Shown: piece after piece, positions 1-64,000 of the stretch | How positions within the stretch are numbered: the first letter of the stretch is position 1 | Layout of the letters: each line of letters begins with the position of its first letter | NCBI GenBank assembly: GCA_951406725.2 | Contig: OX597832.1 | Location: 23,870,001 to 23,934,000, forward strand | DNA length: 64,000 nt | Origin: Octopus vulgaris | Lineage: Eukaryota | Reading direction: 5' to 3' | Translations under genes and position numbers: made by a program | Notes under the pieces: generated by a model | Told to the model about the DNA's origin: nothing | The model's database searches: none | Seen by the model: only the letters and a program-made list of their open reading frames with translations

Positions 1-480
1 TAACCATTTTATTTCTGGTCACGTACACATTCTCTCATGAACTTGGACTCATTCCAACATGAAAAAAATATTCCAACAATAATAAATATGTTGTTTACAA
101 TGGTTGTAACAGTTTAACGAATAAAAACAACCAGAAGACGGTGTGTCTGTATGCATGTGTAACTAATTAGGTGGCTGGCTTCATTAAGTCTTTAACATTC
201 AGACTACTTTGCCAAATGTAATGGCTGTTTAGTCACATTTTTTGTAGCTATGAGATTTTGAGGATATGATTATTTTTAGATTAACATTGTAAGGTAAGTG
301 TGAATGGCTAGAACTGGTCAGCTTCCATAAAAGAGAGGGAGAATATTTGAGTTGGACATGGCTGGATTCAACGGTAAAGGGTGAAGGTTTAACTGAAAAG
401 TTAGGAAGTCATTCTTTCATATAAACAGGCCTATATTATAAGCATGTAGGAGAGAGGCAGTCAGGCAGAGAAAGGAAAGA

Positions 481-1600
481 GTGGGCAGGCAGAGACGGAG
501 ACGGAGACGGGCGGGCAGGCAGGCAGAGACGGAGACAGTGAAGGGCGGGCAGGCAGACAGAGACAGTGAAGGGCAGGCAGGCAGACAGAGACGGAGAAGG
601 GCGGGCAGGCAGGCAGAGACGGAAAAGGGCAGGTGGGCAGACAGAGACGGAGAAGGGCAGGCGGGCAGGCAGAGACGGAGAGGGGCGGGCAGGCAGGCAG
701 AGACGGAGAGGGGCGGGCAGGCAGGCAGAGACGGAGAGGGGCGGGCAGGCAGGCAGAGACGGAGAAGGGCGGGCAGGCAGGCAGAGACGGAGAGGGGCGG
801 GCAGGCAGGCAGAGACGGAGAGGGGCGGGCAGGCAGGCAGAGACGGAGAGGGGCGGGCAGGCAGGCAGAGACGGAGAAGGGCGGGCAGGCAGGCAGAGAC
901 GGAGAGGGGCGGGCAGGCAGGCAGAGACGGAGAGGGGCGGGCAGGCAGGCAGAAACGGAGAGGGGCGGGCAGGCAGGCAGAGACGGAGAGGGGCGGGCAG
1001 GCAGGCAGAGACGGAGAGAGGCGGGCAGGCAGGCAGAGACGGAGAGGGGCGGGCAGACAGGCAGAGACGGAGAGGGGCGGGCAGGCAGGCAGAGACGGAG
1101 AGGGGCGGGCAGGCAGGCAGAGACGGAGAGGGGCGGGCAGGCAGGCAGAGACGGAGAGGGGCGGGCAGGCAGGCAGAGACGGAGAGAGGCGGGCAGGCAG
1201 GCAGAGACAGAGAGAGGCAGGCAGGCAGGCAGAGACAGAGAGAGGCAGGCAGGCAGGCAGAGACAGAGAGAGGCAGGCAGGCAGGCAGAGACGGAGAGGG
1301 GCGGGCAGGCAGGCAGAGACGGAGAGGGGCGGGCAGGCAGGCAGAGACGGAGAGGGGCGGGCAGGCAGGCAGAGACGGAGAGGGGCGGGCAGGCAGGCAG
1401 AGACGGAGAGGGGCAGGCAGGCAGGCAGAGACGGAGAGAGGCGGGCAGGCAGGCAGAGACAGAGAGAGGCAGGCAGGCAGGCAGAGACAGAGAGAGGCGG
1501 GCAGGCAGAGAGAATGAGAGGCGGGCAGGCAGTGAGAGAAGCGGAAAGGCAGGCAGAGAGAGAGAGAGAGAGGCGGGCAGACAGAGATGGACGAGGAGAG
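481..1600. repeat. GC-rich minisatellite, 28-bp unit GCAGGCAGGCAGAGACGGAGAGGGGCGG, about 35 copies
   Basis: Read directly; explains the five overlapping periodic ORFs. Confidence 0.97.
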
Positions 1601-2313
1601 TGAGGGCAGAGGGAAAACAGAGAAGTTGGTGGTAGCCTGATGGTGTAGGAAAGAAAGTGATGAGAGTGGCATGTTTGGGGCATTAAACAACCTTCACTCT
1701 CCGCATGGATTAACTAACAAAAGACAAAAAAAAATGTTACATGACCTTTTAATTTTTTTTTTTGTTTTTCATGGCGTTGCTTGTTTATAAAATCCTGGGT
1801 CATTAACATAAGTGATTTATTACAAGTCACATAATACATTTCAGACAATTAAGTAATTCTAGGAAAGGCCTCGTCAACAAACAGAAGCAGCAGCAGCAGC
1901 AGCCAGTCACAGAATCAATAACAATGTCACAAAGAGAGAGGAGGAGGAGGAGAGAGAGCAGATGGGGAGAGAGTGTGAGGGAGAGTATGAGAGAGAGCAA
2001 GTGGGGAGAGTGTGAGGGAGAGCAAGTGGAGAGAGTGTGAGGGAGAGTATGAGAGAGAGAGAGAGAGAAGTGCACATGTAGAACACAAACTAAACAATGC
2101 TACAATGATGACAGTGATGATGATTATGATGGTGGTGGTGGTGGTGTTGGTGGTGGTGGTGGTGGTGGAAAAAAAATAGCCTCTAAGAAGGAATAAAGTA
2201 CAAAGTAATTCCACCACAGATATGGTTTAATCCAAACAAGGACAAAAGCATAATCAATTGTTTGTGTTGTTGTGTGTGTTTATGTTCATAAAAATAATTC
2301 TACATTAAGTCGA

Positions 2314-2704
2314 GGTGCAGGAATGGCTGTGTGGTAAGTAGCTTGCTTACCAACCACATGGTTCCGGGTTCAGTCCCACTGCGTGGCACCTTGGGCAAGT
2401 ATCTTCTAATATAGCCTCGAGCCGACCAAAGCCTTATGAATGGATTTGTTAGACGGAAACTGAACGAAGCCCGTCGTATATATGTATATATATGTGTGTG
2501 CGTGTATGTTTGTGTTTGTCCCCCTAGCATTGCTTGACAACCGATGCTGATGTGTTTATGTCCCCGTTACTTAGCGGTTCAGCAAAAGAGACCGATAGAA
2601 TAAGTACTAGGCTTACAAAGAATAAGTCGCGGGGTCGAGTTGCTCGATTAAAGGCGGTGCTCCAGCATGGCCGCAGTCAAATGACTGAAACAAGTAAAAG
2701 AGTA
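2314..2704 (+). mobile_element. tRNA-derived SINE family A (CORE-like accttgggcaagt, internal (TA)n(TG)n). Other copies about 4948-5355(-), 13320-13620(-), 17798-18180(-), 19984-20345(+), 21220-21646(+), 22420-22775(+), 26695-27137(+), 36582-36966(+), 39221-39508(+), 43195-43360(+), 57660-58050(-)
   Basis: A-box/B-box-like head; many near-identical dispersed copies. Confidence 0.9.
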
Positions 2705-2885
2705 ATAATCTGATGGGTTACTCTATACTTTTGTAGAGTACAAAGTTATTATTCTTATACAAGAATATTATTGAAAGTGACTTTGAAGTTTTGGACAGCT
2801 AACCCATCATTGCCAGTCCGACCATGGCTTAAGGCTTAACTGGCCAAAACTTCAAAATCACCGTCAATAATATTGTTGCACAAGA

Positions 2886-2917
<32 letters not shown>

Positions 2918-3200
2918 CACCTTGACCAACCAAGCTATCAGATGTTGTTACACATCGCTGGTCACAATGCGCTTCGAATGACGCCATCCCGCTGGCTAAG
3001 TGAGAAGGCCAACAGAAGAAAGAGTGAGAGAAAGCTGTGGCGAAAGAGTACAGCAGGGATCACCACCACCCCCTGCCGGAGCCTCATGGAGCTTTAGGTG
3101 TTTTCGCTCAATAAACATTCACAACGCCCGGTCTGCGAATCGAAACCGTAATCCTACGACCGCGAGTCCGCTGCCCTAACCATTGGGCCATTGCGCCTCT

Positions 3201-3204
<4 letters not shown>

Positions 3205-3239
<35 letters not shown>

Positions 3240-3450
3240 TATATATATACATACATATATAGATATATATATACATACATATATATAGATATATATATAC
3301 ATACATATATATAGATATATATATACATACATATATATAGATATATATATACATACATATATATAGATATATATATACATACATATATATAGATATATAT
3401 ATACATACATATATATAGATATATATATACATACACACACATATATATAA
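3205..3450. repeat. (TA)n-derived 26-bp higher-order repeat
   Basis: gatatatatatacatacatatatata repeated about 8 times. Confidence 0.9.
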
Positions 3451-4677
3451 AGCTGGCAAAAATGTTAGCATGCAGGGCGAAATGCTTAGCAGTATTTCGT
3501 CTGTCTTTACGTTCTGAGTTCAAATTCCGCCAAGGTTGACTTTGCCTTTCATCCTTTCGGGTTCGATAAATTAAGTACCAGTTACGCACTGGGGTCGATA
3601 TAATCGACTTAATCCATCTGTCTGTCTGTCTCCTCTGTGTTTAGCCCCTTGTGGGTAGTAAAGAAATAGGTATTTCGTCTGTCTTTACGTTCTGAGTATG
3701 TGTGCGAGTATATACAGATACTGCAGGGAGGTTGGTGTTAGGAAGGGCATCCGGTCATAAAAGCTATGCCAAAAACAGACACAGAAGCATGGTGCCAGGT
3801 TCCTGCCTGGCCAGCTCCTGTCAAACTATGAAACCCATGGAAAAAAGATGTTAAACAATGAGATATGTATGTATGTATATATATATATACATGGCCCAGT
3901 GGTTAGGGCAGCGGACTTGCGGTCGGAGGATCGCGGTTTCGATTCCCAGACCGGGCGTTGTGTGTGTTTATTGAGCGAAAACACCTAAAAGCTCCACGAG
4001 GCTCCGGCAGGGGATGGTGGTGATCCCTGCTGTACTCTTTCACCACTCTAAAAGGCGGTGCTCCAGCATGGCCGCAGAGTCAAATGACTGAAACAAGTAC
4101 AAAAAAAAAAAAAATATATATATTACACACACACACGTATAAAGAGAAGGAGAGAGACACCAACAAACCTAAAAAAAACCCAGTAAAATGGGCCTAGGAG
4201 GTAACAAAGCAAGTGGAATTCAGAACACAAAGAGACGTAATCCAATCACCACAAGGTATTTTATGCAACACTCAACAGGTTCTTCTAATCCAACCATCTT
4301 ACTACAATTACTACATTCTTTGTATTGTGTTCCGGCTTGAATCGCGTATTAAATGCTTGCGGCTGTGGTTTGCCTGGCTGATTAAATACATAAATATATA
4401 AATATATAAATGATCGTTCCATGTCTATTACATGGCCAAGCGATCGTCGGTGACTGCAAATGCAGCCAGGTGCAAAGAGAACAACTGGTCCGACTAAACA
4501 ATACAATAAGACTGCAAGAAACAACTCAGTATGCAAAACAATGGGGGGGGGAGGGACTCGTAGATGTAAACTAATACTTTGAAGAACAATACTAATAATA
4601 ATAAGCTGGACATGAATGACCTACATACTGTTCATTCATTTCTTATGTGCTTGATAGTAACATGAATGACAGGGAGA

Positions 4678-4930
4678 GACACACACACACGTATGCATAC
4701 TCACACACACACACACACACATACACACACATACACACACACACATACGTATGCATACTCACAAACACACACACACACACACACACACATACGTATGCAT
4801 ACTCACAAACACACACACACACACACATACACACACACATGTATGCATATTCACACACACACACACACATGTATGCATACTCACACACACACATACACAT
4901 GTATGCATACTCACACACACAGACACACAA
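4678..4930. repeat. (CA)n-derived minisatellite punctuated by gtatgcatac
   Basis: Read directly. Confidence 0.9.
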
Positions 4931-6107
4931 TGTGTCTTTCTTTTTTCTTTTTTACTTGTTTCAGCCATTTTGACTGCGGCCATGCTGGAGCACCGCCTTT
5001 AATCGAGCAACTCGACCCCCCGGGACTTATTCTTTTTTGTAAGCCCAGTACTTTTTCTATCGGTCTCTTTCGCTGAACCACTAAGTGACGGGGACGTAAA
5101 CACACCAGCATCGGTTGTCAAGCAATGCTAAGGGGACAAACACAGACACACATACATATATATACATATATATACATATATATACATATATACGACAGGC
5201 TTCTTTCAGTCTCAGTCTACCAAATCCACTCACAAGGCTTTGGTCGGCCCGAGGCTAAAGCAGAAGACACTTACCCAAGGTGCCATGCAGTGGGACTGAA
5301 CCTGGAACCATGTGGCTGGTAAACAAGCTACTTACCACACAGCCACCCCTGCGCCTACTGTGTGTATACATAACACACAATATATGCATGTATATATACA
5401 TAACGTGTAAGTATAAGCATAAAATGCATTCCCCCCCCCCACCGTTATTATTGACATCCATCACTCACTCCTTAACCATCAATCATCTTTATTGTTATTC
5501 ATCACACACGTTCATTCTTTCTCTGATGACATTCAGCATCCTCACCTCCACCATCCCCCACCGTCACATTCCTGTTGAATCGCCATGAACAATCAACACA
5601 ACTGTATGTCAACCTCTCTCTCTCTCTCTCTCCATATCACTGGCTCTTTCCATTACTCCCTTTCTATCACTTCTCACTCAGGACATTTTTTCATCGCTCT
5701 CCCTTCTCCGAGTCAAAGAATGGACCGACTTCCTGGTGCAGGTGAACATACAAAGAGAAACAACAGAATACAGAGGGAGAGAGAGAGAGAGAGAGAGAGA
5801 TTCTTAGGTTTTGCCAAGGATATGACAAACTCTGTAGCAATCTGTGCCACAATGAGAGATAAACTAAATATACCCCCAGCTTCATTTACAATAGGAAGAA
5901 CATCCAGCCATGGGGAAAGAAAATGTGGTGAAAATGGAAATTTTAATTAAAATGAGAGAGTTGAGTGTGTGAGTGAGAGTGAGTGTGTGTGAGTGAGTGA
6001 GAGAGTGTGAGTGAGTGAGAGAGTGTGAAAGAAGAAAATGAAACTGAAGAGGAAACTAACAGTTTCCTGTTAGTCGTGGATGGTCAATTTAGAAAATCTG
6101 GAATTAT

Positions 6108-6467
6108 GGCGTGATCGTTGCCAGAGCGGCCATCTGGCCTCCGTGCCAGTGGCGCGTAAAATACACCATTCGAGCGTGATCGTTACCAGCATTGCCTAAC
6201 TGGCACCTGTGCCAGTGGCATGTATAAAAGATTTGAGCGAGGTCGCTGCTAGTACCGCCCGACTGGCCCACGTGCCGGTGGCACGTAAAAAGCACCCACT
6301 ACACTCTCGGAGTGGTTGGCGTTAGGAAGGGCATCCAGCTGTAGAAACTCTGCTAAGATCAAGATTGAAGCCTGGTGCAGCCATCTGGTTCGCCAGCCCT
6401 CAGTCATTCGTCCAACCCATGCTAGCATGGAAAGCGGACGTTAAACGATGATGATGATGATGATGAT
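6108..6467 (+). mobile_element. Family D retroposon with internal ~55-bp repeats and (GAT)n tail. Other copies about 14593-15048(-), 15523-15836(-), 19308-19782(+), 46000-46328(+), 48007-48335(-), 49965-50431(+), 55570-56040(-)
   Basis: Shared 3' end ...ccaacccatgctagcatggaaagcggacgttaaacgatgatgat; variable 5' truncation. Confidence 0.85.
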
Positions 6468-6741
6468 GGCATGAGAATTGTAGAGAAATGTAGAAGTGTG
6501 GACAACCATGCATCATCCAGATATGTGACTAAATTGATAGGAAATTAAACAACTTGGCGATCATGTTGGTGATTGGGTTATAACTGCTAAAGAAAAGGAA
6601 TGATTTTGAAAAACAAAAACAACAAAAAATCCTAGTAAATTTTGAAGAAGAATGGAAAATGGCAATCTAAGTTCAAAGTAGTTCACAGTTAACAGTTTTA
6701 CTGAGGTGGAAGGCAACTGGTGATTAAATTGGAAACCCGTA

Positions 6742-7032
6742 TTGATTTGTCATTCAGTAAACCCTAAGGTCCACCGATCATTCCTGACTAGTTTATTGGA
6801 AATCCAATACTCCAATAAAAAATTTGAGGTTACAAAATCTTTATTTGAAGACATGCTCAAGAAACTGGTTTCTGTACCAATGACAAAAGATGCTGCCAAG
6901 TCTATAGATTTAGATTCTAAAATTCTATTGATGTTGGATAATTCTCCAACTGCACCTGAAAACTTCTCTCAAAATCTTATAGTTGTATTTTTACCAATCA
7001 TGACAAAAAACTGGCACTGTCAGATGCAATAA
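6742..7032 (+). pseudogene. Decayed pogo/Tigger DDE_1 transposase fragment
   Basis: SNKK..VT..LFED, KILLMLDNSP and VVFLP motifs. Confidence 0.7.
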
Positions 7033-8329
7033 CAGGAGTTCCAGTTGGCCCAATGAATGGAACAGCTGCTTGTAAAATTTATAAGTGGCTCAGCACTCTA
7101 CAGACGCATATACCTAGGGGCTAAACACAGAGAGGACAAACAGATTAAGTCGATTATATCAACCCCAGTGCATAACTGGTACTTTTTTATTTGACCCCGA
7201 AAGGATGAAAGGTAAAGTCGACCTCGGTGGAATTTGAACCCAGAACGTAGTGGCAGACAAAATACTGCTAAGCATTTCGCCTGGCGTGCTAACATTTCTG
7301 CCAGCTCGCCGCCAGACGCATATACCCTTAATGTAGTTCTAAGGGAGATTCTACGTTATACAATGTGATAAGGCTGGCTCTTAATTACACGTACAACTCA
7401 TTTTTGCCAGCTGAGTGGACTGGAGCAATGTGAAATAAAGTTCCTTGCTCAAGGACAAAAAAGCATCATCAAGAATTGAACTCGTGACCTTGTGATCACG
7501 AGCCAAATACACTAACCACATGCCTTCAAACATGACATCACTGTTGCAGCCGACGAATTAGCACCCAGTCTACACTGTAAAGTGGTTGGTGTTCAGAAAG
7601 GCATCCAGCTGTAAAAACCTTGCCAAAACTAATCTCACCTGTGCTAGTGCCACGTAAAAAGCACTAAGTGAATGGTTGGTGTTAGGAAGGACATCCAGCT
7701 GTAAAAATCCTGCCAAAACAGTCACAGAAGTCTGGTGCAGGCTTCGGCCTGGCCGGCTTTTGAGGTACCGCCCCACCCATGCCAGCATGAAACACAGACA
7801 TTAAATGATGATGATGAAAGCAACATTCCAGGCCCTATTACATAAGCAAAACTTTTGCCCAGATTATTGAAAAAGCAATAAGAGGAAAAACAATTCACTT
7901 TACAGACTATTGGAAGAAGCATAACAAAAAAAATGAACCAGAAAATATCCATGACACATGACACATGACATTCTATATATATATCACGTGATCACGTGAC
8001 CAACCAGGCTATCAGATGTTGTTACACATCGCTGGTCACAATGCGCTTTGCATTGTTTTAGCCTTCAAATGATGCCACCCCGCTGGTTAAGCGAGCAGGC
8101 CTACAGAAGAAAGAGAGAAAGTTGTGGTGAAAGAGTACAGCAGGGATCACCACCACCCCCTACCGGAGCCTCGTGGAGTTTTTTAGGTGTTTCCACTCAA
8201 TAATCACTCACAACGACCGGTATGGGTATCGAAACTGCAATCCTACGACCATGAGTCCACTGCCCTAACCACTGGGCTATTGCGCCTCCATATATATATA
8301 TATATATAATATATATATATATAGAGAGA

Positions 8330-8525
8330 GTTTACGAAAAAACAAAATACGAAGACAGGTGGTGTACAATACAAACAGATGTAATAGTATAATGCTCAGG
8401 AATAGAAAAAGTCTTTTACGTTTTGAGCCTACGCTCTTCTACAGAAAGGGACACAGAAAAAACAAGGCGAGAAAAAAGGAGAGAAAAAAAATGTGTAGTG
8501 GCTAATGGTCTATAATGGTGACCCT
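8330..8525 (-). mobile_element. Penelope-like terminal-repeat element with decayed hammerhead
   Basis: Minus strand ctttCTGtAGAaGAGCgtagGCTCaAAACGTAaaag; (TA)n both sides. Confidence 0.45.
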
Positions 8526-9862
8526 AATATATATATATTTTCTTTTTTAATATTGTATTAGATAAAAAAAGAAAAAACTCAATTCAGCCGAAACAATGTG
8601 AGAAATGCAAGATGGGGGTATGTTGTTCTGATATCTGTCAACTTATTCCCCGTGCCCTGACAAAAGGTGTCATTACCATGAAATATTGAAATACAAGGTA
8701 AAAGTTCATCTATTGGTCTGTTTCCAGTTTTGTATTACACCTTGTATTTCATTTTTCTTCGTTTCAGTTACATCACGGGGTTTTATCAGAGAGAGAGACA
8801 GACAGACAGAGTTGTGTGTGCATGCGTGCGTGCATACACACACACTCACAATTAGATTGCCACTGATACACTCAGGTACATTTGACAGGTACTGTTTCTC
8901 ATCCCTGAAAACAAATCGAGTCCTCATCAAGCAGGCTTAGAGCAATTGCCAGTTTAGTAAAAAGCTCAATCATGAACAGGCTGGACTGGTCTTAGATTGT
9001 TACCAGTAGCAGGTCCTTCGTGGATACAGGTACATAGTGTGTATGTACCTGTATACATATACACACACATATACATATACATATACACACACACACACAC
9101 GCGTATGTGAGTGTGTGTGCTGCTGTTGTTGTAACCAACTCCAGTTTAACCAGTTTTCTCATTGATCAGTATCATAAGTACAATGCCAACCAAAAAAGTT
9201 TCTTGGTACAGAATCGGACAAATTTAGACTCTTGCATATACGGAGTGCGTGAGTGAGTGAAACGACGTTCAGAGCTTTCTTATTTCTCCCATCTTGGTGA
9301 AGTTTTCTTTTTTTTTCAATCTAGCCTCTTGTAGCTATTTATAGTTCCACATCGCAACCAGTTTCCCCATTTTGGAACTCCACACAGCTGGTTCACCAAT
9401 GAAACTACCAAACAACACATCCCTGCCAATGCATATAAATAGTTAAACACAGAACATCATGTACGGACACTGAACAGCCAGCTATAAAAATACTCGGCGA
9501 GTTACACAAACCTATTACATATTCATCTATTTATAGGTTGTCTTGATCATTTCCGTTCACTCACTTGTTCAGCATCCTCAACAGGTCTTCAAAGTCTACT
9601 TTTCCATGCCTGCATGAGTCAGACAAAGTTTATTCAGAAGGAAAATTTCCGATATTTCGATGCCCATTTCCAAGCCATATTTACCCATGGTCAAACGTTT
9701 ACACAGACTATTGGAAATGTATGACACTGGTTGTATGACTGTAACACTCACAACTATCACTTCTAATGATCCGCAGGGATGCAGAATATCTACCTTAAAA
9801 CACACACACACAAACCTGATAAGATTCTGAATGGTGTGCATTTACAAGGTACTGGTCAACCT

Positions 9863-10245
9863 GGTGGAGGCGCAATGGCCCAGTGGTTAGGGCAGCGGAC
9901 TCGCGGTCATAGGATCGCGGTTTCGATTCCCAGACCGGGCGTTGTGAGTGTTTATTGAGCGAAAACACCTAAAGCTCCACGAGGCTCCGGCAGGGGATGG
10001 TGGTGATCCCTGCTGCACTCTTTCACCACGACTTTCTCTCACTCTTTCTTCCTGTTTCTGTTGTACCTGTACTTCAAAGGGCCGGCCTTGTCACTCTCTG
10101 TGTCACGCTGAATATCCCCGAGAACTACGTTAAGGGTACACGTGTCTGTGGAGTGCTCAGCCACTTACACGTTAATTTCACAAGCAGGCTGTTCTGTTGA
10201 TTCGGTTCAACCGGAACCCTCGTCGTAACCGACGGAGTGCTTCCA
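9863..10245 (+). mobile_element. tRNA-derived SINE family C, full length, 13-bp TSD tactggtcaacct. Other copies 29771-30157(+, TSD tacagttggtcatt), 51939-52321(-); same head at 2917-3201(-), 3890-4048(+), 7985-8290(-), 32840-33140(+)
   Basis: Head ggcgcaatggcccagtggttagggcagcggac...gtttcgattccc; TSDs read directly. Confidence 0.9.
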
Positions 10246-12199
10246 TACTGGTCAACCTAAGGCTATAGTGGAAGATATCCATGATACAAAGCAGAGACAC
10301 TGGCCCCTTGGAACAGCAGGTTTTCAAAGCAAACTTCTTAACCACACAACTAAGCCTGGAGAGAGAAAGAGAAAGTGTGGGTGTGTGTGTGTTTCTATCA
10401 TCTTTTTAACGACCACTTTTTCTATGCTTGCATGGGTCAGGCATAGATAAAGGCAGATTTTCAACAGCTGGATGCCCTTCATGTCACCAGCCCTTATTTG
10501 TGTGTTCCAAGCAAGATAATATCTTCTCCATGGCTAGTCATGATCTCACAGAATATTCTTTCCTGCTCTTGGCACAAGGCCCGAAATTTTAGGGGTGGAG
10601 CAGGGGCCAGCCAATTAGATCGACCCCAGTATACAACTGATAATTTATCAGCCCTGAAAGGATGAAAGGCAAAGTCAACCTTGGCGGAATTTGAACTCAG
10701 AACGTGCAGATAGATGGAATACCTCTAAGCATTTTGCCCAGGATGCTAACGATTCTGCCAGCTCACCGCCTTAGATCTCACAAAATATTTATTTATTGCC
10801 CACAGGGGGCTACACACAGAGGGGGACAAACAAGGACAGACAAAGGGATTAAGTCAATTACATTGACCCCAGTGCATAACTGGTACTTATTCAATCAACA
10901 CCAAAAGGATGAAAGGCAAAGTCGACCTCAGCAGAATTTGAACTCAGAACGTAACGGCAGACAAAATACCTATTTCTTAACTACCCACAAGGGGCTAAAC
11001 ACAGAGAGGACAAACAAGGACAGACAAACGGATTAAGTCTATTATATCGACCCTAGTGCGTAACTGGTACTTATTTAATCGACACCGAAAGGATGAAAGG
11101 CAAAGTTGACTTCGGCGGAATTTGAACTCAGAACATAACGGCAGACAAAATACCTATTTCTTTACTACCCACAGGGGGCTAAACACAGAAGGAACAAACA
11201 AGGACAGACAAATGGATTAAGTCGATTATATTGACCCCCAGTGCGTAACTGGTACTTATTTAATCGACTCCAAAAGGATGAAAGGCAAAGTCAACCTCGG
11301 CAGAATTTGAACTCAGGACGTAACAGCAGACAAAATACCACTAAGCATTCCACCCGGTGTGCTAACGATTCTGCCAGCTCAACACCTTATCTCAGAATAT
11401 TGTAAACGAAGGACACCGCCTGTATAACAATGACACTCATTTACAACCACCACACAATGTACACTACAAGCCTCATTCAGCTTCCATCTATTCACAAGAT
11501 TTTGGTCAGCCTCCATCTATTGTAGAAGACACCTGCCCAATGTGCCATGCAGTGGGACTGAACCTGAAACCATGTGGTTGAGAGGCAAACTTCCTAACCA
11601 CACAGCCACCAGTTCTCCCTCCATATTGCTATTTAGAAGCCATGTTTCTCTTGCTTTTCTCTTTCTTCCTTTCTTTCTTTCTCAAAAAGTATGTTTAGTA
11701 TTTTATGGCGAAACAAAAGACATAATGTAAAGCGTATTTAGAAATAAAATGGGATTTAATATAACTTTCGGGCAGAAAATTAGCCATGACAGAATAAACA
11801 AACAGAAGAATAAAAAGGAAAAAAAAAAAATAATAATAATAATAATAATAATAAAAGAGTCCAATCAGAGTAATTTTATTGCTTTGCTTTGTGGGGGGGG
11901 ATTTTTCCTCTCCCACCCACCCCACTCCCTCACTTTTTTTTTTCCATTTGGTTTGGAGACAACCATAGTAAGAAATATGATCAATAAGACAGTCTTTGTG
12001 AATTAATCAATAATTCTCCATATCTCTTTTCTATCTCTAACTTATACACATATATAGAAAAACACATACATACATACATACATACACACACACACAGAGG
12101 CAGGCAAACCACTCAAGAACATGCATATATAACCACAGAAACCATGAACAGCAGAATAAATAAAACACCAACAGTTGTTGGCATTCCATTATTTTTATT

Positions 12200-12411
12200 G
12201 AAAGAGAGAGAGAGAGAGAGAGAAAAGGGAGAGAGAAAGAGCAAGAGAGAGAAAGAGCAAGAGAGAGAAAGCAAGAGAGAGAGAGAGAGAGAGAGAAAGA
12301 GCAAGAGCAAGAGAGAGAAAGAGAGAAAGAAAGAAAGAAAGAGAGAGAGAAAGAAAGAGAGAAAGAGAGAGAGAGAGAAAGAGAGAAAGAAAGAGAGAGA
12401 AAAAGAAAGAG

Positions 12412-12454
<43 letters not shown>

Positions 12455-12461
12455 GAGAAAG

Positions 12462-12496
<35 letters not shown>

Positions 12497-12560
12497 AAAA
12501 AAGAAAAAGAAAAAGAAAGGAAAGAAAGAAAGAGTGAGTGTGAGTGAGTGTGTGTGTGTG
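12200..12560. repeat. (GA)n/(GAAA)n polypurine tract
   Basis: Read directly. Confidence 0.95.
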
Positions 12561-12826
12561 TTTCCACTGCTTGGAGAAAATATCAATACACTAAAAGCTA
12601 AATTGCTCTAAAATGTTAACATCCAGGTTTTCATTTTGTGTAACGCAAGACCACTTTAATGTAATGGATGAAGACATTGTTGGTTGACCCCAATATATTA
12701 CTGGGTTGCTGCTGCTGCTGTTTAGTTCCAGATTCAAAACTTTTCCAGCAATGACCACCTTTTTTTTTCCTTTTTATTCTATATAAGGCAGTGACCCGAT
12801 GGAAACCTGTTGACTCTGGTTTAGGG

Positions 12827-13057
12827 TTTAACCCTTTAGCATTTAAACCGGCCATATCCGGCCAAAAGTATTCTGACTGTTTTATGTTCAAACTGGCCAG
12901 ATCCGGTCTCTCACACCAACCCTACAATACCGTTTGAAAAAATTAACATCTACCTCATCAAAATCTCAAAGCTACAAGATTAATCCATGATTAGTTCAAA
13001 ACAATGTGGATAAAAAAGGATTAATTTTGGCAGAATAATGCGAACATTAAAGGGTTT
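12827..13057. mobile_element. Second TTAA-flanked piggyBac-type MITE family (~230 bp); further copies near 190-385, 37341-37568, 43037-43190, 53312-53540, 58149-58373
   Basis: ttaaccctttagcatt...aaagggtt termini and shared body. Confidence 0.75.
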
Positions 13058-13843
13058 AAAAAGATTAGGGAGAAGTCAAAATGCATCTGTTCCAAGACAT
13101 GATGCTAAAGAAAAAAAGATGAAACATTTGGCAGTGATTCACCGATCTTTTGGAACCATTACTACACGGGAGAAAATACTTAGCAGCATTTCTTCCAACT
13201 CCTTACGTTTTAAGTTCAAATCCTACTGAGGGAAACTTAGCCTTTCAACCATTTGAGGACAATGAAATTAGTATCAATCAGTTGAGCAGGGGGGGGGCAA
13301 TATAATCGATTCTTACTTGAAGGGTTTTTAGTCAAAGAAATTGATCCCCAGGGCTTATTTTTTGTAAGCCTGGTATTTATTCTATTGGTCTCTTTTGCCG
13401 AACTGCTAAGTTACAGAGACAGAAACACACCAACACTGGTTGTCAAGAGATGGTGGGGTGGGGTGGGCAAACAGACACAAATACACACACACACACGACG
13501 GGCTTCTTTCAGTTTCCATCAAGCAAATCCACTGACAAGGCTTTGGTCAGCCTGAGGCTACAGTAAAAGACACTTGCCCAGGGTGCTATGCCATGGGACT
13601 GAACCCAGAACCACATGATTGAAAATCCACGCTTAAGCCTATACCACATGTATGTGGATATAAAATATTCCTTAGTCCTTTCCCTCTTTCTTTCCCTTGT
13701 CTATTATATTACTTTAGTCATTACGAAAAAAAATGTCGCCAATATACTCTAAAATTATTTGTCGACAACACTTGTTATTTATATTCTGATGAGTTTTACT
13801 AGATTAGCAATCCAAATGGTCAGTCCTTGGGAGCCAGTTGCTG

Positions 13844-13857
13844 GTTTCTATGGCAAC
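13844..13857. promoter_or_regulatory. RFX X-box motif GTTTCTATGGCAAC
   Basis: Matches 14-bp GTHNYY-AT-RRNAAC consensus in unique sequence. Confidence 0.4.
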
Positions 13858-14004
13858 CAGCAAACGAGAAAACAATCTTGTCTTGGGAAAGAAAGACACC
13901 TGTATTACAAGTAAATTCTTCTGTTGGAGGAAACAAAACCAGTACTGCAAGATAACGCATCGGTAAATTTTACTGTGAAAAACCACTGCAAATGTGACAA
14001 TGCC

Positions 14005-14426
14005 TTTTTTTTTTTTTTGCCCACAAGGGGCTAAAGAGCATAGAGGGGACAAACAAAGTGAGACAAACGGATTAAGTCAAATACATCGACCCCAGTGTGT
14101 AACTGGTACTTAATTCATCGACCCCGAAAGGATGAAAGGCAAAGTCGACCTCGACGGAATTTGAACTCAGAACGTAATAGCAGACGAAATACCTATTTCT
14201 TTACTACCCACAAGGGGCTAAACACAGAGGGGATAAACAAGGACAGACAAACGGATTAAGTCGATTATATCGACTCCAGTGCATAACTGGTACTTGTTTA
14301 ATCGACCCCGAAAGGATGAAAGGCAAAGTCGACCTCGGCGGAATTTTAACTCAGAACGTAGCGGCAGACGAAATACCGCTAAACATTTCGCCCATTGTGC
14401 TAACGTTTCTGCCAGCACGCCACCTT
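14005..14426 (-). mobile_element. tRNA-derived SINE family B with Nin-like domain, dimeric, TSD tgtgacaatgcc. Other loci about 3450-3716, 7115-7310, 10570-11388, 18847-19078, 24440-24973, 28430-28920, 34063-34275, 41388-42705, 45728-45945, 46760-47170, 47504-47710, 56160-56545, 56860-57066, 60365-60912, 62219-62925
   Basis: ctttcatcctttcggggtcgataaattaagtaccag resembles recalled Nin domain; TSD at 13993-14004 and 14427-14438. Confidence 0.85.
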
Positions 14427-16024
14427 TGTGACAATGCCATTCTATAAACCAAACACTCCCAACAACAAGCTAAGTGGACGTGGCCATCAGAGAAGTGGAG
14501 GGCATCACAGCAGACATAATGCAGGGTTGATACATGATAAATGGGGTTTTGAAGCTTATTCTCCAGCAAAGCTTTTCAATTTTTACTCATACATCATCAT
14601 CATCATCCTCGTTTAACGTCCGCTTTCCATGCTAGCATGGGTTGGACGATTTTGACTGAGGACTGGCGAACCAGATGGCTGCACCAGGCCCCAATCTTGA
14701 TCTGGCAGAGTTTCTACAGCTGGATGCCCTTCCTAACGCCAACCACTCCAAAAGTGTAGTGGGTGCTTTTCATGTGCCACCATCACGGGGGCCAGTCAGG
14801 CGGTACTGGCAATGACCTCGCTCGAATCTTTTTACACATGCCACCAGCACAGGTGCCAGTAAGGCGATGTTGGTAACGATCACGCTCGAATGGTGCCCTT
14901 TTATGTGCCACCAGCACGGAAGCCAGTTGGCTGCTCTGGCAACGATCACGCTCGGATGGTGCTCTTGGCACCCTACTAGCACAGACACAAGTACCAGTAA
15001 GGCGACGCTGGTAATGATTACACTCGAATGGTGCCTTTTATGTGCCACTAATAATACATACATACACACACACACGAGTGTGTGGAAAACATCACAGAGT
15101 AAAGGTCATCTCCTGGTGATTCTAGTTTAGAAACAGCTTCAATTCTCAATGGAAGAGGTCCATGTAGTAGTAGACTAGATGGCATGCACTGTAACAGTGC
15201 AGCACTGCATCCACCATTTGTTGGTGATTCTCTGCTATTCCTGGCAGACAAACACTTTTGCACTGCTCCAGCGACAACCCTCGGGTCTATTTGGATAGCT
15301 GTTGCTGTTGAGGGTTTTAAAAGGGCAGCCAGGGTGTAAATCCTACCTCAGCTGTTTTTAGTCACCTTTTATGAGACACAGAGGAAATGTTGGGCCTATT
15401 CTTTCACATGCCAATTCCCAAATAGGTCCATGGAGATGGACAAACTCCACTATTGTCAACATGCTATAGAAAAATGACTTAAAGGTGTAGCCAATGACTC
15501 TTTAAGACACATGGAACATTTTATCATCATCATCGTTTAACGTCCACTTTTCATGCTAGCATGGGTTGGATGATTAAGTATATATAGTATCATCATCATT
15601 TAACGTCCGCTTTCCATGCTAGCATGGGTTGGACGATTTTGACTGAGGGTTGGCGAACCAGATGGCTGCACCAGGCTCCAATCTTGATCTGGCAGTGTTT
15701 CTACAGCTGGATGCCCTTCTTAACGCCAACCACTCCAATAGTGTAGTGGGTACTTTTTACATGCCACTGGCAAGGGGGGCCAGTCAGGCGGTACTGGCAA
15801 TGACCTCGCTCAAATCTTTTTACACATGCCACCGGCGTATACATTAGTATATATTTTCACACACATACACAGATGTATATACATACACTTCTGGACCATG
15901 TGATTTTGGGTCCAGTGTAGCAACACAATACCTTGTGTTGTTGTCTTCTGCTGTAGCCCCAGGTCAAGCAATGCCTTATAAGGAAATCAGATAATAAATA
16001 ATGGTTAGGTTACTTATGTCAATG

Positions 16025-16350
16025 AAAGCACATGGCTCACTGGTTAGAGTGTCAGGCTTACAATCATAAGATAGTGAGTTCAATTCCCAGACCGGGTTGT
16101 GTGTTGTGTTCTTGAGCAAGACACTTTATTTCACGTTGCTCCAGTTCACTCAGCTGTAGAAATTAGTTGCTATGTCACTGGTGCCAAACTGTATCGGCTC
16201 CTTTGCCTTTCCCTTGGATAACATCGGTGGTGTAGAGAGGGGAAGCTGGTATGTAGGGGCAACTGCTGGTCTTCCATAAACAACCTTGCTTGGACTTGTG
16301 CCTCAGCGGGTAACTTTCTAAGTGCTATCCCATGGTCATTCACATCACAG
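16025..16350 (+). mobile_element. Older tRNA-derived SINE; inverted relative at about 17445-17778
   Basis: tRNA-like head, cttgagcaagacactttatttcac body. Confidence 0.65.
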
Positions 16351-17226
16351 AATTCAACAACCCTTAATTTCTAATTGTTTCAATACACCATATCTATCGC
16401 ATTCACATACACCAAAGTAGCTACCACAGTGTTGCCCAACATGCTAAATTTACCAGCCATGACAACGAGGTCATTGTCATTTAATTGAGGTAATCTGTAA
16501 GAAGATTACATAGAAACGATCCTTCGGCTCATAAATCAGTCGTTACTGCAATAAATATGCCAAGATCACTGTGGCTCTGTTGTCTGAAACTAGTCAAAAG
16601 GTTAATGATTCTGTCAAAGAATTTGACAGATTCAATAATATCCATTTGTCTGTCAACAATATGCCTATTCCACCCACTCTTGTTCAGCTACCCACCCAGA
16701 AGTACTTGCACCAGTATTCCTCAATTACAAAGTGCCCAGGTGAGGCTGCCCCCCATCTTGTACATAAAACACATCTACATAATGCCACAAATAATTGGGG
16801 TGGGGTTAAACCATATCATCAAACATCCACTTTCCCATATTTGTACATGGGTCAAAAAGTAATTGAACAGATTTTCTAAAGCTGGATGTCCTTCCTGTTA
16901 CCAACCCTTGTTTCCAAGCAGAGTAATGTTCCCCTGTAGTCAGACATCCTTTCCCTGGAGGGCCAGAAACTAGTAACATCACATGTATAGCTGTGGTGAC
17001 CATTTATAACTACTGTTTGACATCAAGGAAAAGAGACACAAACACACACACACATACTTGTATACAGCCTGCTTCTTCCAGATCCCATCTACCAAATCCA
17101 CTCACAAGGCATTAGGCCAGCCCCTGGTTATAGAAGTCACTTGCCCATGGTGTCGTGCAGCAGGACTGAACCCAAAACCTCATGGCCGAGGAGCAAGCTT
17201 TTTAATCACGTAACCATTCCTGCACA

Positions 17227-17430
17227 AGACCGCGTGTGTACCATTGGCGATTTTTTCCTCTGTCTTCCCTTCCTTGGACCTTTCCTTTTTCTATGTTTCT
17301 GACGAAGAGCTCCGCTCGAAACATTAAATCCTCCTTCTTTCCTGAGGGTCCAATAATACTATACTTGTTCCAAGTCGTCGCGTTGTGTTTTCATGTTTGG
17401 ATTAACTATATATATATATATATATATATC
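17227..17430 (+). mobile_element. Penelope-like terminal-repeat element with hammerhead-like core CTGACGAAGAGCTCCGCTCGAAAC (17299-17322)
   Basis: Core motif seen; homologous to 43669-43812; (TA)n tail. Confidence 0.55.
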
Positions 17431-20400
17431 TATATTATACAAGGGTAAACAATCCCTATGGTCATGAATGACCATGGGATTGCAACTAGAAAGTTCCCTC
17501 TGAGGCAGAAGTCTGGGCAAGGTTGTTTATGGCAGATCGGCAGTTGCCCATGCATACTGGCCTCCCTTCCCCCACACCACCGATGTTAACCAAGGGAAGG
17601 GTAATGACCCATATAGCTTGGCATCAGTGACATCGCAACTCATTTCTGCAGATGAGCAAACAGGAGCAATGTGAAATAAAAGGATTTGGATCAAAAACAC
17701 AACACAGCCCAGTCCAGGAATCAAACTCACGACCTCATGATTGTGAGCCCATCACTAACCACTGAGCCATGTGCCTTCACATACAATCATAGATAACTTT
17801 TACTGGTTTCAGTCATTTGACTTCAGCCATGCTGGAGCACCGCCTTTTGTCGAGCAAATCGACACCAGGACTTATTCTATCGGTCTGTTTTGCCGAACCG
17901 CTAAGTTACGGGGACGTAAACACACCAGCATCAGTTGTCAAGCGATGTTGGTGGGGACAAACACAGACACACAAATATATACACGCACATATGTATATAT
18001 ATATATATATACATATATACGACGGGCTTCTTTCAGTTTTCCGTCTACCAAATCCACTCACAAGGCCTTGGTCGGCCCGAGGCTATAGCAGAAGACACTT
18101 GCCCAAGGTGCCACGCAGTGGGACTGAACCCGGAACCATGTGGTTCGTAAGCAAGCTACTTACCACACAGCCACTCCTACGCATATATATATATATATAC
18201 ATAATGCAACATTAGTTGTAGCAAGTGTAAAATTGCCAGAGAAAAAGTGTGTGTGTATGTGTGTGTATACATATATATACACACCTGTATTCATAGTGTT
18301 CATTCATTAAGCCATTAGTCTATGCCAACAAATATAGGTAAAACCGGTCCTTAGTTTGTGTATTTTGGCAATGTTTATTTTCTTCTTTTTCCATGCATGC
18401 ATTTATGCATGTGTGTACGTATGTTCAGGTGTGCGTACGTATGTTCAGGTGTGCGTGCGTGTGTGTGTGTGTGTACAAACATATGGTTTTATTTATAAAA
18501 ACAAAGCTTCATATTTTACAGAAATAGGTAATAAAATTAGAAGTGTGAAGTCCATGCCTCTCCCTAGTCTATTAGACTAGTAGTACTTGGCAAGCAAACT
18601 AAAAGGACAACAATTTCAAAATAGTATTTTTTTTTCACTAGGTATTTTCCTTTTATAGATTTCTTTTTCTGCTTTTTTGCTTTTTTTTTTTTGACACTTT
18701 AATAAAAGCTGTATATAAGGAACTTTATATTTTGATAAAGCAGCAAGCAGTCCCCATAAATAATATAATAAAGCATTGAAACTAACTCATACACATCAAT
18801 CATAATTATACTTCTGTTTCAGTTTCGATTTGTACACTGCTTAATACCTATTTCTTTATTACCCACAAGGGGCTAAACACAGAGAGGACAAACAAGGACA
18901 GACATAGGTATTAAGTTGATTACATCGACCCCAGTGTGTAACGGGTACTTAATTTATCAACACCGAAAGGGTGAAAGGCAAAGTCGACCTCGGCGAAATT
19001 TGAACTCACAATGTAACGGCAGACAAAATACCGCTAAGCATTTCACCCGGCGTGCTAACGCTTCTGCCAGCTCACCACCAACAATGGCAGAGTTTAGTGT
19101 TGTAAGACCAAACCCGACTTCCTACCCCATTTGTTTTACTGGAGTCATTTTTTTTCAGAGATAAAAGGTCAAGAGTAAAACTGACATCCTAGTCTGGACA
19201 ACAGGTTTGAAATGGTACGAGACGTGTCGGCACAGCTGTCTTGGCACTGCCTACTTGGCATCGCTGATTTTTGATGCTGACTTACTCAGAAGATATTCAA
19301 TTATCTTACGAGCGTGATCGTTGACAGAGCGGCAAACTGGCTTCCATGCCAGTGGCACATAAAAGGCACCATTCAAGTGATTGTTACCAGCTTCGCCTTA
19401 CTGGCACTTGTGCCCCGTGCTAGTAGCATGATCATTGCCAGAGCAGCTAACTGGCTTCCGTGCCAGTGGCACGTAGGAGGCACCATTCGAGCGGGATCGT
19501 TACCAGCATCACCTTACTGGCACCTGTGCCGTTGGCATGTGTGTAAAAAAAAAAAAATTCAAGCAAGGTTGTTGCCAGTACCGCCTGATTGGCCCCCGTG
19601 CCAGTGACACGTAAAAGCACCCACTACACTCTCAGAGTGGTTGGCATTAGGAAGGGCATCCAGCTGTAGAAACTGCCAGATCAAGACTGGAGCCTGGTGC
19701 AGGCATCTGGTTCGCCAGCCCTCAGTCAAATCGTCCCACACATGCTAGCATGGAAAGCAGACGTTAAACGATGATGATGATGTTGAAGTGAATATAATGG
19801 TTTTTGTGAGTTTTTAAATGGCTTATATACACCTTCTACACGCAGCAATTGTTTTTGTTTCAGCACACTAAACTTATTAATTTTAGTTCTTGCTTAATGC
19901 TAGACAAACCTGTTACTTTTCATAGTTTTCCCTGTGGGGCTTCATCTGTCACAAAAACTTTTTAAAAAATGGACAAACCATATAGGCGCAGGAGTGAGTG
20001 TGTGGTAAGCAGCTTGCTTACCAACCACATGGTTCCGGGTTCAGTCCCACTGCGTGGCACCTTGGGCTGACCAAAGCCTTGTGAGTGGTTTTGGTAGACA
20101 GAAACTGAAAGAAGCCCGTCGTATATATGTATATGTGTGTGTGTGTGTGTGTTTGTCCCCCAAGCATTGCTTGACAACCTATGGTGTGTTTACGTCCCCG
20201 TAACTTAGCGGTTTGGCAAAAGAGACCGATAGAATAAGTACTGGGCTTACAAAGAATAAGTCCCGGGGTCAAGTTGCTCGACTAAAGGCGGTGCTCCAGC
20301 ATGGCCGCAGTCAACTGACTGCAACAAGTAAAAGAGTAAAGAGTATATACTTTACCACCTACAGTGGTATCATTTACCTTTCATTTGTTCCACTCATTGG

Positions 20401-20648
20401 ACTGCGGCCATGCTGGAGCACTGCCTTAAAGAGTTTAAAACAAACAAAAAAAATCCACCACCCCCAAGGCCATATTTTCAAGTCCGGTATTTTCTCTGTT
20501 GGTATCTTGCCAAACTGCTAAGTTACGGAGACGTAAACAAACCAAAACTAATTGTCAAGCAACGGTGGGAAACAAACAAACAAACAAACACACACACACA
20601 CACACACTATAACGTTTGTTTTTAGGTTCAGTTATAAGAACTATTTTA

Positions 20649-21055
20649 GGATCTTTTCAGTTTGAACGGCAGTTTTTTAAAATAATTTCCACGTAACGAA
20701 ACACTTTTAAACTTCGTATACTGGTAGAATGTGTTTATAAAACATCTTTCTCTCTTGGCTTTGAGAAAATTCTATAGTTTGTAAGATATTTGTTGTTTTT
20801 TTTCTTCAATTTCTGCAATTTCAACAAATCAATGACGTCTATTGAGGTAAAAAAAAAACATTCTGTGCCATATGAATATGTCCCTCGTTTAAGAAAGAGA
20901 TTAGGTTTATTTACATTTCTGAAGAAAAAAAGATACCCTTCCCCCTAACTCTAAAACAGATTGAAATGCAATAGATCGATTCTAGGGTCATAATTATGGG
21001 TGACAATTTCATATGACACCGCTAGAAAAAACTGCCGTTCAAACCGAAAAGATCC
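20649..21055. mobile_element. Non-autonomous DNA transposon, ~30-bp TIRs starting GGATCTTTTC, 8-bp TSD ctatttta (Merlin- or MULE-like)
   Basis: TSD at 20641-20648 and 21056-21063; TIRs read directly. Confidence 0.85.
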
Positions 21056-21385
21056 CTATTTTACAATAATCTGATGGGTTGGTTACTCTATAATTTTGTA
21101 GAGTACAAATTTATTATTCTTATCCAAGAATGTAGTTGACAGTGACTCCGAAGTTACAGCCAGCTAAGCAGTCATCCAATGATGGCTTAATTAGCCCAAA
21201 CATTTATACACACACACATAGGCGCAGGAGTGGCTGTGTGGTAAGTAGCTTGCTAACCAACCACATGGTTGCGGGTTCAGTCCCACTGCGAGGCATCTTG
21301 GGCAAGTGTCTTCTGCTATAGCCCCGGGCCGACCAATGCCTTATGAGTGGATTTGGTAGACGGAAACTGAAAGAAGCCTGTCGTA

Positions 21386-21442
<57 letters not shown>

Positions 21443-23476
21443 TTGTGTGTCTGTGTTTGTCCCCCTAGCATTGCTTGACAACCGATGCTGGTGTGTCTAC
21501 GTCCCCGCCACTTAGCGGTTCGGCAAAAGAGACCGATAGAATAAGTACTGGGCTTACAAAGAATAAGTTCCGGGGTCGATTTGATCGACTAAAGGCGGTG
21601 CTCCAGCATGGCCGCAGTCAAATGACTGAAACAAGTAAAGAAAGAGTATATATATATACGTGTGTGTACGCGGAAGGCTTTGAAACAATTTCCATCAGCC
21701 AAATTCACTTAAAAATCATTGGGCAACCAGGTGCTATAGAAGACACGCCCAAGGTGTTGCATGGTGGGATTGAACCTGTAGCACCGTTATAGTAAAGCAA
21801 CCTTCTTCAGGACACTGCCATGTCTGCGCCAATATCCTGTTGTTGCTTTTTTGAGGGGGGGGGGGGTTGTCAATCCTACGAAAAGCACTCAAATTTACAA
21901 CACTATGAACTGAAATCAACCTGTAAACAAAAACACTTATGTGGTCTGTCGACCTGCTAAAAACAATAGCCAAATTATTTTTGGTAACAATGAAAACAAA
22001 AAAAACAGACACTGTAGTCTTTAGATGTAACAAAAAACACACTATTTTATAACTGGAACATTCAACCATAGAATTGAACGTTCACAAAGACAAGAAGAAA
22101 AAAAAATATAGGATAAATTTACGAGGCCATGAAAGTAGGCCACTTGAAAAGAGTTGAGAGGATATTAATAAATGCTTAAAACCATTCAACCGGAACTTGT
22201 CAAATGGAAATGCGTGTTTTCGCCACGAGAGAAGTTTAAACGATAAAAAAAAAACATGTAACGATGTCAACAACCAAAACAAACTCGGTTACAACACTAC
22301 AAATATTAGAGTGACTATGATTGGACCAGGGGGAGAAAAACGAAGGGGTGGCAGTAGATGGAATCGATCCCAGTACTTGTTGATTGGGATTTTTAAATTT
22401 TTAATTTTTATTTTTTTTCTAAGCGCTTGCACGGCTCTGTGACAAGAAGTTCGTTTTCCAGCCATATGGTTCCGGGTTGAAGTCCCACCTTCTACTAATA
22501 GGCTCGGGCCCACGTAAGCCTTGCCAGTGGATTAGGGCAGACGGAAAGAAACCAGTCGTGTATGTGCGTGCGTATGTTTGACCCCACTACCGCTTGACAA
22601 CCGGTGTTGATCTATTTACGTTCACCTAACTTAACGGTTGGGGCAGAGTGACCGATAGAATAAGGGACCAGGCTTTAAAACAAAAATACTGGGATCGATT
22701 CATTCGACTAAAATTCCTCAATACGGTGCCCCAGCATGGCCGCAGTCTGATGACTGAAACGACCAAGATAATACAGATAAAAGGTCCCGGAAAGATAGGG
22801 GAAAGTCGCCCCTCGGTGGGAATGTGAACACAAAGCGTAAAGAGCAAGGCCCAAACACCACAAGACGATTTTGTCTGGCGCTCCACCGATTCCGACATCC
22901 AAAAAGAAAAAAAAAAGTTACTTAGAGTCACAAGACTTCCACATTTATAGGAAAATAATCATTGTGAACTCACGAGATCCTTGATATATTACAGGTGTTT
23001 ATTTGAAGGGCTCCAGAAAGGTGCAAGTCAAAAGGAAACTCTGGAAGGATTTGAACTCGGATCGTTAAAAGGGACAACGATAATTTATAACGTTGCCACA
23101 TATTTGGAAGAAGTAAGGAAGGGTGGGGACAGTCAGTTAAAAAAAAAGTTTACGAGTGGAACCAACACCAATAGGTTACTGGTACTTGGCACCCGTCTTT
23201 AAATCCCATCAAATACAATTTCATATGATTTTTAAAAAAATTTTTGTATTGTATTCTAAGACGAGAACCCTACTACTAATTTAGTCGCCGCCCTTGGCCG
23301 AGATTCGAACCGAAAACGTAGAGGGAGTATGAAACTAAGTCGCTCCATACACGACATCTACTTCTGACTTTGTATAAACACTCTGAATTTAATAGAATAG
23401 TAATTATTTGAACTGTGTGACTGAGGTACGTGGTGTTAAAAACACAAGAAATAGTTATGATACTAAGTTGAAAATG

Positions 23477-23529
<53 letters not shown>

Positions 23530-25880
23530 GATCGCAGAGTCACTTCAAGAACACTTTGCCACCCTCGATATAATTGCTTCTGCTGCTACTACTACTACCA
23601 TCACTATCACAACAGATTCATCGATTATAGAGGAAAAATTTCAATTGAAACTCAAAAACGAGTGACCGACTGCAAATATGAATGCCAAACCCCACAAACG
23701 TATAATTCCTCTGCCCCCACATATATTACAGAGATTAACCCACCCACCCCGAAATGCCAGTAGAAAGGACCAAAAACTCCCTGTGAAAGGAACGTATCAA
23801 AGAGCATGGAAAACAACACCCAGTTATTGGAACCACTCTCAGGGAAGCCTCTATGTGGTCGCCAGAACTGCTAGCAATAGTAGTCACTACCGATAATACA
23901 ATAATCCATAATATTTCCCAAAAGTCAAGAGGGTCACGGCAGGAATACCTACCTCTGTTCATAGATCTGCTCAGTCAGTAGGTTTCGAAAAAAAAATAAT
24001 AAATTAAATTAAAAATAGGTAGAGTTTTATTATGTATAGTGACACGAGGCTGTGACTCGATCCCGAGCACGCTGTTTTACTTGAAGATTTCGTTGAAGTT
24101 GTCAAGTCAATGCCAGCGGGGTTTCGAGATCGCGTCAGTGTCGCCACTACGATACGAATTAAAAGGCCACACATTTTTTCTTTTAAACAGGAAATACTTG
24201 CTACAAAAACACCATTACTGCTTGGCACTACACCAATATCTCAAGGCTGTTACACATCCCTTATACTTCACCTATTTTTTTCTATTTATTCAAATAAAAC
24301 AAACATTTCCATTTAATGCTAAAATTACTCTAATCAACCATAAAGCAAAATAATAATAATAATCATCATAATAATCATAATAATAAAATCTCTGAGCGAC
24401 AAAGTTTATTTGTTATATTTTCATTTATGATAATATATATTTCTTTACTACCCACAAGGGGCTAAACACAGAGAGGACAAACAAGGGACAGACATAGGTA
24501 TTAAGTCGATTACATCGACCCCAGTGCGTAACTGGTACTTATTTAATCGACCCCGAAAGGATAAAGGGCAAAGTCGACCTCGGCGGAATTTGAACTCAGA
24601 ACGTAAAGACAGACGAAATACCTATTTCTATTCTTTTACTACCCACAAGGGGCTAAACATAGAGGGGACAAATAAAGGGATTAAGTCGATTACATCGACC
24701 CCAGTGCGTAACTGGTACTTATTTAATCGACCCCCGAAAGGATGAAAGGCAAAGTCGACCTCGGCGGAATTTGAACTCAGAACGTAAAGACAGACGAAAT
24801 ACCTATTTCTATTTCTTTACTACCCACAAGGGGCTAAACACAGAGGGGACAAACAAGGACAGGCAAAGGGATTAAGTCGATTACATCGACCCCAGTGCGT
24901 AACTGGTGCTTATTTAATCGACCCCAAAAGGACAAAAGGCAAAGTCGACCTCGACGGAATTTGAACTCAGAACATTTATGATAATATAGCAGCGGTGGAC
25001 GAAAAATAATACGTTTCAATATTGTTTGTTTGTTTATACCATCTTCCTTCATTTTTTTAATATTAGAATAATATTACATAAACAGAAAAAAAAAGTAAAT
25101 ATATATAACTAAAAGGTTAATAAATTTTTACTCTCTCGTTTGTTGCTGTTGTTTTAATTATCGAAGGAAGAACAAGAGGAAAATTGATAGGTTTATCTTT
25201 ATTAATTCGATCCATCAGTCAGTGTTTTTAGTATAGAAACTTGGTCGACGTTGATTTCGTCTTTGATTCTGTCTGTCAGAATGAACCAGTAATGCAGTCT
25301 ACTACAGCTGTTTGCAGTTCATTCATAAACAACTGTGTTTAATAGCCGAAAGAAACCATTATTTTTGACAAACAGTCATATATGTGTGTGTACGTGTGTA
25401 TATAACGTGTATACATACGTGTATGTGTACACATATTGCAGAACGGAAGCTTTGAAAATAAGGAAAACTCCAGAAATATGATGATGATGGCCATAACAGT
25501 ATAGGAGATGTAAAAATAGGTGTTGTTTGTTTCTAATGAATGAATGGAGAGATAGATAAATGAAATAGATGGTCGAATAGGAAGAAAGGGTGGTTAATAA
25601 GAAAAAGGGGGTGGAAAAAGTGAGAGGGGAAGGAATAAAATCGAGATAAATTAGCCGAAGAGAAAGTAAAATTAAAGCAATAGGGTTGTTATTCATGGCT
25701 TGAAGCGAACCGTGACTATGGCACATTTGGCTCGAAATAAAAAGAAAAATAAGACGAATGGCATAAAAGGGAAGACATGTCATTGTAAGGTAACCATTTA
25801 GGATGTGACTAAGAACAGCTGAGTTCGTGTGAGAGGAAGGGAAACAACAATAATAATAATAATAAAATAGAGATACCCAC

Positions 25881-25895
25881 CTCCATCGAAGCCAT
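25881..25895 (-). CDS. Probable 5-codon first coding exon (MASME) of an unidentified gene running leftwards
   Basis: caagATGGCTTCGATGGAG|gtgggt in a repeat-free, CpG-containing block. Confidence 0.45.
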
Positions 25896-26205
25896 CTTGA
25901 ACGGCCAAAAAGTAAACGATACACGCACGACGGCAAATGCGTATATATCTGGGTGTTAGTTGAACCTGTTTGAAACTCGGGCAATATCACACGGCTTTAT
26001 GCTCTTCGATGGGGCTGTAAAAACTTTAAGGTCGGACGTAAATTGCGGAAACCTTCTCTCAGATGTTTTCCTTCTTACGAAACTAAAAATCACAAGCAGC
26101 TTTCTGGGTTTTTCGTCTCCCCCTGCTCCTTCGCCTTATTTGCTATTTAAAGATTATAAGACGCAACCAGGGGACACAACTCCCGTCACGAATGACGTCC
26201 CTTAG
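25896..26205 (-). promoter_or_regulatory. Putative promoter/5' UTR of the MASME gene
   Basis: Locally CpG-rich; YY1-like AAGATGGC at the ATG; CRE-like TGACGTC near 26193; ETS-like CGGAA. Confidence 0.4.
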
Positions 26206-26221
26206 TTTTATTTTTTAAAGA

Positions 26222-26371
26222 GTGATAATGATGATGATGATGATGATAATAATTATTATTATTATTATCATAATAACAATATTAATAATAATAATGATGA
26301 TAATAATAATAATGAAAATAATAATAATGATAATGAAAATAATAATAATGATAATGATAATGAAAATAATG

Positions 26372-26437
<66 letters not shown>

Positions 26438-26572
26438 GTAATAATAATAATGATAATAATTATAATAACAATAATAATAATAATGATGATAATAATGATA
26501 ATGAAAATAATAATAATAATAATGATGATAATAATGATAATGAAAATAATAATGATAATGATAATGAAAATA

Positions 26573-26616
<44 letters not shown>

Positions 26617-26617
26617 A
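26222..26617. repeat. (AAT)n/(GAT)n microsatellite
   Basis: Read directly. Confidence 0.97.
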
Positions 26618-26856
26618 TTGGCTAAACTGGAAAAATGACCATTCCTAAATACAACAATATCTGTTTCAACAGACGATTTCACATCAAAAATCAAGGCGCA
26701 GGAGTGGCTGTGTGGTAAGTAGCTTGCTTGCCAGCCACATGGTTCCGGGTTCAGTCCCACTGCGTGGCATCTTGGGCAAGTGTCTTCTGCTATAGCCTCG
26801 GGCCCACCAATGCCTTGTGAGTGGATTTGGTAGACGGAAACTGAAAGCAGCCTGTC

Positions 26857-26944
<88 letters not shown>

Positions 26945-27140
26945 ATGTTTGTGTGTCTGTGTTTGTCCCCCTAGCATTGCTTGACAACCGATGCTGGTGT
27001 GTTTATGTCCCTGTCACTTAGCGGTTCGGCAAGAGACCTATAGAATAAGTACTGGGCTTACAAAGAATAAGTCCCGGGGTTGATTTGCTCGACTAAAGGC
27101 GGTGCTCCAGCATGGCCACAGAAACAAATAAAAGAGAATA

Positions 27141-27175
<35 letters not shown>

Positions 27176-27588
27176 AGTACTAGGCAGTGGCTCTCATGGT
27201 TTCTGATCTTAACTGATTGGAAGTGTTATCATGTACATTGTTTTGTCTTGGTATAAAAGATGGGTTTTACAGCAAATATTCTGCTCAATACCTCAGATTT
27301 GCTTGTCAGTTGTTTGATCGTAACCAGTTGACCATGTCCCTTAGTGGCTGACAATATGTGCATCTCTGATCACGAGCAGAAGTAGTTGGGGAGCATCATA
27401 GCCATGTGTTGAGAGGGATTCTTTGGGGTTTGAATAGTTCACCTCTGGAAACATGGGTTTTTCGTTCAACGTCCTTAAACAACCTTTATTCGGTGACCTT
27501 TTGAGCAGGATGGGTTACTCAACAAGAAGAAAATTCTAACTAGGCCCCACCTGCAAGGTCATGTGCTGTTTATCTTGATTTGAGATCA

Positions 27589-27642
<54 letters not shown>

Positions 27643-29153
27643 TTTTTAAAGGGCTCAAAACCACTATGTGGTCAGCCATATGCTAGAAGTAGATCACCTA
27701 TATATATATATTATGCACATTATGTGAAGGCACATGACTTAGTGGTTAAGGCTAGGCGTTGTGTTGTGTTCTTGAGCCAAGCACTTCATTTCATCCAGTC
27801 TAGTTCTATTTCTAATTAATTGGGTTATAATTCTCTCCTCAACTTTCATCACCTGGTCCAGCAATTTGATGCCTCTGTGGTGGATCTTGCATGCTTGAAG
27901 TGGATTCGATTGACCACAGCCAAATTTAAATTAACACTGCTACAGAACTTTTCCCACGGTGAAACAATGGTTTTTCTCTGTCAGCAGCTTTACATTTTCC
28001 AGATGCCTTTAGCTAGGCCGAAATAATGTCTTCACCACTTGACCCTTTTTAGCCTCTTCTACTTCACCAAAAGCTAGAATAGAGATAACAAGACCAATAA
28101 CTAAATCTATTGTTCCCAATGATATATCTATCCTTCTGGATAGTTATATAAGAAAGCACACCCCAAGCAAAAATCAGTTAGTCACCAGTCGGTGACGACT
28201 CAGTGAGAACAAAGTCTGGCTGACCAGCTAGAACCTTGGTCAGAGGGAGAAATGAAGTTTACTGTCAGCAACTGTGAGACAATGTCCCACACCATACAAC
28301 TCTCACTAGCTCTAATTCTGTTCTCATACAACATCACTCTATCTCTCTCTGTATTTACTACTAAACAATGAAGAGGACACAAACACAAACTTTACTTCGC
28401 ATGCTTTTGGATTTACACACACACACACACTGGTACTTAATTTATCGACCCTAAAAGGATGAAAAGCAAATCGACATTGGCGGAATTTGAACTCAGAACG
28501 TAAAGACAGACGAAATACCTATCTCTTTATTGCCCATAAGGGGCTACACACAGAGGGGACAAACAAGGACAGACAAACAGATTAAGTCGATTATATCGAC
28601 TCCAGTGTGTAACTGGTACTTAATTAATCGACCCCGAAAGGATGAAAGGCAAAGTCGACCTCGTCGGAATTTGAACTCAGAACGTAAAGACAGACAAAAT
28701 ACCTATTTCTTTACCACCCACAAGGGGCTAAACACAGAGAGGACAAACAAGTTAAGTCGATTATATCGACCCCAGTGCATAACTGGTGCTTATTTAATCG
28801 ACCCTGAAAGGATGGAAGGCAAAGTCAACCTCGGCAGAATTTGAACTCAGAACGTAACAGCAGACGAAATACTGTCAAGCGTTTCGCCTGGCGTGCTAAT
28901 GTTTCTGCCAGCTCGCCACCATCTTGGGGAAATATTACTTTGTTCAGAAACAAATAAGGATTGGTGACAGGAATTGCATCTAGTCCTATAAAATCTGTCA
29001 CAGCAAAAACCATCCGATCCATGCAGGGATAGAAAAACAGAAGTCAAAATAATGATGAAGAGGAGGATGATAGGTGAACTTTTTTTACTATTAATTAGTA
29101 GAAAATTTCAAAAGTGACTCAAGGTCTGAGGCTCTTATGCAGGGCACTTATCA

Positions 29154-29222
29154 ATAGATGGATGGACAAATATATAGCTAGACAGACAGATAGATAGATA
29201 GACAGACAGATAGATACATAGG

Positions 29223-29270
<48 letters not shown>

Positions 29271-29380
29271 TAGATAGATGGATGGATGGACGGACGGACG
29301 GACGGACGGACGGACGGACGGACGGACAGACAGACAGACAGACAGTGAGAAAGAGGTAGGTAGGTAGGTAGGTAGGTAGA
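29154..29380. repeat. Compound (GATA/GACA/GGAC/GGTA)n microsatellite
   Basis: Read directly. Confidence 0.95.
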
Positions 29381-30927
29381 GAATGTGAGAGATATAGGTG
29401 GATAGATACACACACATACATTCTCAGACACACTCACATACTGTTACTGAACATTTCCATAATTGAGGAATCAAACATTTTATATTCTACAGGAAAACTG
29501 ATGTAAAAAAAACTGAGACAGAAAAACAAATACACTATCTTTTAAAAAAAAAATTGTACTGTGAATCCATATAAAATGTTCAAATTGGTTTGAAACACTA
29601 ATTAAAACTTAATGATTGCAGATACTTAAAATTAATAGCATTCTAGAAATGACCAGATCGATACTATAGAGGATTAGGTGCAATCATTCTGTTCACATTT
29701 GGCTATAATTAGTTACACATGTATTTAAGATTTTATCATGGTTCAGCAGAGTAGAGTACAGTTGGTCATTTGGAGGCGCAATGGCCCAGTGGTTAGGGCA
29801 GCGGACTCGCAGTCGGAGGATCGCGGTTTCGATTCCCAGACCGGGCGTTGTGAGTGTTTATTGAGCGACAACACCTAAAGCTCCACGAGGCTCTGGCAGG
29901 GGATGGTGGTGAACCCTGCTGTACTCTTTCACCACAACTTTCTCTCGCTCTTTCTTCCTGTTTCTCTTGTAACTGTATTTCAAAGGGCCAGCCTTGTCAC
30001 AATCTGTGTCACGCTGAATCTCCTCAAGAACTACGTTAAGGGTACACGTGCCTGTGGAGTGCTCGGCCACTTGCACGTTAATATCACGAGCAAGCTGTTC
30101 CATTGATCGTATCAGCTGGGACCCTCATCGTCGCAACCGATGGAGTGCTCCTGCTCCTACAGTTGGTCATTACTCATGGGTGGGCATGGCTTGGTAGATT
30201 GCCCTTTGGTGGATTTCTTATGCTAATTGTTTTAGGTGTGTGTGTGTTTGTAGTAACAAAGAGATTTAGGCACCCTTGAATTTCTCACCTTTGACCTATT
30301 GAAATATGAAGGCACCCAAAGCAATTTGCAAAAGCAAGGTGCAATCCACCTAAATGTAGCATCTAATCACGTATGCTATTGATTTGGTCGTTTCTATAGT
30401 GATGGCTGGAGGGATGAAGGGCAGCATTAGCACCTGCCAGTTACTCGTTTAAAGCAGTAGTGTAGCTGGGTGGGGTTGCAGGTGTGAAGGAAGGTCTGCC
30501 CTGGGTGACGCTTTTGTAGGGGGTGGCACTTTTGGGTTTGCTGTATGAGTCTGTATATAGGCATGGAAATACAGTGTGAGGTGTCAGGTAAACTCAGGAG
30601 CTGCACCAGGCAGCACACACCCTAGCTATGCCATTGATTTAGTTATGAACATTCGTGTGGAACGTTGAGAAAGAGGTGGCTTTAGGGGACGATGTGTGAT
30701 CCGGGGTTAAAAGAAAGAAATGCTCTCAGTGGTCAGATGTTTTCAGGATAGCTGAATTTATCCAAGACTTCATTGATAACAATCTCAATATCCCAATTGG
30801 TCAAAATGAACCATTGTCAAGCAGCTCGGGGCGGTGGAGTCCTCTCTCAAACATGTGGTGCATGAAGACATAAAGTACAAGTTCTACATAATGAAGAAAT
30901 GGCAGTTTCTAATATCTTCTGTCATTA

Positions 30928-32607
30928 TTAACCCTTTCATTACCAACCCGGCTGAAACCGGTTTTGGCTGTGTAGTACAAAAGTCTTATTTTCAAAAATT
31001 CTGCATTAAAATCTTCCTCCAAACCTTAGTCTCAATTTATGTTCCTGACACTAGCTGAATGATAACTAAGTTATTTTACTGAATTCTTTGTTATATTTCA
31101 AATTAATTGAAAGAAACACAGAGCATCTCAACAGAAATATGGTAACAAAAGGGTTAAAATTACCATGATATTTTTAACACTTTTATACCAACCTGGCTGA
31201 AAGCACCACTGGTTCTGTAGTACAAATGTCTTATTTTCAAAAATTTTGCATTAAAATCTTCCTCCAAACCTTAGTCACAATTTATGTTCCTAACACTAGC
31301 TTAATGTTATTTTACTGAATTCTTTGTTATATTCCAAATTAATTGAAAGAAACACAGAGCATCTCAACAGAAATATGGTAACAAAAGGGTTAAAATTACC
31401 ATGATATTTTTAACACTTTTATACCAACCTGGCTGAAAGCACCACTGGTTCTGTAGTACAAATGTCTTATTTTCAAAAATTTTGCATTAAAATCTTCCTC
31501 CAAACCTTAGTCACAATTTATGTTCCTAACACTAGCTTAATGTTATTTTACTGAATTCTTTGTTATATTCCAAATTAATTGAAAGAAACACAGAGCATCT
31601 CAACAGAAATATGGTAACAAAAGGGTTAAAATTACCATGATATTTTTAACACTTTTATACCAACCTGGCTGAAAGCACCACTGGTTCTGTAGTACAAATG
31701 TCTTATTTTCAAAAATTTTGCATTAAAATCTTCCTCCAAACCTTAGTCACAATTTATGTTCCTAACACTAGCTTAATGGTAACTAAGTTATTTTACTGAA
31801 TTCTTTGTTATATTCCAAATTAATTGAAAGAAACACAGAACATCTCAACAGAAATATGGTAACAAAAGGGTTAAAATTACCATGATATTTTTAACACTTT
31901 TATACCAACCTGGCTGAAATCACCTCTGGTTCTGAGTACAAATGTCTTATTTTCAAAAATGTTGCATTAAAATCTTCCTCCAAACCTTAGTCACAATTTA
32001 TGTTCCTGACACTAGCTGAATGATAACTAAGTTATTTTACTGAATTCTTTGTTATATTTCAAATTAATTGAAAGAAACACAGAGCATCTCAACAGAAATA
32101 TGGTAACAAAAGGGTTAAAATTACCATGATATTTTTAACACTTTTATACCAACCTGGCTGAAAGCACCACTGGTTCTGTAGTACAAATGTCTTATTTTCA
32201 AAAATTTTGCATTAAAATCTTCCTCTAAACCTTAGTCACAATTTATGTTCCTAACACTAGCTTAATGGTAACTAAGTTATTTTACTGAATTCTTTGTTAT
32301 ATTCCAAATTAATTGAAAGAAACACAGAACATCTCAACAGAAATATGGTAACAAAAGGGTTAAAATTACCATGATATTTTTAACACTTTTATACCAACCT
32401 GGCTGAAATCACCTCTGGTTCTGAGTACAAATGTCTTATTTTCAAAAATGTTGCATTAAAATCTTCCTCCAAACCTTAGTCACAATTTATGTTCCTGACA
32501 CTAGCTTAATGATAACTAAGTTATTTTACTGAATTCTTTGTTATATTTTAAATTAATTGAAAGAAACACAGAGCATCTCAACAGAAATATGGTAAGGAAA
32601 GGGTTAA
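30928..32607. repeat. Tandem array of 7 x ~240-bp TTAA-flanked (piggyBac-type) MITE units with constant spacer
   Basis: Outer ends ttaacccttt...aaagggttaa; spacer aattaccatgatattt between units. Confidence 0.9.
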
Positions 32608-33723
32608 GCTGGTGTTTGGAACATAAATTAACAGGAAATTTTGATGGAATGTTCTAATTTAGATCATTTTAAATTTAAAAAGTGGAGGCGCATGGATATG
32701 AAGTGTCTAGCACAAGGATATAACATGCTGGGAAAATATGGGTGGAGGAAGGATTTCCAGAAGTTTGTAATTTGGGGCAGAAAAAAAAGCCGGGAGAAAT
32801 GTTTTGAACAGAATTTGAGATACAGTAAAGCCAAGGCATCGAGGTGCAATGGCCCAGTGGTTAGGGCAGCGGACTCGCGGTTTCGATTCCCAGACCGGGT
32901 GTTTTGTGTTTATTGAGCGAAAGCACCTAAAAGCTCCACAAGGTTCCGGCAGTGTGGGGGGGCACCCTTGTTGTACTCTTTCGCCCCAACTTTCTCTCAC
33001 TCTCTCTTCCTATTTCTTGAGTAACGCTGCGATGGACTGGCGTCCCGTCCAGCTGGGGGGTAAAACATAAGCCACAGAAGCCGGGAAACCGGGTCCATGA
33101 GCCTGGCTAGGCTTGAAAAGGGCGTATAAATAAATAAATAAAAGCCAAGGCACATGGACTGGTGGTTAAAGTTTGGTATTCACGATCGCTCGTTCGTGGT
33201 TTCGCTTTCCCGGACCGGGCAGTGTGTTATATTCTTGAATAAAACGCTTCGTTTCGCGTTACTTCGGTTGGTTCACTCGCCTGTAAAAGAGTTAAGCTCG
33301 CGGCGCAATGGCTTCACGTTTAGGTGGGGAGTGCTGTGATCTTGGTCACTTATATGCCATGGAAACCTGATAATCGGTCCCATATGTCCTAGGACCCGAG
33401 GCAGGAATATCCAGGGATTGACCATGATGAAGGTGATGATGATGACGAGACACAGAAAGGTTGATGGCAGGAGAAACTCGACGAGTCGTAGGGGGCCGAG
33501 TCGATGTTCTATAGAATGTAAACAAACATGATTAAATAGCACAGAGTTATTTGTCTGTTGTTTTCTGTTCTTTTTCAACCGTTCACCAACATTTCTGAAG
33601 TCAAACCCCGATATGCTTCTCGACACAGGAACAGGGCCCACGAATTTCAGAAATGGAGCAATCAATTAAATCGTAATCAATTTTAATTCAGAGCTTCTTA
33701 CTAAGGGCAGGTAACCTGTTTCT

Positions 33724-33738
33724 GTTACCATTAGCAAC
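33724..33738. promoter_or_regulatory. RFX X-box-like motif GTTACCATTAGCAAC
   Basis: Fits GTYNCY-N(1-3)-RGYAAC; second half-site GTTGCTA about 35 bp downstream; 5.3 kb upstream of LRRC34 ATG. Confidence 0.45.
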
Positions 33739-35021
33739 TAAAACCGTCAACAAAGTACTGGTTGCTACCTTAGCTACTTAAATGCCTTTTATTAAAAAGA
33801 GGAGGGTAAAAAGAAAATAAACTCCCTGAGGTATTTTGTTTTTGTATTTCGATTCCTTTTATCAACTACTTTTGAGTAAACCCTATCGCAAACTTTAAAA
33901 CCTTAATAATTTAAGTGCCTTCCAGGAGGTCAGTACAGAGAGAGAGCACCTCATAGAAAAATATATAATTATTTGTATGTTTGTTTTTATTATTACTGGC
34001 CTTGTGCCTTGAAATAGAAACCAAAATTAGATCCCCCCCCACCCTTATTTTTCGTTCCACCGAGGCGGGGAGCTGGCAGAATCGTTAGCACGCCGGGCAA
34101 AATGCTTAGCGGCATTTCGTACGTTTTTATGTTCTGAGTTCGAATTCCGGCCGAGGTCGACTTTGCCTTTCGTCCTTTTTGGTGTCAATAAAATAAGCAC
34201 CAGTCGGGCACTGGAGTCGATATTATCACCTTAACCTCTCTCCATAATTTCAGACCTTGTACCTGTGGTGGAAAGGTACATTATTATTATTATTATTATT
34301 GCGGTGATCAACGGCCCCCATTTCTTTTTAAATTTTTTATAAGACTCTAGCTGCGATATCGTGATTTTTCATGCTTTCCTTAACATGTCACAGGTGAAGA
34401 CGAAGTGAAATGTCATGAAGCGAGACAGCAAACCTGTTCGTTCTACTAATGGGCTCGGCGGGAGATTATTGCTCGTTCTGTGATGTGCGTCATTGAATGA
34501 GATATACATATGCATGCCTATGTATTATTCATTCACTGAAACAAATGTGTATAAACAGCAGGATTTCGATTATAAATTCTGTCTCAGGATATAGGCACCA
34601 CTCTTATACATAAGTCTTAAAGCTAATCAAAAGGGGTTGACTTTGATTTTTGATTTTTTTCGTGTTCTTTCCTTTCTCTTTTATATTTATGACAAGAAAA
34701 ATCTGTTGGCGAAATGATTAAGAGATAACAGAATATCGATTTTGGCACCTGTCCTTTTAAGTTAAAAGGAAGACTGCTATTTTCTGTTAAGGTAAAAAAA
34801 AAAAGAATGCAAGAAGTATTCCACTTTGTTGGGGAGTACTGACTAGATATTTTTATTACTAGGCACTGATCCAATTTTGGCAGGTTTACAGTGCAATCGC
34901 AGCCCTAAATAAGCCCTGATCATACAAACCTATAATCAATGGTATATCAGGAATAATCGTTCTGTCTTTATTTATAACAGAGGTTGTTGATCTACATGTC
35001 CTTCGTTTTTTATTCTTTTTC

Positions 35022-35553
35022 TTGGCATCACTCAGCAAGACTTTTGTTAGCCGCTCTCCAGCCATCTATTTAAAACTGTATACAGCTATGGTACGACCAC
35101 ACTTGGAATTCGCATCATCAGTTTGGAATCCCTATCTTGCTCAGAACATTGACCTCCTGGAATCTGTCCAGAGACGTGCAACCAAACGCATACCCTCCAT
35201 CAGACACCTACCATATTCTGAGCGCCTTGTTTCCCTGGGCATGGATTCACTGAAGCTCCGGCGTCTGGCGACGGACTTGGTAAACACCCACAAGGTTATC
35301 AACCACCTCACCAACAACAACACTGAACACCTTTTTGATCTCCATGTGTCTAACACACGTGGACATGCCTACAAAGTCAGAAAACAGCACAGCTCCCATG
35401 ACTTTCGGAAACATTTTTTCACGCTCAGAGTTGCTGAAGCGTGGAATAAACTGCCTGCGTTTAAGGCCCTCATGCTTCCCGAAATCCGTCGAAACTACAC
35501 CTGATTATATATACACTTTAGATGAGTTGTAGTGCACCTGAGCACTGTACACA

Positions 35554-35598
<45 letters not shown>
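35022..35598 (+). mobile_element. 5'-truncated CR1-clade LINE 3' end with (TTA)n tail
   Basis: LY..MVRPHLEFASSVWNPY, LESVQRRATK, TRGH, FF..RV...WN.LP motifs. Confidence 0.9.
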
Positions 35599-35600
<2 letters not shown>

Positions 35601-36712
35601 GATAGTTTGAGTTGTTTCTAGCAAGTCATATGAGGGAGGAATTCTGTTTTAAGTACGGCATAACTTTTTATTTTTTAGGAATTTTCAGAAATTTTTTGCG
35701 AATGTCGGGCATAAAGCTGAATGCCGCTCAAATAGCCGCGAAAAAGCTCGGTGGTGAGTAGGTTTGATATTTAGGCATAACTACAGTTTAGTGCCCCACC
35801 AACCCATTTGACTTTGTTTTTCCATAACTTATTAAAATGGGCATTTAAAAAATGTCGTAGCACACGTTTCCGTCGATTTCCTCCGTCGATTGTCGATTTC
35901 CGTAAAAAATGTAAACACTGAATCGGCCATACATACATACATACATACATACATACATACACACATACATACACACACACATACATACACACACACACAT
36001 ACATAGATACATACACACACACACATACATGCAGACATACATATACACTGAATCGGCCATACATACATACACACACACATACTTACACACACACACATAC
36101 ATACACACACACATACATAGATACATACACACACACACATACATATACACATACACCGAGTAAAAAATTTCAGTTATCTCTCTCTTTCACACATTACTCT
36201 CTCTGTCTCTTCGCACACACTAACAGAAGCACTTCACTTACACAACATACTGTCTGTCTCCCACACCCCATCAAACACACACACGGGGACTTCAAAAAGA
36301 AATTCCCTCGTCATAAAATCGCTTCCTCTTAGTCTCTTTCGCTCTCATTACTTCAAATATTCCCGCAAAGCCATATGTAAAAAAATAAAAGTTTTTTACG
36401 GAAATCGACGGAAACGTGTGCTACGACAAACGAAACTTTGCCAAAAAAATTTTCTTTTTAAACATTTTCATAGGGTCGAGAATTTCAGATCATTTTCTCC
36501 TTTCCACTGACTCTGTCACCATCAATTTCCGCGATTTTGGCATTTTTGAAGTACTTTTTCGGATCTATATATTTGAAATATTAACCAACCACATGGTTCC
36601 GGGTTCAGTCCCACTGCGCGGCATCTTGGGCAAGTGCCTTCTGCTATAGCCCCGGGCCGACCAATGCCTTGTGAGTGGATTTGGTAGACGGAAACTGAAA
36701 GAAGCCTGTCGT

Positions 36713-36762
<50 letters not shown>

Positions 36763-37207
36763 TTGTGTGTCTGTGTTTGTCCCCCTAAGCATTGCTTGAC
36801 AACCGATGCTGGTGTGTTTACGTCCCCGTCACTTAGCGTTTCGGCAAAAAGAGAACGATAGAATAAGTACTGGGCTTACAAAGAATAAGTCCCGGGGTTG
36901 ATTTGCTCGACTAAAAGGCGGTGCTCCAGCATGGCCGCAGTCAAATGACTGAAACAAGAAAAAGTAAATTCTATAACTAGCAGCTTCGAAAATGAATTTC
37001 TATAAAATGTCATTTAAAATTATGCAAATTAAAGACAGTCCTGAAGGTGGGGCTGAGACCCTAATATTATCGACATAACCGTTGTCCACACCCACGAAAG
37101 CATATCGATGTACAATTTCATTTTAAAATATAACCATTTCCCGAAAAGTTATGAGAACACAAAATTAGGTGGGGCACCAAACTGTGGACTTGCTTGTTTC
37201 TTATTTC

Positions 37208-38061
37208 GGATCTTTTCCTTTTGAACGGCAGACAATTTCTAGTTAACTAAACACTTTAAAACTTCGTATACTGGTAGAATGTGTCAAAATAAAACATCTT
37301 TTTTTCTCTTGGCTTTCTTGAGAAAATTGTAATTTGTTTGTTTAACCCTTTAGTGTTCAGATTATTCTATCAAACATAATGCTTATTGATTCCCATTGAT
37401 TTGAATTAATCATGCATTATCTCATATCTTCAAGATCTTGATGGTGTAATTACTTAATGTAGAATAACATTGTAGGGTAGGTGTAAGAGCCTGGATCTGA
37501 TCAGTCTGAACATAAAACAGATTAAATATTTTGGCCGGATATGGCCGGTTTAAATACTAAAGGGTTAACGTAGTTTAATTTTTCGAATTTTAACCAATCC
37601 TATGCTCTCTTTTGAGCTAAAATCATTTGCTGCGTCTAAAACTGAGACAACATCCTGTAACTAACCCTAAACCTCCCCCTAACCTTAAATTTTTTTTTCT
37701 TAATTGTTAAATTAATTTAATTGTTATGCATGTAAAAAAACTAAAGCAATGGAATTAAATTAATTTAACAATTAAGAAAAAAAAATTAGGGTTAGGGTTA
37801 GGGGGGAGGTTTAGGGTTAGTTACAGGATGTCTCAGCTTTAGACGCAGCAAATGATTTTAGTTGAATGGAGGTAATCGATTGGTTAAAATTGCCGAAATG
37901 CTCGGATTTTCAGACGAAATATCTTACAAACTATAGAATTTTCTCAATAAAACCAAGAGAAAATGATGTTTTATAAACACATTCTACCAGTATACGAAGT
38001 TTAAAAGTGTTCAGTTAACTAGAAATTGTGTTGACATCTGCCGTTCAAAAGGAAAAGATCC
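37208..38061. mobile_element. Foldback member of the GGATC-TIR family, 8-bp TSD cttatttc, telomere-like centre, nested TTAA MITE
   Basis: TSD at 37200-37207 and 38062-38069; long inverted arms. Confidence 0.85.
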
Positions 38062-38180
38062 CTTATTTCTTTTGAAGGACCTAAAAGTTGATGCCAGCGG
38101 TATTTCTGAAACCAATAAACCCTAACACTCTAAGATCAAAATATTAACTACCATAAGTTAATGGTTGTAGCAAATACTTT

Positions 38181-38775
38181 GGATCTTTTCGGTTTGAACG
38201 TCAGTTTTTTCTAGTGGTGTCATATGAAATTGTCACCCATAATTATGACCCTAGTATCGATCTATTGCATTTCAATGTTTTAAGATTAGGGTTAGTTAGG
38301 GTTAGGGGTGGGGGAAGGGTATCTTTTTTTCTTCAGAAATGTAAATAAACCCAATCTGTTTCTTAAACGAGGGACATATTCATACAGCACAGAATGTTTT
38401 TTACCTCAATAGACGTCAGTGATTGGTTGAAATTGCACAAATTGAAGAAAAAAAAACGGCAGTTTTTAACATAATTTCCACATAACTAAACACTTTTAAA
38501 CTTCATATACTGGTAGAATGTGTTTATAAAACATCTTTTTCTCTTGGCTTTATTGAGAAAATTCTACAGTTTGTAAGATATTTGTTGTTGTTTTTTTCTT
38601 CAAATTCTGCAATTTCAACTGATCAATGACGTCTATTGAGGTAAAAAAAAACATTCTGTGCCGTATGAATATGTCCCTCATTTAAGAAACAGATTGGGTT
38701 TATTTACATTTGTGAAGAAAAAAAGATACCCTTCCCCCACCCCTAACCCTAACCCTAAAACAGATTGAAATGTAA
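38181..38775. mobile_element. Rearranged GGATC-TIR family element with internal inverted duplication
   Basis: About 38270-38455 is the reverse complement of about 38590-38772; TTAGGG/CCCTAA motifs. Confidence 0.75.
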
Positions 38776-39040
38776 AGTAAGAATAATCCCATTGAAATCT
38801 CACAGCTACGAGATAATCCATGATTAATTGAAAACCATGTGAATAAATATAAGCCTTACCTTTGACAGAATCATGTGAATTGCTAAAGGGTTAACCATTT
38901 CTTCCTCGTGATGGCAATGTTTTATTTTAGCTTTATTCTTCATTTCTTGTTTCTTTTTTTATATATATATATATATATTTTATATTTTTTCATTTAAAAA
39001 ATATGATCAAGAAGTAGTTAGAAGAGAGACAAGCTTCACC

Positions 39041-39150
39041 ATGGACGAAAGTGACCATCTTTTGGAAAAATGTCGGAAAGCATATCGGGAGTGTTTTGAA
39101 AAAGAACCTCACCCATTGATAGTTCAAGCAATAAAGCACCAGTCAAATCA
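39041..39150 (+). CDS. LRRC34: LRRC34 coding exon 1 (MDESDHLLEKCRKAYRECFEKEPHPLIVQAIKHQSN, phase 2)
   Basis: Kozak-like ttcaccATGG; open frame to CA|gtaagt; phase matches exon 2. Confidence 0.8.
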
Positions 39151-39157
39151 GTAAGTG

Positions 39158-39193
<36 letters not shown>

Positions 39194-39540
39194 ATAATAA
39201 TAATAATAATAATAATAATAGTGAATTTGGTAGACGGAAACTGAAAGAAGCCTGTCGTATATATGTATATATATATATATGTATGTGTGTGTATATGTTT
39301 GTGTGTCTGTGTTTGTCCTCCTAGCATTGCTTGACAACCGATGCTGGTGTATTTACGCCCCCGTAACTTAGCGGTTCGGCAAAAGAGACCGATAGAATAA
39401 GTACTAGGCTTACAAAGAATAAGTCCCGGGGTCGATTTGCTCAACTAAAGGCGTTGCTCCAGCATGGCCGCGGTCAAATGACTGAAACAAGTAAAAGAGT
39501 AAAAAGAGAATAATAATAATGATAATAATAATAATAATAA

Positions 39541-40252
39541 TTTTCCTTCTTTCCTCCTCTTCCTCCAGGCCCCTCCCCTCTTTCATCTTCTTTCTTCCTA
39601 CTCCCTGTCTTCTTTTTTCTTCTTCACTGTCGTCTTCTCCTCCCCTTCTCCTTCTCCTCCTTTTCTTCCTTCTTCTTCTCCTCATTCTCATCCTTCTTCT
39701 TCACATTCTCCTTCATCTCATTCTTCTTCTTCTCCTCCTCCTCTTCCTCCTCCTACCCCTCCTCTTCATCCTTCTTCTTCTCCTCCTCCTCTTCTTCATC
39801 CTTCTCCTCTTCATCCCCATCCTTTTTCTTCTTCTCTTTCTCCCCTTCTCCTCTTCATCCTCCTCCTCCTCCTCTTCTTCATCCTTCTTCTCCTCCACCT
39901 CCTCCTCCTTCTCTTCATCCCCATCCTTCTCCTCCTCTTCTTCATCCTTCTTCTCCTCCACCTCCTCCTCCTTCTCTTCATCCTCATCCTTCTCCTCCTC
40001 ATCCTTCTCCTCCTCTTCTTCATCCTTCTTCTCCTTCCCTCCTACTCCTTCTCTCCTTCGTCCTCTTCTCCTTCTCCTCTTCATTCTCATCCTCATCCTT
40101 TTTCTTCTTCTCCTTCTCCCCTTCTTCCACCCATCCATCTTCTTCTTCTCCTCATTCGTCTTCTCTTTCTTCTCCCCTTCATTCTTCTCCTCCTTCTCCT
40201 TCTCCTTCTTCTTCTTCTTCTTCATCCTCACCCTTCTCCTCCACCTCCTTCC
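39541..40252. repeat. (CTT/CCT)n polypyrimidine tract in LRRC34 intron 1
   Basis: Read directly. Confidence 0.95.
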
Positions 40253-40645
40253 ATGTACGAGCATTTGTGTCTCCAGGTCTCTCCATGCATGCTAACCGTT
40301 GGCAAAAATCACTGTTCGTACCAAACAAAAACAGTGCCATTTATTTCCATTAAACCCTTTGTATTCAAACAATTAGAAGAGATATTACTTTGGTTGGGAA
40401 CCGGTTCGGGTTGGCAACAGGAAGAGCATCCACCCATAGAAAAACCTTTGCCAAAATATTTCCTGTCTGATCCATGTAAGCTTGGAAAAACGGACATTAA
40501 AACAATAACAATGAGGATGATAACAGCTGTTTAGCTTAATCCTTTCACTATATCGCAAACTTAATCCTATTGACCATATCAACATGATAATCCGTTAACT
40601 GCATTGAACAAATCAATCTAGAAACTAATCTTATGCATCTTAAAT

Positions 40646-41280
40646 CTAATTAATATTACCAAAGTGGCAGAGTCATTAGCAGATCTGGCAAAATGTTCAA
40701 TGGCATTCCGTCCATCTTTACATTCTGAGTTCAAACCTCGCCGAGGTCAAATTTTGCCTTTCGTCCCTTTTCAGGGTCAATGAAATCTAATTAATATTAC
40801 CAAAGTGGTAATTAATATTACCAAAGTGGCAGAGTCATTAGCAGATCTGGCAAAATGTTCAATGGCATTCTGTCCATCTTTACATTCTGAGTTCAAACCT
40901 CGCCGAGGTCAAATTTGCCTTTCGTCCCTTTTCAGGGTCAATGAAATCTAATTAATATTACCAAAGTGGTAATTAATATTACCAAAGTGGCAGAGTCATT
41001 AGCAGATCTGGCAAAATGTTCAATGGCATTCTGTCCATCTTTACATTCTGAGTTCAAACCTCGCCGAGGTCAAATTTTGCCTTTCGTCCCTTTTCAGGGT
41101 CAATGAAATCTAATTAATATTACCAAAGTGGTAATTAATATTACCAAAGTGGCAGAGTCATTAGCAGATCTGGCAAAATGTTCAGAGGCCTTCTGTCCAT
41201 CTTTATATTCTGAGTTCAAACCTCGCCGAGGGCGACATTTGCCTTTCGTCCTTTTCAGAGTCAATGAAATAAGTACCAGT
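40646..41280 (+). repeat. 4 x ~161-bp tandem repeat of a diverged family-B SINE 5' part
   Basis: Unit taattaatattaccaaagtggcagagtcattagc...ggtcaatgaaatc repeated with private variants. Confidence 0.9.
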
Positions 41281-42776
41281 TAAACACTGGGGTCGATGTA
41301 ATTGATTTACTCCCTCCACCCCACCCACCCCTGAAAATTACTGGCCTTGTGCTAAAATTTGAAACCAATATTACCAAAATGTAAAGTGCTGAGCTGGCAG
41401 AATGGTTAGCACGCCAAGCAAAATGCTTAGCGGCATTTCATCGGTCTTTATGTTCTGAGTTCAAATTCTGCCAAGGTCGACTACGTTTTTCATCCTTTTG
41501 GGATCGATAAAAGTACCAGTCAAACATTGGGGGGGTCAATGTGGTTGACTTACTCATTTCCTGAAATAGCTGGTATTGTGCCGAAATTTGATAACAATAT
41601 TCTTTTCACAAGGCCTAAAATTTTGGGAGAAGGGTGGGAGCCAGTCGATTAGATCGACCCCAATATACAACTGGTACTTAATTTATCAACCCTGAAAGTA
41701 TGAAAGGCAAAGTCGACCTCGGTGGAATTTAATTTGATAACAATATTACCAAAGTGTTAGTATGCCAGGCAAAATACTCAGCAGTATTTCGTCTGTCTTC
41801 CCATTCTGAGTTCACATTCCACCAAGGTGAACTTAGCCTTTCATCCTTTCAAGATCAACACTTGAGTCAATCTGTACAACTTAACCCGCTTCCCCCAAAA
41901 TTGCTGGCCTTGTGCCAAAACTTGAAACCAATATTAAAATATAGAAGGTGGCGAGCTGGCAGAAACGTTAGCACGCCAGGCGAAATGCTTAGCGGTATTT
42001 TGTCTGCTGCTACATTCTGAGTTCAAATTCCGCTGAGGTTGACTTTACCTTTCATCCTTTCAGGGTCAATTAATAAGTACCAGTTACACACTGGAGTCGA
42101 TGTAATCAACTTCATCCATTTGTCTGTCCTTGTTTGTCCTCTCTGTGTTTAGCCCCTTGTGGATAGTAAAGAAATAGGTATTTCGTCTGCCGCTACGTTC
42201 TGAGTTCAAATTCCGCCTAGATTGACTTTGCCTTTCATCCTTTTGGGGTCGATTAAATAAGTACCAGTTACACACTGGGGTCGATATAATCGACTTAATC
42301 CTTGTTTGTCCTCTCTGTGTTTAGCCCCTTGTAGGTAGTAAAGAAATAGGTATTTCGTCTGCTACTACGTTCTGAGTTCAAATTCCGCCGAGATTGACTT
42401 TGCCTTTCATCCTTTCGGGGTCGATAAAATAAGTACCAGTTACACACTGGGGTCGATATAATCGACTTAATCCTTGTTTGTCCTCTCTGTGTTTAGCCCC
42501 TTGTAGGTAGTAAAGAAATAGGTATTTCGTCTGCTACTACGTTCTGAGTTCAAATTCCGCCGAGATTGACTTTGCCTTTCATCCTTTCGGGGTCGATTAA
42601 ATAAGTACCAGTTACACACTGGGCTTGGGTCGATATAATCGACTTAATCTGTTTGTCTGTCCTTGTTTGTCTCCTCTGTGTTTAGCCCCTCGTGGGCAGT
42701 AAAAAAATAAGAAATAAGAAAACTTTAAACCGGTTTTACCAAAATGTGAACCAAACCATTGTCTTATGTCTTTCAG

Positions 42777-42948
42777 ATGCTTAAATGTTGCTGGAAATGT
42801 GACAACATTCTCTGGGGAACACCTTGGAGACAAAGACATGTTGGTTATGTACAAAATTCTCAAGGATCAATATCTATTTGTCAGTGTGAATTTAAGCTAC
42901 AATAATATCACTGATGAAGGATCACATAGCGTGGCTCAACTCATTAAG
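42777..42948 (+). CDS. LRRC34: LRRC34 exon 2 (CLNVAGNVTTFSGEHLGDKDMLVMYKILKDQYLFVSVNLSYNNITDEGSHSVAQLIK)
   Basis: tttcag acceptor, AAG|gtgatt donor; resembles recalled human LRRC34 LNIAGN...LDVGYN segment. Confidence 0.92.
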
Positions 42949-43417
42949 GTGATTCGTTGTTTCTTCCTTTCTTTTTTATTCCTTGATTCAACTTGCAAAT
43001 GTGTTATTTTGACTCTGTACTTTCCTTCAACCATATTTAACCCTTTAGTATTAAAACCGGCCATATCCAGCCATATGTGGCTACATCCAACCATATCTGG
43101 CCATATCCAGCCAAAATATATCTGTCTGTTTTAAGGTCAAAAGGGCTAAATATGGCCTCTCACGCTTAACCTACAATGTCGTTCTAAAGTATACAGGTGC
43201 AGATGTGGCTGTGTGGTAAGAAGCTTGCTTCCCGTCCACATGGTTCTGGGTTCAGTTTCACCATGTGGCACCTTGTGTAAGTGTCATATACCATAGTCTC
43301 AGGCCAACCAAAGCCTTGTGAGTGGATTTGGTAGACAGAAATTGAAAGAAGCCCGTTTTATATGTATGTATGTATGTATGTATGTGTGTGTGTATGTATG
43401 TATGTATGTACGTATGT

Positions 43418-43610
43418 ACAGAAACAAAAGATGAAGACAGGTGAGGGAACAATAAGCAGGTGTATTAGTTTCATGCTCGGGATGACTGGAAAAATCTTTG
43501 ATGTTTTGAACCTATGCTCTTTGTCAGAAAGGATTGAGAAGGTAAAAAAGGAGAGAGTTTTTTTAAAAATGGAGAGCGGAAAAAATTGTGTAGAAATATA
43601 TGGTTCAACA

Positions 43611-43652
<42 letters not shown>

Positions 43653-43812
43653 ATATATATATAAAATGTGACCACGTGTGTACCATTAGCGATTTTTTCC
43701 CCTCCGTCTTCCCTTCTCTGGATCTTTCCTTTTTCTATGTTTCTGACGAAGAGCTCCGCTCAAAACGTAAAACCCTCCTTCTTCCCTTCCTTCATGAGTG
43801 TCCAATAATACC
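43418..43812. mobile_element. Two related Penelope-like elements in opposite orientation around a (TA)n tract, with degenerate hammerhead cores
   Basis: Plus copy gtttCTGACGAaGAGCtccGCTCaAAACGTAaaac at 43739-43773; minus copy related to 8330-8520. Confidence 0.5.
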
Positions 43813-43907
43813 TAAAACTACTTGATTGCAAAGTAGACTTCTTAACCACTCGTCAATTTGTTTGTAATGTTTATTTTTCCCTAATTTCTTTACAAAATTT
43901 CTTCCAG

Positions 43908-43991
43908 TCTAGTTCTTCCTTGATATGTTTGAACCTTATGTGTAACGATATCGGTCCAAAAGGTGGAGAATTAATTGCTGCCGCTTTGCAG
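43908..43991 (+). CDS. LRRC34: LRRC34 exon 3 (SSSSLICLNLMCNDIGPKGGELIAAALQ)
   Basis: ttccag / CAG|gtaagt; 84 nt = one 28-aa RI-type LRR; near match to recalled LNLMFNDIGPEGGELIA. Confidence 0.95.
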
Positions 43992-44024
43992 GTAAGTAAA
44001 TCCTCCTCATTCCTTATTCTAAAG

Positions 44025-44368
44025 CAGTGGTTATCAACCAGGGTTCATATGCCCCCCCCCCCCCCCACACACACACACACACTGAGGGCCCATATAAGAT
44101 TTTTGGGGATCTACAAAACAAAATAGTAAATTGGGGATCTATAATAGTATTTTAAGGGCCCCTGAAAAACTTCTACTTTAGATGTGTTGCAAGAAACAGG
44201 TTCCTTTCTCTAACATTTTCCACAAGTTAATGCATGAAAAGCAAAATAAGAATTTTATTAGAAATTTCTATAAAACTAGTTTTTAAAAATTGAAAGGTTA
44301 TAGGGGTCCACCAGACTAAAGTAGAAATCCAAGGGATCCATGGATAAAAGAAGGGTTGAGAAGCCCTG
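44025..44368. mobile_element. hAT-like MITE
   Basis: CAG...CTG termini (cagtggttatcaacc / ggttgagaagccctg); near-perfect 8-bp TSD ttctaaag/ttccaaag. Confidence 0.7.
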
Positions 44369-44706
44369 TTCCAAAGAATTCCATTGTTTCTATATGCTTC
44401 TGTTTATTTATTTTTTCATCAACATCAGAGTGGAAAGCACTCGTCACAGCCACAGGTCCATGAGACGGTTGTGACGTGTAAACAGTTACTAGTAGGAACT
44501 AGAAAGAAAAGTATGAGCACATAATGCAAGCTGGATTTATAAAACGGAAGAGAAGAATAAAACACAATGCGCATGTCACATCTCGCTTTATCTCGCTGTC
44601 TTAATCATGCAGATGATACCATGTTTCTATATCTGCTAACACAGAGAAAAAATTTTTTTTACATGGAGCTTTGCTGTTTTCTTCGAGCTTCATGGACAGA
44701 TAGACA

Positions 44707-45423
44707 TTAACCCTTTCATTACTGTATTTATTTTGAGATGCTCTGTGTTTCTTTCAATTAATTTGAAATATAGCAAAGAATTTAGTAAAATAACTCAGTT
44801 ATCATTAAGCTAGTGTTACGAACATATATTGTGACTGAGGTAAGGTGGAAGATTTTAATTCAGAACTTGAGAAAACAAGACATTTGTACTACAGAGCCAG
44901 AACCGGTTTCAGCCGGGCTGGTAATGAAAGGGTTAAAAATATCATGGTGACTTTAACCATTTCGTTACATATTTCTGTTGAGATGCTCTGTGTTACTTTC
45001 AATTACTTTAAATATAACAAAGAATTTAGTAAAATAACTCAGTTATCATTCAGCTAGTGTTAGGAACATATATTGTGACTAAGGTTTGGTGGAAGATTTT
45101 AATTCAAAACTTATGAAAACAAGACATTTGTACTCGGAGCCAGAACCGGTTTCAGCCGGGTTGGTAACGAAAGGGTTAAAAATATCATGGTGACTTTAAC
45201 CCTTTTGTTACCATATTTCTGTTGAGATGTTCTGTGTTTCTTTCAATTACTTTAAATATAACAAAGAATTTAGTAAAATAACTTAGTTATCATTCAGCTA
45301 GTGTTAGAAACATAAATTGTGACAAAGGTTTGGTGGAAGATTTTAATTCAAAACTTATGAAAACAAAACATTTGTACTCAGAGCCAGAACCGGTTTAAGC
45401 TGGGTTGGTAACGAAAGGGTTAA
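44707..45423. repeat. 3-unit array of the same MITE, inverted relative to 30928-32607
   Basis: ttaacccttt...aaagggttaa units; spacer aaatatcatggtgact. Confidence 0.88.
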
Positions 45424-46618
45424 AACCATGTTAACAACCAGTGGCACATGGTGGTTGTTGTATTGGATGTGCTACCACACCCTATGCTACCAAATTTCAA
45501 GCAAGGATATAACAAAGTTTTCCATTAAGATTTGTGATTAAATTAACAAGTAAGGTTAATATTTATGATGAATTTGCCAGTTTTGATGGGTGTGCAGTGC
45601 ATACATAGCACACCCAGAATATACCCCCTCGTTAACTACAGCAATGTCTTAAAATTTATTACCAATTATTTTTTGAAATAATGAAGAATTTGGTAAAATA
45701 ACTTTGACATTATTAAGTTAGTGTTTAAGGCGGCGAGCTAACAGAATCGTTAGCACGCTGGGTGAAATGCTTAGCAGTATTTCGTCTGCCGCTACGTTCT
45801 AAGTTCATATTCCGCAAAGATCAACTTTGCCTTTCATTCTTTCAGGGTCAATTAAATAAGTACCAGTTATGCTCTTGGGTCGGGTCGCTGTAATCAACTT
45901 TATTCCTTCCCCCAATTTTTGAGGCCTTGTGCTTCCAGTAGAAAGAAGTATTAAGTTACTGTTTAATCAAAATCGATCAAAAATCAATGGAAAGTGCAGT
46001 TGTAATACCAGTGCTGGTGGCACGTAAAAGTACCATTTGAACATGGCCCTTGCCAGCACCGCCTTGACTGGCCTCTGTGCCGGTGACACGTAAAAAGCAC
46101 CAACCGATTGTGACCGTTGCCAGCCTTGCCTGGCACCTGTGCCAGTGACACGTAAAAAGCCTCCACTACACTCACAGAGTGGTTGGCGTTAGGAAGGGCA
46201 TCCAGCTGTAGAAACACTGCCAGATCAGACTGGAGCCTGGTGCAGCCTCCTGGCTTCCCAGACCTCAGTCGAACCGTCCAACCCATGCTAGCATGGAAAG
46301 CGGACATTAAACGATGATGATGATGATGTTTGGAACATAAATTTACATGGAATTTTCATGGAAGATTTTAATTAAGATCATTTGGAAACACTAATTTTAT
46401 AACAAAGAAACAGGAATAGTTTAATGTATTTGTTTAGTTAATACATTTATTAGTTGTGGAATTTCATCCAAGGAAATTCCTTTTAACTCTTTTGATATCA
46501 ACCTGCTCAAAACTGTCCCCCATTTCTCAGATACAAACCAGGACTGCCATGTTATGTTGGCAAATAGTCTTTACTTCAAAATAGAATTATTTATGTATTA
46601 TTTTCTATTTGCTTTCAG

Positions 46619-46747
46619 ACAAATAGTACTTTAGAGTCTCTAAACATGAATGGTAACAAGATTGGAAGAAACGGCGTGTTGATGTTTGCTCGGGCTCTTC
46701 AGTTCAATATTGGCTTAAAGGAATTGAATGTTGGCCATACCGACATG
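46619..46747 (+). CDS. LRRC34: LRRC34 exon 4 (TNSTLESLNMNGNKIGRNGVLMFARALQFNIGLKELNVGHTDM)
   Basis: tttcag / ATG|gtaagt; phase 0-0; LRR pattern; not in ORF track. Confidence 0.93.
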
Positions 46748-47832
46748 GTAAGTAATTCTTTCTAAATTTTGGCTCAAAGGCAGCAATTTTGATGGGAGGT
46801 GGGGATAGTCAATTAGATTGACCCCAGTGCATAACTGATACTTATTTTATCAAGCCTGAAAGGATGAAGGGCAAAGTCAGCTGCAGCAGCATTTGAACTC
46901 GTTAGCAATTTTGACGAGAGAGGGACAATCAATTACATTATTTTATGAACCCTGAAATGATGAAAGATAAAGTTGACTTTGGTGGCATTTGAACTTAGAA
47001 TGTAAAGAGCCAGAAGAAATGCCACTGTATTTTGTCCAATCTGCTAACAATTCTGCCAGGTTTACCATCTTTAACGATTTCAAATTTCAGCATAAAACCA
47101 ATAATTTTAGTGGGTGAGGGGATAAGACAATTACATCAACACCAGCACTCAATCAGTACTCATTTCATTGATCCCAAAAGGATTGAAAGTAGATTTCAGA
47201 TCCCGAATTAGGCAGTGTGTTGGAATTACAGGATCTAAGAAGAATATGAGATTTTTTTCTGCTGTGCATAAGTTGCATTACTTAGATCCATTAACATATG
47301 GCTTAGATCCAGCAATTCCAACACACTACTTAATTTGAGATCTGAAATTTTTAGCAGATGTAGACACATGGACAGGTTTTTTTTTTTTTAATCAAATTGG
47401 AAGGTACCACCCTTTCCAGATTGAGTTGAGACCTTGCAGACTTTGATATATTTTCTGTTGTTTTGTTCTAAACCAGTTTGTATTTAATGAGCTTTCTGCA
47501 ATCAGCTGGCAGAAATGTTAGCACGCTGGGCAAAATGCTTAGTGGTATTTCATCTATCTTTACGTTCTGAGTTCAAATTCTGCTGAGATTGACATTGCCT
47601 TTCATCCTTTCAGAGTTGACAAATTAAGTACCAGTGGTGTACTGGGGTTGATCTAATCGACTGCCTCCCCCTCCCCCAAAATTTCAGGCCTTGTGCCTAG
47701 AGCAGGAAAGATTATTCATAAATTATAAATAACATATTCTTATAAATTATAAATTTCTTATAATTTCTTCTCATTAATTTGTCCTTTGCTTTAATAAAAG
47801 AATTAATTAATTTGTCCTTTTGTCTTGCACAG

Positions 47833-47970
47833 AATATTGACAGTATGATAGCAATGGCTACAGTGCTTTGTTTCTCAAACTGTACATTACTTCGCATTAA
47901 TCTGAACAGACCTTTGTTGAAAAATATGGAAGAAGAAATTATTTCAGGGCATATAAGTCATCTCCTAAAG
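47833..47970 (+). CDS. LRRC34: LRRC34 exon 5 (NIDSMIAMATVLCFSNCTLLRINLNRPLLKNMEEEIISGHISHLLK)
   Basis: gcacag / AAG|gtaggt; INLNRP motif as recalled for LRRC34. Confidence 0.93.
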
Positions 47971-48357
47971 GTAGGTCAATATGCTCTCTATTAGTATATA
48001 CACACACATCATCATCATTTAACGTCCCTTTTCCACGCTAGCATTGGTCAGACGGTTCGACCAGGGTCTGGTAAGCCATGGAGGCTGCAACAGACTCCAG
48101 TCTGATTTCGCAGTGTTTCTACAGCTGGATACCCTTCCTAATGCCAACCACTCCGTGAGTGTAGTGGGTGCTTTTTACGTGCCACCGGCACAGGGGCCAG
48201 AGCGGGATGGTAAACGGCCATGATCAGTTGGTGCTTATACGTGTCACCGACACGGACGCCAGTCAGGCGGCGCTGGCATCTGCCACGTTCGGACGGTGCT
48301 TTTTATGTGTCACCGGCACAGGTGTCTTAACTACAATTTCACACATACATATATATG

Positions 48358-48592
48358 CATAAGGGCTGTACAGGCCCTATACAGAGAGGCCATTAGTAAA
48401 GTTAGGATTGGCAACGTGTATAGTGAAGAATTCCGGGTAGAAGTAGGGGTCCACCAAGGTTCAGCCCTCAGTCCCCTTTTATTCATCATAGTCCTCCAGG
48501 CAATAACAGAGGAATTCAAGATGGGTTGCCCCTGGGAGCTCCTCGTAGCAGAATCACTACTGGAACTAGAAAAGAAATTTCGGGTGTGGAAG
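48358..48592 (+). mobile_element. RTE-clade LINE reverse transcriptase fragment with the YADD motif deleted
   Basis: GVHQGSALSPLLFIIV...PWELL then directly VAES. Confidence 0.85.
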
Positions 48593-48765
48593 CTAATGCG
48601 GGATTCGAACTCACAACCTCACGATCGTAAGCTCGACGCTCTAACTACTGAGCCATGCGCCTTCAATGTGTGTGTCTATAGATTTAGGATTATTAGCTAG
48701 CAAGGTGTAAGTGATATAAAAAAAAAGTAAATAAATCTTTCTCCCTTTTTTTTTACTCAAACCAG

Positions 48766-48884
48766 ATGAATCCAGTTCTCATTGAATTACACCTGCAACA
48801 ACTCGGCATGGAGGATTACGGTGCAACGATAATTTCTGAAAGTCTAAGAAATAATACCATTCTTACACATTTGGATCTAAGTTG
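48766..48884 (+). CDS. LRRC34: LRRC34 exon 6 (MNPVLIELHLQQLGMEDYGATIISESLRNNTILTHLDLS, phase 2)
   Basis: pyrimidine tract + accag; TG|gtaatc; joins exon 7 to read LDLSCNRI. Confidence 0.92.
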
Positions 48885-48899
48885 GTAATCTGTTTTAAA

Positions 48900-49143
48900 T
48901 CATCCTCATCATCGTTATTATCATCATCATCATCACTATCACCAGCATCATCGTTATTATCATTATCATCATCATCATCATCATTGTCATCATCATCACC
49001 AACATCATCATCATCACCATCATTGTCATCATCATCATTGTCATCATCACCAACATCATCATCATCGTCATCATCATCACCATCATTGTCATCACCATCA
49101 TCATCATCATCAACATCACCAACATCATCATCATCATCATCAT
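48900..49143. repeat. (CAT)n microsatellite
   Basis: Read directly. Confidence 0.95.
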
Positions 49144-49587
49144 ATGCTGACCTTAGCATAATGGAGGTTGAGCTGCAGCGACTTCAGGTCTTCCTCAATT
49201 TGTTTTGACCATGTCTTTTTCCCTTCTTCTTCTTCTCCTTTTTCTTCTTCTTCTTCTTCTTCTACTGTTGCTGCTGCTGTTGTTGTTGTTGTTAAGCAAC
49301 AAGACGGGTAAGGGTGATTAGGTGATGGTCTAGGGCTTAGGGGCAGGAGACCCCAGACCTTGGAAAAAAAAACAACAACTTTGGTCGTCTTGTTGTAGTC
49401 GCGGGCTCTTCGTTGACGCCCGACACCACTGGGAGGTGACCCTCGAAGTCGCTGGAAATGGAGATCACCAGGTCCAAACTCTTGACCGGCTGCTGCTGCA
49501 GGAACACCAATGATGGAGAGCACTGGTAAACCTGGTCGTCTCAATGCATGATGAAGCTTCTGGGACCACTGACCTGGAACGGCCCCA

Positions 49588-49945
49588 ACTCCACCAGCTT
49601 AGCAAAGGTGGAGGTATTGTTTTTCAGTCATGCTTGTTTGTTTATTTGTCTGTGGAAAAGTTATCTCAAGAACCGCTGGATGAATTTGGATGAAACTTTC
49701 AGTGATGTTTGGCCTCGTGACTGGCATGAACTGATTAGATTTTGGGATCAATTGGGTACCAGACAAGGATTCTGGATTATTTTTCCTGTTTTTGAGAGTA
49801 GTTGGGTTCATTTTTAATATTCTCATTTGTGAGAGCAGTCGAGTTTATTTCAGATATTCTCATTTTAAAAATCATCTCTGCCTAATTGATGAGAGGATGT
49901 TGGTGTCACCTTGGTGGAGGTTTGAGCTCTCTAAATGCTCTTGTT
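49588..49945 (+). mobile_element. Helentron-associated non-autonomous element (HINE/DINE-like)
   Basis: ctccacc...ggtggagg near 5' end, ccttggtggagg and short hairpin at 3' end, (GTTT)-like tract. Confidence 0.5.
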
Positions 49946-50511
49946 GTTATTGGAAGGTGATCGAAATCAAATTCGATGACTGGCATCTGTGCTAGTGGAG
50001 CGCTAAGAGTACCATACGAGCGTGATTGTTGCCAGAGCAAAAAGCTGGCCTCCATCCCGATAGCATGTTAAAAACACCATTCGAGCGTGATCGTTACCTG
50101 CGTTGCCTTATTAGCACTTGTGCTGGTGGCATGTGAAAGACATTCGAGCAAGGTCATTGCCAGCTGCTGGACTGGCTCCTGTGCAGGTTGCACATAAAAA
50201 GCACCATTTGAGCATGACCGTTGCCAGTACTGCCTGACTGGCCCTCATGCCGGTGGCATGTAAAACCACCCACTACTCTCTTGGAGTCGTTGGCGTTAGG
50301 AAGGGCATCCAGTTGTAGAAACTCTGCCAGATCAGATTGGAGTCTGGTGCAGCCATCTGGTTTGCCAGACCTCAGTCAAATTGTCCAACCCATGCTAGCA
50401 TGGAAAGCGGATGTTTAAAAATTGATGATGATTACACAGAGATGTTTTCTTTCTTTTTTTTTGTGTGTATTTTATTAATTTCTTGTTGTTTTTGTCGGTG
50501 CTTTTTTTCAG

Positions 50512-50664
50512 TAACAGGATAGGCGAGGATGGAATGAATATGCTTGCTGATGCTATGGCTGTCAGTGGCACAACAGAGTTATTGAATATTGGGTATAACA
50601 GAATCGGTAACACAGGAGCCGTGTATTTGGCAGACCTGCTCAAAGTAAACACGTCTTTGAAGAC
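50512..50664 (+). CDS. LRRC34: LRRC34 exon 7 (NRIGEDGMNMLADAMAVSGTTELLNIGYNRIGNTGAVYLADLLKVNTSLK)
   Basis: ttttcag / AC|gtaagt; phase 2-2; two LRRs. Confidence 0.94.
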
Positions 50665-50809
50665 GTAAGTTCTTTCTTTCTTTCTTTTTGATGTTGTGGG
50701 ATGGAGTGATATAGTGGCGGTGTGGGGATGCAGCAACAGCTGGCGGGCGATGGGGGTGGAGCGGGGTGGAATGGAGTGTTTGTCGGGATGCAGGTCACAA
50801 GGGGGAGGG

Positions 50810-51410
50810 TACTGGAGGGTGAGGGTGGTGAGTGTTGGCATGATGGGTGGTGAAGGTGATGAGGCTAATGGGTGGTGGGGTGATGGGTGGTGAGGGTGAT
50901 GGATGGTGAGGGTGTTGGGTGGTGGAGGTCGTGGGTGTTGAGGGTGATGGGTGGTGAGGGTGAAGGATGGTGAGGGTGATGGATGGTGAGGGTGGTGAGG
51001 GTGAAGGATGGTGAGGGTGATAGAGGTGAGGGTGATGGATGGTGAGGGTGATGGGTGGTGAGGGTGATGGGTGGTGAGGGTGGTGGGTGGTGGTGGGTGA
51101 TGGGTGGTGAGGGTGATGGATGGTGAGGGTGATGGGTGGTGAGGGTGATGGGTAGTGATAGGTGATGGGTGGTGAAGGTGATGGGTGGTGATAGGTGATG
51201 GATGGTGAGGGTGATGGATGGTGAGGGTGATGGGTGGTGAGGGTGATGGATGGTGAGGGTGATGGGTGATGGGTGGTGAGGGTGGTGAGTGGTAATGGGT
51301 GGTGAGGGTGATGGGTGGTGAGGGTGGCGGGTGGTGATAGGTGATGGATGATGTGTGGTGATGGGTGATGAGAGTGATGGGTGGTGGGGTGATGGGTGGT
51401 GGGGTGATGA
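50810..51410. repeat. G/T-rich minisatellite (~16-bp ggtgagggtgatgggt) filling most of LRRC34 intron 7
   Basis: Read directly. Confidence 0.92.
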
Positions 51411-51457
51411 GTGCATGTGTGTGCATACGACTGTTTATATAATTTTCTTCTCTGTAG

Positions 51458-51587
51458 TTTGATTATAGTATCCAACAACATTGGAGTGAATGGAATTATA
51501 ACAATTATAGAGGTGTTGATAAACGTAAACAAGAGCCTGACATCTTTGTTCATATGGGGAAATGACGTGCAGCCCTCTGCTGGAGAA
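51458..51587 (+). CDS. LRRC34: LRRC34 exon 8 (LIIVSNNIGVNGIITIIEVLINVNKSLTSLFIWGNDVQPSAGE)
   Basis: ctgtag / GAA|gtaagt; VSNNI and IWGN motifs as recalled for LRRC34. Confidence 0.94.
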
Positions 51588-52485
51588 GTAAGTATGCATA
51601 CTAACATATATATACATACTTATATACACACATAATGAATGCATACAAGCATATATACATACATACATCCATACCAGAGGTGGACTGAGAGTATTAAGGA
51701 CTCTTGGGTATAACTGTAAAGTGTGGGCCCCTCAGAGCTCTGGGTCCTTGAGCAGTGTCCAATTGACCGACAGCTCAGTTCACCCCTGATCCATACATAC
51801 ATCCTTACACACATAAATACATACATACATGCACACATTTATATATTAAGCCTTACACACATGCATCCATATATAAACGCATACACGTATTCATATACAA
51901 AGTCTGAAATACATACATGCATACACATATTCATATATGGAAGCACTCCGTCGGTTACAACGACGAAGGTTCCGGTTGATCCGAATCAATGGAACAGCCT
52001 GCTCGTGAAATTAACGTGTAAGTGGCTGAGCACTCCACAGACACGTGTACCCTTAACGTAGTTCTCGGGGATATTCAGCGTGACACAGAGAGTGACAAGG
52101 CCGGCCCTTTGAAATACAGGTACAACAGAAACAGGAAGTAAGAGTGAGAGAAAGTTGTGGTGAAAGAGTACAGCAGGGATCACCACCATCCCCTGCCGGA
52201 GCCTCGTGGAGCTTTTAGGTGTTTTCGCTCAATAAACACTCACAACGCCCGGTCTGGGAATCGAAACCGTGATCCTATGACTGCAAGTTCGCTGCCCTAA
52301 CCACTGATCCATTGCGCCTCCACATTCATATATAAAGTTTTACATGCATGCATGCATACATAAATCCTTGCATATTTACATGCATGCATATGTAAATATT
52401 TAAATACAAACATGCATACATAGACACGTGCCTATGTATCTACGTTTGGAATACACATGCTTAAAAAATAATGAGACACTCACTA

Positions 52486-53170
52486 TCTATCTATCTATCC
52501 GCTCTGTCGAAGTCGACTCTCGGTTACCCATTGGATCAGTGTCCTCCAGTCAGTTCTATCCTGGGCCGCTTCTTTCAGATTGGCTATGTCCATTCTGGTA
52601 TCACTCTTGATGGTGTCAAGCCAGTGGGTTCTTGGTCAGCTTCTTCCTCTCTTGCCACTGACCATTCTGAGCATGATGTCCTTCTCCAGGGATTTTCTTC
52701 GCATAATATGATCGAAATATGCCTATCTACGCTTGGTGATCTTAGCTTCTAGCGACATTTTCGGCCTGATCTGCTTAAGAACTTCTCCATTGGTCGACAT
52801 CTTCCTCTCTTGCCACTGACCATTCCGTATATATATATATATATATATCCGCTCAGTCGAAGTCGACTCTCGGTTACTCGTTCGATCAGTGTCCTCCAGT
52901 CAGTTCTATCCTGGGCTGCTTCTTTCAGATTGGCTATGTCCATTCTGGTATCACTCTTGATGGTGTCAAGCCAGTGGGTTCTTGGTCGGCTTCTTCCTCT
53001 CTTGCCACTGACCATTCTGAGCATGATGTCCTTCTCCAGGGATTTTCTTCGCATAATATGACCAAAATATGCCAATCTACGCTTGGTGATCTTAGCTTCT
53101 AGCGACATTTTCGGCCTGATCTGCTTAAGAACTTCTTCATTGGTGAGCCTCGCTGTCCATGAGACACTCA
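52486..53170 (-). mobile_element. RTE (BovB-like) LINE 3' end, tandemly duplicated
   Basis: SWT...TNEEVL, RL.YFGHIMRR.SLEK.IM, GKRGR.RP...W.D.I, AQDR..WR; two near-identical copies. Confidence 0.9.
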
Positions 53171-53254
53171 AATGTGTATTAAATTCATATGCAAACCTAC
53201 AATGTGAGAGTAAGTTCACATATGCACTAACACAGACACACAAACACATACATA

Positions 53255-53921
53255 TATGAGGAATGGTGAAATAGTCCCTGGCTTTGAATGAAAGAAAATA
53301 CAGGAAGATCAGTTAACCCTTTAGCATTCAAACCGGCCATATCTGGCCAAAATATTTAACCTGTTTTATATTGAGACTGACCAGATCTCGCCTCTCACCT
53401 CAGCCCTACCATGTCATTCTAAAACTAAAAAATCACATCACTGAAATCTCTAAACTACAAGATAATGCATGATTAATTCAAACCATTTTAAATAAACAAA
53501 CATCACATTTGACAGAATAATCTGAACTCTAAAGGGTTAATTGTGATTTTATTCCACATATTTCCTTCTCAGATTCACACACTTATTGCAGCAATTCTTC
53601 AGTTTTTCTAAACCTGGAAAAGAAGTCAGAAATTTGGGCCTCAAACCAAACCTTTTGCGATACCCTTAATGCCAGTAATTTTTCTGCACCCCTTATATAT
53701 ATAGGAGTAGGGACTGAAAAGTTCCTGGCTTTGTATAAAAGAAAATACAGACGGATCAGTTAATTATGATTTTATTCAACATATTTCCCTCTCAGATTCA
53801 CACACTTATTGCAGCGGTCCTTCAGGTTTTCTAAGCCCTGTAAAAGAACTCGGTAAGTTCAGCCTCCAACCAGGTCTTTCATGAGACCCTTAAAGCCAGG
53901 AACTTTTCAGCACCCCCTCAT
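53255..53921. mobile_element. Two adjacent Tc1/mariner-like MITE copies, the first interrupted by a TTAA MITE
   Basis: TIR-like ctgaaaagttcctggcttt / aaagccaggaacttttcag, TA flanks; duplicated body. Confidence 0.6.
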
Positions 53922-54151
53922 ACATACGCAGACAATAACCTACTCATATATATCTACAAACCCCTAGAACAGTCTTGACTTAACAATAAAAAAAAGAACT
54001 AATTATTTTGTTATAACTGGCTCCAATAATTCTGCAAATGAAAAAAAAAAAAACTTAAATAAATCCCAAATAAGGAAAAATATATAATATCATAATTATA
54101 TTTGGTAATATTGTGAATAAAGGGTTCAACGTTGGTTCTATGTCAGTGTGT

Positions 54152-54440
54152 GTATATAAGAATTTTTTGCATAATGAGATAAAAAAAAACCAGAGCTGTG
54201 TAGCTATTAGAGCATTTATAAGATAGAAGGTCTTACGGCTGTTTCTAGGATATTTTTAATTATATCCCTTCATCAGAGACGGTGTGAGAGGATAGTTAAG
54301 TCATAGTTAATCCTCTCACACCGTCTCTGATGAAGGGATATAATTAATTATCCTAGAAACAGCTTCTATCTATAAATGCTCTAATAGCTACACAGCCTTG
54401 GGATTTTTATCTTATTACACAAAAATTCTTATATATATAT
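54152..54440. mobile_element. ~290-bp imperfect palindrome: inverted pair of Penelope-like terminal repeats
   Basis: Arms such as atatcccttcatcagagacggtgtgagagga / tcctctcacaccgtctctgatgaagggatat; hammerhead core in both arms; TA-rich flanks. Confidence 0.65.
54230..54280 (-). ncRNA. Minimal type I hammerhead ribozyme motif (Penelope-like)
   Basis: Minus strand reads gtct-CTGATGA-a-gggata-loop-tatcct-a-GAAAC-agcc-GTA-agac: stem I gtct/agac, stem II, 2-bp stem III, GUA cleavage triplet. Confidence 0.65.
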
Positions 54441-54589
54441 ATGTATGTATATATAAATATGGGCTGTAGTAGAAGATATTTGCCCAAGATGCCACACAGT
54501 AGAACTATGTGGTTGGGAAGCAACCTTCTTACCACACAGCCGTGCCTGCACCTGATATCTTATCTTATTTTTTTTCGTCTTTCTTTAAG

Positions 54590-54712
54590 GCAGTTCACAG
54601 ACTTTTGGAAGAAAAGCGTCTTTCAGAAGATTGCATTGATGTTAAACCGTATAACATTGAGGGGATTTATCACCTTGGTCGGCAATTTCTTTTTCGCCAG
54701 AAGCAGCAGTAA
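54590..54712 (+). CDS. LRRC34: LRRC34 terminal exon copy 9a, truncated duplicate (AVHRLLEEKRLSEDCIDVKPYNIEGIYHLGRQFLFRQKQQ*); 385-aa isoform if used
   Basis: Intact ttctttaag acceptor, phase 0; first 35 codons differ from 9b at two residues, then repeat-derived sequence and stop. Confidence 0.6.
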   Translation, partial: AVHRLLEEKRLSEDCIDVKPYNIEGIYHLGRQFLFRQKQQ

Positions 54713-54944
54713 GACCTTCTATCTATAAATGCTGTGATATCTACACAGCCTTGGTTTTATTTTATCTTATTTCACAAAAAATTCTTATATATATATATAT
54801 GGGCTGTAGTAGAAGACATTTGCCCGAGGTGCGACTCACGGTGGAACTGAACTCTGAACCACGTGGTTGGGAAGCAAGCTTCTTACCACACAGCCATGCT
54901 CTGCACCTGATACCTTTTTTTTTTTTTATTCGTCTTTCTTTAAG

Positions 54945-55121
54945 GCAGTTCACAGACTTTTGGAAGCAAAGCGTCTTTCAGAAGATTGCATTGATGTTAA
55001 ACCGTATAACATTGAGGGGATTTTTCACCTTGGTCGGCAATTTCTTTTTACTCCTCGCCAATTCGGTAGAGCACCAAGTTATGGAAACTGTCTAACAACA
55101 TCTGCCATTCTGAAGCAATAA
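54945..55121 (+). CDS. LRRC34: LRRC34 terminal exon copy 9b, full length (AVHRLLEAKRLSEDCIDVKPYNIEGIFHLGRQFLFTPRQFGRAPSYGNCLTTSAILKQ*); 403-aa isoform
   Basis: ttctttaag acceptor; DVKPY...G and PSYG correspond to recalled DVEPF...G and STYG; AATAAA at 55186-55191. Confidence 0.85.
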   Translation, partial: AVHRLLEAKRLSEDCIDVKPYNIEGIFHLGRQFLFTPRQFGRAPSYGNCLTTSAILKQ

Positions 55122-58100
55122 GCGAGAGAATATGAAGTTATGTAAAAACCGAAACTTTCAGCAAGTCTTTGTATTCTTAGAGAGAAATAAAAAATTTAAA
55201 TACATATCGTTTGTCATTTACTTGCTTCAGTGTACTGGACTGTGGCCATCCTGGGGCACCACCTTGAAGGGTTTTTGTCAAACAAATCGATCCCCAGGAC
55301 TTATTTTTAAAGTCCGGTACTTATGCCAAACTTTTAAGCTATGGGGCCGTAAACAAACCAATAGCAGTTATCAACCAATTGTGGGGACAAAGCATCAGAA
55401 TGCAGGACCTGGTGCCAGTCTTGCTTCTCCTCAGTTCAAAGATTTCAGTAAAGTTGACTCCAACTTCATGCAAGCACAAAAGCATGCTGGGAAAATACTG
55501 CTCCGCTAAATGGAAGCCTTTTTCTGTCATTGCGGTTTTCTGGCACAAAACAGAGAGAGATCCTTGATGTCATCATCATCATCATCATTTAACATCCGCT
55601 TTCCATGCTAGCATGGGTTGGACGATTTGACTGAGGACTGGCGAACCAGATGGCTGCACCAGACTTCAATCTGATCTGGCAGGGTTTCTACAGCTGGATG
55701 TCCTTCCTAACCCCAACCACTCCGAGAGTGCAGTGGGTTCTTTTTGCGTGCCACCGGCACGAGAGCCAGTGAGGCGGTACTGGCAACAGCCACGCCCAAA
55801 TGGTGCTTTTTATGTGCCACCTGCACAGGAGCCAGTCCAGCGGCACTGGCAACGACCTCGCTCGAATGTTTTCTCACGTGCCACCGGCACAAGTGCTAGT
55901 AAGGCGACGCAGGTAACGATCATGCTCGAATGGTGTTTTTAACGTGCCATCAGCTTGGAGGCCAGCTTTTTGCTCTGGCCCTGATCTCACTCATATGGTA
56001 CTCTTAGCACTCCACTGGCACGGATGCCAATCATCAAATTTTATTTCGCACCAAAGGAAACACATAGTAAATGATCCTCAAGCACTCATGCTAAGTCCTC
56101 AACTTATTCCATTTACTAAAAGGTTGACAAGGCACCTGCAGGCCTCAAGAGACACATTCTTATTTCTTTATTGCCCACGAGGGGCTAAACAAAGGGATTA
56201 AGTCAATTAGATCAACCCCAGTGCATAAATGGTACTTAATTTATGGACCCTGAAAGGATGAAAAGCAAAGTCAACCTCGGCGGAATTTGAACTCAGAACA
56301 TAATGGCAGACAAAATACCTATTTCTTACTACCGACAAGGGACTAAACACAGAGGGGACAAACAAGGACAAAGGGATTAAGTCAATTAGATCAACCCCAG
56401 TGCGTAACTGGTACTTAATTTATCAACCCCGAAAGGATGAAAAGCAAAGTCAACCTCGGCGGAATTTGAACTCAGAACCTAACGGCAGACAAAATATGGC
56501 TAAGCATTTTCGTCTGGCATGCTAACATTTCTGCCAGCTCACCACCTCAAGAGACACATTCGTGTCCATAGAACATGATTACTGCTTTATTTTCCTGAAC
56601 CCTCATTTGTCGTTCATGATGATGATGATCATCATATATATATATATCCAAAAGCTGTTCCACTTGATTTCTTGTTTTTGTTTATCAATAATTCTTGCAA
56701 AACTTTTTCATGAATTCCCATGTTTTTATCCAAAACGGAGATGATCACCAATTCCTCCAAGCCAACCACAGAGTAACGGAGGTTGATGTTTATAATCGTT
56801 TGACATCTGTCTCCCATGCTGACTTGGGTTGGATGGCTTGCGAGAAGCTGGCAAGCCAGAGAATCATTAGCACGCCAGGTGAAATGCGTAGCCGTATTTC
56901 GTCTGCCGTTACGTTCTGAGTTCAAATTCCGCCGAGGTCGACTTTGCTTTTCATCCTTTCGGGGTCGATAAATTAAGTACCAGTTACACACTGGGGTCTA
57001 TGTAATCGACTTAATCCATTTGTCTGTCCTTGTTTGTGTTTGGCCCCTTGTGGGTAGTAAAGAAATGGGCTTGAGAGGATCTGGCAAGCCAGAGAATCAC
57101 GCCATGCTCCATTTATCTGCTTCGGCACGATTTCATCAGCTGGATACCCTTCCTAACATCAACCACTTTACAGAGTGTACTGGGAGCTTTTGACATGACA
57201 CTGACAACAGCAGGGTCACTAAGTAACTTGTGAAACGCAGACCTTTCAGCTGGGAGAGGGACCGCATACATGATGCACGGAAGAAATTTTAAAAGGAATG
57301 AACAAATATCAAAACAATTTATTGGTTTATATTATTTTATTTTTCCATTTCCAGCATTCCACCAGGACATGGATGAGGTTCTGTATTTCTTTTATTCTTT
57401 TTTTTTTATAATACAAAATTTAAAAAACTGCATATTATATAACTGGAGAATGTATTTTTTATTTTTTTATTTTACAATCATGTCTTTCACCACAGCCAAT
57501 AACTCAACCAGGAGTGGAGCTGTTTTTAACCAATATTCAAAAAATAAAAGATCAGCTGTACAGAATATAAACGCTAATAAAGTTTTATTTTACATTTTTA
57601 CAAGGAAAACAAATATTAAAAAAAAAATGTGGAGAAGAAACATCTTTTCTTTCTTGTACGTATTTCAGTCACTGGACTGTGGCCATACTGGAGCACTGCC
57701 TTGAAGGGTGCAATCAAACGAATCAACCATTCAACAATTTTTTGTTTTTTTAAGTTTGGTATTTATTCTATCAAATTGCTTCTGCCAAATTGCTAAGTTA
57801 CAAGGACATAAACAAACCAACACTGGCTGTTAAATGATGGGGAGAAAAAAAAAACACACACACACACATATATATTTATACATCATGGGCTTCAACACGG
57901 CAGTAACTTCCGCCTGCCAAATTCAATCACAAAGCTCCGGTCGGCTCAGGGTTATAGTGGAAGACACCTACCCAAAGTGCCACGCAGTGGGACTGAACCC
58001 GAAACCATGTAGCTCAGAAGCAAGCTCCCTAACCACACAGCCATACCCGCGCCTATATATTTATACATGGGCTTCAACACAGTTTCTGTCTCCCAAATTC

Positions 58101-59003
58101 ACTCACAAGGCATTGGTCAATCCAGGGCTATATAATAGAAGACACTTGCTTAACCCCTTTGATATCTAAACCAGCCATATCTGGCCTAAATATCCTACTT
58201 GTTTTTATGTTCAAACCAACCGGATTTGGTCTCTCACGCATACCCTACAATGTCATTGTAAAAATATGCAATCACATGACTGAAATCTAGAAGTGAGATA
58301 ATGCATCATCAATTCAAGCCAATTTGAATAAATAAACATATTTCATAGAATAATCTGAATGCTTCAGGGTTAAGGGTTATGGAGCTGCTGGGTGAGATTG
58401 AACCTGAAACCAGGTGGTTGCAAAGTGGCTTACTTAACCACACAGCTCTGTCTGTACTAATATCTATTTTTCTGTGATTTCATAGGTTAGACAAGACTAC
58501 ATTAAGGCAAAATTTTTTTTTATGTTAAAAGGGGAAAAATTTTTTTAAAAAAAACAGACAAAAGTGTAAAAGCACATTATTGAGTGTAAAACTGAATTAT
58601 ACGAAATAAAAAGAAAATAGGGGTTAAAAAAAAAACAACAATTAACCCCTCATTGATTCCCCATCTTGCTCCAGCTTTGTTTTAAAAAGACACATCACTT
58701 CAAAAGTATGATGCATATTAAGGCAACCCTTATAAAAATACATCGTGAACAAAAAAGGGGGACAAAAAAAAAAAAGGACATTTTCAAAGAATGAAGCTAC
58801 CATAGCAAAAAGGATGTTCTCAAAGTGTCAAGGCAGCGTGGCAAAGACCAGTGAAGAGACCTCTTCGAAGAATGGATCCAGCAAGGGAAAAATGTGATCA
58901 GAAAGTATCCAGAAACATCCATTGAGCAATGGGAATGTCTAAGCATATTTTTTTTAAAAAAAAGGAATTTTAAAAATTTCTTGCCAAGTATTTCATGTCC
59001 AAG

Positions 59004-59030
59004 TCATATCTTGTATTTCTCCATTTTATC
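59004..59030 (-). CDS. CENPW: CENP-W-like exon 3 (DKMEKYKI*)
   Basis: ccttttccag acceptor; 8 codons + TGA, same length as recalled human terminal VILKKSRG*. Confidence 0.75.
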   Translation of the reverse strand, partial: DKMEKYKI

Positions 59031-59547
59031 CTGGAAAAGGAATTAAAAACCATATTTATATAACGAAAAATATATTTATGTAACGAATAATTACTATTGT
59101 AAAACAAAAAATTGATTTAATGAAATTCTGCCAATACATTCGTATTCCACACAGCACTTTCACTCCACCGAGTCACTTTTATTGCTGTCAAGCATCTAAT
59201 CTTCCTTTTATCTCATTCACCATCCCTACCAAACTCCACACCCTGATATCCCTCTGCCTTTCCTCATAATACACCTCTACCTTTTTAACCCATTCTGGAC
59301 CTTTTAAAACACCTGGTGTCAAATAAGTCAGCATCGAATCAGTGATGTCAAATAAGTCAGCATCGAATCAGTGATGCCAAAACAGCCGAGCTAAAAGATC
59401 CCAAATCGTACAACAACACACCATGGCTGCAATCTAAAGACTAAAATCAGTAAAAGAATGGAACTCCATTGTTAAAAAAATAGGGAAATGTTAGAAAATC
59501 CAACTAAGGCAAAAGAAAAATAAATGAGAGAATATCTCAAGACTTAC

Positions 59548-59661
59548 AACATATAGTTTATTTATTTGAGCAGGTGTATATTTCTTAATTTGATTCTGTG
59601 CAGCATATTCACGTAGATCTTTACTAAACATTTCAAGGAACTTCAAATATGATAACCATAC
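59548..59661 (-). CDS. CENPW: CENP-W-like exon 2 (VWLSYLKFLEMFSKDLREYAAQNQIKKYTPAQINKLYV)
   Basis: tgtttcag acceptor, GTT|gtaagt donor; 38 codons, aligns without gaps to recalled human VHLNCLLFVHRLAEESRTNA...AAAK histone-fold helices. Confidence 0.82.
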
Positions 59662-61190
59662 CTGAAACAGTAGAAAAGAAAGATAGATATATATTTTAAA
59701 TGCTTTAATGATGCTTGCCTTTTATAACAGATTTACAAGGTTTACCTGTATATAAGCCACACTCATATATAAGATGAACATCATTAGTTATAAGGTACAA
59801 AATCCTGGTAAAAAATATATTTTGTGCAATACACACATTTTCCTTTAGTTCATCCTACAGAGGATAAATTACACCTACCATCATCCTAACTATTCTGCCA
59901 GATCGCTGTGTTTTCGCAAAAATTTTCTGAAAATTCCCAAAGATAAAAGAAGTTATAAGAGGTTGATATGGCGCACTTAAATCCGCAGTTATGCCAAATA
60001 ATAAACTTTATAAATAGTGTTTCAAGTTTCCTTCTTGTCAGTTGTTGGCATTCTTTCGATATAACTCGACAAAATCAAAACAATTCACTTCGGATATTTC
60101 CGTGGGTTGTGGAGTATTATGCCAGCAATGTCTCGTTTGAAACTTGAAGCAAGAAAAAAGCCTTGCATATTTGTTCTTACCTGTTTCAGGTGTGTATGTA
60201 AAATCCGCAAATTTCCAAGCAGAAAACAGAATCGAACTGTCATTTGCTTCCACCGAAATACCCGGAGTGAAATGTTTTGATTTTGTCGAGTTATATCAAA
60301 GGAATGTTATAAAAAATAGAAGATGCAAACCACCTGTTTTCGGCGTTTAGGGTTAGGATTATGTCGAGCTGGCAGAAACGTTAGCACGCTGGGCGAAATG
60401 CGTAGCTGTTACGTTCTGAGTTCAAATACCGCCGAGGGTCGATTAAATAAGTACCAGTTACGCACTGGAGTCGATATAATCGACTTAATCCGTTTGTCTG
60501 TCCTCTCTATGTTTAGCCCCTTGTGGGTAATAAAGAAATAGGTATTTCGTCTGCCGTTACGTTCTGAGTTCAAATTCCGCCGAGGTCGACTTTGCCTTTC
60601 ATCCTTTCGGGGTCGATAAATTAAGTACCAGCTACGGACTGGGGTCGATGTAATCGACTTAATCCGTTTGTCTGTCCTTGTTTGTCTCCTCTATGTTTAG
60701 CCCCTTGTGGGTAGTAAAGAAATAGGTATTTCGTCTGCCGTTATGTTCTGAGTTCAAATTCCGCCGAGGTCGACTTTGCCTTTCATCCTTTCGGGGTCGA
60801 TTAAATAAGTACCAGTTACACACTGGGGTCGATATAATCGACTTAATCCGTTTGTCTGCTGTCCTTGTTTGTCCGCTCTGTGTGTAGCCCCTTGTGGGCA
60901 GTAAAGAAATAGAAAACGGGTGGTATGCGTATTTACCTCCGCCGGGGTGCAAGTCAAATCACTAAACAAAACAGAGCAGGAGGAAGGCTATGTAAATTTA
61001 CTTTTCAAAACTGCCAACGAATAAACAGAATAAACGGTTGGAAACCGCTAATAAACACCCAGACGCGAATAATTTCTTCCTTTTTTTAAATATTACTAAA
61101 GGAAGAGTCTTTATTTGAGACGGAGATTTCCTGCCACATTCGTTATTTAGATTTAAAAACAAAAGGAAATCATTAATCTCAGAGGCTTAC

Positions 61191-61301
61191 CATATTCATC
61201 GAATTATCGCCAGCAATCCTATATTTCCTCTTATATTTCTTGATGACATTTTTCGCAGCTATACAAGTTCCAGATCGATGAGAACAGATATTGCGGGACA
61301 T
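61191..61301 (-). CDS. CENPW: CENP-W-like exon 1 (MSRNICSHRSGTCIAAKNVIKKYKRKYRIAGDNSMNM)
   Basis: aaaaATG start, 37 codons, ATG|gtaagc donor; basic N-terminus. Confidence 0.78.
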
Positions 61302-62039
61302 TTTTGAAAATACAACGTTGTGCACGAAACCTATCTCACGACGTTAAAGAGTTAGCAACAGTGGTCTCGGAGCGCGCACTCGCTTACTCGCGCATCCGCG
61401 CTAGCTAGTCGTGATTAGTTGATCCTTACTTTGTGTGTTTTGGGCGTAACTTCGGTATAGGTACCGGAAGTACCGGATACATTTCAAGAAAGTGATTTTT
61501 TTTTATATATATGGGGTGTTAGGATTAGGGTTAGGGGTGGGAGAAAAGGGTTTCTGTTATCTTCAGAAATGTAAATAAAGCCACTTCCGGTACTCACGGT
61601 ACCTATACCGAAGGATCGCCTTTTTGTATGCTATATGAAGAAATGAACACGCGACTCAAATTTTATGAATGAAAAAATAAAACTCAATTCGTACTGCGGA
61701 ATTTTAAACAGACATTACTTATTTCCAAGTACACCGGTTTGATGCAATTGTGTTCGGCAGCAAATGCAATAAAAATGCTATACAATATTAATAATAATAT
61801 CTTATTAACTCGAAATATTATGTAAATTGCATATTAAAAAATCTAAATAAAATAAATTAATATACTTAATATCGTACTTTATTTTCTTTTGATGAAACAT
61901 TACAATTTTAATTTCATCCAATCACCGCCAGCGAATAATTCATCTGCATTAATAAAGTTCTGAAAGTGACATCGTTGTTGATTTCTGTATTTTTCCTGGC
62001 AATTCTTTTACAAGTTTTGGAAAAGCAAAGGGGGGAAAG
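61302..62039. promoter_or_regulatory. Putative bidirectional promoter between CENPW-like and GNL2-like genes
   Basis: Divergent ATGs about 740 bp apart; CGCG-rich patch 61365-61405; CCAAT near 61918; TTTGAA (CHR-like) next to the CENPW ATG. Confidence 0.55.
61443..61620. mobile_element. Short MITE (TIR core cttcggtataggtaccg) with TTAGGG-containing centre shared with the GGATC family
   Basis: Inverted termini seen; no clean TSD. Confidence 0.6.
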
Positions 62040-62121
62040 ATGGTCAGTAACAAAGTACACAGGGGCCAAAGGGGCAAGAGGCCCGAAAGGCTTAATAAAT
62101 CTAGCCATAGTATGAATATAG
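62040..62121 (+). CDS. GNL2: Probable first coding exon of nucleolar GTP-binding protein 2 (MVSNKVHRGQRGKRPERLNKSSHSMNI, phase 1)
   Basis: aagATGG start, AG|gtgagt donor; NKSSHSMN resembles recalled invertebrate Nog2/Ns2 N-terminal N.S.HSMNP.R; rest of gene beyond window. Confidence 0.62.
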
Positions 62122-64000
62122 GTGAGTTATTTCGATGTTTATTTTCCTCTGCTTTTTGGTCCACCACGTGTTTGTCTTTTGCTGTAAACGTGTCTTGGTC
62201 CTTAAATGTGTGATTTTAAGGCATCGGAGCTGGCAGAACTGTTAGCACGTCGAGCGAAATGCGTAACCGTATTTCGTCTGCCGTTACGTTCCGGGTTCAA
62301 ATTCCGCCGAGATCGACTTTGCCTTTCGTCCCTTCGGGGTCGATAAATAAAGTACCAGTTACGCACTTGGGTCGATATAATCGACTTAATACCTATGTCT
62401 GTCCTTGTGTGCAATAAAGAAATGGGTATCTCGTCTGCCGTACCCATCCTTTCGGGGTCGATTAAATAAGTACCAGTTACGCACTGGGGTCGATGTAATC
62501 AACTTAATCCGTTTGTCTGTCCTTGTTTGTTCCCTCTGTGTTTAGCCCCTTATGGGTTATAAAGAAATAGAAATAGGTATTTCGTCTGCCGTTACGTTCT
62601 GAGTTCAAATTCCGCCGAGGTCGACTTTGCCTTTCATCCTTTCGGGATCGATAAATTAAGTACCAGTTACGCACTGGGGTCGATATAACCGACTTAATAC
62701 CTATGTCTGTCCTTGTTTAGCCCCTTGTGTGCAATAAAGAAGTGGGTATTTCGTCTGCTGTTACGTTCTGGGTTCAAATTCCGCCGATGTTGACTTTACG
62801 TTTCATCCCTTCGGGGTCGATTAAATAAGTACCAGTTACACACTGGGTTCGATGTAATCGACTTAATCCCCAAGTCTGTCCTTGTTTGTCCCCTCTATGT
62901 TTAGCCCCTTGTGGGCAATAAATAAATATATATTGTGTGGCTTTTAGAACATGTACATGAAGATAAAACACGTTGGTCGCTTCCAAAGGAGAAAAGATTT
63001 AGTAAAGAAATTTATATCTGTGTCGATTTTATGTATTTAGTTATTGATATTCGATTTTTCATTGCTTTTGAGAAAAATGAAAATAGGAATTAATGCAAGA
63101 TCGCCACTCCACTCTACTAAATAACTCCACTCCACGCCACTCCACTCCACTAAATAACGTGACATATTTTTATATGTGGTTTCTCGTATTTCTTCAACTT
63201 AATCATTTCACAAATGACGGCAATGAAGGTGCGTGTCTTAGTTGTGGTTAGAGTGTGGCACTGGAGATCGTGGTTTCGGTTCGCGGATCAGGTGGTTCGT
63301 CGTTTTTCTGGAGCAAACTTGTTCCAGTCGGGTCACCTGTAGACGAGTAAACCTGCGATGGACTGGCATCCCATTCAGGGTGGATGTTGTGATCTCGGTC
63401 ACTTCTACACCATGAATTCCAGGCAATCGTAGGACTCAATACAGTAATATCCAGGGATGATGACGATGATACCGACAAATGAGTTTGTTAAATGGTATGG
63501 AACCTTATTTGGAAATAATTAACAAGAGATAGAAGTGCTAGTAACTCTTGGCTGACCAAAGTTGGCATTCTTTCGATATAACTTGACAAAATCAAAACAT
63601 TTCACTTTGGGTATTTTCGTGGGGTTGTAGAGTATAGATATAACGACATTATCAGAAAATCAGGTGTAGTGTTGGCAAATCTCAGGAAGCATGGAAGTTT
63701 TGAAGGATGCAGTGCTCCGATAACTAACAACTGATGCCGGCAGTCTGGCCAAGGAAAAAATATTACTTTCTTTGGAAACAGATGAGGGTTGACGACAGGA
63801 TGGGCATCCAGTTCTACAATAGATTTTGACGTATGCAAACATGGAAAGTAAACGTCAAAATTAGTTCCATGCCTGCTTGAGTTGAGCTATGGTATTATTA
63901 TTTACATACAAGCCATACATCCTCTGGCCCAGCAGTTTTTGTTCAAAGATACTCCCAACACATATGTTTCGTTTTTGCTATAGTTTCTCAGCTGGATCAC

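Follow-up and report, generated by a model that had tools for sequence, protein, structure and literature searches.

How a gene comes to carry two ends in tandem, and which of them its transcripts use, is the question raised by the C-terminal exons of an LRRC34-like gene of Octopus vulgaris, which lie in the 64,000-nucleotide stretch of DNA analysed here (the window, whose first letter is position 1). In other animals LRRC34 is a gene of cilia and the sperm tail. The peptide of the downstream copy of the last exon (9b) matches the O. sinensis LRRC34-like isoform X2, and the best sequence and fold matches of the octopus protein are LRRC34 orthologues (LRRC34 / RSP15), with bovine LRRC34 recovered by sequence search at E 2.4e-70 and the best solved relatives being bovine sperm LRRC34 and human airway LRRC34. 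LRRC34 has been argued to be the radial spoke protein RSP15 (PMC10721216), a role that can be inferred for the octopus protein from its orthologues, and in O. sinensis the gene is testis-biased in expression (table values 101.76 vs 0.16; PMC11202624). Eight exons of 345 codons, separated by GT-AG introns, precede the two copies of the last exon, 9a and 9b (Table 1), and the phase-0 end of exon 8, with its GT donor, serves both acceptors, which are thus both in frame. At the other end of the gene, 35702-35752 and 39014-39040 code for the 26 residues by which O. sinensis isoform X1 is extended at its N-terminus; the extra upstream coding exon (35702-35752) is omitted by isoform X2 and by the O. 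vulgaris model, and counting it would shift the exon numbers by one. The O. vulgaris protein CAI9736625.1 also lacks six residues at 46730-46747, a gap that fits a second, in-frame GT donor of exon 4 lying 18 nt before the main one; this may reflect a real minor form or a model error.

Table 1. Positions in the window of the features discussed, with the evidence for each.
Feature	Position	Strand	Description and evidence
Exon 8 of LRRC34	51458..51587	+	tblastn, exon model; spliced contigs in runs X1 and X16
Left arm L, candidate docking site	54153..54293		inverted repeat of 54310-54435 and 54699-54791
9-nt bulge, candidate toehold	54228..54236	+	ViennaRNA nascent fold; unpaired in L:A, complementary to 54709-54717 of arm B
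Right arm A	54310..54435		38-bp perfect inner stem; distal part from 54355 starts unit A
Duplication unit A	54355..54698	+	arm fragment, TA run, SINE-like fragment, acceptor, exon copy 9a; alignments
SINE-like fragment, copy A	54453..54552	+	blastn, alignment
3' splice site of 9a	54574..54589	+	sequence; joint 51587->54590 GT..AG in runs X1 and X16
Exon copy 9a	54590..54712	+	40 codons and stop; last codons and TAA inside arm B
Duplication unit B	54699..55059	+	runs on into original exon end; alignments
Arm B, candidate second selector	54699..54791		copy of distal right arm (~90 nt), downstream of 9a
SINE-like fragment, copy B	54793..54907	+	blastn, alignment
3' splice site of 9b	54929..54944	+	intact; unspliced contigs 54871-54997 (X16), 54870-55023 (X3)
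Exon copy 9b	54945..55121	+	58 codons and stop; ancestral APSYG tail kept
AATAAA, predicted shared poly(A) signal	55186..55191	+	motif scan; sole one in 54590-56600

In an alignment of the two copies of the duplicated unit, 54355-54699 corresponds to 54699-55060 and the exon starts are separated by 355 nt, a length of repeat that is beyond chance and that agrees with the original prediction of a unit of about 355 bp occurring twice. Both acceptors are intact, with AG at 54588-89 and 54943-44, the last 16 intronic nucleotides are identical, as are the first 22 nt of 9a and 9b, and the U-tract is longer at the 9b acceptor than at the 9a acceptor. Both acceptors read AAG (54587-54589, 54942-54944), while the other acceptors of the gene are all CAG or TAG (7/7). 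As had been noticed from the sequence, the exon copies differ at an E/A site (54612/54967) and a Y/F site (54669/55024); these are the only two substitutions in 110 aligned columns and both are replacements, against 21 of 219 columns in the flanks of the copies (9.6%; Fisher P=0.010), and 9a also lacks two codons (a 6-nt in-frame gap), after which matching resumes. Such low exon divergence would fit gene conversion as well as selection acting on the two copies. The copying took in the 5' two thirds of the last exon and no more: the coding part is indeed duplicated, but reaches codon 38-39, not codon 35 as first thought. The final residues and the stop of 9a derive from a copied hairpin arm, and the 40-residue 9a peptide ends, as predicted, in QFLFRQKQQ and a stop, without the PSYG tail that 9b has as APSYG.

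Both unit copies bear their own derived changes relative to the repeat consensus, as in an old duplication. The fragment that we take to be a SINE has 7 more copies in the window at 79-85% identity. Local tandem duplications are frequent here (13 in the window), and a second one of 350 bp, younger and with ~96% identity, lies in intron 8 at 52484-53144, where a minus-strand frame presumably corresponds to the end of a LINE reverse transcriptase. Two further open frames, at 34920-35504 and 6724-7032, we take to be fragments of a LINE reverse transcriptase and of a DDE transposase, respectively.

The duplication is real, being present in two assemblies, since the RefSeq annotation of O. sinensis has both ends. 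Its isoform X1 (XP_029648415.1) has exactly the 9a C-terminus, including the residues made by the breakpoint, while isoform X2 (XP_036367240.1) ends as 9b with 3 of 58 residues different; the 9b C-terminus of the window is found exactly in O. vulgaris CAI9736625.1, and the protein cluster of isoform X2 has 4 members. Both C-termini are thus already in the public automatic annotation of O. sinensis, and we found no published account of their origin in the open-licence literature, supplements aside.

To see which acceptor is spliced, contigs (not reads) of four of 24 listed runs, X1, X16, X3 and X19, were compared over 51430-55400, and word shares were used for these four only. None of the listed runs is recorded as RNA and their tissues are not given. 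X1, X16 and X3, three of the 22 runs other than X19 and X20, were treated as RNA-like, because spliced contigs occur in X1 and X16 and a unique intron bin (51696-51828) is uncovered in each of the three (depth 0); X19, with depth 5.0 on the same bin and read-through of the exon 8 donor, behaves as DNA. The joint 51587->54590, flanked by GT..AG, was found in two of the three RNA-like runs, X1 and X16, which come from two organisms and two studies. The contigs carrying it extend 79 (X1) and 53 (X16) letters on the 9a side, with no other letter at the diagnostic position 54612, while run X3 has no assembled exon 8 junction. No joint from exon 8 to 9b (51587->54945) occurs among the 15 of 104 joints listed, a count to be read with the fact that contigs drop rare paths, and use of 9b is annotated in two proteins (XP_036367240.1 and CAI9736625.1). 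Of the two C-termini originally predicted as alternatives, then, the 9a one is really spliced to exon 8, and the splicing of 9b rests on these two protein models.

Contigs of X1, X16 and X3 (3/3) run across the duplication breakpoint, the 9a stop and a donor-like site at 54709, and in two of the three (X16 and X3) the 9b acceptor is passed unspliced (Table 1), with another contig behind the read-through at 54639-54885. Unitigs (k=31) were simulated under six transcript models and set against the contig ends of X16. The observed ends 54642, 54639, 54997 and 54994 are those of simulated read-through from 9a alone; X16 has neither the breaks expected if both junctions were assembled (54611, 54974) nor those expected from DNA (54603, 54958). 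The word share in X16 is 0.61, where read-through would give 0.66 and 9b alone, with its alleles, 0.20. This topology, which comes from a single deep run and two of low depth, suggests that 9a is likely the main form, while contigs lose rare paths and yield no ratios, leaving room for a minor 9b form. We also considered 9a as a 119-nt cassette joined from the donor-like site at 54709 to 9b, which is ruled out by the contigs of X1, X16 and X3 that continue through 54709.

A motif scan found no AATAAA or ATTAAA between the copies (54712-54945), where the variant TATAAA occurs at 54724. As no canonical poly(A) signal separates the copies and 9a transcripts run unspliced through 9b, the two belong to a single terminal exon as alternative 3' splice sites, with a single predicted poly(A) site, and the downstream acceptor stays inside the mature exon. 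The original description as alternative last exons, to which an own poly(A) signal for each terminal exon belongs, is not supported, in view of the read-through in X16 and X3, though partial early ends are possible. The 9a mRNA has a 3' UTR of ~475 nt before the poly(A) signal, with 9b inside it, and the 9b mRNA one of 65 nt. The expectation that 9a escapes EJC-type NMD stands, with no junction seen past the 9a stop and the donor at 54709 read through in 3/3 runs. At the far end of the exon, one X16 contig (contig 15) has 31 letters past 55165 that are unlike the window, where X1 and X19 continue, which may be sequence particular to that species, the poly(A) end of the transcript or a further junction downstream; in the last case the 9a stop, but not the 9b stop, could trigger NMD. 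A silent A>G at 55094 in X16 may be an allele or an A-to-I edit.

The sequence originally called a repeat arm is part of the duplicated unit, as stated, and the present analysis adds its upstream pairing partner: intron 8 contains a foldback element of 283 bp with arms of ~140 bp, and the repeat arm is the distal part of the right one. The element is short and non-coding, with long terminal inverted repeats and TA runs at both ends, from which a target duplication is indistinguishable; this is the anatomy of MITE and foldback elements, and on that anatomy we take it to be MITE-like. No further copy was found in the 64-kb window, and all six Rfam miRNA precursor matches were far below the gathering score (best MIR821, 67.6 vs 249 bits). 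In X19 the summed contig depth over the element is 7,000-10,000 vs 7-12 for unique contigs, which is not a copy number. The duplication placed a copy of the distal right arm, arm B, behind 9a, where it provides the stop and then the 3' UTR of the 9a mRNA (covered in X1, X16 and X3). Arm B is 85-86% complementary to the left arm L, and 9 nt present in arm B are absent from arm A, a deletion that leaves the bulge in L.

By computation, L (54153-54246) can pair with either A (54355-54435) or B (54699-54791), the two pairings being mutually exclusive, and this is, as computed only, a docking site and selector layout with one element, a selector upstream of each copy and exclusive pairings. Pairing of L with A is predicted to leave 9a open, while pairing with B would loop it out. 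Nascent RNA up to 54620 is predicted by ViennaRNA to form the local L:A hairpin with 120 pairs. Over 54140-54960 the minimum-energy fold contains 76 L:B pairs and encloses 9a, at -319.7 kcal/mol vs -310.5 when L:B is barred, a gap of ~9 kcal/mol (16.8 with the 54734 allele of X16 and X3, with unchanged direction at 18 C), values that are approximate over 800 nt. When arm B was shuffled, L:B pairs numbered 0 in 12/12 trials.

The break between the shared and the copy-specific part of the protein falls just past the last folded element. An AlphaFold model of the 9b form from 48 sequences has a mean pLDDT of 87.8, its last strands at 357-362 and 365-370 and pLDDT<50 over residues 377-397, and 9a retains all through residue 374. 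The octopus protein resembles LRRC34/RSP15 (PDB 9fqr_MA, 8j07_w, 7ju4_l) in sequence and fold, differing in that 9b lacks the aromatic cluster before PxYG and 9a the whole tail. Structural matches include bovine sperm LRRC34 (9fqr_MA; Z 43.1, rmsd 1.5, 360 aligned), a Leishmania chain (9y6s_8b; Z 39.6) and a Chlamydomonas spoke chain (7ju4_l; Z 32.0). In the three best axonemal matches the alignment ends at model residues 370, 371 and 373, and the axonemal chain lengths of 375 (range 41-415), 366 (1-366) and 327 (5-331) suggest that the tail is absent or unmodelled in the solved axonemal orthologues. Since the lost tail is predicted to be unstructured and the break lies just past the folded part, the truncation in 9a is likely tolerated. 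Among 46 homologues, 6 end ahead of the tail motif, 4 of them in one clade and some of them perhaps incomplete predictions. The tail-less homologues ending where 9a ends (P0186, P0187, P0189, P0143, P0124 and P0134) possibly represent independent losses. Pfam has no domain in the C-terminal part. Among the rows having the column, the motif is kept at P in 37/41, Y in 30/40 and G in 33/40, and this conservation makes a role of the tail likely for most animals; in octopus, 9b is already without the aromatic residues before PxYG.

The duplication was originally called young, which does not fit its divergence. The window differs from X16 at 7 of 706 nt and from X19 at 16 of 751 nt, while the flanks of the two copies differ from each other ~10 times more than the species do (about 1%), thus the duplication is older than the split of O. 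vulgaris and O. sinensis, dated at 2.5 My (PMC10700109). Its age may be put roughly at 10-25 My, a loose figure as repeats can be converted. An insertion specific to copy B is also present in X19, thus the duplication predates the split of that organism as well. The word share in X19 is 0.39, with 0.37 expected from the 9b contig alone and 0.42-0.65 with 9a too, which hints that the X19 organism has a single copy, an uncovered 9a being no proof of loss. One X19 contig (contig 23, 54872-55263) runs unbroken across the 56-nt block common to 9a and 9b, with 9b alleles. In a tree of 29 of the 48 aligned rows the sister sequence is P0018 (support 100/99); its E/A residue is N and its Y/F residue is Y, as in 9a, but its branch is long and we do not rely on it for the ancestral residues. 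The O. bimaculoides protein, which ends at residue 251, gives no information on the C-terminus.

The explanation that we favour, and hold to be reasonably probable, is that a duplicated, truncated 9a precedes 9b, is spliced from exon 8 and reads through 9b, and is likely the main form. The 355-bp tandem duplication set a truncated copy of the last exon ahead of the original 9b; exon 8 is joined to 9a and the transcript continues through 9b as 3' UTR, steps that are established here along with the competing complementarity. Transcription reaches the 9a acceptor before that of 9b, and 9a is predicted to stay open beside the local hairpin, which makes a first-come choice, and with it a predominance of 9a, likely. 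The 9a product would fold normally without the tail, and 9b is probably retained as a minor form, possibly used when arm B invades through the bulge. Such a kinetic argument is needed because the equilibrium fold favours 9a looped out and predicts 9b, the opposite of the contigs, which show 9a used. The observed 9a junction agrees with the kinetic winner predicted by the duplication model of Ivanov and Pervouchine 2018, in which competing RNA structures originate by duplication (PMC6071210).

A structure-controlled switch, in which L is the docking site, arms A and B are the selectors, the bulge lets B invade and L:B pairing directs splicing to 9b, with a possibly regulated ratio of 9a to 9b, is an alternative that we hold to be unlikely. 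The arrangement is that of Fig. 3a of PMC6071210, including the kinetic edge for the first arm, and the better energy of the L:B fold, its dependence on the sequence of arm B in the shuffling trials, the 9-nt toehold and the single difference in arm B between the window and X16 all accord with it. On the other hand, copying one arm of an inverted repeat automatically yields complementarity and requires no function; the joint from exon 8 to 9b is unseen among those listed, arm B has drifted to 85% complementarity, fold energies over such a length are approximate, and the species at hand for compensatory changes are two close ones. That the pairing truly sets the ratio of 9a to 9b would be compatible with 9a as the major form, and from the predicted folds we regard it as doubtful. 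It would be equally doubtful that the transposon arms became a docking site and selector switch in one step, with an arm that gave the stop, a later 9-nt deletion that left the toehold and a strand exchange that sets the tail content.

Somewhat less likely still is the reading that 9b is now 3' UTR only, with the 9b protein models derived from homology-guided prediction or from ambiguous mapping, given the identical first 22 nt of the copies, and gene conversion keeping the copies alike. The joints listed and a graph topology that is that of read-through alone accord with it, as does the absence of any silent difference between the exon copies beside flanks of 9.6% divergence, which conversion would give. 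Compared with O. sinensis, no residue differs in exons 1-8 (0/345, isoform X2) or 9a (0/40) while 3 of 58 differ in 9b (P=0.002 pooled), and in 9b of X16 the same three replacements as in O. sinensis occur together with one silent change. However, when 9b is set against 9a by itself the difference reaches significance neither in residues (3/58 vs 0/40, P=0.27) nor in nucleotides (4/177 vs 0/123, P=0.15), and against the X19 organism 9b coding sequence differs at 1 of 177 nt and the adjoining non-coding sequence at 10 of 215 (P=0.015), thus 9b is not plainly dead. These two results weaken a decay of 9b (3/58 vs 0/385 residues), which we kept as a rival only. The frame and acceptor of 9b are moreover intact in the window, X16 and X19, two independent annotations chose 9b, and contigs lose rare paths.

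We think it quite improbable that 9a and 9b are two alternative last exons with their own 3' ends and comparable or tissue-specific use. While both acceptors are intact, both ends are annotated in O. sinensis, a TATAAA variant is present at 54724, and contig depth in X16 drops toward the 3' end (368.6, 253.4, 181.4, 117.1), which could include early ends but, with a single value for each contig, cannot be used to rank the parts, the contigs pass 54724 and cross the 9b acceptor, there is no canonical signal between the copies, and the X16 contig ends disagree with the simulated model of own poly(A) sites. Finally, an assembly artefact or two haplotypes laid in tandem, which the original prediction had already argued against and which would accord with the frequency of local tandem repeats and with the contig of X19, a DNA-like run of another organism, which passes 9b without a break as expected of a single copy, is refuted, and carries practically no probability, given breakpoint-spanning contigs in 3/3 RNA-like runs from two organisms, the junction-made residues in O. 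sinensis isoform X1 and the derived changes proper to each copy.

The locus has counterparts among known systems. Tandem exon duplication is known to give alternative splicing, duplicated terminal exons included (PMC9013439). Like the cases described there, the octopus copies are adjacent tandem homologous exons with their own intact, in-frame acceptors and one upstream donor, exclusive by position at the gene end, and 9a is present in mature RNA; unlike them, the octopus copy is partial, ends at a stop provided by a repeat arm, is without its own poly(A) signal and is apparently the main form. As in the model of PMC6071210, a stem-loop a/a' in the upstream intron has had a' duplicated with the exon and the new a'' would loop out the first copy, with the docking site upstream. 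That model concerns internal exons and short conserved elements, while the octopus locus has a terminal exon and a 140-bp transposon-like inverted repeat of which only the distal 90 nt of an arm were copied, and any function is putative. In the 3' variable regions of Drosophila PGRP-LC, CG42235 and Pip, competing pairings lie beside duplicated 3' cassettes (PMC6191721), and the selector of D. bipectinata CG42235, duplicated with a 3' cassette, is a precedent for arm B. The Drosophila pairings have been proven by mutation to control choice and are, in the accessible text of PMC6191721, not described as transposon arms, whereas the octopus pairing is predicted. Closest is O. sinensis itself, whose isoforms X1 and X2 have the same two C-termini in automatic models. 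In the open-licence literature, supplements aside, we found nothing on this duplication, on the apparent takeover by a truncated copy or on transposon arms as docking site and selector.

The finding is real and of a known kind, with both ends already annotated in O. sinensis. Whether competing RNA structures arise as a by-product of tandem duplication is an open question (PMC9013439), and this locus, with the layout that the model predicts in 800 bases, a kinetic winner in agreement with the observed junction, a datable origin and a mutable toehold, is a compact test case. If the switch is true, the locus would offer a natural and datable example of splicing by competing structures that came into being as a by-product of duplication, the truncated exon having overtaken the original; if the pairing is inert, it would be an ordinary tolerated duplication in a repeat-rich genome. 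Here a partial exon copy has apparently taken over the C-terminus of a conserved gene, which bears on the end chosen by annotation: the O. vulgaris model uses 9b, while the expressed contigs use 9a.

What the first reader, a model, noticed from the sequence alone, without database searches (positions are those of the whole stretch)
54152..54440. 290-bp hairpin of inverted hammerhead-bearing repeats 150 nt upstream of the last LRRC34 acceptor
Seen: long inverted arms with a ~15-nt loop. The minus arm has a complete type I core (CTGATGA, GAAA, GTA, stems I-III) but an A.A pair at the base of stem II; the plus arm lacks the cleavage site. Established: Penelope-like elements carry minimal hammerheads in terminal repeats that are often inverted, and coleoids edit dsRNA heavily via ADAR. 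Inference: the antisense copy may be cleavage-competent while the sense copy was inactivated, as expected if self-cleavage of LRRC34 pre-mRNA is selected against. The hairpin may be edited or affect 9a/9b choice.
Basis: partly seen in the sequence, partly recalled or inferred. Interest (0 to 1): 0.7.

Follow-up and report, generated by a model that had tools for sequence, protein, structure and literature searches.

The report
Dead ribozyme hairpin beside duplicated exon
The hairpin is a fold-back scrap of a very common repeat, likely a Penelope-type jumping gene, in an octopus intron; its two hammerhead ribozyme motifs are predicted not to cut, but a later duplication copied part of one arm together with the gene's last exon, so the other arm has two rival pairing partners that might steer which ending the gene uses.

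Summary
The hairpin, the minus-arm hammerhead motif, the 9-nt loss in the plus arm and the LRRC34 host are real. The structure fits one ordinary fold-back insertion of a Penelope-like element: two head-to-head 3' ends of a high-copy family, a ~50-nt tail on one side only, an AT-rich target. No linked RT gene could be tested.

The cleavage/selection reading is not supported. Both cores are locked in a 38-bp perfect duplex (29 kcal/mol to free them). The 'intact' minus copy has lost the palindromic loop III that 86-99.8% of family depth keeps. Published minimal hammerheads need a dimer or the element's protein.

New here: a 355-bp tandem duplication copied the outer right arm with the last exon. 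The left arm can pair with the right arm (before 9a) or with the copy (before 9b, looping 9a out). The 9-nt loss opens the toehold that tips the computed balance. Both endings are annotated isoforms in Octopus sinensis. This is the docker/selector layout proposed by Ivanov and Pervouchine, built from transposon debris. An effect on splicing is untested (about 25%), and editing is untested.

The parts
54100..54152 (-). 3' extension ('tail', about 50 nt) of the left copy; absent from the right copy
   Evidence: 9 of 32 listed pieces, from all four runs, bridge 54153 with 31+ letters on each side and start at 54100-54116; summed depth in X1 rises from 780 (54038-54083) to 149,614 (54084-54129)
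54153..54293 (-). left arm: 3' end of the element in antisense to LRRC34; on the pre-mRNA it is the candidate 'docker'
54230..54280 (-). minimal type I hammerhead motif, complete core, loop III palindrome broken at 54237
   Evidence: family letter at 54237
54229..54237 (+). 9-nt bulge left unpaired by the plus-arm loss; predicted toehold for the downstream copy
   Evidence: duplex with 54706-54720 of -13.4 kcal/mol
54294..54309 (-). hairpin loop; element sequence belonging to the longer left copy; inversion junction at about 54309/54310
   Evidence: 2 of 32 listed pieces (X3 no. 18, X8 no. 30) match up to 54309 and then go on unlike; none of the 32 crosses it
54310..54435 (+). right arm: inverted, shorter copy ending in a (TA)n tract; core 54327-54333, GAAA 54356-54359, 9 nt lost after 54362; candidate 'selector' before 9a
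54455..54550 (.). fragment of an unrelated, far commoner repeat (SINE-like; class recalled, not tested), duplicated at about 54800-54905
   Evidence: summed depth 1.3-2.6 million in X1 and X2
54590..54712 (+). exon 9a coding part; its last four codons and its stop (54710-54712) come from the duplicated hammerhead remnant, the stop lying on the former cleavage site
   Evidence: 40 of 40 residues identical to the end of P0004 (O. sinensis isoform X1)
54699..54791 (+). duplicate of the outer right arm (start of tandem unit 2), with the GTA site and the 3' strand of stem I kept but no CTGATGA; candidate 'selector' before 9b
   Evidence: junction bridged by X2 piece 15 and X3 piece 20
54945..55121 (+). 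exon 9b, full C-terminal coding exon; only AATAAA in 54581-55400 is at 55186
   Evidence: 57 of 57 compared residues identical to P0002 (O. vulgaris)
51459..51587 (+). LRRC34 exon 8, donor at 51588, common to both endings

Best explanation
The hairpin is two head-to-head, 5'-truncated copies of one high-copy repeat end, likely laid down in a single Penelope-like insertion, and its hammerhead motifs are predicted to be inert passengers. Inferred order of events: (1) insertion in intron 8 of LRRC34, left copy with tail, right copy without; (2) tandem duplication of 355 bp from the right arm's GAAA to the middle of the last exon, giving 9a and 9b (junction shown in two runs); (3) decay, including the 9-nt loss in the right arm and the loop III change in the left arm, with the inner arms kept alike, probably by arm-to-arm conversion. 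In the pre-mRNA the left arm is made first and captures the right arm, so what the cell sees is a long duplex, a likely ADAR substrate, not a ribozyme. The 9a/9b choice most likely rests on competition between two near-identical acceptors, with the rival long-range pairing at most a modifier.
For: Architecture matches the published Penelope unit: adjacent inverted 5'-truncated copy, optional tail on one end, (TA)n or AT-rich target (PMC8557442 passages; PMC3846280 passages); paired minimal hammerheads on opposite strands are already described (PMC4209133). Family is high-copy: summed depth of tens to hundreds of thousands against 52.7 over the unique exon in X1 (not a copy number). Motif fits the Penelope minimal type: stem II 7 bp, stem I 4 bp, extra nucleotide after A9, short palindromic helix III in the family. 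Core locked: 28.7-29.3 kcal/mol on both strands for all eight stretches folded; even alone the minus arm forms helix III with probability 0.005 and the exact hammerhead fold with 0.0003. Loop III self-duplex -1.7 kcal/mol in this copy against -11.1 with the family letter, which holds 86, 99.8, 92 and 99.7% of laid depth at 54237. The duplicate keeps the 9 nt that the right arm lost, so the loss came later and once. Acceptors 9a and 9b share their last 17 nt and a CTGAT at -38.
Against: No RT or GIY-YIG ORF is linked to this repeat in anything I could fetch, so the class rests on architecture. The tail (about 50 nt) is longer than the 30-40 bp quoted. No target duplication can be read in the AT-rich flanks. 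The conserved G10.1-C11.1 pair of minimal hammerheads is not met. Equilibrium folding prefers the long-range state by 5.3-8.5 kcal/mol at 37 C and 15.6 at 18 C, which argues for a larger role in splicing than I allow. The inner arms are more alike (86 of 87) than the outer (31 of 38; Fisher p = 0.001, cut point chosen after seeing the alignment), which selection on pairing could also give.
Confidence: 0.6

Rival explanations
1. Same origin, but the structure now controls the choice of ending as a docker/selector switch: the left arm pairs first with the right arm (9a exposed); where the 9-nt bulge catches the downstream copy, strand exchange loops out 54247-54698 with the 9a acceptor, and 9b is used.
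For: Layout is that of Fig. 3a of PMC6071210 (Discussion read). Free fold of 54100-54960 pairs the outer left arm with 54699-54791 at probability near 1. Long-range minus local: -8.5, -5.3, -5.4 kcal/mol in three stretches; with 54229-54237 held unpaired it becomes +9.4 and +12.6 in the two stretches tried. Both endings are annotated isoforms in O. sinensis (P0004 = 9a, P0001 = 9b). In X3 (RNA is the tool's guess) a piece starts exactly at the acceptor with 437 unlike letters before it and stops where 9a and 9b diverge, and 9a and 9b branches follow at depth 3.8 and 3.5.
Against: The energy gap is 2-3% of the total, within model error, and a 450-nt loop is crudely modelled. The local hairpin is complete about 270 nt before the rival appears, and the first 35 nt of exchange are uphill (-40.9 against -50.5 kcal/mol). 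PMC6071210 itself notes the kinetic advantage of the near selector for a left docker and that energy and inclusion need not correlate. The arms show ordinary decay, with no compensatory change between left arm and duplicate. 9a has no AATAAA of its own, so these are two acceptors of one last exon, and use of both needs no structure. The X3 pieces are shallow and cannot tell which acceptor was spliced.
Confidence: 0.25
2. One reading: the antisense hammerhead can cleave and the sense one was removed by selection against cutting LRRC34 pre-mRNA.
For: The minus arm has all core nucleotides, with the canonical U4 that 61-88% of laid family depth lacks; the cleavage site is gone from the sense arm; in the minus-strand hairpin the GTA site sits in a bulge. 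Related retrozymes are reported as depleted from Xenopus introns (10.64898/2026.07.22.740005, passages).
Against: Cores locked by 29 kcal/mol on both strands; loop III palindrome broken in the minus copy; monomers inactive and dimers weak in PMC4209133; protein needed in PMC11167929; the sense core could not fold even before the loss because its complement is transcribed first; one deletion among three indels and eight substitutions between the arms is what decay gives.
Confidence: 0.05
3. The palindrome did not arise in one retrotransposition: it is either a MITE-like unit that moves as a palindrome, or a local fold-back duplication of one old copy.
For: Long terminal inverted arms ending in TA; both arms share letters that are minor in the family (54204, 54275), as a local copy would.
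Against: The arms end at different element positions (tail on one side only), the published Penelope pattern; none of 32 listed pieces crosses the junction and two stop exactly at it (weak: 111,496 pieces not shown, and palindromes break such assemblies); shared letters follow equally from one template or from conversion; the duplicate of the right arm has the family letter at the site matching 54204.
Confidence: 0.1

Closest known systems
Insertion unit of endonuclease-positive Penelope-like elements: pLTR, adjacent inverted 5'-truncated copy, optional tail (PMC3846280; PMC8557442; tail = two RT start sites, PMC11167929)
   Same: Head-to-head copies, tail on one copy only, AT-rich/(TA)n target, hammerhead about 80 nt inside the shorter 3' end.
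   Different: Stump only (about 335 bp), no ORF; tail about 50 nt; no readable target duplication.
Minimal type I hammerheads of metazoan Penelope-like elements (PMC4209133)
   Same: CUGANGA plus an extra nucleotide, stem II 7 bp, stem I 4 bp, 2-bp helix III with a 4-nt loop that is palindromic in the family, opposite-strand pairs.
   Different: An A stands at 11.1, so G10.1-C11.1 is not formed (one of 56 rows of Fig. S3 appears to have an extra A before GAAA too; columns were not kept in the text I saw); most laid family depth reads C at position 4; this copy's loop III is not palindromic.
Docker/selector competing pairings from partial duplication of a stem-loop (PMC6071210; Dscam exon 6; loop-out of a terminal exon in Drosophila Nmnat, PMC10790352 passages)
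   Same: One upstream arm, two downstream complements, each before a copy of the exon, made by one tandem duplication.
   Different: Arms are 90-nt transposon remnants, not short conserved motifs; two acceptors of a last exon, not internal exclusive exons; no conservation or functional test.
Non-LTR retrozymes (PMC7229834, listing only; 10.64898/2026.07.22.740005, first part and passages)
   Same: Type I hammerhead in a small non-coding animal repeat related to pLTRs.
   Different: Retrozymes are head-to-tail tandems with two complete ribozymes; here the copies are head-to-head and the only same-strand pair (54327 and 54699) has no complete motif.

Membership tests
Penelope-like element (EN+) insertion | Linked ORF with Penelope-type RT and GIY-YIG endonuclease | not testable with these tools
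   No genome held; six collection scans gave 0 loci
Penelope-like element (EN+) insertion | Adjacent inverted 5'-truncated copy, head to head | tested here: met
Penelope-like element (EN+) insertion | Optional 30-40 bp tail on one end only | tested here: met
   about 50 nt, left copy only; 9 of 32 listed pieces bridge it; longer than quoted
Penelope-like element (EN+) insertion | AT-rich or (TA)n target, with or without target duplication | tested here: met
   (TA)n after 54430, AT-rich before 54100; no duplication readable
Penelope-like element (EN+) insertion | Dispersed multi-copy family | tested here: met
   many unlike contigs laid on the arms in all four runs
Minimal type I hammerhead (PMC4209133) | Core CUGANGA, GAAA, NUH in type I order | tested here: met
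   minus arm; not met in the plus arm or in 54699-54791
Minimal type I hammerhead (PMC4209133) | Stem II of 7-8 bp, stem I of 4-5 bp, extra nucleotide between 9 and 10.1 | tested here: met
Minimal type I hammerhead (PMC4209133) | G10.1-C11.1 pair | tested here: not met
   A at 54246; no row for 54246 or 54269 among the 40 shown (32 hidden; lowest share shown about 37%), so probably the family state
Minimal type I hammerhead (PMC4209133) | Palindromic 15.2-16.2 and loop III for dimer formation | tested here: not met
   not in this copy; met by the family majority at 54237
Minimal type I hammerhead (PMC4209133) | Covariation in stems I and II across copies | not testable with these tools
   only per-site shares were returned, no whole copies
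Minimal type I hammerhead (PMC4209133) | Self-cleavage | not testable with these tools
   bench test; folding predicts none in context
Rfam hammerhead families | Score at a family's gathering threshold | tested here: not met
   no hammerhead family listed at E up to 10
Docker/selector system | One docker complementary to a selector before each exon copy, pairings mutually exclusive | tested here: met
Docker/selector system | Both exon variants used | tested here: inconclusive
   annotated isoforms P0004 and P0001 (their support not seen); shallow branches in X3
Docker/selector system | Conservation or compensatory change of the pairings across species | not testable with these tools
   no orthologous DNA of the hairpin could be fetched
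Docker/selector system | Disrupting and restoring the pairing changes exon choice | not testable with these tools
   bench test
Non-LTR retrozyme | Head-to-tail tandem with two complete hammerheads | tested here: not met

The most novel reading that the evidence does not exclude
A fold-back Penelope insertion plus one tandem duplication built a working docker/selector splicing switch from ribozyme debris: the dead hammerhead's cleavage site became both the stop codon of the new 9a ending and the toehold partner that lets the left arm loop 9a out, with the 9-nt loss setting the balance and temperature or ADAR editing able to tune it.
Probability: 0.2. Interest if true: 0.65.

Novelty: new member of a known kind. 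Interest (0 to 1): 0.32.

Why it matters
As a ribozyme finding it is ordinary: one more dead fold-back Penelope stump. Its value is as a small, young test case for the proposal that partial duplication of an intronic hairpin creates competing pairings that govern exon choice (PMC6071210). All parts lie within 900 nt, both endings are annotated, the gene is reported as strongly testis-biased in O. sinensis (PMC11202624, passages), and one 9-nt bulge is predicted to decide the balance. Penelope elements make such hairpins routinely, so a positive result would name a common source of raw material for these switches.

Tried and rejected
Whole-genome search: no genome held, so strand bias, junction diversity and a linked ORF were not tested. 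Exact-pattern scans of metagenome, viral and prokaryote contigs with two patterns: 0 loci in 6 of 6 scans. Rfam: no hammerhead family in three scans; the miRNA hits are far below gathering scores and reflect a generic hairpin. Runs: no RNA holder listed on record. Editing: not testable; at 80% likeness the laid contigs are mostly other family copies, contigs drop rare variants, no listed X3 piece is a near-identical match to the hairpin, and X3 piece 20 (54639-54820) shows 0 other letters at depth 3.8. X1 and X8 have no cover at 54590-54681; the tool says a hole proves nothing, so I draw nothing from it. Assembly artefact for 9a/9b: rejected, the junction is bridged in X2 and X3 (two studies, two organism codes) and P0004 carries its translation. 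A.A as damage: not favoured (see membership). Canonical U4 as a sign of kept function: rejected as evidence, since the family's commoner letter makes a CpG and other CpG sites decayed in these arms (54147, 54171), though a U4 subfamily is as likely. Earlier scan notes on this sequence or genome: none. The paper on dimer cleavage of Penelope hammerhead variants (Lunse et al. 2017, recalled) is not held and is not used.

Full report
Observation. The described sequence is there. The arms are 54153-54293 and 54310-54435 with a 16-nt loop and a perfect inner stem of 38 bp. The region folds at -182.3 kcal/mol, and 0 of 100 shuffles do as well. The minus arm carries a full type I core with a 4-bp stem I, a 7-bp stem II closed by A facing A, and a 2-bp helix III. 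A relaxed descriptor finds two motifs in the window; 6 of 500 Markov copies give any hit and none a hit with a 7-bp stem II. The plus arm lacks 9 nt that hold the cleavage site and the 3' strand of stem I. No Rfam hammerhead family matched at E up to 10; the descriptor of PMC4209133 describes such motifs better.

Host gene. The last exon found one longer protein, P0001, named LRRC34-like in Octopus sinensis. It maps to nine coding exons on the + strand, 39041 to 55121, plus a partial copy of the last exon at 54590. The cluster of P0001 has four members. P0004 (O. sinensis isoform X1) ends in the window's 9a translation, 40 of 40 residues. P0001 and P0002 (O. vulgaris) end in 9b, P0002 matching 57 of 57 compared residues. 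So the hairpin lies 150 nt before the first of two acceptors; the last is about 505 nt away. I did not see what supports those annotations. The only AATAAA in 54581-55400 is at 55186, so 9a and 9b are best read as two acceptors of one terminal exon. They differ in the protein's tail: 40 against 58 residues.

What the hairpin is. No genome is held and six collection scans found nothing, so family data come from contigs of 4 of 24 listed runs laid at 80% likeness. The tables are cut: 40 of 72 letter rows and 32 of 111,528 pieces are shown. The arms draw summed depths of tens to hundreds of thousands in X1, against 52.7 over the unique exon: a high-copy family, though depth is no copy number. Nine of the 32 pieces bridge 54153 and start at 54100-54116, so the left copy has about 50 nt more at its 3' end than the right copy, which ends in (TA)n. 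Two pieces match through the loop to 54309 and then go on unlike, so the loop is element sequence and the inversion point is near 54309/54310. Head-to-head truncated copies, a tail on one end and a (TA)n target are the published Penelope pattern (PMC8557442, 12 passages; PMC3846280, 10 passages; PMC11167929, passages and the second part of the main text). Minimal hammerheads in opposite-strand pairs 100-700 bp apart are in PMC4209133 (parts 1-2 of 4 of the text and parts 1-2 of 3 of the supplement). O. vulgaris has recently active Penelope families (PMC13282606, passages; its supplement was listed, not read, and may already name this family). The class rests on architecture, since no ORF could be tied to the repeat. 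Earlier notes of this scan describe like stumps in other genomes; they are unchecked and not used as support.

Does either ribozyme work? Probably not. Holding ten core nucleotides unpaired costs 28.7-29.3 kcal/mol in all four minus-strand and four plus-strand stretches folded. On either strand the complement of the core is transcribed first, so there is no early window. Alone, the minus arm forms stem II well (0.88-0.99) but stem I at 0.25 and helix III at 0.005, as expected for a motif that needs a dimer. The dimer needs a palindromic loop III: at 54237 the family letter that makes the palindrome holds 86, 99.8, 92 and 99.7% of laid depth, and this copy's self-duplex is -1.7 against -11.1 kcal/mol. 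So the copy called intact is also damaged. The A.A pair is probably not damage: neither position is among the 40 rows shown, whose lowest share is about 37%. PMC4209133 found no cleavage by a single minimal motif and low cleavage by dimers; PMC11167929 found none without the element's protein. Against this, the minus copy does have every core nucleotide, with the canonical U4 that most laid depth lacks, and no assay was run.

Selection on the sense copy. The 355-bp duplicate of the right arm (54699-54791) still has the 9 nt, so the loss happened once, after the duplication, in a core that was already locked. The arms differ by three indels in the inner part and eight substitutions in all. One loss among these does not call for selection. 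The genome-wide strand test could not be run. A preprint reports retrozymes depleted from Xenopus introns (first part and passages), so selection against active ribozymes in introns is plausible in general; the passages seen give no strand test.

The competing pairing. The duplication gave the left arm two partners. In a free fold of 54100-54960 its outer part pairs with 54699-54791, not with the right arm, enclosing the 9a acceptor and exon. The long-range state leads by 8.5, 5.3 and 5.4 kcal/mol in three stretches at 37 C, and by 15.6 at 18 C in the one tried. The lead comes from the bulge that the 9-nt loss opened: held unpaired, the local hairpin wins by 9.4 and 12.6. The partner of that bulge is the old cleavage site, which also supplies the stop codon of 9a. 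This is the layout that PMC6071210 proposes for the birth of docker/selector systems (first part and Discussion read); loop-out of a terminal exon has a precedent in Nmnat (PMC10790352, passages). The junction is real: X2 piece 15 and X3 piece 20 bridge it. In X3, a probable RNA run, one piece begins exactly at the acceptor after 437 unlike letters and ends where 9a and 9b diverge, and both branches follow at depth 3.8 and 3.5; this is a hint only. Against a function: the gap is within model error, the local hairpin forms first, the first 35 nt of exchange are uphill by about 10 kcal/mol, no compensatory change links left arm and duplicate, and two near-identical acceptors can share use with no structure. 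I put control by this pairing at about 25%.

Editing. A 120-pair duplex with 80 paired adenosines in a coleoid intron is a likely ADAR substrate; in squid, widely edited sites lie mostly in introns and 3' UTRs and overlap repeats (PMC9068888, passages). That is the expected fate of such repeats, and nothing here tests it.

Novelty. The insertion is a new member of a known kind. Searches for hammerhead with Penelope and Octopus listed no paper whose title or abstract start deals with an octopus hammerhead; a search joining transposable elements with selector sequences and tandem exon duplication found 0 papers; LRRC34 with octopus found two, one reporting testis-biased expression. The library lacks most subscription journals, so this is no proof of absence. 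Verdict: observation confirmed, ribozyme reading not supported, with a testable side finding on splicing; interest 0.32.

Noticed in passing
window 17295-17330 (+): A second, unrelated minimal hammerhead motif (extra A after the core, G10.1-C11.1, 4-bp stems, no helix III; 15.2-16.2 unpaired), about 75 nt before a (TA)n tract: probably the end of another Penelope-like family.
   Followed up: partly
window 54275 and 54328: 61-88% of laid family depth at 54275 reads the letter that makes core position 4 a C. U4C is described as lowering activity in vitro (PMC3088659, passage). A large family with this core would be unusual; the shares are depth-weighted and contigs laid on the other arm are not counted.
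   Followed up: partly
window 54194-54293 against 54310-54396: Inner arms match at 86 of 87 aligned sites, outer at 31 of 38, and both arms share a letter at 54204 that the duplicate and 88-100% of family depth lack: a sign of arm-to-arm conversion after the duplication.
   Followed up: partly
window 54527-54733, run X2 piece 15: This piece has 9b-type letters before and in the exon but the 9a junction after it, at depth 242: there may be more than two 355-bp units in that organism.
   Followed up: no
window 52484-53133: A second tandem duplication in the same intron, 300 nt at 96%, spacing 350, close to the 355 of the 9a/9b unit; its reading frame looks like a retroelement fragment by eye but has no Pfam match.
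   Followed up: no
window 37626-37852: Another long hairpin of about 225 nt in front of the LRRC34 start, AT-rich centre; only sub-threshold miRNA matches; possibly a MITE.
   Followed up: no
window 417-1713: GC-rich tandem array that is open in several frames on both strands.
   Followed up: no

What the first reader, a model, noticed from the sequence alone, without database searches (positions are those of the whole stretch)
54694..54730. Stop codon of exon 9a overlaps the cleavage triplet of a duplicated hammerhead half
Seen: after QFLF, exon 9a continues cgcCAGAAGCAGCAGTAAGACCTTCTATC. This aligns with the element's hammerhead 3' half tagAAACAGCCGTAAGACCTTCTATC (minus strand 54222-54246). 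The new residues QKQQ and the TAA therefore come from GAAAC-loop-GTA-agac. The upstream + arm (54356-54370) has lost the gtaagacc segment that this copy keeps, so that deletion probably postdates the duplication. Inference: exonisation of a ribozyme remnant. In pre-mRNA the 5' half-core (gtctCTGATGA, 54323-54333) and this decayed 3' half flank the 9a acceptor. A split ribozyme is conceivable but unlikely because GAAAC has become GAAGC.
Basis: partly seen in the sequence, partly recalled or inferred. Interest (0 to 1): 0.72.

Follow-up and report, generated by a model that had tools for sequence, protein, structure and literature searches.

The report
Octopus gene borrows ribozyme stop codon
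A short duplication gave the octopus LRRC34 gene a second, cut-off copy of its last exon that runs into a broken self-cutting-RNA (hammerhead) repeat and takes its stop codon from it; this copy is likely spliced into the messenger RNA, and the ribozyme is most likely a passive relic rather than an active switch.

Summary
54699-54723 matches the minus-strand hammerhead 3' half at 23/25 (next best in the window 17/25). The stop TAA (54710-54712) overlaps the GTA cleavage triplet. The gene is Octopus LRRC34. A ~345-bp tandem duplication, broken inside one arm of a Penelope-type inverted repeat, made a truncated last exon (9a) upstream of the ancestral one (9b). An O. sinensis RefSeq model ends exactly as 9a, and contigs of two putative RNA runs cross the junction; one begins exactly at the 9a acceptor. 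The repeat is a high-copy family that keeps GAAAC-nnnn-GTAAGAC.

Two corrections. Only KQQ-stop (13 nt) comes from the repeat; R and most of the first Q are exon-derived. GAAGC does not exclude a split ribozyme, because the upstream arm supplies an intact GAAAC and a full core can be drawn. What blocks it is the 130-bp palindrome (predicted cost about 78 kcal/mol), and junction-spanning contigs are intact.

Verdict: a new case of a known process (terminal-exon duplication, stop and 3' UTR donated by a repeat). The overlap with the cleavage site is probably chance. A gated split ribozyme has about 4% probability.

The parts
51458..51587 (+). LRRC34 penultimate exon ('exon 8'), 130 nt, AG/GT flanked, ends in phase 0
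   Evidence: translation identical to P0001
54104..54294 (-). Arm M of an inverted pair of a high-copy repeat (likely Penelope-type 3' end); left edge approximate
   Evidence: inverted match 54153-54435; depth bins
54230..54280 (-). Complete type I minimal hammerhead motif on the antisense strand: gtct, CTGATGA, helix II, GAAAC, AGCC, GTA, AGAC
   Evidence: no Rfam hammerhead hit
54310..54435 (+). Arm A; pairs with arm M into a ~130-bp hairpin in the pre-mRNA; first 38 nt identical to M
54323..54364 (+). Sense-strand hammerhead 5' part (gtct, CTGATGA, helix II, intact GAAAC) that has lost its own cleavage site by a 9-nt deletion
54461..54555 (-). Truncated copy of a very abundant interspersed repeat (called SINE from recall), duplicated with the unit
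   Evidence: other copies in window; depth
54590..54712 (+). Coding part of exon 9a, the truncated proximal copy of the last exon (40 aa + stop)
   Evidence: P0004 ends identically; contigs 12, 13, 26
54695..54699 (+). CGCCA: exon-derived (R38 and CA of Q39) after an in-frame 6-nt loss; duplication junction with about 1 nt microhomology
54700..54715 (+). Hammerhead 3' half of copy B: GAAGC (A15.1 to G), AGCA, GTA (54709-54711), AGAC; gives KQQ and stop TAA (54710-54712)
54699..54791 (+). Copy B of the repeat arm; start of the second duplication unit and of the 9a 3' UTR
54801..54910 (-). Second copy of the interspersed repeat
54945..55121 (+). Exon 9b, ancestral full-length last exon (58 aa, keeps APSYG); also lies within the likely 3' UTR of the 9a form
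   Evidence: contig 28 runs unspliced from 54871 into 9b
55186..55191 (+). First canonical AATAAA downstream of both stops; likely shared poly(A) signal
   Evidence: contigs 15 and 29 end at 55180 and 55165

Best explanation
A ~345-bp tandem duplication copied the 3' end of a hammerhead-bearing repeat, an interspersed repeat, the splice acceptor and the first 37 codons of the last LRRC34 exon; the truncated upstream copy (9a) is likely spliced as an alternative last exon and reads 13 nt into the repeat, where a TAA that overlaps the hammerhead cleavage triplet stops it, and the ribozyme is likely inert. Steps: (1) two 5'-truncated ends of a Penelope-type element inserted head to head in the last intron (arrangement shown; Penelope identity inferred). 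(2) A duplication with one break inside the palindrome arm and one in the exon (shown; a DNA-level slip at the hairpin is inferred). (3) Splicing to the proximal acceptor gives a protein ending QFLFRQKQQ, 18 residues shorter, that keeps the whole confidently predicted fold but loses the conserved PSYG tail; the rest of the unit and exon 9b become its 3' UTR (junction-crossing contigs shown; splicing and UTR use inferred). (4) Both sense-strand hammerhead copies are broken, the arm with the catalytic 5' half is predicted to be locked in a long hairpin, and it is removed with the intron (breaks shown; inactivity predicted).
For: O. sinensis RefSeq X1 (P0004) ends exactly as 9a; X2 (P0001) and O. 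vulgaris P0002 end as 9b. So the junction is in an independent assembly of a second species. One search, run X2: a 516-nt contig fits only from 54590 (the 9a acceptor) to 54668 with the 9a base at 54612, and its first 437 nt fit nowhere on the stretch; a second contig crosses the junction 54639-54820 with no difference. Run X4: a contig crosses 54639-54885 and another runs unspliced 54871-54997 into 9b; only the 9a base is seen at 54612. Run X3 (DNA?) crosses the junction too (54527-54733). An early stop is common: 22% of random window positions stop within five codons, as do 46 of the 117 entry points into the repeat arm that reach a stop; 4 of the 117 stop at this TAA. The split ribozyme costs about 78 kcal/mol with the M arm present. 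The AlphaFold model of the 9b form is confident to about residue 370, and 377-397 has pLDDT under 50; 9a keeps residues to 374. 4 of 37 homologues end at about the same place. 9a differs at 0 of 40 residues between the two species; 9b at 3 of 58, against 0 of 339 upstream (Fisher p = 0.003).
Against: The runs are only guessed or unlabelled as RNA and are held as contigs. The letters upstream of contig 12 were not shown, so the exon 8-9a joint is inferred, not read. Depth cannot rank isoforms (tool's own warning). Only 4 of 24 listed runs were laid and 32 of about 75,500 pieces shown. P0004 is a gene model whose RNA support I did not see. 9a loses a motif kept by most homologues (P in 28 of 37, G in 28 of 37). 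The two differences between 9a and 9b are both non-synonymous with no synonymous change in 23 sites, which fits gene conversion at least as well as selection on 9a protein. No Penelope ORF was found beside the repeat. A complete split core can be drawn across the two sense copies.
Confidence: 0.8

Rival explanations
1. Gated discontinuous hammerhead. Arm A acts as enzyme strand (gtct, CUGAUGA, helix II, GAAAC) and copy B as substrate (GUA^AGAC), forming a type I hammerhead with ~330 nt in loop 3 that would cut the pre-mRNA inside the 9a stop codon whenever arm A is free of arm M (editing, unwinding, or an internal start).
For: All 13 core positions of the consensus in PMC3088659 (passages read) are canonical in the hybrid. 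Helix I has 4 bp, helix II 6 bp, helix III 7 of the first 9 pairs. A lost only its substrate part and B only its enzyme part. Without arm M the hybrid is as likely in the nearest-neighbour model (2e-4, 5.2 kcal/mol, 54318-54725) as the intact M monomer (2.9e-4). This is the dimer geometry known for Penelope hammerheads (PMC4209133, parts 1-2 read).
Against: With arm M, which is transcribed first, the probability is about 1e-55. Slightly longer contexts without M already fall to 6e-6 and 4e-8. B has a derived mismatch at helix III position 3. The 10.1-11.1 pair is not the canonical G-C, and there is an extra A before G12. Such hammerheads cleave weakly even as dimers (PMC4209133). Contigs in X2 and X4 cross the site intact. 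The enzyme strand is intronic and absent from the mRNA.
Confidence: 0.04
2. 9a is a dead pseudo-exon kept similar to 9b by gene conversion. The RefSeq X1 model and the contigs reflect mis-mapping or intronic RNA or DNA.
For: No synonymous difference in 23 sites and an identical last 16 nt of the acceptor, against about 10% difference in the flanks. Signs of conversion between the M and A arms (38-nt perfect stem, shared base at 54204). The joint letters were not seen.
Against: Contig 12 starts exactly at the acceptor with the 9a base 22 nt inside, which needs 31-mers joining non-intronic sequence to the 9a allele. In X4 only the 9a base is seen at 54612, and the 9b base is on a contig joined to intron B.
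Confidence: 0.08
3. The duplication was RNA-templated: a Penelope reverse transcriptase copied read-through RNA in place, with the hammerhead setting the 5' end.
For: One break lies inside the hammerhead, and partial tandem copies are typical of these elements (PMC8557442, passages read).
Against: A cleavage product would begin at AGAC (54712); the unit begins 13 nt upstream (54699). No tail or target-site duplication is evident at the junction.
Confidence: 0.07
4. Assembly artefact (two haplotypes joined in tandem).
For: Near-identical exon copies next to a palindrome and microsatellite.
Against: The same 9a end is in an O. sinensis model. Junction-crossing contigs occur in 3 of the 4 runs laid, from two organism labels. 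The flanks differ by about 10%.
Confidence: 0.01

Closest known systems
Minimal type I hammerheads of metazoan Penelope-like elements (Cervera and de la Pena 2014, PMC4209133, parts 1-2 of 4 read; review PMC6765202, passages)
   Same: Long helix II, 4-bp helix I, extra nucleotide after A9, short palindromic helix III in the family, high copy number, pairs on opposite strands 100-700 bp apart.
   Different: G10.1-C11.1 is not met (G-U plus an extra A before G12). Most family depth has C at core position 4. No element ORF is seen here. One copy has become coding sequence.
Inverted 5'-truncated Penelope-like insertions (Craig et al. 2021, PMC8557442, passages read)
   Same: Two short hammerhead-bearing 3' ends joined head to head as an inverted repeat.
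   Different: No reverse transcriptase or GIY-YIG sequence is linked, so family and clade were not assigned.
Tandem duplication of a terminal exon: oyster AOX exon 10 (PMC5589949, abstract) and cichlid agrp2 exon 3 (PMC6916709, passages)
   Same: A duplicated last exon; alternative 3' splicing to the first or second copy. The first copy carries new changes (AOX), and in agrp2 mainly the proximal copy is expressed.
   Different: Here the proximal copy is partial and takes its stop and last residues from a repeat; no regulation or function has been shown.
Discontinuous hammerhead in mammalian Clec2 3' UTRs (Martick et al. 2008, seen only through passages of PMC2950038 and PMC6765202)
   Same: Enzyme and substrate strands separated by hundreds of nucleotides near the end of a gene.
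   Different: The Clec2 ribozyme lies wholly in the mRNA, is conserved and was shown to cleave. Here the enzyme strand is intronic, predicted to be buried in a palindrome, and untested.

Membership tests
Type I hammerhead (copy M, antisense) | Core C3 U4 G5 A6 N7 G8 A9, G12 A13 A14, A15.1-U16.1, H17 | tested here: met
   consensus from PMC3088659 passages
Type I hammerhead (copy M, antisense) | Three helices with no mispair next to the core | tested here: inconclusive
   Helix I 4 bp, helix II 7 bp closing on G-U with an A on each side, helix III 2 bp. The hammerhead fold lies about 4-5 kcal/mol above the predicted optimum.
Type I hammerhead (copy M, antisense) | Rfam hammerhead model match | tested here: not met
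   0 hits at gathering score in the window; none among 18 hits to E=10 in 54000-55300
Type I hammerhead (any copy) | Site-specific self-cleavage | not testable with these tools
   needs in vitro transcription
Type I hammerhead (copy A alone) | NUH triplet and 3' strand of helix I | tested here: not met
   9-nt deletion
Type I hammerhead (copy B alone) | CUGANGA, helix II and A15.1 | tested here: not met
   5' half absent; GAAGC
Penelope min-HHR | Long helix II, short helix I, unpaired base after A9 | tested here: met
   against PMC4209133
Penelope min-HHR | Palindromic 15.2-16.2 and loop 3 | tested here: met
   Family state at 54237 (92-99.8% of depth in 4 of 4 runs) gives ACAGCTGT; the local copies M and B have each lost it
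Penelope min-HHR | G10.1-C11.1 pair | tested here: not met
   G-U pair plus an extra A in M and A
Penelope min-HHR | Large dispersed family | tested here: met
   Summed depth about 560 and 1,500 times that of single-locus contigs in X3 and X10; a rough sign, not a copy number
Penelope-like element | Link to an RT plus GIY-YIG ORF in a pseudo-LTR | not testable with these tools
   No genome held; only about 30 nt upstream of the core remain; the repeat library is on Zenodo, and the one supplement held has no match to 4 motifs
Alternatively spliced duplicated terminal exon | Tandem copies, each with an intact acceptor | tested here: met
Alternatively spliced duplicated terminal exon | Both copies joined to the upstream exon in mRNA | tested here: inconclusive
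   9a: contig starting at the acceptor, joint letters not shown. Both forms exist as RefSeq models. No listed contig shows the exon 8-9b joint.
Exonisation in the strict sense | Splice site supplied by the mobile element | tested here: not met
   The acceptor is a copy of the gene's own
Discontinuous hammerhead (Clec2-like) | Complete core across two separated strands | tested here: met
Discontinuous hammerhead (Clec2-like) | Both strands accessible in one natural RNA | tested here: not met
   Predicted only: about 78 kcal/mol penalty with arm M; the enzyme strand is spliced out

The most novel reading that the evidence does not exclude
The two sense-strand remnants are complementary halves of one discontinuous hammerhead, with arm A as enzyme and copy B as substrate. 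It cuts LRRC34 pre-mRNA inside the stop codon of the new last exon, and the upstream inverted arm is a built-in off-switch that editing or unwinding could release. The choice between the short and the ancestral C-terminus would then be ribozyme-gated.
Probability: 0.04. Interest if true: 0.8.

Novelty: new member of a known kind. Interest (0 to 1): 0.3.

Why it matters
As it most likely stands, this is a clear small example of how a partial duplication beside a retroelement palindrome gives a gene a new last exon. There are hints that the new exon is taking over: the ancestral exon changes faster than the rest of the protein, and 9a is unchanged between two species. It matters to LRRC34 annotation in octopus and little beyond. 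If the split ribozyme were active, it would be a self-cleavage site inside a stop codon, controlled by an antisense arm; that can be tested with one in vitro transcription.

Tried and rejected
No own genome is held, so no genome-wide family alignment or covariation test was possible; family states come only from the variant tables (14 substitution rows and 8 indel rows not shown). One pattern scan of metagenome contigs found 0 loci. Rfam gave no hammerhead hit; the miRNA-type hits only reflect the palindrome. No RNA holder was listed on record: the RNA labels are guesses. Run X10 (organism C) has no cover over 54614-54664 and one 393-nt contig across 9b; this might mean it lacks the duplication, but a gap proves nothing. 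Contig depths in X4 (253 at the 9a junction, 181 across intron B, 117 in 9b) would fit 9a as the main form, but the tool warns that they cannot rank parts of a gene, so they are not used as evidence. My first split-ribozyme test had indices off by one; it was redone (pairing probabilities, and a forced fold using B's GAAG) and in the correct geometry. In one search one upstream exon (32 aa) was mis-indexed and not compared, so the 0/339 figure comes from the whole-protein alignment of P0001 with P0002. The Lunse et al. dimer paper (PMC5785218) is not held; I saw only its title and the review's statement. Searches 'exonization + hammerhead ribozyme + stop codon' (1 unrelated listing) and 'hammerhead + Penelope + octopus' (4 listings, none on this locus) found no report of this case; most subscription journals are not covered. 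Earlier scan notes: nothing by place, sequence or full word set; one search listed 8 notes on other genomes. Pfam finds no domain in either last exon. The supplements of PMC4209133, which hold larger hammerhead alignments, were not read.

Full report
Observation. The sequence at 54694-54730 is as quoted. The reading frame from the acceptor at 54590 gives AVHRLLEEKRLSEDCIDVKPYNIEGIYHLGRQFLFRQKQQ and stops at 54710-54712. The 25-nt 3' half of the minus-strand hammerhead copy (called M here) matches 54699-54723 at 23 of 25; nothing else on either strand of the window exceeds 17 of 25. The triplet GTA is 54709-54711, so a cut after it would fall inside the stop codon. The plus arm (A) lacks 9 nt that include GTA and AGAC. 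One correction: codon alignment shows that CGC-CA equals R38 and the first two bases of Q39 of the downstream exon after an in-frame 6-nt loss. Only G-AAG-CAG-CAG-TAA (13 nt) is repeat-derived.

The gene. The downstream exon (9b, 54945-55121) finds LRRC34-like proteins of Octopus. Their cluster has four members. O. vulgaris P0002 ends exactly as 9b; O. sinensis isoform X2 (P0001) ends as 9b with three changes; O. sinensis isoform X1 (P0004) ends exactly as 9a, including both 9a-specific residues and RQKQQ; the O. bimaculoides model stops earlier and is uninformative. The window is therefore O. vulgaris or a very close relative (inference), and the junction exists in an independent assembly of a second species. 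9b is the ancestral end: among 37 non-Octopus homologues the tail motif is well kept (R 24, P 28, Y 24, G 28 of 37).

Anatomy. An inverted repeat spans 54153-54435 and folds as one long hairpin (z = -20 for 54140-54740); the first 38 nt of the arms are identical. A direct duplication pairs 54355-54694 with 54708-55049 (83.5% over 358 columns), and copy B begins at 54699. Each unit holds the end of the repeat arm, a TA run, a truncated abundant repeat (SINE is my recalled label), the acceptor and the start of the last exon. The flanks differ at 6/64, 9/95 and 5/34 aligned bases; the exon copies differ at 2/105, both non-synonymous, with none in 23 synonymous sites (exon plus last 16 acceptor bases against the flanks, Fisher p = 0.0013). 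Selection on both copies or gene conversion could give this. Conversion is active at this locus: M and A share a base at 54204 that B and 85-100% of family depth lack.

The repeat. In two large runs the arm has summed depth about 560 and 1,500 times that of single-locus contigs, so it is a large dispersed family. The family differs from M at 54237 in 92-99.8% of depth in all four runs, which gives GAAAC-AGCT-GTAAGAC with a palindromic stem III; the listed indels at 54255-54256 fall in loop 2. The head-to-head pair of short ends matches the inverted 5'-truncated copies described for these elements (PMC8557442, passages), which make up 6.83% of the O. vulgaris genome (PMC13282606, supplement row). 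Against full membership: G10.1-C11.1 is not met, 86-89% of family depth in the two large runs (47-59% in the other two) has C at core position 4, a variant said to lower activity (PMC3088659, passage), Rfam has no hit, and no element ORF could be linked.

Is 9a used? Four of 24 listed runs were laid on 53900-55400, all as contigs, with RNA status guessed or unlabelled. In X2 a 516-nt contig fits only over its last 79 nt, from 54590 exactly, with the 9a base at 54612; its first 437 nt fit nowhere on the stretch, as expected for spliced upstream exons (130, 153, 119 nt and so on), but those letters were not shown. It abuts a contig that crosses the junction without a difference (54639-54820) and one for 9b (54994-55180). 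In X4 a contig crosses 54639-54885, another runs unspliced from 54871 into 9b, only the 9a base is seen at 54612, and the TA bin upstream has no cover (repeat letters are skipped there, so that gap is weak). This is the pattern expected if 9a is a spliced last exon whose 3' UTR runs through copy B and 9b to the AATAAA at 55186. Two further hints: 9a is unchanged at 40 residues between the two species while 9b has 3 of 58 changed against 0 of 339 upstream (p = 0.003; small numbers); and the part that 9a loses is the low-confidence tail of the predicted structure (pLDDT under 50 for 377-397, fold complete by about 370), with 4 of 37 homologues ending near the same place.

Is the overlap meaningful? 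Probably not. A stop within five codons occurs at 22% of random window positions and at 46 of the 117 entry points into the arm that reach a stop; 4 of the 117 end at this TAA. GTA followed by A spells TAA in one frame of every family copy, so the stop came with the repeat.

Split ribozyme. That is the wrong test. In the dimer geometry the enzyme strand brings CUGAUGA, helix II and GAAAC, and arm A has all three intact; B needs only GUA and AGAC, which it has. The hybrid has a canonical core, helix I of 4 bp, helix II of 6 bp and 7 of 9 pairs in helix III. In 54318-54725 its predicted share (2e-4) equals that of the intact M monomer (2.9e-4); it falls to 6e-6 and 4e-8 in slightly longer contexts and to about 1e-55 (78 kcal/mol) once arm M, which is transcribed first, is included. 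The enzyme strand is lost on splicing, and contigs cross the site intact. The nearest precedent is the discontinuous hammerhead of Clec2 3' UTRs (passages of PMC2950038 and PMC6765202), which lies wholly in the mRNA and was shown to work. I give the gated form 4%.

Comparison and verdict. It works like the duplicated terminal exons of oyster AOX (PMC5589949, abstract) and cichlid agrp2 (PMC6916709, passages), with the difference that the proximal copy is partial and borrows its stop from a repeat. It is not exonisation in the strict sense, since the acceptor is the gene's own. Hammerhead-bearing repeats overlapping last exons and 3' UTRs are reported in frogs (bioRxiv 10.64898/2026.07.22.740005, results part 1 read). 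Two searches found no report of this locus or of a stop codon on a hammerhead cleavage site, within the limits of the library. Shown: the anatomy, the repeat origin of the stop, conservation in two species and junction-crossing contigs. Inferred: splicing, dominance of 9a, Penelope identity, the duplication mechanism and ribozyme inactivity. Novelty: new member of a known kind. Interest 0.3.

Noticed in passing
window 54230-54280 (-), 54323-54364 (+), 54700-54715 (+): Both sense-strand hammerhead copies in the LRRC34 intron are broken in the core while the antisense copy keeps a full core. This could reflect selection against sense-strand cleavage, but it is a single locus.
   Followed up: partly
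window 54275 and 54328: M and A both have U at hammerhead core position 4, whereas 86-89% of family depth in the two large runs has C: a repeat family with a mostly non-canonical core.
   Followed up: partly
window 17293-17332 (+) and 43737-43776 (+): A second minimal-hammerhead repeat family (CTGACGA, short helix II, GAAAC/AAAAC) in two copies, one inside an LRRC34 intron on the sense strand with a broken G12.
   Followed up: no
window 20913-20969 (+) and 38267-38342 (-): A third hammerhead-like family (CTGAAGA ... AAAAC ... ATT) whose central part contains ccctaa-type, telomere-like repeats.
   Followed up: no
window 52484-53144: A recent 350-bp tandem duplication (1.9 copies, 95% alike) in the same intron.
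   Followed up: no
window 54153-54435: A ~130-bp near-perfect double-stranded stem in the pre-mRNA about 155 nt upstream of the 9a acceptor: a likely substrate for A-to-I editing or small-RNA production (inference).
   Followed up: partly
window 54945-55121: Exon 9b has three amino-acid changes between O. vulgaris and O. sinensis while the other 339 aligned residues have none, suggesting relaxed constraint on the ancestral tail.
   Followed up: yes
proteins P0035, P0036, P0038, P0039: Four unnamed LRRC34 homologues end naturally at YLFSH, about where 9a stops, so the PSYG tail is absent in another lineage too.
   Followed up: partly
window 46620-46747: The O. vulgaris model P0002 lacks six residues (VGHTDM) that the window encodes at the end of this exon and that O. 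sinensis P0001 has: probably an alternative or mis-predicted donor.
   Followed up: no
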